Assembly: GCA_016748015.1 (NCBI GenBank)
Contig: JAAOMT010000073.1
Span: 62,001-126,000 of the forward strand
Length of the DNA stretch: 64,000 bases
DNA from: Geosiphon pyriformis uo1
Taxonomy: Eukaryota > Fungi > Glomeromycota
Direction of reading: 5' to 3'
Shown here: in pieces, positions 1 to 64,000 of the stretch
Numbering within the stretch: position 1 is the stretch's first letter
Layout: the number at the start of each line of letters is the position of its first letter
The notes under the pieces: generated by a model
The model's input: only the letters and a program-made list of their open reading frames with translations
The model's database searches: none
What the model was told of the DNA's origin: nothing
Translations under genes and position numbers: made by a program

Positions 1-490
1 CTACAGATAAAATATTAATAGTGCTTCCGAGAATGTAATAATATGATAGATATGGTGGGGATTCAATTCTTTGTTTCTTCCAGATTGGTAGTTGTATCTC
101 TTTAAGTGTCACTGCTGGTGTTTGTAATCTTCCTTTGCTTTTATCTTGGTAAGTAATTGGATATTTTTGTTGGGTGTGATGTTTAATTTCTTTATTGATC
201 TTAGTAATGATGAAGGCAAAATTGTGATTTGTTGGCAGGTTGGTATTTTGAATTAATTTTCTGTAGAAAGTTTCTCTGGCTGATTCAGTATTTACTGGTG
301 TTTCTAACAAAGAGAAAATCTTTTCATTGATGTAGAAATTAAAGGCTAATTCAGCAGATATATGATTGTGATTTAATCCCAAGTGTTGACAATAGTATTG
401 AAATAGGAATTTCACGAATCCTAAATGGTTTGCTCCTATGTTTTCTGATTTTGCCACTTTTGGATGGTGTTTGTTGGTGCTGGTTCTCTG
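1..490 (-). pseudogene. gag: Gag N-terminal domain of B0
   Basis: Minus-strand translation HHPKVAKSENIGANHLGF...KYPITYQDKSKGRLQTP matches 31344-31720. Confidence 0.75.
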
Positions 491-500
491 TAAAATTATA

Positions 501-519
501 CCTCACAGGGAGCACCAAA
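501..519 (-). promoter_or_regulatory. Primer-binding site TTTGGTGCTCCCTGTGAGG
   Basis: Abuts LTR end; identical to 31318-31336; TGG is complementary to tRNA CCA. Confidence 0.85.
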
Positions 520-1357
520 TATTACAGGTGACAATTTTTGGTGTTGAATTAAATACAAACCCGTAACTTGGTGCTCAAAGCTATTCTTGTTGTCAATAAT
601 CTGAAGGTTTGGTATCTGAAGGTTTTGTATCTGAAGAATTTGGTTGAGTTCTTTGTATAATGAACAGAGATTCAATGGTGATAGTTTTATCCATAGCTTC
701 CCAAAACTGCAGTTTTGTCAATTTTTTTCTCAGCTTGATGGCTGGTATTCTTCCTGGTAAGCTATCCTCAATCGAGTGTTCTATCCTTACTTCTGGGTCT
801 TTTACCAGTCACATTTATCCTGACATCAGTACTCCATGTGTTAATCTTCAATAAAGTTAGTAAACAACAATAAAATCAAAGCAAGAAAATAAAGAAAATA
901 AAATAAAATAAAAAAAGAAAAAAAATAAGCCAAAATAATTTGCAAGTTAGTATTCTGTCAATAGCTGTGATCAAGAACTATTGTTTCAGTGTGGTTAAGT
1001 ATCAATTACTATCAACATAAAGTGTTGATAGTGGAAATAGGTTTTGAGATAACAAATAGTTATTTATTAGATGCTTGTGATTTAGAGAGTTGCTTAAATT
1101 AAATCTAAACTAAGAGGTCTGTCTTTTCAGCTTTTAATCTTGCTACTATATATACATAATTGAGATTCCTCAATTCCTTGATTCTTCACAACAGGAATCC
1201 TGGAATTCTGGAATCCTGCAATTCCTCATCAGAGAATCCTGAAATTCCTGGAATCCTGCAATTCCTGAGAGGAATCCTGGAATTCCATATTTACTACACC
1301 TACTTCTGATTGGCTAATAATTATGCTAATATATTTCCTATATTTCTATGAGTAACA
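520..1357 (-). repeat. 5' LTR of B0
   Basis: Reverse complement begins TGTTACTCATAGAAATATAGG and ends TGTAATA (decayed TGTAACA). Confidence 0.9.
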
Positions 1358-2024
1358 CCGGATTTATTCTGGCAGTCTTGCCTTTCTGGTAAGTTAACTG
1401 ATAATATATATAAATCTACTCTTATTTCTGGGTCTTTTACCAGGCTATCCGTGATGTCAATAACTCAGCACTTTTAATCCTTAGTTAATTAGTATGCACA
1501 ACAAAATCAAAGAAAGAAAAATAAAAACAAAGAAAATAACAATGATGAAAATAAGCCAAGACAATTTGGTAAATTAGTATCCTGTCAATAGCTGTAATCA
1601 AGAGCTATTGTTCCAGCATGATTAAGTATCAATTACTATCAACATGAAGTGTTGATAGTGAAGAATGGATTGAGATATAAAATAATTATTTATTTGATAA
1701 TTGAAAACTGAAAAGTTGCTTAGATTAAATCTAAACTGAGAGGTCTGTCTTTTCAGCTTCTAATACTACTGCTATATATACATAATTGAGATTTCTCAAT
1801 TCCTTGATTCTTTATGACAGGAATCCTGGAATTCCTAGAATCCTGCAATTTCTTTGAGAGGAATCCTGGAATTCTGGAATCCTGCAATTCTTTGTGAGAA
1901 TCCTGTAATTCCTGGAATCCTGCAATTCTTGAAAGGAATTCTGAAATTCCATCTTTTACTACATCTACTTCTGATTGGCTAATTACTATGCTAATATATA
2001 TTTCTTATATTTCTATGAGTAACA
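1358..2024 (-). repeat. Family-B LTR (U3-side part), interrupted by B0 and itself inserted in LINE-1
   Basis: Matches about 30438-31115 in reverse; terminus GAGTAACA at 2024; LINE coding sequence resumes at 2025. Confidence 0.88.
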
Positions 2025-4526
2025 GTGGACAAGAAAGTGATCTGTTCTCCCAAAAATGCCTAACTTTTGGGCTTAATAATACATGTCTCTAGATTATGTA
2101 ATTAATGATGCTTTCTCTGGCATGATGAATGAAATTGGTATGGAGGAATTGTCCTTGGTTGTTAATAATTTGCCAAATAATAAAGCAGCTGGATTATTAG
2201 AAATACCTAATAAACTTTGGAAGCATTGTGGTGAGGAGGTCTTGACCTGTCTGTTGAGACTGCTAAATTTGTGTTTAAGTATGGGTTCAGTGCCTAATCC
2301 TTGAAAGAGAGCATAGGTTTTAATAATTCCAAAACCTTATAAGTGAAATGGTGTTCTGACAAATACTAAACTTATCACATTAGTCAATACTGCTCATAAA
2401 ATCCTATCTAAGATTCTATCTGATCAGATATCTTTGGCTTGTAACAAGTTTAATGTTCTTTGTGGTGACAATTTTTTAGTATTGAAGGGTACTTCAATAC
2501 AGTCTTCTATTTTTGCTATTGGTTCAGTTGTTGAGAATGCTCTGAAAAAAAACAGAGAGCTCTGGTTAGTACTACAGAATATGTGCAAAGTCTATAATTT
2601 AGTAGACTAATATCATTTGTGGATGAGCTTGTATTGCATCAAAATGTGTAAATATTTCATCCAATTTTTTGGAGACATTTATGAGAACTGGGTTAACAGA
2701 GTGATGACAGACTTTGGGCTCTTAGATGGTTATAGGGTACATGATGGGTTGGATTAAGAGGAGGTCTTCTCTTTGCTGCTTTGGAGGATATTTTACAATT
2801 CGCTTTTGTGTGAGATAAAAAGGCATGAGCACTTATGTGGGTACAAAATTGATTCTAGATTTGTGGCAAAGTCTGGCAAAATTGAGGCAAGTAGAGAAAA
2901 AACTTCTTTTTTGGCTGTTGGTGCCTTTGTTGATGATACAATTTGGGTTGGAAGTAGTCATGCATCTATGCAGTATATATTGAACATTACAAGTGAATTT
3001 TTTGTGGTCAATGATATCTCAATTAATAATGACAAGACAGTAGCTATTTCTATCAATCAGGGAATTAAGAATGTTTTATTGTTGATCAATGGATCACTGA
3101 TTTTGATTGCTAAGAAGGGTGAATCACACCAATATTTAGGCATTTTCTTGTTAACTAAGAGTCTTTCTAAGCCTAGTTTGGCTTAAGCTTATACAGATGT
3201 TAGATTTTTTTCTAATATAGTATTAAGAAAGACTGTTACAGACAAACAATTCTGTTATTTAGTTTCAACAATTTTACAACCCATAGTTAGCTATTGTATG
3301 CAATTCAGTTTTGTCTTTTCTGGTGTGTGTTATAAATGGGATGTTATGATTAGAAAAGGTCTTAGAATCAAAGCTGGTTTACCATGTGACTTTCTCAATG
3401 AAGTCTTACATTATCTTTTTTTGTATAATTTAAAGCTCTTTGAGCAAGTACAGTCTAAAGAAAAGCTGACATTACTGATTTTATTTTCCAATGCCACAGT
3501 ATTATTGGATGCTTATTTGATCATAGATTCTTGGATTTGCAAGTTTTGAATTGAACTCCTCTGAATCCTTTATAGTTTCCTGTTAAGTTGTGAGTTAGTC
3601 TTGTGAACAATTTTTTGGCAGGGGTAGTAAAGATTTTTTTGGAGAATGAATTGTTATTGGCAAACAATTTGCCTAGTGCATTTTGTGGATCTGGTAATTT
3701 TCTAATGTCTGGTATTCTGGGTCAGTCCAAGTATTACAAATATGTTTTTTCATTGAAGCAATTTGGTGTTGTATTTGGTGACAGAATTCTTGATAAGAAA
3801 GGAAAGATGATGGACTGGAAGACATTTCATTATTGGAAGTAATTAGACCTAAGGGGTCCAATGCCTTATTGGTTCTCTTTGACATTTGGTTTTATGAACA
3901 AATCTGTTTCTTTAGAGGATGGAGCTACTACTGCTGTCAAGAAAAATGTGCCAAGTATTTTGAATTCTGGTAAGTTTTTTGATGTTTGTGATAGTTTACT
4001 GGAAGTGTGGTCTAATTGCATTGAGGTTTATACAGATGGATCTTTGAGATTTGCTGGTTCTGCTGAGGTGGTGGATAAAACAGTTACATACTTTCCAGCT
4101 GCAAATACTGGTATTGGGGTTAAAGTGGCTGGGCTTTTGTTTTCTACTTTGACTGAATTACAAGCTGTAGTATTGGCACTAAAGTGTGTTCCATCTTTGT
4201 GCTTGGTTGTTTTGTATTCAGATAGTCAATTTACAATCAATGCCTGTATTTCCGAGGCTTCTGTTACTATGCTTGACTTTCATAATTAATGTTGGATCAA
4301 AAAATTGCATATAGACAATCTTCTTAAAAATAAAAATATTTCAATTAAGTGGGTGAAAGTTAAAAGACACTTAGGTGTATCAGGCAATATTAAGACTAAT
4401 GCATTGGCTAGTGAGATGACTTCCTCACCTCTGTCTTTGTCAGTAAAAATTTGGAAGAGGTTTTTGGTTGCTGAAGAAACTGCCATATTTGACAATACTT
4501 ATCATTTTGTTTGAGACTTATACTGG
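2025..4526 (+). pseudogene. LINE-1 ORF2 part: RT and RNase H
   Basis: NNKAAG, IPKPY, GAFVDDTIW, YLGIFL; RNase H YTDGS, ELQA, YSDSQ, WVKVKRHLGVSGN; many stops. Confidence 0.9.
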
Positions 4527-5541
4527 TGTTACTGAAGGTTTTCGGTCTTTTTTCTTAAATGTTAGTAATGTTGATTTGCTGTGAATTCACGTTTTCAGGA
4601 AGTAGTTGAATCTTCAATAACTGAATTTATCTTCAAATTATCTCCTATAATTTGAACTGCTGGGCTTATAAGTGGAATGGCCAATTCCTTGCCAGTTACT
4701 TTATGTAGTTACGTTGTAATAAACATTAACTCTTTCCCAAAAATTGCTCGTCTGGAAGCTCACTAAAAATGTGTAGTTACTTTGTTGTAAAAAGTCAACT
4801 CTTCTACAGGAATCTTGTCTGTAGACTACCCTAATGATTATAATAAGAAAAATAAAAGAAAATAAAAGAAATATAAAAGAAATAGAATTTTTGTCAAGAG
4901 AAACGTTTTCTATCCAGGCCTGAAGTCACTAATAGTTTACTGAAATTGGTAGCTAATCAATTTCAAAACATTAGTTGGTTTTTGGGGATTTTCTAAGGGC
5001 AATAATTAAAGAATTTGGTTTTTCAAATTATTTGGTATTTATTTCTTTTTGTGTGTATAGAAATGGTTCTAAGTAATAAATATAAAGTAAAATACATTTT
5101 CCAGAAGAGAAAAGCTTTTCTTTTATACAACTTGTTGTAGTACTAGTTTATGAACTTGCACTTTTTTCTCTTTGCCCAAATTCCGGCAAACTAAAAATAC
5201 ATTTTGATGAACTACAAGTTATTTCGCTGAACTATTGATTAATTTGGATGAACTATTCATAATTTTGGCGAATTTCTGTAAATTTTGGCGAATTTCTTAT
5301 AAATTTTGGCAAATTTCTGTAAATTTTGGCGAATTTTTGAATGTTACAGAGTTCAGGGTATTGTGTAATTTGATCATCTTACTTTCTGTTATACTAATTA
5401 GATTATTTTAATTGAATCGTGATATGTGATAATTGATTAAATAATAAATAATAATTTGAAATGATATTAATATACTAATGAATTATAGGAATTATAAGGG
5501 TAATTTCATGCTAATTAATAGCTAAAATTCTACTGGTAACA
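4527..5541 (-). repeat. 3' LTR of A1 (1015 bp)
   Basis: Direct repeat of 13360-14072; polypurine tract adjacent at 5545-5554. Confidence 0.93.
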
Positions 5542-6229
5542 TAATCTCCTCCTCAAGACTGAGCTCCGTCGAAGTCCAAGCACTATCTGTAATATTGAGA
5601 TAGTGATCTAAAATAATTGAAGTAATCTGGTCTGAAAATTGTTGAAATTTCAGTTCTGTGAGTTTGCCAATATATTGGACTTTCATTGATTGCAGTATTA
5701 GATTTTGTAGAACATTTTCACAAATATTAAACAAATTATAGAGTCTAAAAGCTGCTCTAAGTTTGTAGCGAGTGTTTGTTGATCCAGCTGCTGTTTTGAA
5801 TTTATTGTAGATTTGTTTTTATATAACTTCAGGAGTGAGGTTTGTTGCTTCAAGTTCCAGTTTTCGTTCATAAAGTGTTTTTCCAATTTGAAAGTATTTA
5901 TAGATAGGGGTGTGTTCATTGTTCTGTTCATTAAGAAGTAGTAGTAGTTTTTGTTGCATTGTAGCATTTGGTAAAATATTAATAGAGGCAATTAGCAGAT
6001 TTTCTTCTAGTGCCTGCTTCAAAAGTCTTGGTAATCTATTCTCAGAGTGACTTCTTGTTTCTTTTCTATAGGAGTGATAGTTCTGTAAATGATTTGCTAC
6101 TGGGGCTGTGGTTTCTTTCTGAATGTATTTAATTTGACTTCCATTAATCGTTATAGATAACTCAGGAAGTGTTTTCAAGGCTAACATTAATTTTTGGGAT
6201 ATTTGTTGAATATTTCGGGAAATAATCAT
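5522..6229 (-). pseudogene. ORF3 of A1, unknown function, crosses PPT into LTR
   Basis: ORFs 5819-6229 and 5522-5734 are in one frame; homologous to 25840-26528, 44661-45368 and 39069-39725. Confidence 0.8.
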
Positions 6230-6372
6230 GATAAAATTGACTAATTATGAAAAGAGAGAATAAAAAAAATTATTTTTTGAATATGGGGTTTTTATTTGTT
6301 TTTGGGTTTGGGTGTTTTGTAATTATTTACTATTTTTGTCTTTGTGTTTTTAATAGAAAATTATTGTAAAAT

Positions 6373-9300
6373 TTAAGTGTTCAAGTTTGGTTATTGTTTT
6401 ATTATAATTATTGGTTCTAAATTTCGGGGAATATCTTCAGGATTAATTAAAGGGGAATGTGTACCAATTTGTGAAATTAATGGTTCAGGATTGTTTCTGG
6501 AATGATAGTGTTTCAGTCTGTTTCCATGTGCAATTTTTGCTAATATTTTGTCATCAAGTCTTAACTTATATGATCTATTGCCTAGAATTTCGTGAATATA
6601 AAATGGTCCATCTCATTTGTTTTCAAATTTCCCACTCCATTGTTTTTCAGCCTTAGTTCTGTATAAGAGAACTTTATTTTCAACTTTAAATTCGTTGGTA
6701 ATAGATGGTAATTTGTTGTCATGTCTTTCTTTTTGTTGAGCTTGGGAATGTTCAATATGAGCTGCTGCTATTCTTCTTTTTCCTTCCAGTGTACTAAGAA
6801 AAGTGTAGGCTCTTCTTTGGAGTGTCTCTTGAAAGTTTTCTTCATTGATTGGTTGCATTGGGTATGTTTCCACTGTGAAATTAATTGGTAATGTTGCTGT
6901 CCTTCCATAAGTAAGATCAAATGGTGTGTGTTTCATAGTATCTTGTTTTAGTGTTCTGTATGCTAGTAACACTGATGGAATAAAGATATTCCATTCCTGT
7001 TTAAAGTCTGTTGAGACTTTGGTTAAAGATTCACACAATGTTCTATTGAAACATTCGACAAGTCCATTTGTTTGAGAGTGATAAGGTGATGATAAAAGTC
7101 TTTTGACATTGAACCATTCACAAATTTTTTGTATCAAGTTGTTCACAAAATGTGTTCCTTGATCAGATAAGAGTTCAAATGGGCATCCATGTCTACAGAT
7201 AATGTCTTTATAGATGAATTTTGCTACTGATTTTGTATCTGCTCTTTGGATGGCTCTAGCTTCAAGCCATTTGGTAAGATAATCCACTGCAACTGCAATA
7301 TAACAATTTCCTTGGGTTGTGATAGGTAATGGTCCGATTAAATCAATTCCAACTCTGTCAAAAGGTTGTCCAACTTTGATTGGATTTAAAGGTTCTGTGG
7401 GGTGAGTTCCTCCTTTTCTTTGGCAGTTATCACAAGATTCTACATATTGTCAAATGTCTTTTTGCATGTGAAGCCAAAAATAATGTTCAAGAGTTCTTTG
7501 AATTGTTCTCTCTTTTCCCAAGTGTGCTGAAGATGGATCTGTGTGCATGTTGTATAAAATTGTTTCTTTTTCATTCTCTTGTACTAATCTGAGTGGCTGG
7601 TTTGGTTTTCTGTGATTTTTATAATAAATTTTGTTCTGGTGTATGAAATATTGTTTTGATTGGTGTTGTAAGTAGTGTTTTTTACTTGGAGACCAGTTTT
7701 CTGGCATGGTAAGGGTCTCCAAATAATTTTTAAGATTGCTGTAGTTTCTGGGGTCCATTCTTGTTTGGTTATTTTGTTGGTAAGTTGGTAAGTTGTGGTG
7801 GAATTGTTATTGGTATTAATCTTGTCTCATTCTTAAGAGGCTATTGATATTGGTATGTAGTTTTCCTGGTTTGTGGTGTACAATATATCTGTAGTCTGCT
7901 AGGAAGTCATTTCATCAAGACTGTTTGGCACTTTGTTCAGTTTTCTTTTTATTAAGCCATTTGAGGCCAATGTTGTCTGTTATTATGTCAAATTCTTTTC
8001 CATTTTTCAGATATTGTTGAAAATGTTTAAGAGCCCAAATAACTGCAGCCGCTTCTAATTCAGTTGAGCCATATTTGAGTTCTGTTGGCTTGAGTGTTCT
8101 GCTGACATAGGCAATAACTTGTTCTTGGCTATTTTCATCCAATTGTGATAAGATAGCACCAAATGCTATGTGTGAGGCATCAGTGGCTAATTGGAATCAT
8201 TTGTTGAAGTCTGGGTAAGCAAGAACTGGGGCTGTTGTCAATTTTGTTTTGAGAATTTCAAAAGCTTTTTGTTGTTCTTTAGTCCATTTGTATGGTACGT
8301 TTTTGTTAGTAAGATAATTGAGTGGTTTGGCAATTTCTGAGAATCCTTTTATGAATTTTCGATAGTAAGAGGCTAATCCCATAAATCCTCTTAGTTCTAT
8401 AGTATTTTTGGGGGTTTGAAAGTTTTTGACAGCATTGATTGTTCCTGGATTTGGTTTGATTCCATCTTTACTAACTATGTGTCCAAGAAAAATCAAACTT
8501 GTTTTTCCAAAGTGACATTTCTCAATATTTAACTTTAATTCTGCTTTCCGTAATCATTGAAAAACTTCTCGCAGGTGAATGAGATGAGCTTCAAAGCTTA
8601 ATAAGTATACATCAGTATCATCAAGATAAACAACTACTAATTGCCACAAGAGCCTTTCATAGACAACATCCATGAGTCACTGAAATGTTGCTGGTGCATT
8701 GCAGAGTCCAAAAGGCATAACATTAAACTCATAATTTCCTCCTTGAGTGGTGAATGCTGTTTTGGGTCTATCTTTTGGGTCTATTTCGACTTGTCAGTAT
8801 CCACTTTCCAAGTCTAAAGTTGAAAAGAACTTGGCTTTTCCCAGAGCATCTAACATGTCATCAATTTTTGAAAGAGGGTAGGCATCTCCAATTGTAACAC
8901 TATTCAGTTGTCTATAATCAACACAGAATCTAATTTTTCCATTTTTCTTTTTAACCAAAACTACTGGTGAGGCCCAAGAACTTCTTGATGGTTGAATCAA
9001 TCCGTTATTGAGCATTCTTTGGACCTTTTCTCTGATAAATTGGTGGCTAGCAGGTGGCACTCGATAAGCTTGTTGATGTTTTGGTAGAGCATCTCCTGTA
9101 TGGATCTGATGTTGAACAATGTCTGTTTTTCCCAAGTCATTGTTGTCTTTTGCAAATATATCTGCAAATTCAGCTATCAATTGTTTCAATTGTTTTTGTT
9201 GTTGAGGTTCTAAGAGACCCATATTGATTCGAGAGAGTTTTTCTTCCAACAAGTGGTAGTTTTCAGTAATGAGAATGATATTTGGATTTGGGAGTAGAGT

Positions 9301-12300
9301 GTGCTTTATAATTTCGATGAAATTAGAAACAATTTGGGGGTTTTCATCTTGAAAGATATTGCTGTGTATGATTCTAATTTCTAATTTGTTTAATAAAACA
9401 ATAGGGTAATTATTGGGGTTGTAGAATATAACTCGAAATTTTTTCATTCCTTTGGAAATATAAACGTTTGGAATTGATATTTCATGCTTCAAACAGATTT
9501 GTTCATTGGATTCAAAGATTTGTTGTGTAGTGGTGGGTTTTGAACAAGTGTAAATTTCGTGATGTTCTCCAAAAGATGAAATGGTAATTGGCTGAGGAAG
9601 TTGAAAAATCTGGTGAGATTCATTTTGTGTATTAAGAACTATGTTTATTGGAACTGTAAATCATCCAGTTGAACCAAAACCTTGAGTTCCTCTTTCACTT
9701 TTTCCCAATTGTTCTCTGTTGTTTACTGATTGTAAACCCGAAATATTGATTAAGGATAAGTAAATTGCTTGAGCAATTTTTTCAGCATGTTCAATTTTGA
9801 ATGGTTTGTCTGTTTCATTCTGTAACATGATGGTAATGTCTCCAGTATATCCTGCATCTATAATTCCTCCTCTAATATTGATTCTCTTGCTTGCCAATGA
9901 TGATCTGGAGCTGTCTCTTATACACATCTTCAATATATTCAGCTTCTTTTATTTGGCGGACATCTTCTTGAGTGGCTCCATTGATTAATGCCATTGCTAG
10001 GTCAAAAATCATTTCAGCATCATGAGGGTAGTGGTAAAGTTTATTGAGAGCACTGTTGTATGCTGCATCAAATGGTGTCCCTCTTCTGACTTTTTCCGAA
10101 ATTGATAGAGCATATTGACAGGTTTGATCACATACTCCTCCTCTCATTGCTACATCAATCCAATTGCATTCTTTTGGTAGTATTTCTCCACATGTAAGGC
10201 AAGATGTGTTGTTCTATTTTCCACTTCTTTTTGGAGACCCAAATCGTTTTCTATGGCATGCTTTGCAAAAGTAACAGGTATGAGTTTCATATTCCTCTTT
10301 TGGAGAAATACATGCTCCCATTGATGAAAGTTTTTTGTTGCAATCTTTGCATTTGAGTGGAATATAGAGTGGTTGTTTCTGTGGTTCTGGTGTAGAATAT
10401 CTAACTTTCTTCCATCCCCTTGATTCTTCAAAAATCTCTTGTTCGGTTTCTTTAGCCCAATTGGATGTTGATCCAAGAGCCATGTAGGTTTCAGTAAGTG
10501 GCATTTCTTTCTCCTCTTCAAATTCAAATACTGGAGCTTTTTCTGATTGTTTGTTAAAGATACCACAGGTTGCAGGTACTATGGTATATTGTCCTTGGTA
10601 TGAGATTTTAAGTTCTTGAGTTTCCCAGTTCAGGTTTGCATTGGCCTTGAGAAGCCAATCATTTCTGACTAGAGCTTGGTATTGGGGTGCATCCATAACA
10701 AGAACTTTAACTGGAATGGTGATTCTATCAATTGAAAAAGGAAAATCATCAATTTCTCCTACTGGAGTCTTCTTTATACCATCAGCTGTGACAATAACTG
10801 TTTGAGCTGGTCTGTCTACATTTCATTTGAGTTGTTGCATTAGCTGGTAAGTGATGATACTTCCAGCTGATCCACTATTTAAGATTAAGCAAATGAGTTT
10901 TCCTTCCACTGTAGCTTCTGTATACATGGCAGTAATTGCTTTCTGTTTATTAACTGCTGCATTACTAAGCAGAAATGGTGATTCATTTGCCTCAAATTCA
11001 AATAGAAATATATCTGACAGATTAGCATTTTGGGCAATTTGAGCTGGGGGAATGGTGTGGTTGGAAGAGTTTGATCTTGGTGCTGCAATTTCACCTTCAG
11101 AAAGTGCAGTTTGTTGAAAATCCGATTCCTCTGGTATTGTAAGATAACTGGGTTGAGTGTGATAGTGATTGGGTCTTTGTTGGCCCGAATTTCGGGGAAC
11201 CAACTGGTTATTTGGATTGATTCTGTTGTGGTTATTCTGCAATTAATTTTGGAGTGTGAATTGGTTATGTTGAACCAATTTTCTTGCTGGTACTTGATAT
11301 TGTTGAGTGAATAATGTCTGATATGGCTGAATTGGTAAAGATTGCTGATATTGTTGCTGCATTGATTGTGGAGCTGGTGGATAGTAACTGTTTTGATTTT
11401 GTGGTCTTGGTGAATAATAAGTTGGTGGTGGAGATTGGTAATAAGATTGTTGTGGTAAAGAGTAATGTTGATTACTCCTGTTTTGTTGGTCTCTTTGTAA
11501 TTTTCTACAATCTTGTTTCCAGTGTCCTGGAATTCCACAATAATGACAATTTTGAAATTGGTTGTTGGATGATGATCCAAAATTGTTTTGGTTGCATCGT
11601 TGTGAGAGTTGATATCTTTGTGGTTGTTGTGGCTGTTGTTGTTGGTTTGTGAAGTAGCTTTCAACTTTTTTTATGAATTGGTCTATCTTCTTTTCAGCTG
11701 CTGAGCTGGTTTCTCCAATTGCAAGGTTTACAAGCTTGGTGTGATTTGCTTCTTCCATTCCCATTTCATAGCTCTTTGCCTGTCTAATAGCAGTTGCTAA
11801 GTCTGCTGGAGCATGTGGACGGATTTTCTTAATCAGTTTGTCTTTTAATCTTGCTATAAACTAATCCAGAATTTGAGCATCAGAATAGTAGTCATTGGTT
11901 TTCAATTGTCGGATTTGTCTGAGAAGTTTGTTAAATCTTCCAAGATAGGTCATAACAGATTCAGATGTTTTTTGTTTGATATTGTGAAAGCAGTTTCTGA
12001 GAGTGATAGAGGTATTGTTGTTGGTAAATTGTTGTAGAAAAACATCTTTGAATGCTTGCCAGTTTTCAAATGGTTCTTTTAAATTTTCAAACCATTTTCC
12101 TGCTGTTTCTTGGAGAAAGTAGGGAATTGCTTTGAGCATTCTTGCTGCAATCCAACCATTTGCATCTCCTGCTTTTTGAACTTTGTCAAGCCATTCTTGG
12201 AGACTGGTATCATTGTCTTTACCAGTGAATTCTGGAATTTTTGCAATGTAAGTAGTTGCCATTTTTTCTTCATTTTCTGGAATTTCTTCTGGTTCTGATT

Positions 12301-12931
12301 CAGTTTCTTTACTTTCCAAGCTTTCTGAGTGATTACTTTCGTTTTCCTGTAAGTAATCAATGATATTGGCACTTGTTGATATTGGTTCCTGCTGTTGAGT
12401 AGGATTTCTAGGTGACTGAAAATCTTCTGGTCTGAAAAAACAGCTAAGTGGTGAACTTGGTGTTTGTAGTTGAACAAATAAAATTGAAAATAATGTAATA
12501 GAAAGTGGTAATTTGACACTGGTTCCTTGTTCAGGTGTTTGCAAGTGTTTGGCAGTTGTCTTTTGTAGTGTTAGAGTGTTTGGAGTGGTTCTTGAGTATT
12601 GCTTCAATCTTTGTTTGCCTTTATTGCTTGTTTCTGTCTCTGATTCAAAGTCAAAAGAGTATTTAAACTGTACTGGGTATTTTTCTTCACAATACTTAAT
12701 AATATTAAAATTAAGTTCTTGAAAGTAGGTAGCAAGTGTTTTACTGTTCAGGTCTTCTGTTCCCAAATGTGAATAATGCACTAAATTATTGTAGAGGTTG
12801 CTTCTAACTTCTGAAATGTTGTAGTTTCCAAAAAGATAATTGTTGATGCGGTTTTCAATGTATTGGTATACTGATTTCTTTACAATTTCAATTCCGTCTG
12901 GAATGTTGAATCTTTGCTTGCAGTGGGTGTA
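6373..12931 (-). pseudogene. gag-pol: A1 gag-pol polyprotein (CA, CCHC knuckle, PR, Cys-rich module, partial dUTPase, RT, RH, IN)
   Basis: CHYCGIPGHWKQDC, LILNSGS, GIIDAGYTG/RGTQGFGSTG, WASPVVLVKKKNG, YLDD, LSDQGTHF; one frame except at the adapter. Confidence 0.92.
9911..9929 (+). other. Nextera/Tn5 mosaic-end adapter (assembly artifact)
   Basis: Exact CTGTCTCTTATACACATCT; gives MCIRDS/DVYKRQ peptides; replaces 480 bp present in paralog (21721-22200). Confidence 0.97.
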
Positions 12932-13359
12932 NNNNNNNNNNNNNNNNNNNNNNNNNNNNNNNNNNNNNNNNNNNNNNNNNNNNNNNNNNNNNNNNNNNNN
13001 NNNNNNNNNNNNNNNNNNNNNNNNNNNNNNNNNNNNNNNNNNNNNNNNNNNNNNNNNNNNNNNNNNNNNNNNNNNNNNNNNNNNNNNNNNNNNNNNNNNN
13101 NNNNNNNNNNNNNNNNNNNNNNNNNNNNNNNNNNNNNNNNNNNNNNNNNNNNNNNNNNNNNNNNNNNNNNNNNNNNNNNNNNNNNNNNNNNNNNNNNNNN
13201 NNNNNNNNNNNNNNNNNNNNNNNNNNNNNNNNNNNNNNNNNNNNNNNNNNNNNNNNNNNNNNNNNNNNNNNNNNNNNNNNNNNNNNNNNNNNNNNNNNNN
13301 NNNNNNNNNNNNNNNNNNNNNNNNNNNNNNNNNNNNNNNNNNNNNNNNNNNNNNNNNNN
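12932..13359. other. Assembly gap (covers A1 PBS/U5)
   Basis: N run. Confidence 1.
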
Positions 13360-14072
13360 ACTCTAATAATTGTAATAAGAAAAGAAAAGAAAATAAAAGA
13401 AATATAAAAGAAATAGAATTTTTGTCAAGAGAAACGTTTTCTATCCAGGCCTGAAGTCACTAATAGTTTACTGAAATTGGTAGCTAATCAATTTCAAAAC
13501 ATTAGTTGGTTTTTGGGGATTTTCTAAGGGCAATAATTAAAGAATTTGGTTTTTCAAATTATTTGGTATTTATTTCTTTTTGTGTGTATAGAAATGGTTC
13601 TAAGTAATAAATATAAAGTAAAATACATTTTCCAGAAGAGAAAAGCTCTTCTTTTATACAACTTGTTGTAATACTAGTTTATGAACTTGCACTTTTTTCT
13701 CTTTGCCTAAATTCCGGCAAACTAAAAATACATTTTGATGAACTACAAGTTATTTCGCTGAACTATTGATTAATTTGGGTGAACTATTCATAATTTCGGC
13801 AAATTTCTGTAAATTTCAGCAAATTTCTTATAAATTTCAGCAAATTTCTGTAAATTTCGGCGAATTTTTGAATGTTACAGAGTTCAGGGTATTGTGTAAT
13901 TTGATCATCTTACTTTCTGTTATACTAATTAAATTATTTTAATTGAATCGTGATATGTGATAATTGATTAAATAATAAATGATAATTTGAAATGATATTA
14001 ATATACTAATGAATTATAGGAATTATAAGGGTAATTTCATGCTAATTAATAGCTAAAATTCTACTGGTAACA
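13360..14072 (-). repeat. 5' LTR of A1 (visible part)
   Basis: Near-identical to about 4830-5541; ends GGTAACA. Confidence 0.92.
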
Positions 14073-14862
14073 CTGATCAATATGTTATGCCTGTTGGGAG
14101 ACTGGTTTGGGTTTTAATATAATTCTTGATGTTATGATTAAGGAAATAGATTGGGGGGCTACTACAACAGTTTGGCATTCTAACTCATACATGTTTTCTG
14201 GGTTTACCAGTAAAAAGTCAGCCAATCTTCATATGTATTTGATGAAAGCTGTCTATATGCAACTGCCAGTTGCAGTTAGGAAAAGATTGTATAACAAAGG
14301 TTATCTTGGAGTGTTGTGTTTGTTGTGTAACAAGATGGAACTATCTGATCATGTTTTTACTTGTTTTGGTAACTTTGGTCTTCATGAAGACATTTTGGTT
14401 GAAACTGCTAAAAAATAGATGTCAATGTCTGGTCTTTTGTGTTTGTCTGCATCTACTATTCTGCTTTTGCTTTTATTGTGTTCTTCAGATGTGAGTCTTT
14501 ATACAGTGGTTTGCAAGAGTTTTGTGATGAAAGATTGGTATGTTAAAGCTGTCTCAGTTTTTGAGGGGAAAAAGGAGACTGCACTAGCTTTGGTAGAATA
14601 TGTTAGATTTGTGGTGGAGTTGTATTATATTAAAATATAGACTATTAGGACCAAGTATAAGGTGGATATAAAAAAGGCTGGCTTGGTTGAGGATAATAGT
14701 TTGGTGTCTGGTTTGTCTGATAGTGTAGTTTCTAAGTTGTTAGCTAGTGTGATTTGTATGCTTAGTGTCATAGTATTTTTTGCTGTTGGATTTAATAAAC
14801 ACAAATTGTGTCATTTTTTCTCTAACTTGGGTGGTAATGCTTTTGTTGGTATAAGTATATAG
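14073..14862 (+). pseudogene. LINE-1 ORF2 C-terminus with Cys/His motif
   Basis: QLPVAVRKRLY...CLLC...DHVFTC; paralogous to 16065-16805. Confidence 0.85.
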
Positions 14863-15003
14863 TATTGCCTTGTCTGGCTTAAGTAGCTGACCACATATAG
14901 TTTGTGCATAAGCTGTATTTAGTTGGTTTCACTTAATTTGGTTTTATATACTAGATAGCAGTTAGGCTTCACTCATAAAACTTGTAATAAAAAAATAAAA
15001 AAA

Positions 15004-15925
15004 TTAAAACCAAATTTAACAAATTTAAATTTTTTAAAATAAATAACATAAAACAAAAAACTTTTTTTATTAATTTTTAAATTAAAATTCTAATATTCAA
15101 TTTAATTTGGCCTAAATTTAATTTAATTATTAAAAATTATATTATATTATTAATTAATTTTTCTTTTAATAATTTTTATATTTATAATTAAAAATATTAT
15201 ACTATTCTTATAATTTTAAGTATTAAGTAAAATTTTATATTTGCAATATTATTTTTACTTATAAAAAAAGTATATTCAGAAACAATAAATAATTTTTGAA
15301 TTGTTAAATAATTATAAATTATATATATAAAATAAAAAAATTGTTTAGTATGTTTAAATATTAAATTTTTAATAAAAATAATAACTTAAATATAGTTTTT
15401 TAGTTAAATTGATCAAAAAATTATAAAAAAATAGCAATTTTATTTGCTAAAATATTTTTTTAATTAACTTATAATTTTTGTTTTTTCTTATAATATTTTT
15501 TTATTTTAATATATACTATTTATTAAAAAATTTTTATAAAAGTTTAATAGTATTTATAGTTTTACAAAAAAAATAGTTTATATACATATTTTAAAATTAT
15601 ATATTTAGCTGTTTTTTTTTTTGTCTATTTAAACTTATCAAAATAGTTTTATATTTTATTCTAAAAATTATATTTACCAGAAATATTAATATTTAAATTA
15701 TTTAAGTTATTAAATTTTATTATTTTAAATTTTAAATTTTTAGTAATATTAAACAATAAGTTTATTTTAATAAGTTAAAAAATAAAATTGTTATATATAT
15801 ATATTTTTAATTAATTATTAAATTTAAACAAATTTTTAAACTTTAAACCAAATTAGAATATTTAAACTTGTCAAAAAGATATAACTTTAAACTTAAATCA
15901 AATTTATTTTAAAAATTTGGTTTAG
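15004..15925. other. Very AT-rich spacer between the two LINE tails
   Basis: No ORF; AAACCAAATTT-like motifs in inverted orientation at both ends. Confidence 0.7.
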
Positions 15926-16064
15926 TTTTTTTTTTTTTTTTTAAATATTTAACAAATAAAGTCTAAACACTGCCTAGTGCAATACATCATACGAATGATC
16001 TAAACTAGGTGTGAATCATGTACTTTCTACACATAACCAGCCACTCGAACCAATCAAGACAACA

Positions 16065-17713
16065 CTATACACTTATATAAACAGAAACTTCATCATTTAT
16101 GTCTAAAAAAAACAAACAAGACTTACAAAAACCAAAACCAACACCAATTGCCTTAGCAATACCCAGCAATCTAATCATGCCCACTAACAGCACTGAAGGA
16201 AGCCCAAAAATTGAGATAAAAACAGATCTATCATGTGGAATAAGTCCATTTTTTTCCATAAAAGCACGGTGCTTAGCATAAACCAACCAAATGTTTTCCC
16301 AAAAAGCATGACTAAACTCATGCACAAAGGCCACAATTTTCTGACTTGCTACTTTGGAATCCTTGAAAACAGAGACAGACTTATGAAACCAATTCTTCAA
16401 AACAAAACTCTTGTATAGACCAGTGCTAACCAAAATGTCAGACAAACAAGTGAACAACAGCTGTGAGACAACTGAAAAAGAATAACCTAAACTGGATCGC
16501 ACTCCCCAAGCTAATCCATGAGAGTCCAACAAATGAGCATGATTATTGGCATCAAACAAACAAGAAAAAGCATGGTTCAAGACTTCAATATCACCATAGA
16601 ACAAACACACCACACTAGAGTAACTCTTATTATAAAGCTGTTTATGCATGACAACAGAGAGCTGAAAGTGCAATGCCTTCATAAAATATGTCTGGAAACC
16701 AGCAGTCTGCTTGCTAATGAAGCCAGCAGCCATGTGAGAGTCCGGATGCCAAACCAGTGATGATCTGAACCAATCAATATCTGCATGCAGACTATCTATC
16801 ACCACTCATGAACCAGAACTGATTTCCCAATGTGCACAATAGACTGACTGAAAAACATCCTAAACAAAATGCTTAGAATTACCAGAAATGGCAGCACCAC
16901 CAACCTTAAGATAGTATTTATTGATAGAATAGGGCAGATTCCAGCTAGAGAGAACTGCAGCTCTGGCCAACTCATTCGCACACTTATTGTCCAAAACACC
17001 CAAATGGCCTTTGACTTTATACCAATTAACATTCAAATTTTTATAATGAACAATGTTTACAATATGGCAATGTTCAATTCAACACTGATTTCTAAAATCT
17101 GAATAAACCAAATCCAACTTCAACTTGCAAGCATCCAAAGCTGCTTGACTGTCCGAGAACAAATCAATCGAGTAAGAAGGAGGAACACATTCGAGAGCTA
17201 GAGCAATGGCCTACAACTCTGTCAAAGTAGAAGACATCAAATCAGAAACTCTTATACTCAAACTCATATCAATGTTCTCAAAGAAAACAGCAGCCCCAGC
17301 TTTCATATCAACAGACCTCAAGCTACTCAAAGATCCATCTATATAGACAGAAAAGCAACCAACATCAAAACACAACAAATTGGCACTAATAGCACTAAAC
17401 TCACAAGAACAAAGAATATTTGAAGAGCTGCCATCATCCAAAGGTGAGGAATAGACAAAAAGAGAGAATGCACCACCAAAAAATCAAACAGAAAGTTCAA
17501 ACCAGGCAGAAACTGAATCATGCGGGTCCAACCACTTCCACTGCTTGAAAGTTTTCCAATCAAAAATAGCCTTACTTCAGTCAAGCAGCTGGTCCACGAA
17601 GACAATTCTATAATGCTAAAATAAAAAGACACACTTAAAATAAGTTAATTCTCCAAGAACACAAGACATAGGGGTTCCACTCCGATAATAAAAAGCATCA
17701 GTCAGGAAGCCAC
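16065..17713 (-). pseudogene. LINE-2 ORF2 C-terminal part (RNase H, Cys motif)
   Basis: YIDGSL...STLTEL; homologous to LINE-1 ORF2. Confidence 0.87.
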
Positions 17714-18050
17714 TGTTACCAGATGAAATTAGAGATATTATTTAGCATGAAATTATCTTATAATTCCTATCATTAATTAGCATATATTATCATTTCAAAT
17801 GATCACATATTACATTAGCAAAAATGTCCGAAATTATCATTTAATTAATAATTCAAATTGTACACAACACAAATGTAACCTAATTGTGATGATCAATCAT
17901 GCAATACCCCGAACTATGTAACATTCAGAAGTTCACCAAAATTTGTAGAAATTTGCCGAAATAATTGATAGTTCACCGAAATATCTAATAGTTTGCCGAA
18001 ATAACTTATAGTTTGCCGAAATGTATCTTTAGTTCAGCGAAATTGTAGAA
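17714..18050 (+). repeat. 5' LTR of A2 (visible part)
   Basis: Matches 26497-26833. Confidence 0.92.
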
Positions 18051-18768
18051 NNNNNNNNNNNNNNNNNNNNNNNNNNNNNNNNNNNNNNNNNNNNNNNNNN
18101 NNNNNNNNNNNNNNNNNNNNNNNNNNNNNNNNNNNNNNNNNNNNNNNNNNNNNNNNNNNNNNNNNNNNNNNNNNNNNNNNNNNNNNNNNNNNNNNNNNNN
18201 NNNNNNNNNNNNNNNNNNNNNNNNNNNNNNNNNNNNNNNNNNNNNNNNNNNNNNNNNNNNNNNNNNNNNNNNNNNNNNNNNNNNNNNNNNNNNNNNNNNN
18301 NNNNNNNNNNNNNNNNNNNNNNNNNNNNNNNNNNNNNNNNNNNNNNNNNNNNNNNNNNNNNNNNNNNNNNNNNNNNNNNNNNNNNNNNNNNNNNNNNNNN
18401 NNNNNNNNNNNNNNNNNNNNNNNNNNNNNNNNNNNNNNNNNNNNNNNNNNNNNNNNNNNNNNNNNNNNNNNNNNNNNNNNNNNNNNNNNNNNNNNNNNNN
18501 NNNNNNNNNNNNNNNNNNNNNNNNNNNNNNNNNNNNNNNNNNNNNNNNNNNNNNNNNNNNNNNNNNNNNNNNNNNNNNNNNNNNNNNNNNNNNNNNNNNN
18601 NNNNNNNNNNNNNNNNNNNNNNNNNNNNNNNNNNNNNNNNNNNNNNNNNNNNNNNNNNNNNNNNNNNNNNNNNNNNNNNNNNNNNNNNNNNNNNNNNNNN
18701 NNNNNNNNNNNNNNNNNNNNNNNNNNNNNNNNNNNNNNNNNNNNNNNNNNNNNNNNNNNNNNNNNNNN
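18051..18768. other. Assembly gap (covers A2 U5/PBS)
   Basis: N run. Confidence 1.
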
Positions 18769-18769
18769 G

Positions 18770-21700
18770 AAATCAGTATACCAATACATTGAAAACTGCA
18801 TCAACAATTATTTTTTTGGAAATTACAATATCTCAGAAGTTAGAAGCAACCTTTACAATAATTTAGCACACTATTCACAGTTGGGAACTGAAGACCTTAA
18901 TAGTGAAACACTTGCCACTTACTTTCACGAACTTAATTATAACATTATCAAATACTGTGAAGAAACATATCCAGTGCAGTCTCAATACACTATTGATTTT
19001 GAATCGGAAACAGAAACAAGCAACAAAGGCAAAAACAAATTAAAGCAATATTCAAGAACCACCCCAAATACTCCAACACTACCAAAAACAACTGCTAAAC
19101 ATTTACAAACACCTGAACAAAAAACCAGTTCAAAACTTCCATTTACTATCACACCTTTTCCAGCCTCACTTGTACAAGCACAAACACCTAATTCACCCTT
19201 AAATTGATTTGCAAGACCAGAAGATTTTACATCACTCAGAAGTTCCACCAGACAACAAGAACCCCTTCAAACTAGTTCCAATCTCCTTGATTTTCTAGCT
19301 GAAAATCAAAGTGAACACTCTGAGACAGCAGTAAATGAAGAAAACAACTCTGAAATAACCGAAGAAGAATCAATAGACAGTGAAAACGAAGAAAACGAAA
19401 TAACAACATACATTGCAAAAATCCCTGAATTCAATAGAGAAGATATTGAGACCAGTCCCCAAGAATGGCTTGACTAAGTTACTAAAGCTGGAGATGCAAA
19501 TGGATGGAACGCTGCCAGAATGTTAAGAACAATTCCTTACTTTCTCAAAGAAACAGCAGAAAAATGGTTTGAAAACCTTGCCGCCTCATTCAATGATTGG
19601 AATGCTTTCAAAGCAGCCTTTCTTGAACAGTTTATTGACAATAATACCTCTATCACTCTTCGCAATTGTTTTCGAAATATCAAACAAGAATCCTCTGAAT
19701 CCGTTATGACTTATATTGGGAAATTCAACAAACTTCTCAGACGGATTTGCCAACTCAAGACAAACAATTATTATTCTGATGCTCAAATCTTGGATCAATT
19801 TATCGCTGGTCTAAAAGATAAACTAATTAAAAAGGTTTGCTCACATGTGCCAGAAGATTTAAACTCTGCAATACAGCATGTGAAAAGATACAAAATGGCC
19901 ATAAAAGAAGCCAATCATACAAAACTTGTAAATTTGGCAATTGGAGAAACCAGCTCAGCAGCTGAGAAAAAAATTGACCAACTCACAAAGAAGGTCAAAA
20001 ACTATTTTACCAACCAACAACAACAACAACCCCAAAGATATCAACCACCCCAAAGACAAAATCAAAATAACTTTGCACCACTTTCAAATAACCAGCCCCA
20101 GAATTGCCATTACTGTGGAATCTCTGGCCACTGGAAAAGAGATTGCAGAAAGCTACAGTGAGACCAACAAAACAGAGGTAATCAACATTATTCTCCACTA
20201 CAGCAATCTTATTATCAACTATTACCACCAGCTTACTATCCACCAAGACCCCAATACCAAAATAACTATTATCAGCCCGCCCCACAACCAATCCAACAGC
20301 AATACCAACAACTACCCACACAACATTATCAAGTACCTGCTCGAAGACTGATTACACAAAATCAATTCACACCACAAAACCGATACCAAGTAAACAACAA
20401 TAGAATCAGTCCAAACAACCAATTGGTTCCCCAAAATACCACTCAACCAAGATCCAACTCTTACCACACTCAACCCAGTTATTTAACAATGCCGGAAGAA
20501 CAGAATTTTCACCATACTACACCCTCGGAAGATAGAGCTGCAGCCCAACAACAACGAAACCTTTCTCATAACCACACCACTATTCCACCAGCCCGAATTG
20601 CTGAAAATGCCAATCTCTCTGATATCTTTCTTTTTGAATTTGAAGCAAATAAATCACCATTCTTGCTTAGCAATGCAGCGGCTAATGAGCAAAAAGCCAT
20701 CACTGCAATGTACACAAAAGCTGAAGTAGAAGGAAAGCCAATTCGTTTGATCCTAGACAGTGGATCCACCGGAAGCATTATTACCTACCAGTTAATGCAA
20801 CAGTTGAAAAGAAATGTTGACCGACCAGCTCAAACAGTAATCGTCACTGCCGATGGCATGAAAAAGACTCCAGTAGGAGAAATTGACAATTTTCCATTCA
20901 CTCTTGATGGAATCACCATTCCAGTCAAAGTTTTTGTAATGGACGCACCCCAATACCAAGCTCTTGTCGGAAATGATTGGCTTCAAAAAGCCAATGCTAA
21001 TCTGAACTGGGAAACACAAGAGTTAACAATCTCCTACCAAGGACAACACGCCCGGATACCTGCCATTTGTGGTACATTCAACAAACGCTCTGAAAAAGCC
21101 CCAGCTTTTGAATTTGAACCAGAAGAAGAAAAACCAATAATCGAAACATTCATGGCTCTTGGATCAACGTCCAACTGGGCCGATGAAACAGAACAAGAAC
21201 ATTTTACACCATACACTAAACCTGAAACCTCTGGATAGAATATACCTTACTCAAAACCCAAACCAAGAAAACAATGCCCCTATATTCTCCTTAAATATAA
21301 GGACTGCCACAAGAAACTATCATCAATGGGAGCCTGCATTTCACCTGAAGAAGAATATGAGAATCATACTTGTTATTACTGCAAGACTTGCCACAGAGAG
21401 CGATAAGACCATCTAATAAAAAAGAGTGGAAAATGGGACAACACTCCTTGTTTGACTTGTGGGGATATGCTACCAGAAGAATACAATTGGATTGATGTAG
21501 CAATGAGAGGAGGTGTCTGCAATCAGACCTGCCAATATGCTTTATCAATTTCAGAAAAAGTAAAAAGAGGAACACCCTTTAATGCAGCATACAATAGTGC
21601 TTTCAACAAACTTTATCACTACCCTCATGATGCTGAGATGATTTTCGACTTAGCAATGGCATTAATTAATGGAGCTACCAAAGAAAATGTTCGTCAAATG

Positions 21701-24700
21701 AAGGAAGCAGAATACATTGAATACACTATGGAATTAGCTGGATTTGATTATGAAGATAAAGTAGAAGTCTATCACCAAATTGCAAGTCACACCTACCCGA
21801 TCCAAGAAGCTCAAATTCAACAATTAGAGCAAATGAACATTAGGCTATATGAAGAATGCATTATGCCTTGCGATGAACAATGATGTCCCGAATGCTATGC
21901 TCTTAGTATCCCCTTGCCCAGCGAAAATGATGAGAATAAAATTGAATTTGGAGAACCTAAAAAAACGGAAGAAATTGAAACAACACCCATCTATCTTATC
22001 AAAAATCAGCCTGCCTTACAACTTAAATACTTCAACAACAACGGACAAGGAATAAAACCTGAAAAAGCACACAAAATTGATGCTGAATATGACCTAAGAT
22101 ATCCAGGCAAGAATACTTTTGTTCTCAAACCCAAATTTCTCACAAAAATCAACCTCAAAATTGCACTCGAAATCCCACCAGGAGCAATGGTTCAAATCAC
22201 CTCTCAGTCCTCTCTGGCAAGCAAAGGAATCAATGTCAGAGGAGGAATAATTGATGCTGGATATACTGGAGACATAACAGTGATGCTTCAAAATGAAACT
22301 GACAAACCATTTAAGATCGAACATGCTGAAAAAATTGCCCAAGCTATTTACCTACCCTTAATCAACATTTCGGATTTGCAACTAGTCAATCAAAGAGAAC
22401 AATTAGGAAAAAGCAATAGAGAAACCCAAGGCTTTGGTTCAACTGGATGATTCACAGTTCCAGTTAATATAGCTCTTAACACACAGAACAAATCCCACCA
22501 GATTCTCAGACTTCCACAACCAATTACCATTTCACCCTTTGGAGAACATCCAGAAATTTACACTTGCACAAAGCCAACAACCACACAACAAATTTTTGAG
22601 TCCAATGAACAAGTCTACTTGAAACATAATATTTTGATCCCAAACATTTATATTCCAGAAGGAACAAAGAAAGTCCGAGTTACTTTTTACAACCCCAATA
22701 ATTATCCCATAATTTTATTAAATAATTTAGAAATTGGAGTTATTCACAGTAATATATTTCAACAAGAATTACCCCAAACAGTTCCCGATTTTCCTGAAAT
22801 TATTGGACATTCACTACTGAAAATCAACCCAAACCCTAGCTCTGAAAACTATCATGTTGTCATGGAAAAACTATCTCGAATCAACATGAGACAACTTGAA
22901 CTACAACAACAGACCCAGCTCAAAGAACTAATTGCAGAATTTGCTGATATTTTTGCCAAAAACAACAATGACTTAGGAAGAACTGATTTGGTTCAACACC
23001 AAATCTATACAGGAGATGCCAAACCCAGGTGACAACAAGCCTACTGAGTTGCTTCAGAAAGTCACCAATTTATCCGAGAAGAAGTACAATGGATGCTTAA
23101 CAATGGGCTTATTCAACCATCAATGAGCCCATGGGCCTCACCTGTGGTTCTAGTTAAAAAGAAAAATGGAAAGATACAATTTTGTGTTGATTATCGACAA
23201 CTCAACAGTGTTACCATTGGGGATGCCTACTCTCTTCTCCGAATTGATGACATGTTGGATGCTCTTGGAAAGTCCAAATACTTTTCAACATTAGATTTAG
23301 AGAGTGAATACTGGCAAGTTGCTATGGATCCCAAAGACCGCCCCAAAACAGCATTCACTACTCAAGGAGGAAATTACAAGTTCAATATAATGTCTTTCAG
23401 ATTATGCAATGCACCAGCAACATTCCAAAGACTCATAGATGTTGTTTACAAAGGCCTTCTTTGGAAATCAGTAGTAGTTTATCTTGATGACACTGATGTT
23501 TATTCACCATCTTTCGAGCTACATTTAATTCACCTGCGAGAAGTTTTTCAATGATTATGGAAAGCAAGATTGAAATTGAACATTGAAAAATGCTACTTCG
23601 GAAAGACAAGTTTAGCTTTTCTTGGTCACATTGTTAGCAAAGATGGAATTAAACCAGACCCCGGAAAAATCAGTACTGTCAAAAACTTCAAGACTCCACG
23701 AAATACCACAGAATTAAGAGGATTTATTGGATTAGCATCCTATTACCAAAAATTCATCAAAGGATTCTCAGAAATTGCAAAACCCCTCAACCAGCTCACT
23801 ATGAAAAATGTCAAATACAAATGAACAAAAAAACACCAAAATGCCTTCGAGATACTTAAGGAAAAACTCACAACAGTCCCAATCCTCGCCTACTCAGACT
23901 TCAGCAACCGATTTCAGTTAGCAACTGACACTTTTTATACTGCCTTTGGTGCCATCCTATTACAGTTAGATGACAATGGAAATGAGCGAGTAATTGCTTA
24001 TGCTAGTAGAACATTAAAGCCAGCCAAAAAAAACTACCCTGCAACAGAATTAGAAACTGCAGCAGTAATCTGGGCCCTACATCACTTCAACCTTTACCTC
24101 AGACCCAAAGAATTTGATATTATCACTGATAATATTGGACTTAAATGGCTTCAAAACAAAAACACTCAGCTGAACGCAAAACAAACCCGATGGACAGGAT
24201 TTTTAGTTAATTACTAATACATCGTACACCACAAACCAGGAAAACTCCACACCAATGTTAATTGTCTCTCAAGGATGAGGCAAAATTAGAAACAAAACCA
24301 ACACCCATTTGAATTAACAGCATCAAAACAACAAACAATGAACCCCGAAAACTACAACAATCTCAAACAATATTTGGAGACATTAACAATCCCAATCGAT
24401 TGGTCCCCAGACGAAAAACATCGGTTACAACAACAAGCCAAACAATATTTTCTACATAACAACATTATCTATCATCGAAATTTCAAAAACCCAACCAAAC
24501 CACTCAGATTAATACAAGAACAGGAAAAAGAGACCATTTTATATAACATGCACTCGGATCCTTCATCAGCACACTTCGGAAAAGATAGTACCACCCAAAG
24601 AACACTAGAATACTACTTTTGGCCTTGAATAAGAAAAGACATTCACGAATATGTCAAATCTTGTGATAATTGTCAAAGAAGAGGAGGAACTCGTCCTACA

Positions 24701-25723
24701 GAACCTTTAAATCCAATCAAAGTTGGACAGTCTTTTGACAGAGTTGGTATCAATTTAGTCGGACCACTATCTATTACCACTCAAGGAAACTGTTATATTG
24801 CAGTAGCTGTAGACTATCTTACTAAATAGCCTGAAGCCAGAGCCATTCAACGAGCAGATGCAAAATCAGTAGCAAATTTTATCTACGAAGACATCATTTG
24901 TAGGCATAGATGTTCAATTGAACTTTTATCCGATCAGGGAACACACTTTGTGAACAACCTGATACAAGAAATTTGTGAATGATTCAATGTCAAAAGACCT
25001 CTGTCTTCGCCCTACCATTCACAAACAAATGGACTTGTGGAATGTTTTAACAGAACATTGTGTGAGTCATTAGCCAAAGTCTCAACCAATTTTGAGCAAG
25101 AATGGGATTTCTTTATTCCATCAGTGTTACTAGGATATAAGACATTAAAACAAGATACCACAAAACACACACCATTTGATTTAACTTATGAAAGGACAGC
25201 AACGTTACCAATTAGTTTCACAGTGAAAACATACCCAGCACAACTGATCGATGAAAACAATTTTCAAGAAACACTTCAGCAAAGAGCCTATACTCTGCTT
25301 AGTACATTGGAAGGAAAACGACGAATAGCAGCCACCCATATTGAACACTCCCAAGCTCAACAAAAAAAACGGCATGATGACAAATTGCCTTTAGTCACCA
25401 ATAAATTCAAAATTGGAAACAAAGTTCTCTTACACAGAACTAAAGCTGAAAAACAATGGAGTGGAAAATTTGAAAATAAATGGGATGGACCATTCTTTAT
25501 CCATGAAGTCTTAGGCAATGGATCATACAAGCTAAGACTTGATGACAAAATCTTAACAAAAGTTGCACATGGAAATCGTTTGAAACACTATCATTCCAGA
25601 AACAATCCTGAACCATTAATTCCACAAATTGGTACACATTTTTTTTTGGTCAGTCCCGAAGATATTCCCCGAAACTTAGAACCAATAGTTGTCATTGAAC
25701 AACCTTCCAACCTGAACACTTAA
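18770..25723 (+). pseudogene. gag-pol: A2 gag-pol polyprotein, single frame, nonsense-disrupted
   Basis: All ORF fragments 18881-25723 share a frame; CHYCGISGHWKRDC, LILDSGS, YLDD, integrase core, WDGPF. Confidence 0.93.
22050..22447 (+). pseudogene. dut: dUTPase domain in A2 Pol
   Basis: Five trimeric dUTPase motifs: DAEYDL, SQSSLA, GIIDAGYTG, KIAQAI, RETQGFGSTG. Confidence 0.93.
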
Positions 25724-25839
25724 TTTAATTTTACTAGTCATTTTTTTATAATTTAGAAACAATCTCACAAAAACAAAAACAAAAATAACATAAAAACTCA
25801 TACACCAAAAATAATTTTTATTTTTTTCAATTGCTTATA

Positions 25840-26528
25840 ATGACTATTTCTCAAAACATTCAACAATTATCCCAAAAACTAATGTTAGCTTTAAAAACAA
25901 TACCCGAATTATCTATTACTGTTACTGAAAACCACATTAATTATACCCAAACAGAAGTAGTTACAAATTTAGCCCCAAACTCACGAAAATATCACCCATA
26001 TAAAAAGAACACAAGAAGTTATACTGGAATTCACCTGCCAGAACTTTTAAAGCTTGCTTTAAGAGAAAACCTAATGCTCACTCTGATTAGTATTCCACCA
26101 AATGCTACAATTCAACAAAAACTTCAACTGTGTCTCAATGAGGAAAACACTGAATANNNNNNNNNNNNNNNNNNNNACTGGAACTTACAACAGCAAACCT
26201 CACAAAAGAAGCTATTCAGAAACAACTCCACAATGAATTCAAGACAACAGCTGGATTAACAAACAGTCGCTACAGGCTTAGAGCCGCCCTTAGACTTTAT
26301 GACCTATTCCACACCTGTGAAAATGTACTACAAAACCCAATTTTTCAACCCTTGAAGATTCAATACATTGGAAAGTTCACAGAACTGAAATTTCAACAAT
26401 TTTCAGACCAAATTTCTTCAATAATTTTGGATTATTATCTGGAAATAACAGACAGTACTTGGACTTTGACGGAGCTCAGTCTTGAGGAGGAGGTTATGTT
26501 ACCAGACGAAATTAGAGATATTATTTAG
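25840..26528 (+). pseudogene. ORF3 of A2 (contains 20-N gap 26157-26176)
   Basis: MTISQNIQQLSQKLMLALK...LEEEVMLPDEIRDII*. Confidence 0.8.
26484..26493 (+). promoter_or_regulatory. Polypurine tract of A2
   Basis: GAGGAGGAGG ending 3 nt before 3' LTR. Confidence 0.85.
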
Positions 26529-27476
26529 CATGAAATTATCTTATAATTCCTATCATTAATTAGCATATATTATCATTTCAAATGATCACATATTACATTA
26601 GCAAAAATGTCCGAAATTATCATTTAATTAATAACTCAAATTGTACACAACACAAATGTAATCTAATTGCAATGATCAATCATGCAATACCCTGAACTAT
26701 GTAACATTCAGAAGTTCGCTGAAATTTGTAGAAATTCGCCGAAATAATTGATAGTTCACCGAAATATCTAATAGTTCACCGAAATAACTTGTAGTTTGCC
26801 GAAATGTATCTTTAGTTCAGTGAAATTGTAGAAAATAGCAAAGTTCAAGTTTATAGAATAGTGTTACAACAAGTTGTATAAAAGAAGAGCTTCTCTTTTC
26901 GAGAAAATGTATCTTACTTTAGATTTATCTCTTAAAAACCATTCCTATACACACAAAAAGAAATAAATATCAAATAATTCGAGAAACCAAATTCTTTAAT
27001 TATTGTACTTGGAAAATCTCCAAAACCCAACTAACATTTCGAAATTGATTAGCTACCAATTTCAGTAAACTGTTAGTGACTCCAGGCCTGGATAGAAAAC
27101 GTTCCCTTGATAAAATCCTATTTCTTTTACACTTCTTTTATTTTTCTTTCTTTTCTTATTACAATCATTAAGGTAGCCTACAGATGAGATTTCTGTAGAA
27201 AAGTTGACTTTCACAGCAAAGTAACTACACATTTTTTAGTAAGCTTCCAGACGAGCAATTCCTGGGAAAGAGTTGACATTTACTACAACGTAACTACATA
27301 AAGCAACTGGCATGGAATTGGCCATTCCACTTATAAGCCCAGCAAGTTCAAATTATAGGAGATAATTTGAAGATAAATTCAGTTACTGGAGGTTCAACCA
27401 CATCCAGAAAATGTGAATTCACAGCAAATAAGTATCAACAACATTACAGAAAAGAGACCAAAAACCTCTGGTAACA
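26497..27476 (+). repeat. 3' LTR of A2 (980 bp)
   Basis: TG...CA termini; repeat array 26714-26826; TATAAAAG 26877-26884. Confidence 0.94.
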
Positions 27477-30437
27477 CCACCCAAAGACAAATTACTCTCA
27501 GAGAAAATGCGCACCATACCAGCCAGAAAATTATTCAGAGAGTTGACCTTGACACAAACCAGATATTGCAATAGATAAAGTGGATGCCAGCAAAGAACCT
27601 GAAGATTATGTAACCAGTGAAAGAATAAATGACCCAAAATACCAATAGAGTTCATGAAAAAAATAACCAAACCTGACTTATTCTTAGCCTAAATCTGCTC
27701 AAAAGTCTTCAAACCATACAAAGAAGAATGATAAATTGCATTACTAGGGAAGTCATGTGGCAGGCCAGACTTAGATTTCAAGCCCTTAGAAATCAAAGTG
27801 TCCCACTTCTTACAAGCACTAACAGGAACATAACTGAATTGTGTTCTATAACCAATGATAGGAAAGAAGACTGCTGAAACCAAATACAAAAACTGCTTAT
27901 CAGATACTGCCTTTTTGAGGACCAGATTAGCAAAAAACTGGACATCAGAATGTGCTTTGGCCAAGCTAGATTTGGAAAGACCCTCAGTCAACAGATAGAT
28001 CTCTAAATAGCAATACAATTTTTCTCTTTTGGCAATAAAAATAAGTGATCTGCTGATCAACAGGGAAGGATCTGCAATCTTACAATTGATGAGAATGGCC
28101 ACAGTCTTATCATTATTAATTGAAATATTATTGATATTAAAAAATTCACTAGCAATGTTGAGAATATGCTGTGTAGTACTTCAACTACTGCCAACCCATA
28201 TAGTATCATCAACAAAGGCACCTACAGCAAAAAAAAAGAAGAGACCAGCCCAAGATTTGGCATGACCACATCCAGAAATAAAGTAAAAATTCAACCTATA
28301 TTCACACCCATCTATCTGTCTTTTGACCTTACACAGAAGAAGATCATAAAATATGCACCAAAGAAGTGGCAAAAACATCTCCCCCTGCTCCAAGCCATCA
28401 TGCACTCTGTATTTATCTGTTAAACCAAAATCTGTCATAACCCTATTAATACAATCATTATGAATACCACCAAAAAACTTAATGAACCTGTTATACATCT
28501 TTATCCTAATCAAACTGTTTTGAAGATGCTCTTACCCAACAGAATCATAAGTCTTTCACATGTTCTGCAAGACCAACCAGAGTTCATAACTCTTTTCTAA
28601 AGCATTTTCAACCACTAAACCAATGGCAAAAATGGGTGACTGTGTCATTGTATCCCTTAGGACTAAAAAATTGTTTTCATGCAAAACATCAAAAGTACTA
28701 TATGCCAATGAGATTCTATTCAAGAAAATTTTGGAAAGAATTTTGCAGGCAGTTTTAATCAAGGCAATAGGTCGAGTGTTCATGAAAACTCCATCCCATT
28801 CATATAGCTTAGGAATCATCAAGATCCAAGCTTCTTTTCAAGTACTGGGTACTGATTTGCAGATCAAACAAAAATTCAAAAGCACCAAAAGCATATCCAA
28901 AACTGATTTATCACAATGTTTCCAGAGTTTATTCGAAATCCCAAAGAGACCAGCAGTTTTACCCTCAGAAAGATTAGAAACCACACCAAGCAACTCATCA
29001 ACACCAACAGGACACATCAAGCCAGAAAAAGCATCATTGAAAACATACTTCAGAGGCTGGTATTGGCAAGATCATTTATCTGAAATGTCAGGCATCACCC
29101 TGCACTTCCTGGTCCAATCTTTCATAATTCTATTTACCCTAGATTTAACTAGGCTTGGCTCCAATACTAATTCATCACCTACTACCAGATAATTCAGTAT
29201 CATTTTGCAAAAGGGGTGCTCCAAAACATTCCTAATGGTGTGATTCTTATCTGATTCAAAACTTTCCATTTTCTTATTAATAGCCATCTTGATACATGTT
29301 TCCTCAGCATGCCTGGATTCCAGCAGCTTAGAAGAGCAGTAAGATTTTCTTACCTTAGCCAGAGCCGAGCAAATCATGTTGAAATTGGAACCTAAAAGAA
29401 ATAAAGACTTTACTACTGATGCACTATTAGCATCAAGCACATACCACATATCCAATAATGAAGCAAATTTTACACTAGAGACCAAGTGAGAAGCCTTAAC
29501 CAGTTTAGACATCAGCAACTCCAGTTTATGAAACCTTGAAAAATCTCTGATAAAAATCCCATCAAAATCTTTGAACCATTTCTTCCTAAATATTTCATGT
29601 GCTGAAAGAGTCATTATCTTGTGCAAAACATTCCACATGACATCTAAATCCGAGAGTTGTACAGCAGTAGTGAACTCATTGGCAAACATTCTAGTATTGG
29701 CTGAAGTGGCATCTTTAAAATTTTTCTATTTACTGTTGTCAGCACTCCTGAAATCAAACTTCCAACAATTTTTATTAGCCTGTCTATAAAGGGAGTTTAA
29801 CTGAGTATCCAGCAGACTGCCCAGGCTGACAGAAACAGAAACTATCCAATGATCAGTGTTGAAATGTTTGCTCACATCCATAACATTGCAATTCACTACT
29901 GCATTGACTAAATTAGACAAAACTAGCACAAAACCAATTGTTTTTTTTACACCCCTCAAATTTTTTCACATAAGACTTTTTACTACTGGGCTACTTGACA
30001 AAGAGTTGACCAGCCCCAAGTCTAGACAGCTTTTAAAACTTGTATTCTTATGCAAACCGTTCTCATTGAAATCACCACCCAAAACAACAAAAGAAGATTT
30101 ATTAACAGTCTTAGCAATGAAAGAGTTGATTTCACCAGCCTAAGAAAACCAAGCCACCGAAAAAGCACCAGCATAAAGCCCCAAAATAGACACAGAAAGT
30201 TTATTCTTGAAAAGCAACTTAATAGACAGAAGCTGACCAGGCACCTCAGAAACTTTGTACACATGTCTCACCAAAAAAATGTCCATGACAATCACAACGC
30301 CAGAGCCTATATAACCAGAATCTAATCCAGAGGTAAACACTCGAAAACCATCAAACTTATTCATGATCCATGAGTGAATTTTATTCTTTAACTTGATCTC
30401 AGTAACAATAGAAATCAAATTGTTCGACTCTTTATGC
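27477..30437 (-). pseudogene. LINE-2 ORF2 middle: APE endonuclease body and RT
   Basis: VTEIKL, LGLYAG, HFNTDH, NTRPIAL, GLEQGE, GAFVDDTIW. Confidence 0.9.
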
Positions 30438-31317
30438 TGTTACTCATAGAAATATAGGAAATATAGTAGCATAATTATTAGTTAATCAGAAGTAGATATA
30501 GTAAATGTGAAATTCCAGGATTCCTCTTAGGAATTGCAGGATTCCAGAAATTACAGAATTCTCACACAAGGAATTGTAGAATTTTAGAATTCCAGGATTC
30601 CTCTCAAAAGAATTGCAGGATTCCAGGAATTCCAAGATTCCTATCGTGAAGAATTAAGAAATTGAGAAATCTCAATTATGTATATATAGCAATAGCATTA
30701 GAAGCTGAAAAGACAGACCTCTCAGTTTAGATTTGACCTAAGCAATCTTACAGTTCCCAATTATCAAATAAATAATTATTTTATATCTCAATCCACTCTC
30801 TACTATCAACACTTTATGTTGATAGTAATTGATACTTAACCATACTAGAACAATAGCTCTTAATCATGGCTATTGATGGGATACTAACTTACCAAATTGT
30901 CTTGGCTTATTTTCTTTATTTCATTTTCTTTTCTTTCTTTCTTTTTTTTTCTTTTTTTGTGTTGTTTTGTTGTTGTATACTAATTAATTAAGGATTAAAA
31001 GTGCTGAGTTATTGACATCATGGATAGCCTGGTAAAAAACCCAGAAATAAGGGTAGAATTTTATATATTATCAGATAGCTTACCAGAAGGGCATGACTGT
31101 TAGACTAAATCCGGCCTTCACACTGAGAAAAAAATTGGACAGAATTGTAATTCCAAAGACTATTACAAATACTGTTAAATCTCTGTTTATTATACAAAGA
31201 ACTTCATCAAAACCTTCAGATACAACACTTTCAGAATATCATTGATAGAAATAGCTTTTGAGCACCAAGTTACAGATTTGTTATTTGTCTTGAGACTTCA
31301 AAGATTCAATTGTAACA
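30438..31317 (+). repeat. 5' LTR of B1
   Basis: TGTTACTC...TGTAACA; GGAATT/GGATTCC array 30510-30640; TATATATA 30681-30688. Confidence 0.95.
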
Positions 31318-31336
31318 TTTGGTGCTCCCTGTGAGG
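31318..31336 (+). promoter_or_regulatory. PBS of B1; primer unassigned (3' end resembles elongator tRNA-Met or tRNA-Ile(UAU))
   Basis: TTTGGTGCTCCCTGTGAGG; complement ends CCTCACAGGGAGCACCA. Confidence 0.85.
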
Positions 31337-31343
31337 TATAATC

Positions 31344-34300
31344 CTACAAAGAACCAGCACCAACAAACACCATCCAAAAGTGGCAGAATCAGAAAATATA
31401 GGAGCAAACCATTTAGGATTTGCAAAATTTTTATTTCAACACTATTGTTAATACCTGAGATTAAACCACAATCACATATCTGCCGAATCAGTCAATTTCT
31501 ATGTCAACAAAAAGATTTCCTCTTTGTTAGAAACACCAATAAATACTGAATCAGCAAAGGAAACTTTCTATAGAGAATTAATTCAAAACACCAACCTACC
31601 AACAAATCATAATTTCGCATCCATCATCACTAAAATCAACAAAGAAATTGAACATCACACTTAACAAAGATATCTAATTACATATGCTAGTAAAGGCAAA
31701 GGAAAACTACAAACACCAGCAGTAATATCCAGAAAAATACAACCATCTACTTGGAAGAAAAACAGAATTGAATTCCCAAGCAACTCATCCTACCACTATA
31801 CACCCGGAAGCGCCATCAACATATCATCAACAGATGTGTTCCCATCAACTGTGACATCAACATTTAGACAATTCTCATTCCAAAGTAAACAAAAGAAAAC
31901 AGAATTATTAGGACCATATGGCAAATACTTTGAAGGATTTAATTTACGATCACCAATGCCATCAGAAATTCGATCACTGCCACCTCAACCAGACTTTGGA
32001 ACTGCTACTCCATAGAAATTATCTGAAAAAGAAGAAGAAGAAGAATCAGAAGAAGAATCAGAAGATCAAGAATTTACTTACCAAAACCCAATCACTGAAA
32101 ACCCGAAAGTTGAAACACCGAATCTTCAAATCCAGCAAAATTTAAATCTAGAAAATTTGGAAATCAAAACTCTGAATTATTAAAGGCAGAACAATCCAAA
32201 CCCCGAATTAATTAATCAACAAAACTTACCTCTGGTAATTGTCATCAATCAACCACTGATTAATCCAATAGCCGAACCCATACAGCTGCCACTTCAACTA
32301 CCACCCCAACAACCAGCACCACAACAACCACTTTAACAGCCACCACAACCACCCAACTTAGATCCAATGGTCTATGCATCAATCACAAAACTTGACAATT
32401 TTACTGGCAAAGAGGATGACACTCAAGTATGGCTAAATGATGTAGAAAAAGCTATTGCAGCCAACAGATGGAATGATGTCTGAGCCATGCAAGCCATTTC
32501 CTACTTTCTCAAGGATACCGCCAATTCATGGTACCAGAGCTTGATTAATAAACCACAAGATTTCAATGCCTTCAAAGTGGAATTCCTAAGATACTTCAGC
32601 AACAATAACAGCATCAATTGCCTAGTCAACATATTCACCACCATAAAACAAGGAGAAACTGAAGCAGTCACCACTTACCTGGAATACTTCTATCGAAATC
32701 TGCACCAAATTCAAGCAATTGATGCCAATTATTTCACAGCATCACAGATCCTCAACCAGTTTATCCATGGCCTGTGCAGTAGCATCTTGTAACATATACA
32801 TCTATTGCATCCAGGCACACTTCAAGATGCAGTCACATGCACCAGAGATTTTGAATCCACTGAGTCAGAGGCCAACCACGCCCAAGTCATCAATCTAGTA
32901 ATGAATAGATCATCTGAATTGGATTCCAAATTGGAGAAGTTCAGTGAATCAATTAATAAGAGATTGGAAGGATACTTAGTTGACAATCATGTCATTTATC
33001 AGCCTCCACAATGATGCAATTATTAAGAAAACTCTAATTGTGGCCAAAATCAACCACATTCATCTTTATCAACCAATCAACAGTGGCAACAGAAAATGCG
33101 TATCTGCCACTATTGTGGTAAACAAAAACATATTCAACTCGACTGCCGTTAGTGTTTAAATAACCAATAATTGGGAAATCAATATCAAAAACCCGATCAC
33201 CAGTTCTCAACTCTAAATCATCAATCAAACTCAACACAATATTAAACCACTTACCTACCAATAACGCAGCAACCAATCTATCAACCACCAGTATATTAAC
33301 CACCAGTTTATCAAAACCCAACAATTTATTTACTGCAGCCACAAGTAATTTATTAGCCATCTCAAGTGATCTATCAACCCCAACCAATTCAAACACTGCC
33401 CCAAAACTCAGCTACTATGACATCAGGAAACCCAAGACTTAGAATTACTCAAAACTGGAGATTGGCAATGGTAGTTCACCAACTGATCCCCAGTTCATCA
33501 AACCAGCAAATAGAATCTCGGCAGTAGAATTCGGGTACCAGTACCACCCAAAACCCGAATTCTCAACACTATTTAAGTCTCCTGGTCACTCCAGAAGACA
33601 CCACATCCAGCAACTTGGAATCCGACCAACAGACAACACTTACCAATAACATCCCACCAGCAACTGTTACCAATAATGGATCATTAGCAGCCATCTTCCC
33701 TTTTGAACTTGAGAAGCCATTCTAATTACTGCTATTTAGTGGAGCTGCCCTCGAAGAGAAACCCATCACAGCAATGTACACTGATGCAAAAATAGATGGA
33801 CACCCTATCAAATTTATCCTTAATAGTGGTTCAGCAGGTAGCATTATCACTAAGCAACTCATGAATCAATTAGGTTGCCAAGTTGATTAAACTGCCAGCG
33901 CTAGAATTATCACTGCAGATGGCACCATGAGAATGTCTATTGGTGAAATTAATGACTTCCCAATTGAAGTTAATGGCATCATCACCCCCATTAAGGTCTT
34001 GGTAATGGAAGCAACTTAGTACTAAGCACTAGTTAGTAATGATTGGCTAGTCAAAACCAATGCTGTGCTCGACTGGACCACGCAAAAACTCCAGCTCAGT
34101 CGGAATGGATAACACACATGAGTACCAGCCATGTGTGGTCATTTCAAGACCACCAACTTATCAGCACCACTAATTGACTTTAAAGAAAAGACAAAACCTA
34201 CCTGGGAAGCCTACCAAGTTTTGTGGACTGACCCAGACCACAACAAACTGCTGTTGATACTTTCATGAAACAACAACCCCAAGGGAAAGCAAAAAAAGAA

Positions 34301-37300
34301 ACTGACCTGGGAGACAAATGATTTGACTTGGACTGATAACAAACAGGAAGAACCATCGAGTTGGGAGTGGAAAGAAAAAAAGGGAAAAGGGAAAGAGAGG
34401 GAGGAAAAAAACACTCAAGCCAACAACATTTATATCCCATACACCTACAGTCAACAACAATCATCAACTTATTGCTGACCCAAACTGATATGCGTTGATT
34501 ACAGCAAAAAATTGTTATCAATGGATGCATGCTGTGGTGATGATGAAGAATATCAGATGGCAACCAAGTTTTATTGCTGCACATGCCTTGTCAAACATTT
34601 TGGAAGACCAAAACGAGTGGGAAAATAGGATAATACACCATGTCTAGCCTGTGAAAAAACTCTTCTCAACAAAGGAATGTGGAACGACATTTCTGGGAGA
34701 AGAGGAATATGCGACGTTTCCTGCCAATACATGATCCTCATTAGCGACTGGGTCGAGAAAAAGACACCAATAGAAGCCGCTTGGAGAAGAGCTGTACAGC
34801 AATTGGACAGTTGTCCACACAACAACAATAAATTATGGCGAATGGCAATCACCAAAATTAAAGGCGCATTGCCAGAAGAAATCAGGACAATTAAAAACAA
34901 CCCACCAGAACCCATTGAGCTTGACTGGGACGTAGAGCCAGTCATAAATTTTCTGAAACCAGAAGAGTTCCATGAGCACTACCAAAACTTGGCACCTACT
35001 AGAAAGGAGCAAGAACAATGGCTAGCACAGTTGAATACAAGACTGTGTTGCCATTGTTTAATTCCCAGTGACTTTGAATATTGTGACAATTGTGATCTTA
35101 TTTACAATCCACTACCAGGCATAATCTACACAATCCCTGAAGAAGAAGAACTAATCAACAGCTGTGCATTGAAGTCGGAATCACTGTTTGATCCTGATTC
35201 AAACTCTGACAACAATGACGATGAGAATAATGGTTTCAGCTCCATTCAAAATGGCAATGACTTCAACTCAGATTCAAACCCCAATTCAAACCGCAAACAA
35301 TATATTGCACTTCCTGATCTCTCCAAAGAACAAGAGCTCAAATGATTTAGTCATAATGGTGAAAGTATCATGCCAGAATGCACGCATGATATGGATGCAG
35401 GGTTTGATTTAAGATATTTAGGAAAAGATGTCATCAAATTGAAACCAAACGCGCAAATATGCATTGATTTAAAAATAGCTCTAGAGATTCCAGCAACAAC
35501 CATGATTCTTTTAGCATCTAGGAGTAGTTTAGCAAAGAAGGGGATTAATATTAGAAGGGGAATAATAGATGCAGAATATACAGGAAATATCAGCACCATG
35601 CTACAAAATAACTTAAAAAAGACCTATACAATTGAGCCAAATAAAAAGATAGCACAGACCATATTTCTGCCATTAGTCAAAATAGCCAGCTTAGTGGAAG
35701 TGGGAACAAGGGAGGAATTGGAAATAACAGCAAGAGAGATACAAGGATTTGGGTCAATGGGTAGAATAGAGATACCAATTAATATGATAGAGGAAGAAAT
35801 TGTTGGCCAAAGAGAAATTATCTTAATCAGTCAAGCTATTTCCATTCCACTATATAGCTAGTACATACTAGCAATAGAAAAGAAAAAAAAGGAACAAGAA
35901 CAGATTTTTGAAGCTGAAGCAAACCTTTGTGAATCAGGAGAGATTGGACTGATCAATCTCCACATACCAACCAAAAGCTATAGCCACATAAAAATTCCCA
36001 TTTACAACAACACTGGCAAAGTCATCAACATACCAAAAGAAACTACCATTAGATATTTAACCACAGAAATAGAAGACCAACCACCAAACCCCATTCTGGA
36101 CTTTCCACAACTTTGTAAATATGTCAACATCACATCACAAACAATTTATGAACAGAACAAATGTTATTTGCTTCAACCAGAACAATTAGAACAAATGAAC
36201 ATGGGAAATCTAGACCCACTACAATGTATACAGCTCAAAATGTTACTCAACAATTTCAATGACATCTTTGTCAGTGAAAACAAATTTGGCAGAACTGACA
36301 TCATCCAACATCAAATCAAGACCAAAGATACAATGCTAATCAAACAGTGAGCATACAGAGTACCACTAACCAGCCATAAAATCATTCATCAAGAGATTAA
36401 TCAAATGCTTGACAATGGACTAATCCAGCCATCTATGAGCCCATGGTCATCACCAGTGGTACTTGTCCATAAGAAGAATAAAAAAATTCGATTTTGTGTG
36501 GATTACAGAAAACTCAATAGTGTAACTTGTGGAGACAGCTATTCGACTCCATGAATTCAGGAATTATTCAATGCTTTTGGTGGAAACAAATAGTTCTTAA
36601 TATTAGATTTGGATAGTGGTTACTGGCAAGTAGCCATGGATCCAGCTGATAAGGAGAAGATGACATTCACTACTAGAGAAGAGAATTTCGAATTTGAAGT
36701 AATGTTTTTTGGCTTAACCAATGCCCCAGCCACTTTCCAATGGCTAATAGAAATTGTTTATACTGGCTTATTGTCAAAATCAGTAGTTGTATACTTGAAT
36801 GACACCAATGTATTCTCAAAAACATTTGATAATCATCTTCATCATCTTCAACAAGTGTTCGAAAAACTAAGAAGAGCAGGACTAAAGTTAAATGCAACAA
36901 AGTGCTTCTTCAGCAAGACAGAACTAAAATTCTTGGAACACATAGTCAGTAAAGACAACATCAAAACAGATCTAGAGAAAATAGAGATAGTAAAAAACTT
37001 TCCAGTACCAACCAATGTAACTGAATTGAAATCATTCTTGGGATTCACAAGCTATTATTGATGCTTTATAAAGAACTTTTTAAAGATAGCTCAACTGCTC
37101 AATAATCTGCAAACCAAGAATACCAAATATGAATGGACAGAAAGTCAACAAGAAGCTTTTGATATTCTGAAAAGAAAGCTCATTCAAGCTCCAGTACTAA
37201 TCTACCCAGATCACAACAAACTATTCATCATTACTACTGATGCATCAGGCCAAGCATTGGAAGCAGTACTATCTTAGAAGGGACCAGACGGTAGAGAACA

Positions 37301-39041
37301 TCTAGTAGCATATGCCAGCCAAAGTCTAACACCAGCCAAAAAGAACTATGGAACACCAGAACTAGAACATTTAGCAATCTATTGGGCAGTCATGAAGTAG
37401 AACAAATACTTGAGCCAAAAGTTTGATATATACATGGATCATAAAAGGTTAACATCACTTCAAATGCAAGAATTTGATGACACCCACCAATCCAGATAGA
37501 AAATGGCACTCTCATAATATACTTATACTATACACTATAAGAAAGAAAAAGACAATGGAAATGCTAATGGTTTGTCGCAAATAAGACAAATCTAAAAACA
37601 TTTCAAACTCAAAAATATAACAAAACCAGAACAATACCAACGAAAAATACAACAAAAGATGAACATACAAAAATATCAACAAATTCAACATTATATAACC
37701 ACTCAACAGTTCAAAAAAAATTTATCTCAAATAGAATGAAAGAGTATCAAACAACAATCAAAATATTTTATCACTTACCAAAATATACTTTATCGAAAAA
37801 ATAGAAAGGATCCAGATCAACCAACCAGAGTAATTATAGAGCCAGAAAAAGAAACAATATTATTCAACATGCACTCAAATCCAACAGCAGGACATTTTCA
37901 CAAATAAACAACTATGGAAAGAACCAGAAAATAATATTATTGGCCATCAATGTATCCAGACATCATCTAATATGTTCAAAATTGTGATGCTTGTCAGCAA
38001 AGAGGAGAAACAAGACTCTGTGAACCATTAAGACCAATCAAAGTGGGACAACCATTTGACTGGATTGGAATTGATCTAGTCAGACCATTAACAATCACCA
38101 GAGAAGAAAACAGGTACATAGCAGTAGCCATAGACTATCTCACTAAATGGCCAGAGGCAAAAGCAATTCAAAGAGCGGATGCAAAATCTATTGCTGAATT
38201 TGTTCATCAAGATTTGATCTGTCGACACAGATGTTCAAAAGAACTATTATCAGACCAAGGAACCCACTTTGTGAATAGAACATTAGCAGAATTAAGCCAG
38301 AAATTTGGGATTAAGAGACCACTATCATCACCATATCATTCACAAACAAATGGTCTAGTTGAAAGATTTAATAGAACATTGTGTAAAGCAATTGCCAAAC
38401 TCAGCCAAGAAAACCAGGACAAATGGGATTTGTTCATACCATCAGTATTATTTGCTTATCAGACAATGAAGCAAGATACTACACAAGCAACACCATTTAA
38501 ATTAGTATATGGTAGAACAGCAACATTACCAGTAGAGAGAGAAATTAATACATATTCAGCTAAACCAATAACAGAAGAGAATTTTCAAGAAACATTGCTG
38601 AGAAGAACATATGACTTAATGGAAACATTGGAAAACAAATGAAGAAGAGCAGCTGATAATATTCAAAAGTCACAAGAAAAACAGAAAGAAAGACACGATA
38701 GTCAACTACTAAACAAACCAGTTGAATTCAAGATTGGAGACAAAGTACTCTTATATCATACCAAAGCGGAAAAACAATAGAGTAGAAAATTTGACCCCAA
38801 ATGAGATGGACCATTTCACATAGAAAAAATTCTAGAAAATGGAGCTTACAAATTAAGACTGGATAACAAAATTTTAACCAAAGCAGTACATGGAGATTGA
38901 CTGAAACCATACCACAACATTACACCACCATCTACTAGTAATATTCCACAATTAAGAGTACAGAGAATACTAGTCCAACCAGATGAAATTCCACAAGATC
39001 TGGAACCAATTGTTATTATTGACAATAACACATTAAATTGA
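31344..39041 (+). pseudogene. gag-pol: B1 gag-pol polyprotein, single frame, nonsense-disrupted
   Basis: Fragments 32487, 34677, 35370, 36609, 38043 share a frame; CHYCGKQKHIQLDC, FILNSGS, YLND, TDAS, LSDQGTHF. Confidence 0.92.
35370..35765 (+). pseudogene. dut: dUTPase domain in B1 Pol
   Basis: DAGFDL, SRSSLA, GIIDAEYTG, KIAQTI, REIQGFGSMG. Confidence 0.92.
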
Positions 39042-39068
39042 TTCATCAAAAGAATATATAAAGACACA

Positions 39069-39725
39069 ATGGACACAACAGGAAATATCAGAAAAATGAA
39101 GATTACAGACAACATTCACTCACTAGCACAACAACTTTTTTAATTAATCCAACACCAAGAAATGGAGATTACAATCAATCAACAAACCATTCAATATCAA
39201 GATACTAGAAAGACATTACAACACAGAAAACAGAAAAAACCAGAAAATACCGTCAACAAAATCATGGCAAAAGTAAAATTAGCAATAAAAGAATTGACAA
39301 AAGAGTCAATATATTAAGAGTTGACTAAAGAAACTTGGAATTGGTGGACACAACAATTTTCACAAAACTATTGTTATTTTTACTTGGGACAACACGTAAA
39401 TATCTAGAATTTATATACAGATAAAACAAAGCAGTTATTCAACACAATAATATTACAACAACTAGAACATTTTGTAGAGAAAAATAACTTATCCACACAA
39501 GCTCGAGCTATATACTGAATACACACAGCATTTTAGGATTGACCAGAAATTTTACTCAACAAAGCAATGGATATGGTTACCAGTAATCAATTGGGAAAGA
39601 TCATCAATGCTCAATTTGAAAAATTACAAACTCAAATAACACAAGTAATTATTGAAAACAAAATCCAGAAAATACTTCAAGAGGGGAAATTAACAGAGTT
39701 GGATTTTGACAAAGCTCAATATTAA
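39069..39725 (+). pseudogene. ORF3 of B1 (not in ORF track because of internal stops)
   Basis: Hand translation MDTTGNIRKMKITDNIHSLAQQLF...QLGKIINAQFEKLQTQI aligns by eye with family-A ORF3. Confidence 0.72.
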
Positions 39726-39738
39726 AAGAAGGGAATAA

Positions 39739-40618
39739 TGTTACTTATAGAAATATAGGAAATATAGTAGCATGATTATTAGCCAATCAGAAGTAGACAT
39801 AGTAAATGTGGAATTCCAGGATTTCTCTCAGAAATTGCAGGATTCCAAGAATTACAGAATTCTCATACAAAAAATTGCAAGATTCCAGAATTGCAGAATT
39901 CCTCTCAAAGAAATTGCAAGATTCCAGGAATTCCAGAATTCCTGTCATGAAGAATCGAGGAATTGAGGAATCTCAATTATGTATATATAGCAATAGTGTT
40001 AGAAACTAAAAAGACAGACCTCTCAGTTTAGATTTGATCTAAGCAACCTTACAGTTCCCAATTATCAAATAAATAATTATTTTATATCTCAATCCACTCT
40101 CCACTATCAACACTTCATGTTGATAGTAATTGATACTTAACCATACTGGAACAATAGCTCTTGATCATGGCTATTGATGGGATACTAACTTACCAAATTG
40201 CCTTGGCTTATTTTTTTTATTTCATTTTCTTTTTTTTCTTTTTTTTCTTTTCTTTCTTCATGTTGTTTTGTTGTTATATACTAATTGATTAAGGATTAAA
40301 AGTGCTGAGTTATTGACATCATGGATAGCCTGGTAAAAGACCCAGAAATAAGGGTAGAATTTTATATATTATTAGATAGCTTACTAGAAGGGCACAACTG
40401 CCAGACTAAATCTGGCCTCCATGCTGAGAAAGAAATTGGACAGAATTGTGATTCTGAAGACTATTACAAATACCATTGAATCTCTGTTCATTATACAAAG
40501 AACTCCATCAAAACCTTCAGATACAATACTTTTAGAATATCATTAACAGAAATAGCTTTTGAGCACCAAGTTATGGATTTGTTATTTGCCTTGAGACTCC
40601 AAAGATTCAATTATAACA
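39739..40618 (+). repeat. 3' LTR of B1
   Basis: Direct repeat of 30438-31317; preceded by PPT AAAAGAAGGGAA; CCAAT box AGCCAATCAG 39781-39790. Confidence 0.95.
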
Positions 40619-40725
40619 ATGCCAACAAATTATATTATCCTGTTTTGCAGGATTGTTTATGCCTTTTATATTGCACATGGCAATCTTCCAAACTTAAACA
40701 TTCATTGAGAAATAAAGGCAGCCGA
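40619..40725 (-). pseudogene. LINE-2 ORF1 end / ORF2 start (APE N-terminus)
   Basis: ...SAAFISQ* overlapping MNV*VWKIAMCNIKGINNPAKQ. Confidence 0.85.
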
Positions 40726-41669
40726 TATTACCAGAGGTTTTTGGTCTCTTTTTTTAAATGTTATTAATGTCTGTTTGTTTTAAATTCATGTTTTTTAGAA
40801 GTAGTTAAACCTCTAATAACTGAATTTATCTTCAAATTATTTTTTATAATTTAAACTGCTGGGCTTATAAGTGGAATGGCCAATTCTATACCAGTTACTT
40901 TGTGTAGTTACATTATAGTAAATGTCAACTCTTTCTCAGGAATTGTTTGTCTGGAAGCTTACTAAAAAATGTGTAGTTACTTTGTTGTGAAAGTCAACCC
41001 TTCTACAGAAATTTTGTCTGTAGGCTACCCTAATGATTTGTAATAAGAAAATAAAAGAAAAATAAAAGAAATGTAAAAGAAATAGAATTTTATCAAGGAA
41101 AACATTTTCTATCCAGACCTGGAGTTACTAACAATTTATTGAAATTGGTAGCTAATCAATTTCAAAACGTTAGTTGTGTTGAGGGAATTTCAAGTGTAAT
41201 AATTTAAAAATTTGGTTTTCGAATATTTGATTTTTATTTGATTTTTGTAAAAAGTGATTTGTTCTAATTAAGATATGAAAAGAATATATTTTCTTGAAAA
41301 GAAAAGCTCTTTTTTTATACAACTTGTTATAGTACTAGTCTTTGAACTTGCACTTTTCTCTTTTCTACAATTTGGGTGAACTAAAGATATATTTCGGCAA
41401 ACTACAAGTTATTTTTACAAATTATTAATTATTTCGGCAATTTTTCTATTAATTGCAGTAAATTTTGACTATATTAAATGGTTCAGGGTATTGTGTAATT
41501 TGATTATCTTAATTTCTATAGTACAAATCGAATTATTGATTGAGTAATAATATTTGATAATTTGGTTAATTAATAAGTGATAATCGAAATGATAATAATA
41601 TGCTACTTAATAATAAGAATTATGAAGATAATTTCATGCTAATTAATAGTTAAAATTCTACTGGTAACA
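40726..41669 (-). repeat. Family-A solo LTR in LINE-2 ORF1
   Basis: LTR homology; TSD CCGA (40722-40725) / CCAA (41670-41673). Confidence 0.92.
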
Positions 41670-43602
41670 CCAACAAACTCAAACCTGAGCACAAATGGTC
41701 CAGTTTTTCCAAAACAGACTCAACCAAAACCTCCAAAGCCATTATTTTGGATTCCAAACCACCAATTTTGGTAGTCAAAATTTTAGAACTACTTGGACTT
41801 ATGGTGGTAGCTATATCATTGACAACCAGAGAAGAAGAGGTGTAGACCATAGATTTACCATCCAAAACCATATCCAAATCCAAATCAGGAACCACAGTCA
41901 CAGGAATCTTAGAAAGAGAAACACCAGATGCAACTGCCAAGTGCATCAATTCCAAGGAACCCAATTTTACCAAAATACCAGAAACCTGGTTAGCCAAAAG
42001 TTCTAGAGAGTATTTCAGAAAAGCCAAACAACCATACAAATCATGAATACCAGGCAGAGCAAAAGCAAATAGAGAGTTTTTAGTAGTAAAGAATAAGATG
42101 GCACCAAGAGAGCAACATGAAAAAAAAAACCACCAGCTACTTAAGCCCAAGTTTTACCACCAAAAGAAACTAAACATGCAATAGGAGCTTGCTTTTTCTT
42201 ATAAATACCAGATCTTGATCAGTCACCACCCACTTTTTATGAATCTCAGAAATCCCATCAGACGAACACACATTAGAGATGTAACCAAATTGTTTACATT
42301 TGGTGCAACAAGCCAAGGAAAAACCAGTCCATTGTAAACTTGTACCCTTAAAAACTGGGACAGATCTAATTGCAGCCAACTTGAATGTTTCATTAATGAA
42401 ACAAATTACAGCACATCTGTTATGGACATAAGAGCTAGGATTGCAACCAATAAAACAGGTCTTCTTACCATATGAATCAAGCAAACCAGACAAATCATGA
42501 GCAGTAATGCCAATTGGTAAAGTATAAAGCAAGGCCCTATGCTGATCCCTGAGCACTCAAGATTGTTTATTCTTAACAGCCAATGCCACCCACACAGAGT
42601 CTTTTCTCATAAGAACAGACCACTTAGAGACAACTAAACTAGCCACCTCCAATGAGTCAAACTCAACCAAAGCTTTCTGCCACAAACCAATCAATTGCAT
42701 TTTAATCGACATAATCTTACCAAACTTAAAAAAAACTGACTCAACTGCTGATCTGGGAAGATCTACTGGAATTTTCTTAACAATTATTTCCTGATTTGAA
42801 TGGATGCCTAACTTTCTAATATTATTATTTACTAAAATTTTCCCATGAATCATTAGTTCCTTAGTTTTGTTAAGACTTAACTCAGAAGTAAAGGAGAATT
42901 TGATGATTTCTGGAAATTTTGAGGGAGTAAAAGCTCCCTCAAAATCATCCACTTGATAAAAAATTTTTTTAATTGAAATCAATTTCTCATTGACATTTTT
43001 TCCTGGAATAGTCACAATCTCAATATCCAATGCGAACAATTTTACTGGCTTGAAGCTCCTCTTTTTCAGACCATGTGACTTGGCACTTGACAGCTGATTG
43101 GAATCTTGAAACTTGGGAGACGGGAGTTCCAAAACATTGTCGATGTTACTCATAACATTGAAAGAAGGTTTTTTCAGTAGTTGTTCTAGAACATACATTC
43201 TCATTTGTGTCTTCTTCGAAGTCGTGTCATCCACCATATTGTCAGTCTTGGAACTGTTAAAATCTACATAATTTGTTTCTTTTGCCACCATGTTACTCAT
43301 GTTTTTCAAGTTAAACACCTCACTAATACTAGCATCTTTACTAATACTAGCATCCTCACTCTCCACTTTACTACTCCAAAACACCTTTTGTTCTAAATTG
43401 CCAGCTTGTAAAATGTCGCCAGAAACAGAACCAGCCAACAAATCTATTACACCACTAGTAGTTTCAGGAGTTTTAGATTTTTTGTATGAAGACCACAAGA
43501 GTATATGCTCTCAACTTGCACTTTCTTTTTATTATTAGACTGGATTCTCAACTCAGCCAAGACAGAACTAGAACCACCAGTAGAAGAGCCCACTGGTTCT
43601 AT
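41670..43602 (-). pseudogene. LINE-2 ORF1 (RRM-like segments, decayed CCHC knuckle, C-terminal coiled-coil-like stretch)
   Basis: VKKIPVDLPRSAVESVFFKFGKI...KALVEF; CTKCKQFGYISNVC; lies upstream of ORF2; probable ATG>ATA at 43602. Confidence 0.78.
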
Positions 43603-43702
43603 CACGACAAAAGAAAGAAAATTGGAAGAAATAATTAGAAAAATTAGAGAGTAAAAAGAAAAAAGACTAATTAAGACTTCGATAAAATTATGCTCTTGTC
43701 AT

Positions 43703-44680
43703 TGTTACTGGAGGTTTTTGGTCTCTTTTTTTAAATGTTGTTGATGCCTGTTTGTTGTGAATTCACGTTTTCTGGATGTGGTTAAACCTCCAGTAACTGA
43801 ATTTATCTTTAAATTATCTCCTATAATTTGAACTGCTGGGCTTATAAGTGGAATGACCAATTCCTTGCCAGTTACTTTATGTAGTTACATTGTAGTAAAT
43901 ATCAACTCTTTCCCAGGAATTGCTCGTTTAAAAGCTCACTAAAAATGTGTAGTTACTTTGCTGTGAAAGTCAACTCTTCTACAGGAATCTCATCTGTAGA
44001 CTACCCAAATAATGATAATAAAAAAATAAAAGAAAAATAAAAGAAATGTAAAAAAAATAGGATTTTATCAAGGGAAACGTTTTCTATTCAGGCCTGGAGT
44101 CATTAACAGTTTATTGAAATTGGTAGCTAATCAATTTCAAAACGTTAGTTGGGTTTTAGAAATTTCCAAGTGCAATAATTAAGGAAGTTGATTTTTGAAT
44201 TATTTGATTTTTATTTCATTTTTGTGAGAATAATTCTAATTCACAAGTCTCAAGTAAGATATCTAGAGGTAAGAATACATTTTCTCGAAGAGAGAAGCTC
44301 TTCTTTTATATAACTTGTTGTAGTACTAGTCTATAAACTTGAACTATTTTTTTTACTATGGTTTCGATGAACTTAAGATACCTTTCAGCAAACTTACAAG
44401 TTATTTCTACAAACTATTGAATATTTTGGTGAACTATTAATTATTTTGGCAAATTTCTACAAATTTCGGCAAACTTTTGAATATTAAATGGTTTGGAGTA
44501 TTGTGTAATTTAATCATCCTAATTTCTATAGTACAAATTAGGTTATTAATTGATTGATAATATTTGATAATTTGATTAAATAATAAGTGATAATTTGAAT
44601 GATAATATATGCTAATTTAATGGTAGAAATTATAAGAGTAATATTATGTTAATTAATATCTCAAGTTTCAGTTGGTAACA
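43703..44680 (-). repeat. 3' LTR of A3
   Basis: Direct repeat of 53496-54473; PPT adjacent. Confidence 0.95.
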
Positions 44681-45368
44681 TAATCTCCTCCTCAAGACTA
44701 AGCTCTGTTGAAGTCCAAGTACTGTCTGCACATTTCAGATAGTAATCCAAAATTACTGAAGAAATTTGGTTTGAAAATTGTTGAAATTTCAGTTCTGTGA
44801 GTTTCCCAATGTATTGGATCTTTAGTGGTTGTAAAATTGGGTTTTGTAAGATATTTTCACAAGTATAAAATAGGTTATAAAGTCTAAAAGCTGCTTTAAG
44901 TTTGTAGCAACTGTTTGTCGGTCCAGCCATTGTCTTAAATTCATTGTAAAGTTGTTTCTGAATGGCTTCTTTTGTGAGATTGGCTGTTATGAGTTCTAGT
45001 TTTTGTTCATGTAGTGTTTTTTCAATGTGAAAATATCTATAGATTGGAGGGTATTCATTGTTTTCTTCATTAAGACACTGTTGAAGTTTTTGTTAAATTG
45101 TGGCATTTGGTGGAATGTCAATAAGTGGAAGCAACAAATTTTCTCTTAAAGCAAGCTTCAAAAGTTCTGGTAGGTAAATTCCAGAATAACTTCTAGTGTT
45201 TTTTTTATAAGAGTGATAATTTTGTGATTTTGGGAATAAGGTTGTGGCTGTTTCTGTTTGAGTATAATTAATATGTTTTCCTGTAATAGTAATAGATAAT
45301 TCAGGTATTGTTTTTAAAGCTAACATTAGTTTTTGGGATAATTGTTGAATGTTTTGTGGAATAGTCAT
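44661..45368 (-). pseudogene. ORF3 of A3
   Basis: MTIPQNIQQLSQKLMLALK...LEEEIMLPTET*. Confidence 0.8.
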
Positions 45369-45487
45369 TATAATAATTTTTAAGAAATTAAAAATTTTCC
45401 TAAGTAAAATTATTTTTGGGTATATAGATTTTTATGTTATTTTTGTAGGATTGTTTCTGAATTTTTATAGGAGAATAATTATAGTAA

Positions 45488-48400
45488 TTAAGTGTTCAAG
45501 TTGGAAGATTGTTCAATGACAACTATTGGTTCCAACTTTCAGGGAATATTTTCAGGATTAATTAAAGAAGAATGTGTACCAATTTGTGAGATTAATGGTT
45601 TAGGATGTGTTCTGGAGTGATAATGTTTCAATTAATCTCTATGTGCAACTTTTGCTAGTATTTTCTCATCAAAACTTAACTTGTATGATCCATTTCCTAA
45701 GATTTTGTAAACAAAGAATGGTTCATCCCATTTATGTTCAAATTTTCCACTCCATTGTTTTTCAGCCTTAGTTCAGTGTAAAAGAACTTTATTTCCAACT
45801 TTAAATTCGTTTGTAACTGGTGGCAGTTTGTTGTCATATCTTTTTTTTTGTTGGGCTTGTGAATTTTTAATGTGGGTGGCTGCTATACATCTTTTTCCTT
45901 TTAAAGTACTGAGAAGAGTATAAGCTCTTCACTGAACTGTTTTTTGTAAGTTTTCTTCTATGATTGGTTGTACTGGATATGTTTCCACTGTGAATTCAAT
46001 TGGTAGTTTTGCTGTTCTTCCATAAGTAAAGTCAAATGGTGTGTGTTTTGTTGTATCTTGTTTTAGTGTTCTATATGCTAGTAACACTGATAGAATAAAG
46101 ATATCCCATTCCTACTCAAAATTTGTTGAGACTTTGACTAGTGATTCACACAATGTTCTGTTAAAATATTCCACTAATCCATTTGTTTATAGATGGTAGG
46201 GTGAAGATAAAGGTCTCTTGACATTAAATCATTCACAAATTTCTTGTATCAGGTTGTTCACAAAATGTGTCCCCTGATCAGATAAAAGTTTAATTGGGCA
46301 TCTATGTCTACAAATAATGTCTTCATAGATAAAATTTGCTACTGATTTTGTATCTGCTCATTGAATAGCTCTGGCTTCGGGTTATTTGGTAAGATAATCT
46401 ATTGCTATTGCTATGTATCAGTTTCCTTGCGTGGTAATAGGTAGTGGTCTGACTAAATCGATACCAACTCGGTCAAAAGATTGTCCAACTTTAATTGGAT
46501 TTAAAAGTTCAGTAGGGCATGTTCCTTCTCTTCTTTGACAACTATCACAAGATTTAACATATTGATGTATGTTTCTTCTCATTCAGAGCCAAAAATAGTA
46601 TTCTAGTGTTTTTTGGGTGGTGTTGTCTTTTCCAAAGTGTATTGATGAAGGATCTGAGTACATGTTGTATAATATAGTCTCTTTTTCGTGTTCTTGTATT
46701 AATCTGAATGGTTTGTCTGAGTTTTTGAAATTTTGATAATAAATAATATTGTTGTGTAGGAAATATTGTCTGGCTTGTTGTTGTAATTGATGGTTTTCAT
46801 CTGAAGACCAATCTGTTGGGATTGTTAATGTCTTCAAATATTGTTTGAGATTGTTGTAGTCTTTTGAATTCATTGTTTGTTGGTTGTTAGGTTTGAGTGT
46901 TGATTTGTGTTTTCTAATCTTGTCTCATTCTGAAGAGACAGTCAACATTGGTGTGGAGTTTTCTTGGTTTGTGATGTACTATATATTGGTAGTTTGCTAA
47001 AAATCCTGTCCATTTGGTTTGTTTTGCATTCAACTTCATGTTTTTGTTTTGTAACCATTTGAGTCCAATATTATTAGTAATAATATCAAATTTTTTAGAT
47101 TTGAGATAAAAGTCAAAGTGGTGTAAGACCCATATTACTGCTGCAGTCTCTAATTCTGTTGCTGGGTAGTTTTTCTCTGCTGGTTTTAATGTTCTATTTG
47201 CATAAGCAATTACTTGTTCATTGCCATTGTCATCTAACTGTAATAAAATGACACCAAAGGCAGTATAAGAGGCATTTGTGGCTAATCGGAATTGGTTGCT
47301 AAAGTCTAAGTAGGCAATGTTACCAGAGGTTTTTGGTCTCTTTTCTTAAATATTGGTAATGTTGATTTGCTGTGAATTCACGTTCTCAGGAAGTAGTTGA
47401 ACCTCCAATAACTGAATTTATCTTCAAATTATTTTCTATAATTTGAACTTGCTGGGCTTATAAGTGGAATGGCCAATTCCGTGCCAGTTACTTTATGTAG
47501 TTACATTGTAGTAAATGTCAACTCTTTTCCAGAAATTGCTTGTCTGAAAGCTTACTAAAATGTATAGTTACTTTGCTGTGAAAGTCAACTCTTCTACAGG
47601 AATCTTGTTTGTAGGCTACCCTAATAATTGTAATAAGAAAAGAAAAAAAATATAAAAAAAATATAAAAGAAATAGAATTTTATCAAGAGAAACGTTTTCT
47701 ATCCAGGCCTGGAGTCACTAACAGTTTACTAAAATTGGTAGCTAATCAATTTCAAAATGTTAGTTGGGTTTTGAGGATTTTCCAAGTGCAATAATTTAAA
47801 GAATTTGGTTTTTTGAATTATTTGATATTTATTTCTTTTTGTGTGTATAGGAATGGTTTTAAGTAATAAATCTAAAGTAAGATACATTTTCCAGAAGAGA
47901 AAAGCTCTTCTTTTATACAACTTGTTGTAGTACTAGTTTATGAACTTGCACTTTTTTCTCTTTGCCCAAATTCCAGCAAACTAAAAATACATTTTGATGA
48001 ACTACAAGTTATTTCGCTGAACTATTGATTAATTTGGGTGAACTATTCATAATTTCGGCGAATTTCTGTAAATTTCAGCGAATTTTTGAATGTTACAAAG
48101 TTCAGGGTATTGTATAATTTGATCATCCTACTTTTTGTTATACTAATTAGATTATTTTAATTGAATCGTGATATGTGATAATTGATTAAATAATAAATGA
48201 TAATTTGAAATGATATTAATATACTAATGAATTATAGAAATTATAAGGGTAATTTCATGCTAATTAATAGCTAAAATTCTACTGGTAACAGCAAGAATTG
48301 GAGCTGTGGTGAGCTTTTTTTTGAGTATTTTGAAGACATTTTGGTGTTCTTCCATCCATTTGTATTTGGTGTTTTTAGTGTTGAGCTGGTTGAGAGGTTT

Positions 48401-51400
48401 TGCTATTTCTGAAAATCCTTTGATGAATTTCCAATAATAAAAAGCTAATTTAACAAATTCTCTTAATTCTGTAGTATTCCATGAACTTTGAAATTTTTAA
48501 CAGCATTGATTTTTCTTGGGTCTAGTTTGACTCCTTCTCCACTAACTATGTGACCAAGAAAGGCCAAGCTTGTTTTTCCAAAATGACATTTTTTGATGTT
48601 TAATTTTAATCCTGCTTTTTGTAATCATTGAAAAACTTCTCGCAGGTGAATTAAATGAAGTTTGAAAGATGGGAAATAAACGTTAGTGTCATCAAGATAG
48701 ACAACTACTGATTTCCAAAGGAGTTCAGCATATACAACATCCATGAGTCTTTGGAATGTTGCTGGCACATTACATAATCCAAAGGGTATTACATTGAATT
48801 TGTAGTTTCCTTCTTGTATTGTAAATGCTGTTTTGGGGCAATCCTTGGGATCCATGGCAACTTGCCAGTATCTGCTTTCTAAATCTAATGTTAAAAAGTA
48901 TTTGGATTTTCCAAGTGCATTTAACATATTATTGATTTGAAAAGGGGGTAGGCATCTCCAATTGTGACATTGTTTAGTTGTCAATAATTAACACAAAATC
49001 AGATTTTTCTGTTTTTCATTTTAATAAGTACTACTGGTAAAGCCCATGGGCTTATTGATGGTTAGATGAGCCCATTGTTGAGCATTCTTTGAACTTCTTC
49101 TCAAATAAATTAGTGGCTTCTGGAGCAACTCGGTATGCTTGTTGTTGCCTAGATTTGGCGTCTCCTGTGTAGATTTAATGTTGGACCAAATCAGTTCTTC
49201 CTAAATTGTTATTGTTTTTGGCGAATATGTCTGCATATTCTGCAATTAACTTCTTAAGCTGGTTCTGTTGTTGGGGCTCTAGTTGTCCCATGTTGATTCG
49301 AGATAATTTTTCAACAACAATGTGATAGTTTTCAGAACTGGGTTTTGGGTTTATTTTGGGGAGAGAATGTCCAATAATTTCTGAAAAGTTAAAAACTGTT
49401 TGGGGTAATTCTTGTTAAAAAATATTACTGTGAATAATTTCGATTTTCAAATTATTTAATAAAATGATGAAGTAGTGGTTGGGGTTGTAAAAAGTGACTT
49501 AAATTTTCTTCATTCCTTTTGGGATGTAAATGTTTGGAATTAAAATATCATGTTTTGTGCAAATTTGTTTATTGAATTCGAAGATTTGTTGAATGGTGGT
49601 GGGTTTCTTGCAGGTATAGATTTCATGATGTTCTCCAAAGAGTGAGATGGTAATTGGTTGTAGAAGTCTGAGAATCTGATGAGATTTATTCTGTGTGTTA
49701 AGAGCTATATTAACTGGAACTGTAAATCGTCCAGTTGAACCAAAATCTTGGGTTCCTCTATTGCTTTTTCCTAATTGTTCTCTTTGATTGACTAGTTGCA
49801 AATCCAAAATATGGATTAGGGGTAGGTAAATAGCTTGAGCAATATTTTCAGCATGTTCAATCTTAAATGGTTTGTCAGTTTAATTTTGAAGCATTACTGT
49901 GATGTTTTCAGTATATTCAGCATTGATAATTCCTCCTTTTACATTGATTCCTTTGCTTGCCAAGGAGAATTGGGAGGCAATTTGTATTATTGCTCTTGGC
50001 GGAATTTCAAAAGCAATTTTTAAGTTGATTTTTGTAAGAGATTTTGGTTGAAGGATAAGAATCTCTTTTTCTGAGTATCTTAAATCATATTTAGCATCAA
50101 TCTTATGGGCTTTTTTGGGCTTGATTCCCTGTCCTTTATTGTTAAAGTATTTAAGTGTTATGGCAGACTGATTCTCAGTGAAGTAAATAGAAATTACTGG
50201 AATTTCTTCCTTTTGGGTTCCGAATTCAATTTCATTCTGGTCATCTTCAATTAGTAGGGGAATACTAAGAGCATAGCATTCGGAACACCACTGTTCATCA
50301 CAAGACATTATGCATTCTTCACATAGTCTAATGTTTATTTGCTTTAGTCATTGAATTTGAGCTTTTTGGGTCAAATAGATGTGATTTGCAATTTGATGAT
50401 AGACTTCTACTTTATCTTCATAATCAAATTCAGCTAATTCTAAGGTGTATTCAATGTATTCTGCTTCTTTCATTTAATGAACATCTTCTTTGGCAGCTCT
50501 ATTAACTAATGTCATTGCTAGGTCAAAAATTATCTTAGCATCATGGGGGTAGTAATAAAGTTTGTTGAAAACACTGTTGTATGTTGCATCAAAGGGTGTT
50601 CCTCTTTTGACTTTTTCTGAAATTGATAAAACATATTGGCAGGTTTGATCACAGACTCCTCCTCTCATTGCTACATTAATTCAATTGCATTCTTTTGGTA
50701 GCATATCTCCACAAGTCAAACAAGGGGTGTTGTCCCATTTTCTACTTCTTTTTATTAGATGGTTCCATCATTTTCTATGGCAAGCCTTGCAATAATAACA
50801 AGTATGATTTTTATATTCTTCTTCAGGTAAAATGCAGGCTCCCATTGATGAAAGTTTTTTGTTACAATCTCTGCATTTAAGTGGAATGTAGGGTGATTGT
50901 TTTCGTAGTTCTGGTGTAAAATATCTAACTTTCTTCCATTCTCTTGATTCTTCAAAGATTTTTTGTTTTGTTTCTTCAGCCCAATTGGATGTTGATCCAA
51001 GAGCCATGTAGGTTTCAGTAAGTGACATTTCTTTCTTTTCTTCAAATTCAAGTATTGGAGCTTTTTCTGATTGTTTGTTGAAAGTTCCATATGTAACAGA
51101 TACTATGGTGTGTTATCCTTGATATGAGATTTTTAATTCTTGAATTTCCCAATCTAAATTTGCATTGGTCTTGAGAAGCCAATCATTTCTGATGAGAGCT
51201 TGGTATTGGGGTGCATCCATGACTAGGACTTTAACTGAAATAGTGATTCCATCAATGGTGAATAAAAAATTATCAATTTTTTCTACTGGTGTTTTCTTCA
51301 TACCATCTGCCGTAATGATAACAGTTTGAGCTGGTCTGTCAATAGTTTGTTGAAGCTGTTGCATTAATTGGTAGGTGATAATACTTCCAGCAGATCCATT

Positions 51401-53494
51401 GTCTAATATTAAGCGAATTGGTTTTCCTTCTACTTTAGCTTCAATATACATTACTGTAATAGCTTTTTGTTTATTAACTGTTACATTGCTGAGTAGAAAT
51501 GGTGATTCATTGGCTTCAAATTTGAATGAAAAGATGTCTAAAAAATTGGCATTTTGGGCAATTCTGGCTGGTGAGATAGTATTGTTGGAAGGGTTTTGTC
51601 TTGGTGCTGTAGTTTCACCTTCAAAAAGTGCAGTTTGCTAAAAATTTGATTTCTCTGGTATTGTAAGATAACTGGGTTGAGTGTAATAGTGTGTGGGCCT
51701 ATGTTGATTCGAATTTTGAGCAGTTAGTTGGTTGTTGGAATTAAATCTGTTGTTGTTTGTTGAAAAACAGTTTTGTGATATAAATTGATTATATTGAATC
51801 AATCTTCTGGCTGGCACTTGATATTGGGGTGTGGATAGTTGTTGATACTGTTGTTGGATTGGTTGTGGAGCAAGTTGATAATGGTGGTTTGGATATTGTG
51901 GCCTTGGTAAATATTGAGTTGATGATGGTAGATAATATAATTGTTGTGGTTGGAAATAATGTTGATTATTTCTCTGTTGTTGGTCTCATTGCAATTTTTT
52001 ACAATCGCGTTTCTAGTGTTCTGGAATTCCACAATAATGACAATTTTGGATTTGGTTGTTGGATAATGGTCCAAAGTTGTTTTGATTGCGTTGTTGTAGA
52101 GGTTGGTATCTTTGTAATTGTTGTGATTGCTGTGGCTGCTGTTGTTGCTGTTGGTTGATAAAGTAGTTTTCAACTTTTTTGGTTAATTGATCAATCTTTT
52201 CTTCAGCTGTTAAGCTGGTTTCTCCAATAACCAGGTTAACAAGTTTGGTATAGTTGGCTTCTTCTATGGCCATTTCATAGTTTTTTGTCTGTTGAATAGC
52301 AGTGGCTAAATCTTCTGGTGCATATGGGCAAACTTTTTTGATAAGTTTGTCTTTTAGTCTAGCAATGAATTGATCCAAAATTTGTGCATTGAAGTAGTAT
52401 TCATTGGTTTTCAATTGGCAAATCCTTCTAAGCAGTTTGTTGAATTTCTCAAGATAGGTTATAACTGATTCACTTGGTTCTTGCTTGATATTTCAGAACC
52501 AATTTCGAAGAGTAATGGAAGTGTTATTGTCAGTGAACTGTTCTAGAAAAGCAGTTTTGAATGCTTCCCAGTTTTTTGGTGGGGCTTCCAAGTTTTCAAA
52601 CTATTCACCAACCATTCCTTGTAAAAAATATGAAATTGCTTTTAACATTTTAGCAGCATTCCAACCATTTGCATCTCCTGCTTTTGAGACTTTGTCAAGC
52701 CATTCTTGAGAACTGGTTTTATTGTCTTCTCCTGTGAACTCAAAGATTTTTGTGATATATGTGGAGGCCATTTTTTCTTCATTTTCTGAGTCTTCTGTTT
52801 CTTGTTCTGATTCAGTCTCTTCACTTCGATTTTCTGTTAAGTAGTCAATAAGGTTTGTGCTGGTTGATATTGGTTTCTGTTGTTGAATAGGGCTTCTGGG
52901 TGACTGAAAATCTTCTATTCTTGAAAACCAAAGAAGTGGTGAGCTTGGTGTTTGCGGTTGAACAAGTAAAGCTGGAAATAGTGTAATTGAGAGTGGTAAT
53001 TTAAAGCTGGTTCTTTGTTCTGGAGTTTGTAAATATTTGGCAGTGGTTTTAGGTATATTCGGAGTAGTTCTGAGTTTTTGTTTCCTTTTTCCTTTCCCTT
53101 TTTCTGTTTCTGATTCAAAACTAAGAGAAAATTTCTGTTCTACTGGGTAATTCTTTTTACAATACTGAATGATATTGAAGTTGAGTTTTTGGAAGTATGT
53201 TTCAAGTGTTTGACTGTTAAAATCCTGAGTGTTTAGATGAGAGTGATGTACTAAGCTTTCATATAAGTTGTGTCTAACTTCTGAAATGTTGTAGTCTCCA
53301 AAAAAATAATTGTTGATGCGATTTTCAATGTACTGGTAAAGTGTTTTCTTGAATGTTTCAATTCCGTCTGGGATGTTAAATCTCTGCTTGCAGTGGGTAT
53401 AGATTGACTGATAATACTCTAGAGTTCTTGAATCTGTTTGAGTTGCCACTTTTGAAGTTGTTGTCACTGTGTTATTTTTGTGGGAAAGCACCAA
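45488..53494 (-). pseudogene. gag-pol: A3 gag-pol polyprotein (interrupted by solo LTR), including dUTPase at about 49730-50130
   Basis: CHYCGIPEH, LILDNGS, DAKYDL/GIINAEYT/RGTQDFGSTG, YLDD; collinear with A2. Confidence 0.9.
47318..48290 (-). repeat. Family-A solo LTR inserted in A3 pol (RT/RH junction)
   Basis: Perfect TSD GCAA (47314-47317, 48291-48294); closest to A1-type LTR. Confidence 0.94.
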
Positions 53495-53495
53495 A
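53480..53495 (-). promoter_or_regulatory. PBS of A3 (TTTGGTGCTTTCCCAC), primer unassigned
   Basis: Abuts 5' LTR; begins TGG after 2-nt spacer. Confidence 0.8.
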
Positions 53496-54473
53496 TGTTA
53501 CCGGAGGTTTTTGGTCTCTTTTCTTAAATGTTGTTAATGCCTGTTTGTTGTGAATTTACATTTTCTGGATGTGGTTGAACCTCCAGTAACTGAATTTATC
53601 TTCAAATTATTTCCTATAATTTGAATTGCTGGGCTTATAAGTGGAATAGCCAATTTCTTACCAGTTACTTTATGTAGTTATATTGTAGTAAATGTCAACT
53701 CTTTCCCAGGAATTGCTCATCTGGAAGCTCACTAAAAATGTGTAGTTACTTTGCTGTGAAAGTCAACTCTTTTACAGGAATCTTGTCTGTAGGCTACCCA
53801 AATGATGATAATAAGAAAATAAAAGAAAAATAAAAGAAATGTAAAAGAAATAGGATTTTATCAAGGAAAACGTTTTCTATTCAGACCTGGAGTCACTAAC
53901 AGTTTATTGAAATTGGTAGTTAATCAATTTCAAAACGTTAGTTGGATTTTGGGAATTTCCAAGTGCAATAATTAAGGAAGTTGATTTTTGAATTATTTGA
54001 TTTTTATTTCGTTTTTGTGAGAATGATTCTAATTCACAAGTCTCAAGTAAGATATCTAGAGGTAAAGATACATTTTCTCGAAGAGAGAAGCTCTTCTTTT
54101 ATATAACTTGTTGTAGTACTAGTCTATGAACTTGAACTATTTTCTTTACTATGGTTTCGATAAACTAAAGATACCTTTTGGCAAACTTACAAGTTATTTC
54201 TACAAACTATTGAATATTTTGGTGAACTATTAATTATTTTGGCAAATTTCTACAAATTTCGGCAAACTTTTGAATATTAAATGGTTCGGAGTATTGTGTA
54301 ATTTGATCATCCTAATTTCTATAGTACAAATCGGGTTATTAATTGATTGATAATATTCGATAATTTGATTAAATAATAAGTGATAATTTGAACGATAATA
54401 TATACTAATTTAATGGTAGAAATTATAAGGGTAATATTATGTTAATTAATATCTCAAGTTTCAGTTGGTAACA
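53496..54473 (-). repeat. 5' LTR of A3
   Basis: TGTTACC...GGTAACA. Confidence 0.95.
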
Positions 54474-54513
54474 TCGTGGACAGAGGATTGACAAAAGAAA
54501 AAATTTTTTACTT

Positions 54514-57500
54514 TTTGGTTTAGTTTAAATTCAATTTATAATTTAAATTAAACTTAAATAATATTAAAAATTCAGTTTGATTTAATTTATTGAATTACTA
54601 TAAATAATAATGATAATTTTATTTCTTAATTTATGAAATGTTTTTTTATATTTAAAAAACTTATTTATATAGTTATTCAAAATAATTAACAATCAAATTA
54701 GTAATTAGATTAATAATTGTTATCTAAAAATAAAATGGTTAATTATATAATATTATTAATTAATACATATAATAGTTAATAAAAACTATGATTTTTAATT
54801 ATAATATTATTCTTTTTAAAAGATTAAGCTTTATTAAAATTAAATTATTTATAAAATATCTAAGTTGAAAAAGTTTTAGTTCTTTTAACAATAATTAAAA
54901 CTTTTAAAATATTTAATTATATAATATTTAAAATTTTTATTTGTATTTTTAAAATTGTTTTTTTTAAGAATTTTATGTTTTTTATAATTTTATTAAATTA
55001 ACTATAAAGCTTTAATTGTTTTTTATATAATAAGTTTTTGTTTATAAACAGAAATTTTTTAATAATTTTTCCAAAAATATTAAAAGATAATAATATAATT
55101 ACAATTATATATTTTTATATATATATATATTTATTTTATTATCAGTTTTTTTTAGTAATGGTTTTTTTAGCTTAATAATATATATACTATTATTATTAAT
55201 TATAATAATTTGTTTTTTAATAATTAAAATAGTATTTAAATAATTTTTGGTTTAATACTTATAAAAAATATTTTGAATATTTTGAATATTTTGTTTTAGA
55301 AAATAATTGTTTATGTTAATTTAATAATATTTTTGTTTTGAAAATAGTGTATTTATTTATAATTAAGATTTTGCTGATTTTTGAGTCGATATTATTACAA
55401 CAAATAATCAATTAAATTATTTGTAATATTTTTTAAGTTTTGTATTATAAACAGATTAATTGTTAAAAATTGTTTTAAATTAATTTTATAAGATATAAAA
55501 ACTATTATTTAAGACTTTATTAATTATAAAAAAATTTTTTTATTAGTTAAAAAGCTTATCTTTATAGATATTATCTCTATTTAAATAGTATTTTAGATTT
55601 AGATTACCAATACTTAAAAAAAATATTTTGTATATTTTTTTTTTTGAAAAAAATTTTTTTTTTAAAGCCAATTATTTGTGTTTTTATTAATAAATCAAAA
55701 ATGTATTAAGTTTTCTTTATAATATATTTTTGTATTTTTTTATTATGGTTTTTTTAAAGAATATTGTTTTAATATTAAGTTTTATTGGTAAAATTATTAT
55801 TTTTTTATAAAATAGATAAAAAAACTTATTATATTATAATTTATAATTTTATAAGCAAACATATTAAAAACAATATTTTGTTTTATAAGTTTGTTTTTTT
55901 ACTGATTTTGGCTAAAATTTTATATAATGTTCTATGAAAATATTCTATGAAATTATTTGTTTAAGAGTAATATAAAAATAAAAGTTTATAATATATTTCC
56001 AACTTTTTACAAAGTTTTTTAACCAATATATTAAAAAAAGCTTTTTTTTATTAGATAAAAGTTTTTTAAAACAGTCATAATAATATATAATATTTTTATA
56101 AATAAAATTAACAATAAAAACTGCTGTTTAATAAGATGTAATTTTTGTTTTTATCTATTTTATAAAATAATTAGTAACTATTATAATGTATTTATTACTA
56201 TTAAGAATTATTATTAAAAATATAACAGCATTAATACCAATTCTGTTAAATAATTAACTAATAAAAATTAAATATATGTTTTTTTTCTATTGAATTTTTT
56301 TTTTGACAAATATTACAAATTTTAATATATTTAATAATATTTTTTTTTAAAATTGGTTTTGTTTTTTCAAAATATTTAGTTAATAAATATATATATTGTA
56401 AATTACATTTTTTTTTTTGAAATTTTATAACTTTTTAAAAACAGTAAAAAATTTATTTATTTTTTATATATAATTGGTTTTGACAAATCAAATAAAAATT
56501 TAATTGTTTTTACAAATATTTTTATTATTATTAAGTATAATTTAATAAGTATTGTTTTTTATTCAAAAATTTTATTAATACAGAATAGTTGTCCAAGTTT
56601 ATTATTATGTTAAGCAATTATACTAATAATTATATTAATTTGGTTAAAGTAATTGTTATTATTAATTAATAATAAGTTTAGAAAAAGTTTTAATATTTTA
56701 ATGATTAACTTTTTTGTAATATTATATATTATAATAAAATTTATTCAATCAAAATATTTAATAAATTAATTATTTATGTTTTAATTTTTTTTGTTGTATA
56801 GTCAAACTAATATTTAATGATCTGTTATTATTAAAAATTTGGTATTAAGAAGATATTTGTTTTAATAATTAATAGATTAAACTATAAACAAATATTTTTG
56901 CTTAATAATTGAATAATTTTGTTTTGTTAAAAAGTGAGTTTTACTAATATAATTTATAACATGTTTTTTTTTATTTTTATTTTTTTAAAAAAACAATACT
57001 AAGTTCAAAATCAAATGTATTAATATAAAAAATAAAAAGTTAATTCAGATTAAACTACTTAAAAATAAGTTTAGTAATAAGTTTTTTTTTAAGATTTTAA
57101 AAGCTTTTTTGTTAATATGTATTTCAATAATAGTTAACATTTTTTTTGAATAATTAATTTAAACAAATTTTTTATAGTAAAAAATTAAATAAAAAAAAAA
57201 CATAATTTATAAATATTTATTAATTACTTGAAATTTTGGATCTTTTTTATTTTGGCAAAATCAGAAAAAATTCTATTTTTTGTAATAAAGTAACCAAAAA
57301 ACTAAATAAATTAACATTTAAAAAAAGATTTAATAAGATTAATTTTTAAACCAGCATTTTCTAAAAGATTAAAAACTTTTTATAAATATTTATAATATTT
57401 TATTTCAAATTTTTAAATATACAATAATATTATTCAAATAAACTAAAACAAAATTTTTGTTGATTAATTCAAATATTTTGTTTGTTAAATATAAAAATTA

Positions 57501-60500
57501 TTAATTAATTTAAAAAGCATGATTATAAATTTATAAGTATTATATTTGATAATAAAAATAGTTTTTTGTGACTTTTTGGTTCTATTTTACTTTTTAAAAT
57601 CTAGCAATTAAGTTAATAATTAAAAAAATTAGTACTATTAAAACGATTTAATATTGCATCAATTTTGAAAAATAAATACATATTTCTTATAATAATAATA
57701 TTTAATTAACAGTAGTTAATACAAAAGTACAGAATTTTATTTTTTTTAAAGATTATTACTACTAAGAAAATTTATTTACTTTTGGTTTTTATATAAATTC
57801 AAGTTTTTTTATTTGGTTTATTTTTTTTTGATAAATTTATTATTGTGTTAATTTAATTCATATGGTTTCAAATAGATAAAACAAGTTTTTTTTGTAATAA
57901 TAATGTTTTATTATATTAATTTATTTAAAAATATATATATTTTTTAATATTACTGAATTATTTCTAACCAATAGAATTTTAATATCCATTTTTTCTTCTA
58001 AAAAAGATTTTTTTTTGTTTTATTATTAATAATTATATTTTTAAGAATTTATTTTCAAAAGATTTTTGTATTTTTCTTATTTTTTAAGGAGTATTAAGCT
58101 AATAAACTTTTAATCTTTATAATAGATTTGACAAAACATATATTTATTATCAAAAAAATATAATAATTTGTTGTATTAATATTAAATACAAAAATTATGT
58201 TATTTAAAGACTTTTTATTGTTAATAAAAATAATATAAATAAATTTAACAGTTTTTTATTATAGCTTTCTTTATTTTTCAATTTTTTAATTAAATTTTTT
58301 TTTGGTTTGTTTTAATTTTGGAATTATTGTTCAATAATAATATTTAATTACAATTAGTTTTTCTCTATATTTAATATTTAGTTTTTAAAATTTATAATTA
58401 AGTAAAACTTTTGCTTTTTTGAATTATTTATTATTAACAATAATAATATATTTTTTAGTTTTTAAAGCTTTTATGTTAGTTTTAATACAAATATTATTAA
58501 TATAAACAAAAATGGCTTTAATTATTTCAAAAACTTTTTTTTGTTATTATAAACATTAATTATTGGTTATGTTAATAATTTATTAAATTTTCTACTAATT
58601 GTTTTAAAAAAGTGTTTGACAATAATATTAAAAAATAATTTTTTGTTTAAAATCAAGTTAATAAAATAATTAATTATTTGGGCTTTGCAAATTAAAGAAA
58701 TAATATTTTTATTATTAGTAAGTTTTATTTAATAAAAATGTTTATTGATTTTTAAAATTTTTTGAACTAAAAATAAGTTATTAGTTGTCCAAAAATAATA
58801 TATATTAAAATTTTTATGAGATTTTTAATAATAGAATAAGATTCAAATATTTGTATAATTTTTAGAGATTTTAACTTGAAAAAATTCTTGAAAATATTTA
58901 AATTATTAATATAATAATTTTGTTAAAATTTAAAATAAAATTAATCTTGGTTTTCTTTTTTTTCTGTGAAATTAAAAAAATTAATAATTAATTTATTTAT
59001 GTTATAATTATCATTAATTAGATTAAAAATATAAAAATATTTTCTTTTAATTTATTTAAATAACTTTAATAATTAAAAATTTAGTACTTAAAATAAATAC
59101 TATTTAATAAAATTATTATTAAATTATTTAATATTTAAACTTTTATAAATTTATTTCTATTTTGTAAAAAGTTACTTACTATTAAAAATTGATATTAATA
59201 ATATTAAAACAATAATTTTTAATTATATTTTTTTATTTCTATTATTGTGATTTAAAAATTTAATAAAAGTCACAAAAATAATATAAAATATTTAATTATA
59301 ATATAACACAATAATAATTTTAAAAAGATAATAATTAATATAATAATAATTATCAAATAGTGTTAACAGCAAATATTATTTTATAATAACAGTAAAAACT
59401 ATAGTATAATAATAATAAATACTATATTAAAATATTAAAAATAGAGTATTGTAATATGTTTTCTTATAAAATTACAAATATATATATATATATTAATTTT
59501 AATATTGAAAAAAAAACATTTAGTATTTTCAATTTTTTATTTTTTATATTAATTATTTTTTAGTCTTTACTTTTAAGATAAATATTTAAAAAACTTTTTA
59601 ATCAAAAAAAATAAAAAATAGTATTAAAAATTTATTTGTATTATTTATTAAATAAAACCGTTATTTACCAACTGAATCTCTTGAAAGAATAATTTTTAAT
59701 CAAAATTATTCATGTTATTACTAATTGATTATTAAAATTTAAGAAAAATACTATAAAACTATTAATATTCTGTGTTTTAAATTAGAAAAACACTTTTAAA
59801 TAATTACAAAAATAGTCTTAAAAAAGATTTTATTATCAGTAAAAATTTGAGTTATTAATTAATATAGAATTATACTTATAATTTTGATTATTAATTAATA
59901 TATATTATTATTTTAAACTATTAATTATTATATTACTTAATTATTAAATATTATTATTTAATTAATAACTTGATTTATACAAAACACAAATGTAATTAAA
60001 TTGTAATGATCAAATTATGCAATATTTCAAACTATATAATATTTAAAAATTTGCTAAAATAATTAAAATTTGATAAAATATTCAATAATTTATCAAAATA
60101 ATTAATAATTTGCAAAAATAACTTGTAACTTAATAAAATGTATTTTTGGTTTGCCAAAATATTAGAAAAAAAAATGTATTTTAATTTAAGATAATAATTA
60201 ATTATTACAAATTAATTTAATAAAAACTTATCTTAAAAATTCAAAATTTTAATTATTACTAATTTAAAAATAACCAAATTAAAACTAAAATTTTGAAATT
60301 AATTATCTACCAATTTTAATAATTGTTAATATTTTTAAATCTGAAACAAAACTAATCTTTTTAAATATATTTTATTGTTTTTTTTTTTGTTTTTTTTTGT
60401 TTTTTTTATATTATTAAGTAGCCTATAGTTAAAATTTTCTGTAAAAAAGTTGATTTTTACAGCAAAATAATTACATATATTTAAATAGCTTATAAACAAA

Positions 60501-63500
60501 ATATTTTTGTAAAAAAATTAATTTTTATTGCAAATTAATTATATAAATAATTAACACAAAATTGGTTATTTTATTATAAATTTAATATATATAATTTAAA
60601 GTGTAAAAAATACTTTAAAAAAAAATTAGCTTATTAAAATTTATTAATTTTCAATAATAACAAAATTAATAGCAAAATAATATTAATAATAACTAAAAAA
60701 AAACAAATATTTTTTGATAATAATTTTAATAACACTAAATAAATTTCAAATTAGTTTTTTAAAAAAAGTACATAAACATATACAACAACCAGAAAATAAG
60801 AAATACTTTATATTATAATATTAACAAAAAACTTTTTAATATATTATTATTATAACAAATATAGTCTAATTATTATTTAATATAATACAATTATATAGAG
60901 TTTTAAATTAAATATAATATATTTTTTTTATATTATTAGTTATTTAGCCAATTAAAATAACTATATTAACAAAAATATTATTATTTATACTAAAATATAA
61001 TAACTATTTAATTTTATAACTAAAATAAATAGTTTAATTTTCTATTATTTTTAACAATTATTTAACAATAATTTACATTAAAATATTATTAATTAATAAG
61101 TTGTATCTTTTTATTTTTGTCTAAAGCTTAAAATTAAATAGTCAAATCTTATCTTTGTAACTTAATATTAAATTATGCACAAAATTAACTAACTTAAAGA
61201 TAATTAACTTTGTATTTTTATAAAAAGTTTAAGCTTTAGTCAATTAATATTTAAAAACAAATTTTTTGCATAAAATCAGATATAAATTAATATTAGTAAT
61301 ATTTAGAAATATAAAAACTAGAACATAATAGTTAATAACAGATTTATATTAATTAAAAACTTTTAAAGTACAGAATCTTTAGTCAATAAATTTTTGTAAA
61401 CAATAATATTTAAGCTATAAACAAAACTATAATCTAAAAGTTTTATTTTTTTTCAATAAATATACAAGATATTTAGATAATACTTATTATAAAATCTTTT
61501 TTTAATTATAATAGATAATTATTTTTGTAAAGTTTTTATTATATATATGTATAAATTAGCTATAAATTTGTTAATATAACTAATTGTTATATAAAAATTA
61601 AAATATCAAACCAAAGAAATAAAATACTAATTAATGTTATTTTTTTATTTTTTTATTAAAAATTAACGAGTGAGGCCCAACCACAATGTTATTAAAATAT
61701 AAAAAATTTACAACTTTAATTATATTATTTATTAAATTAATAAAATAATAAACATTATTAAAAATAATTTTGCTATTTATCTTAAAATTTTTTTTTTGAT
61801 ATTAACTAATATTATTATTTTAGAATAAATTTAATTTGCCAATTTATTAGTATTATTTAGAATATTAAAATAAATTTTTATTTTTAAGTATTTTAATAAT
61901 ATATTTTTATTTTCTATATTACAAATATAATAATATTTTATTTAACAACTATTGTAAAAATTAGATATAAACAACTGTAATTTGGTCTAATAAGCATTTA
62001 AAACAGTTTAATTGTTTAAATAAATTATAATTTTAGCAAATATTAATATATACTTAAAAACCAAAGCAATAATTTGCAATTTAACCAAGATAAAAAAAAG
62101 TAAATTATGAATTTTTACATTAATATTTTGATCTAAAAACAGTTATATTACATATAATATTATTAATTAATATATATAATAATTAATAAAACTATAATTT
62201 TTAATTTTAATAGTATTTTTACCAATAAAAATTGATTATTTAGTTTTAAAATAATCAATTTAAATTTGATTAATAAATTCTATCAATATTTTTTGTTATA
62301 GTTTTATCAATTATATTTTAATTAATAGAATAATTTTAGATTTAAATAGCATAATATATAAACTTAATAGATATTATTATAGAAATTTTTATTATTATTA
62401 TAGTTTAATTTATACAACTATTTATTAATTTTTTGGAATTAATATTAATTATAATACTATTATTATTTATTATATTTATAGTTAACAATATTTTAAATTT
62501 AAATATAAAAATAACAAAAATAATTTTACTAAATTTTAAGAAAGTAAAAACTTTTTTAAAACTATTTATGCTTAAAAATATTTTTTTAATTATTTTTAAT
62601 TTTTCTAAAATAAATTATTATTAATTGCAAAAAAATCAATATTTAATATAAATAACTTTTTAATAGAATATTAATTTTGATTATATAAAAAAAAATATTA
62701 AAATTAATTTTATTCAAAAACTTTGTAATTATTATTTTAGTTTTGATTTTAAGAGCTTTAAAAGTTGTATTTATATTATTTGTATTTATATTATTTTATT
62801 ATTATTAATATAATAACTTATTTTTTTTACCAAATATCATTTTTTATGTTAATACTATTTAATTTTATTATATTATTGATATTAATATTATTTAATATGT
62901 TGTTAAATATAAATACCAAACAAACAAAAAAATTATTATTATTACTATTAAGCTTGAAAAAAAATTCAGTTTTCTGTTTTTTTTTAAAAATAATGCTTTG
63001 TTAGTAAAGCCAAAATTAATTTTTTTTGCATCTGTTTTTATATTTATATTATTACCAATACTATTAGTGGTCTTATAATTGAAAAAAATTTAAAAGTATT
63101 AAATTAAATAATAAAAACTAAAGAAAAAAGAAAAAAAACTTTTTTTTAAAATCAACTTTTAAAAAAATTTAGAATATTTAAAAGAAAAAAGTTTGGCTTT
63201 ATTTTTAAAATTAAAATAAGATTACTTAGAAAAATTTTTAACAATTAATATTTATTTTTAGATATTATTAAAAATAATAATATTTTTTAAAAAAAACTGT
63301 TTTAGTTTTTATAATTTTAATTTAAAAAATTAAATTAAATAATATTATATTTTAATTAAATATAAATATATATTAAAATAGAATTTGTTTTATTTTTACA
63401 ATTAAAATAATTTATTAAAAATAATTGTGTTAAATTATACAACAAAATGTTAATTTATGTTTATTTTTATAAACATATTATTATGGCTATTATTGTTTAA

Positions 63501-64000
63501 ATTAAAAAATATTATCATTTACAACTAAATTAAAACACATTATTACAAATAATAATAATAATATAAAATCAATAGAAAAACTAGTATTAAATAAAAAACT
63601 GTAGTTTAAAACAATAGTAAAAAGTTTAAAGTTTTTACAAAATACAAAACTAAAAAACTTTTTTCAAAAATTTTAAAATAGTGAGCTATTGTTATAATAA
63701 TAGTTGTGATAATATTAAAACTAGTTTTGATGACTATTTCGATTAAAAAAAACTTTTAGCCAAAAAGAAAGTAATGCTTTCAAAACAATTAAATATTGCA
63801 TTACTTAAAGAAAATTATTTTGTCTAGTTGTTTTCACAACTGAAAGAACTTTCTGGTTGTGGCTATTTTAGTTGTTATAAAAAAAGTAAGAGTTGCTCTG
63901 GTTATGTTCATAAAAATTTTATTATTTTTAATTTGGTATTTTTTATCAAAATATATATTAATTCTTAAGTCTAAATATGTAAAATCATTTTAATTTAAAT
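54514..64000. other. Extremely AT-rich tract, at least partly hyper-eroded transposon relics
   Basis: C/G very sparse; no credible ORF; recognisable ghost LTR inside. Confidence 0.75.
59831..60722 (+). repeat. Ghost family-A-like LTR (boundaries approximate)
   Basis: Collinear with 26497-27476 after C>T/G>A, e.g. ACACAAATGTAATTAAATTGTAATGATCAAATTATGCAATA and GTTGATTTTTACAGCAAAATAATTACA; eroded PPT before it. Confidence 0.75.

What the first reader, a model, noticed from the sequence alone, without database searches (positions are those of the whole stretch)
25840..26528. Conserved non-env ORF3 of unknown function at the env position in both families
Seen: a 220-235 aa frame between IN and the 3' LTR in all four elements (5522-6229, 25840-26528, 44661-45368, 39069-39725). 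Families A and B have unalignable LTRs, yet the proteins align by eye: TISQNIQQLSQKLMLALKTIPELSITV vs KITDNIHSLAQQLF-LIQHQEMEITI; YKYFQIGK vs YCYFYLGQ; YIGKLTELKFQQFSDQI vs QLGKIINAQFEKLQTQI. There is no signal peptide or transmembrane segment, so it is not Env. In family A it runs through the PPT into U3. Inference: a selected accessory protein (targeting, anti-silencing or movement). I do not recognise the family.
Basis: partly seen in the sequence, partly recalled or inferred. Interest (0 to 1): 0.8.

Follow-up and report, generated by a model that had tools for sequence, protein, structure and literature searches.

The report
Orphan third gene in fungal retrotransposons
These jumping genes, likely from a mycorrhizal-type fungus, carry a real, selected extra gene after integrase that matches no known protein family and is not an envelope gene; it is predicted to fold as a helical bundle that may bind the element's own promoter repeats, which is untested.

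Summary
Confirmed. Four Ty3/Gypsy elements carry ORF3 between integrase and the 3' LTR; three copies have internal stops and one spans an assembly gap. Families A and B are homologous (hhalign E 2.7e-6; 0 of 2000 shuffles reach the score). dN/dS is 0.22-0.27, against 0.83 for LTR DNA. There is no membrane segment. Named close relatives are Geosiphon pyriformis hypothetical proteins, in at least five subfamilies. Distant relatives (26-37%) occur in metagenomes, one intact at the same position in a related element. No family, solved-sequence or Foldseek match was found. The C-terminal domain folds confidently as seven helices; its best whole-domain matches are ParB/Spo0J-type helix-turn-helix domains, but at Z 4-5, below the noise line, and profile tests were inconclusive. 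Each family's U3 holds its own motif array before the TATA box. Integrase is also a separate ORF, so these elements have three cistrons. Best guess (0.38): a regulator that binds its own LTR. The scan noted similar extra genes and separate integrases in other genomes. Verdict: a new accessory-protein family of a known kind, function unproven.

The parts
25840..26528 (+). ORF3 of element A2 (the finding); 20-N assembly gap at 26157-26176; runs through the PPT into U3
   Evidence: 92% and 91% identical to intact P0001 on either side of the gap
5522..6229 (-). ORF3 of element A1, 235 codons, one internal stop
44661..45368 (-). ORF3 of element A3, 235 codons, one internal stop
39069..39725 (+). 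ORF3 of element B, 218 codons (second ATG at 39096), six internal stops; ends before the PPT
17714..27476 (+). Element A2, Ty3/Gypsy; TG...CA ends, 4-bp target duplication CCAC; LTRs 95.8% alike over the 337 sequenced bases
18769..24289 (+). A2 ORF1 (decayed; start hidden by an N run): capsid, zinc knuckle, aspartic protease, Cys-rich insert, dUTPase, RT, RNase H, ending in a stop conserved across elements
24338..25723 (+). A2 integrase as a separate ORF with its own ATG, 48 nt after the RNase H stop
25724..25839 (+). Integrase-ORF3 spacer, 116 nt, 3% G, no ATG
26471..26496 (+). Conserved GGAGCTCA-type DNA motif and polypurine tract, overlapped by the ORF3 tail; family B reads the motif in another frame
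26497..27476 (+). A2 3' LTR, 980 bp
26714..26826 (+). Family-A U3 array: six copies of an RTTCGCCGAAAT-like motif spaced 20-21 bp, upstream of a TATA-like box at 26877-26883
39813..39938 (+). Family-B U3 array: ten ATTCCAGGA-like motifs, unrelated to the A motif
30438..40618 (+). Element B, Ty3/Gypsy; LTRs 880 bp, 90.8% alike; target duplication ATGC; RNase H stop at 37595, integrase ATG at 37659
4527..14072 (-). Element A1; RNase H stop at 7816, integrase ATG at 7758
43703..54473 (-). Element A3, with a solo LTR (47318-48290) inserted in pol; RNase H stop at 46914, integrase ATG at 46873 in another frame

Best explanation
ORF3 is a selected, non-envelope third gene of a fungal-type Ty3/Gypsy lineage, and its product is likely a helical DNA-binding regulator that would bind the motif array in its own family's U3 to switch the element on or keep it unsilenced. 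Shown: the gene, its position, A-B homology, purifying selection, an intact copy at the same position in a distant element, and family-specific U3 arrays before the TATA box. Predicted: a small alpha-beta-beta N-terminal module and a seven-helix C-terminal domain. Inferred from weak evidence: a ParB/DUF1016-like helix-turn-helix that binds DNA, the U3 array as its target, and fast divergence of ORF3 tracking the change of array between families. Because integrase and ORF3 both sit behind stops, both would need re-initiation, internal entry or a subgenomic RNA; the short, G-poor spacers fit re-initiation, which is untested.
For: Homology. Selection: dN/dS 0.22, 0.25 and 0.27 (upper 95% bounds 0.33-0.41), against 0.83 for LTR DNA and 0.61 and 1.49 for shifted frames. 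Intact copy after integrase and across the PPT in metagenome locus L001. ORF3 diverges faster than integrase: A vs B 23% vs 57%; L001 vs A 33-37% vs 56-59%. Domain model pLDDT 91.4, pTM 0.85. Of 50 rows, 6 span the domain to its end, and the three with the lowest rmsd are Spo0J (Z 5.3, rmsd 4.2, 92 aligned), Raf1 N-domain (Z 4.4, rmsd 4.9, 88; its HTH-like nature is recalled) and ParB DBD (Z 4.3, rmsd 5.6, 92). With the full model Spo0J ranked first (Z 4.3, rmsd 5.6, 93) and KorB appeared (Z 3.5, rmsd 5.7, 96). U3 arrays differ among A, B and L001; the A motif has 0 hits in the B LTR and B interior; in L001 the core TTGCCCT occurs 3 times in U3 and twice in the spacer before ORF3 (0.02 expected there). 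Precedent: VANC proteins with tandem-repeat targets that vary between related elements (PMC5735166, abstract).
Against: All structural Z values are under the tool's noise line (8; about 13 for helical bundles), and unrelated helical proteins rank above Spo0J (top Z 6.1). Foldseek found nothing at E<=0.001. Profile-profile tests were not significant: DUF3102 E 0.34, HTH_ParB E 0.36, DUF1016_N E 0.042 (score 17.0; best of 30 shuffles 15.9). The proteins are not strongly basic: pI 7.1-9.3, K+R about equal to D+E in 4 of 5. U3 enhancer repeats are common in LTRs without any accessory gene (own knowledge) and may bind host factors. The motif profiles were built from the LTRs they score. The spacer copies were seen in L001 only; A2, A3 and B interiors show no excess (A1 had 4 hits, 1.0 expected). 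Only three ORF3-array pairs are known, too few to test co-evolution.
Confidence: 0.38

Rival explanations
1. ORF3 is an RNA-binding regulator, like Rev or the CERV protein of Cer1, that would export or sort full-length versus subgenomic RNA or control translation of the downstream cistrons.
For: The elements have three separate cistrons, so expression needs post-transcriptional control. CERV is a novel accessory protein of an LTR retrotransposon needed for genomic RNA export (PMC10309623, abstract). A DNA motif before the PPT is conserved in 5 of 5 elements regardless of frame.
Against: No arginine-rich stretch is visible in the alignments; no RNA-binding family matched; no conserved splice acceptor was seen by eye in the spacers.
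Confidence: 0.2
2. ORF3 is a counter-defence protein acting by protein-protein contact, which would block RNA silencing or DNA methylation machinery without sequence-specific DNA binding.
For: Fast divergence under purifying selection fits an arms race. The elements expanded strongly: 201 family-A-like and 100 family-B-like protein clusters; Geosiphonaceae and Ambisporaceae had striking LTR expansions (PMC11952901, passages).
Against: No match to a known suppressor in Pfam, PHROGs, PDB or viral folds; no sign of dN/dS above 1 in either half of the gene (0.31 and 0.23).
Confidence: 0.17
3. ORF3 is a cofactor of integrase or the particle, which would steer integration or nuclear import.
For: It lies directly after a free-standing integrase that has no chromodomain hit. 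An unchecked scan note on this genome reports CpG-centred target sites.
Against: ORF3 diverges far faster than integrase, while the noted target bias is said to hold across families; no chromatin-reader fold was found.
Confidence: 0.15
4. ORF3 is an Env-like or movement protein for transfer between cells or nuclei.
For: It occupies the env position; these fungi have many nuclei in one cytoplasm (own knowledge).
Against: No hydrophobic segment; soluble helical model; no viral fold match.
Confidence: 0.05
5. The frame is a non-functional by-product, kept only through overlapping cis signals.
For: The last 15-25 codons overlap a DNA motif and the PPT that are conserved in different frames; three of four window copies carry stops.
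Against: dN/dS 0.31 and 0.23 in codons 1-105 and 106-210, outside the overlap; protein similarity persists where the DNA no longer aligns; 53 near-full-length family-A proteins were aligned.
Confidence: 0.03

Closest known systems
Ty3/Gypsy (Metaviridae) LTR retrotransposons with dUTPase and an additional ORF of unknown function in fungi (PMC2864245, passages)
   Same: PR-RT-RH-IN order; dUTPase between PR and RT as in PosPlaTy3-5; the figure legend lists an additional ORF of unknown function.
   Different: Those are basidiomycete and ascomycete elements from a chromovirus survey. Here integrase is a separate ORF, and I could not compare their additional ORF with ORF3 (supplement not read).
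Non-env ORF3s of bdelloid rotifer LTR elements (PMC5408684, abstract)
   Same: A third sense ORF at the env position; dUTPase-bearing lineages.
   Different: Those ORF3s are fusion glycoproteins, small membrane proteins, GDSL esterases or DEDDy exonucleases; none matched here.
TRP28 ORFs of plant Retand elements (PMC11963269, abstract)
   Same: An extra ORF between pol and the 3' LTR, unknown function, proposed to bind DNA and regulate the element; tandem arrays present.
   Different: Antisense, in a 3-6.5 kb region, in plants; no Pfam match here.
VANC anti-silencing proteins of VANDAL transposons (PMC5735166, abstract)
   Same: Works-like model: an element-encoded protein and element-specific tandem motifs that differ between related families.
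   Different: Arabidopsis DNA transposons; binding and demethylation are shown there, neither here; no sequence match found.
ParB/Spo0J/KorB-type helix-turn-helix domain, and DUF1016_N
   Same: Best whole-domain structural matches; the DUF1016_N profile aligns over 62 columns across the same helices.
   Different: Z 3.5-5.3 with rmsd 4.2-5.7, no significant sequence similarity, no ParB N-terminal domain.
CERV of C. elegans Cer1 (PMC10309623, abstract)
   Same: A novel accessory protein of an LTR retrotransposon that is not Env.
   Different: Made from a spliced RNA and shown to export genomic RNA; no similarity tested directly.

Membership tests
Ty3/Gypsy (Metaviridae) | LTRs with TG...CA ends and a short target duplication | tested here: met
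   4-bp duplication exact in 3 of 5 insertions, one mismatch in 2; a sixth had a misplaced boundary and was not counted
Ty3/Gypsy (Metaviridae) | Gag, then protease, RT, RNase H, integrase in this order | tested here: met
Ty3/Gypsy (Metaviridae) | Integrase inside the Pol polyprotein (canonical layout) | tested here: not met
   a stop after RNase H and an own ATG in 5 of 5 elements; a variant layout, not a reason to leave the superfamily
Ty3/Gypsy (Metaviridae) | PPT before the 3' LTR and primer-binding site after the 5' LTR | tested here: inconclusive
   PPT present; a TGG-starting site follows the 5' LTR in A3 and B, but no tRNA was at hand to match
Ty3/Gypsy (Metaviridae) | RT phylogeny places it in a named clade | not tested
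   no tree built
Env / fusion glycoprotein | Transmembrane anchor | tested here: not met
   highest 19-residue hydropathy 0.27-1.14 in 5 of 5 proteins
Env / fusion glycoprotein | Signal peptide | tested here: inconclusive
   hydropathy only; the most hydrophobic window of family A starts at residue 10 and is modelled as a helix and strand
ParB-type helix-turn-helix domain | Structural match over the domain | tested here: inconclusive
   Spo0J Z 5.3, rmsd 4.2, 92 aligned; below the noise line
ParB-type helix-turn-helix domain | Profile similarity to HTH_ParB, DUF3102 or DUF1016_N | tested here: inconclusive
   E 0.36, 0.34, 0.042; low power, as DUF3102 vs HTH_ParB gave E 0.42 and HTH_ParB vs DUF1016_N E 7e-4
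ParB-type helix-turn-helix domain | Sequence-specific DNA binding | not testable with these tools
   needs a binding assay
VANC-like anti-silencing system | Family-specific tandem motifs in non-coding parts of the element | tested here: met
   different U3 arrays in A, B and L001; common in LTRs, so weak
VANC-like anti-silencing system | Protein binds the motif and lowers methylation of cognate elements | not testable with these tools
   no methylation or binding data
Described enzymatic ORF3 types (GDSL esterase, DEDDy exonuclease, AlkB/2OG dioxygenase) | Family match in Pfam | tested here: not met
   no such hit in 6 proteins or 21 alignment members

The most novel reading that the evidence does not exclude
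A three-cistron Ty3/Gypsy lineage of Geosiphon-type fungi encodes its own sequence-specific transactivator or anti-silencer, built on a ParB-like helix-turn-helix, whose specificity diverges together with phased motif arrays in each family's LTR: a VANC- or Tas-like circuit in a fungal LTR retrotransposon.
Probability: 0.25. Interest if true: 0.82.

Novelty: new variant of a known kind. Interest (0 to 1): 0.52.

Why it matters
Extra ORFs in LTR elements are known, but few have a function, and this protein family matched nothing in the libraries searched. It comes as a natural series of diverged subfamilies (about 20-45% identical), three of them with a known and different U3 array, so cognate versus non-cognate binding is directly testable. 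If ORF3 activates or shields its own element, it would help explain the large LTR expansion reported for Geosiphonaceae, and would add a fungal LTR case to the few element-encoded anti-silencing systems. In practice, several hundred annotated Geosiphon 'hypothetical proteins' appear to be this transposon gene rather than host genes.

Tried and rejected
No whole genome was held for the window, so copy numbers and dN/dS rest on the window copies. Family searches: Pfam gave no credible hit (best E 0.008, single members). PHROGs best was unnamed phrog_23683 (7 of 24 members, E 4e-4), not followed up. NCBIfam and PDB sequence searches gave a weak FtsQ hit for P0001 only (E 0.0024; E 0.04); rejected because it vanished with the profile. 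Foldseek against PDB and viral models found nothing at E<=0.001. The Atlas gave no named lead: unnamed clusters at 0.94 for P0305, all TM under 0.5, and no usable hit for P0313. No relatives in viral contigs, prokaryote genome contigs, phages or plasmids, or 301 sampled genomes of one bacterial phylum. KorB alone vs the ORF3 profile: E 0.31. Homodimer prediction: no verdict. No RNA holder listed; one DNA run covers the stretch, and its contig depths cannot rank genes. Rfam: 0 matches in 24000-27600. A-vs-B dN/dS was impossible because the DNA does not align. I recalled a helical family of Glomeromycota hypothetical proteins with a similar pattern; it did not appear among the named hits and remains untested. 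The N-terminal module was not folded and searched alone. Literature: ten searches showed no description of this ORF; subscription journals are mostly missing, and no supplement or TE library (such as that of PMC11952901) was read.

Full report
Setting. The window is a stack of nested LTR elements at about 33% G+C. Pfam finds Ty3-type capsid, zinc knuckle, aspartic protease, dUTPase, RT and integrase in Ty3/Gypsy order. Family A has three elements (A1, A2, A3) plus solo LTRs; family B has one element plus a partial LTR. The source is not given. All 120 listed of 201 hits for family-A ORF3 and all 100 hits for family-B ORF3 are named Geosiphon pyriformis hypothetical proteins, at up to 79-85% identity over most of the length. 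The host is therefore inferred to be that fungus or a close relative. Geosiphonaceae and Ambisporaceae are reported to have had striking LTR expansions (PMC11952901, passages).

The observation. A1 and A3 have one internal stop each and B has six. A2 has none in its sequenced parts but spans a 20-N gap that stands for about 18 codons. These copies are dead or gapped; intact-looking versions exist elsewhere (53 near-full-length family-A proteins picked from the 120 listed; 15 of the 100 family-B hits). The A and B profiles align over 181 columns at E 2.7e-6, with all three by-eye blocks in register. Single sequences give E 6e-7, and no shuffle of 2000 reaches the real score in 4 of 4 pairs. The LTRs and the ORF3 DNA of A and B do not align over any length.

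Selection. Among the three A copies dN/dS for ORF3 is 0.27 (0.18-0.41), 0.25 (0.17-0.39) and 0.22 (0.14-0.33). Integrase gives 0.14 and 0.21, RT 0.11 and 0.14, capsid 0.12 and 0.13. Controls are 0.83 for LTR DNA and 0.61 and 1.49 for shifted frames. The three pairs share sequences, and the method ignores transition bias, which is why the controls matter. Both halves of the gene are constrained (0.31, 0.23).

Range of the family. A profile search of 1.84 billion representatives gave 111 hits. I looked up 10 of them: 7 Geosiphon and 3 unnamed metagenome proteins. A third search gave 72 hits, 70 Geosiphon and 2 unnamed. Clustering 213 proteins that cover most of the helical domain gave 14 groups at 55% identity; several are chimeric gene models, leaving at least five Geosiphon subfamilies and three metagenome groups. 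For one metagenome protein the DNA was found: locus L001 reads RT-RNase H, stop, integrase, spacer, intact ORF3, PPT, LTR. Its integrase is 54-59% identical to the window's and its ORF3 33-37%. A vs B is 57% for integrase and 23% for ORF3. So the gene has kept its place across a deep split and evolves much faster than the enzymes. For the other Geosiphon subfamilies the position is suggested only by gene models that join the integrase SH3 end to ORF3 pieces.

Anatomy beyond the finding. In 5 of 5 elements a stop ends RNase H at the same residue. An ATG opens integrase 24-63 nt later, in another frame in A3. The layout is Gag-PR-dUTPase-RT-RH, then IN, then ORF3. Six of 7 spacers examined have 0-6% G; the family-A spacers hold no ATG. 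This fits re-initiation or internal entry, but no RNA data were available. The scan's earlier notes describe separate integrases in other genomes, with overlapping start and stop codons rather than spacers; I had seen the stop before that look-up. A GGAGCTCA-type motif before the PPT is kept in all five elements. Family A and L001 read through it into U3, which gives the acidic tail; family B reads it in another frame and stops. The tail is thus mostly a by-product of cis signals.

What the protein looks like. There is no membrane segment and the net charge is near neutral to mildly basic. The model of a full-length relative has pLDDT 80: an N-terminal helix and two strands, a flexible linker, then helices. 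The helical domain alone folds at pLDDT 91. Foldseek found no match. The exhaustive aligner found only weak rows, but ParB-type DNA-binding domains recur and are the ones that cover the whole domain: Spo0J Z 5.3, rmsd 4.2, 92 aligned; Raf1 N-domain Z 4.4, rmsd 4.9, 88; ParB Z 4.3, rmsd 5.6, 92; KorB Z 3.5, rmsd 5.7, 96. Unrelated proteins score as high or higher over half the domain, and all values are below the stated noise line. I built profiles of DUF3102 (25 sequences), HTH_ParB (30) and DUF1016_N (18) from bacterial genomes. They gave E 0.34, 0.36 and 0.042 against the ORF3 domain, in a test whose own controls were weak. The helix-turn-helix reading is a lead, not a result.

A possible target. 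Each family has its own motif array in U3 just before a TATA-like box. In A there are 3-7 copies per LTR in 7 LTRs, mostly 20-21 bp apart, about two helical turns. In B there are about ten copies of an unrelated motif, and in L001 a third motif. In L001 the core also occurs twice in the spacer before ORF3 (0.02 expected), as an internal promoter might; A2, A3 and B show no such excess. Arrays like these are common LTR enhancers and may bind host factors (own knowledge), so they are consistent with the model but do not single it out.

Mechanism and odds. Real, selected accessory gene: about 0.95. DNA-binding regulator of its own LTR: 0.38. Rev/CERV-like RNA regulator: 0.2. Counter-defence by protein contact: 0.17. 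Integrase or particle cofactor: 0.15. Env-like or movement protein: 0.05. Non-functional: 0.03.

What is known. Additional ORFs are a known kind: fungal Gypsy elements with dUTPase and an ORF of unknown function (PMC2864245, passages), rotifer ORF3 types (PMC5408684, abstract), Retand TRP28 (PMC11963269, abstract) and CERV (PMC10309623, abstract). VANC is the works-like model (PMC5735166, abstract). Passages of PMC3248453, PMC13465315 and 10.64898/2026.05.21.726589 added nothing on this ORF; other papers were seen as search listings only. Foamy-virus Tas is recalled. Ten searches found no description of this family, within the library's limits. Two scan notes on other genomes describe helical extra genes with acidic tails after integrase. 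Sequence look-ups found no look-alikes, so their kinship with ORF3 is unknown.

Verdict. A real and apparently undescribed accessory protein family in a three-cistron Ty3/Gypsy lineage; a new variant of a known kind; function unproven but directly testable. Interest 0.52.

Noticed in passing
window 24289-24338 (+), 37595-37659 (+), 7816-7758 (-), 46914-46873 (-); L001 774-799: Integrase is a separate ORF in 5 of 5 elements, behind a stop at the same RNase H residue and an A/C-rich spacer of 24-63 nt.
   Followed up: partly
window about 21260-21950 (+), A2; also A3 about 50200-50930 (-): A Cys-rich insert of about 230 codons with several CxxC pairs lies between protease and dUTPase. No Pfam or NCBIfam hit; dN/dS 0.26. 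A second orphan domain.
   Followed up: partly
window 26471-26478; 39709-39725; L001 3090-3097: A GGAGCTCA-type motif with a palindromic core just before the PPT is conserved at DNA level in different reading frames; possibly a replication or RNA-pairing signal.
   Followed up: partly
window 26714-26826: The family-A U3 motif contains two CpGs in a near-palindrome (TTCG-N-CGAA); most copies show CpG decay.
   Followed up: partly
L001 2140-2455: Two copies of the element's U3 motif core lie in the long spacer before ORF3: a possible internal promoter.
   Followed up: partly
window about 54500-64000: G+C falls to 11-15%. The region holds a heavily mutated family-A LTR (about 59830-60760, no CpG left) and remains of RT and integrase from another element (55900-57400), suggesting a strong C-to-T mutational process on older repeats.
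   Followed up: no
window 47318-48290 and 40728-41669: Solo family-A LTRs, one inserted inside pol of element A3 and one just after element B.
   Followed up: no
window 22451-23032 and 8794-9660: Weak Spumavirus A9 protease Pfam hits (E 0.005 and 5e-7) just before RT cover only the profile's C-terminal part; probably the pre-RT linker, not a second protease.
   Followed up: no
window 2078-3446, 27696-29064, 41650-43510: Non-LTR host or other repeat sequence between the elements, with ORFs lacking Pfam hits; the first two are 65% alike.
   Followed up: no
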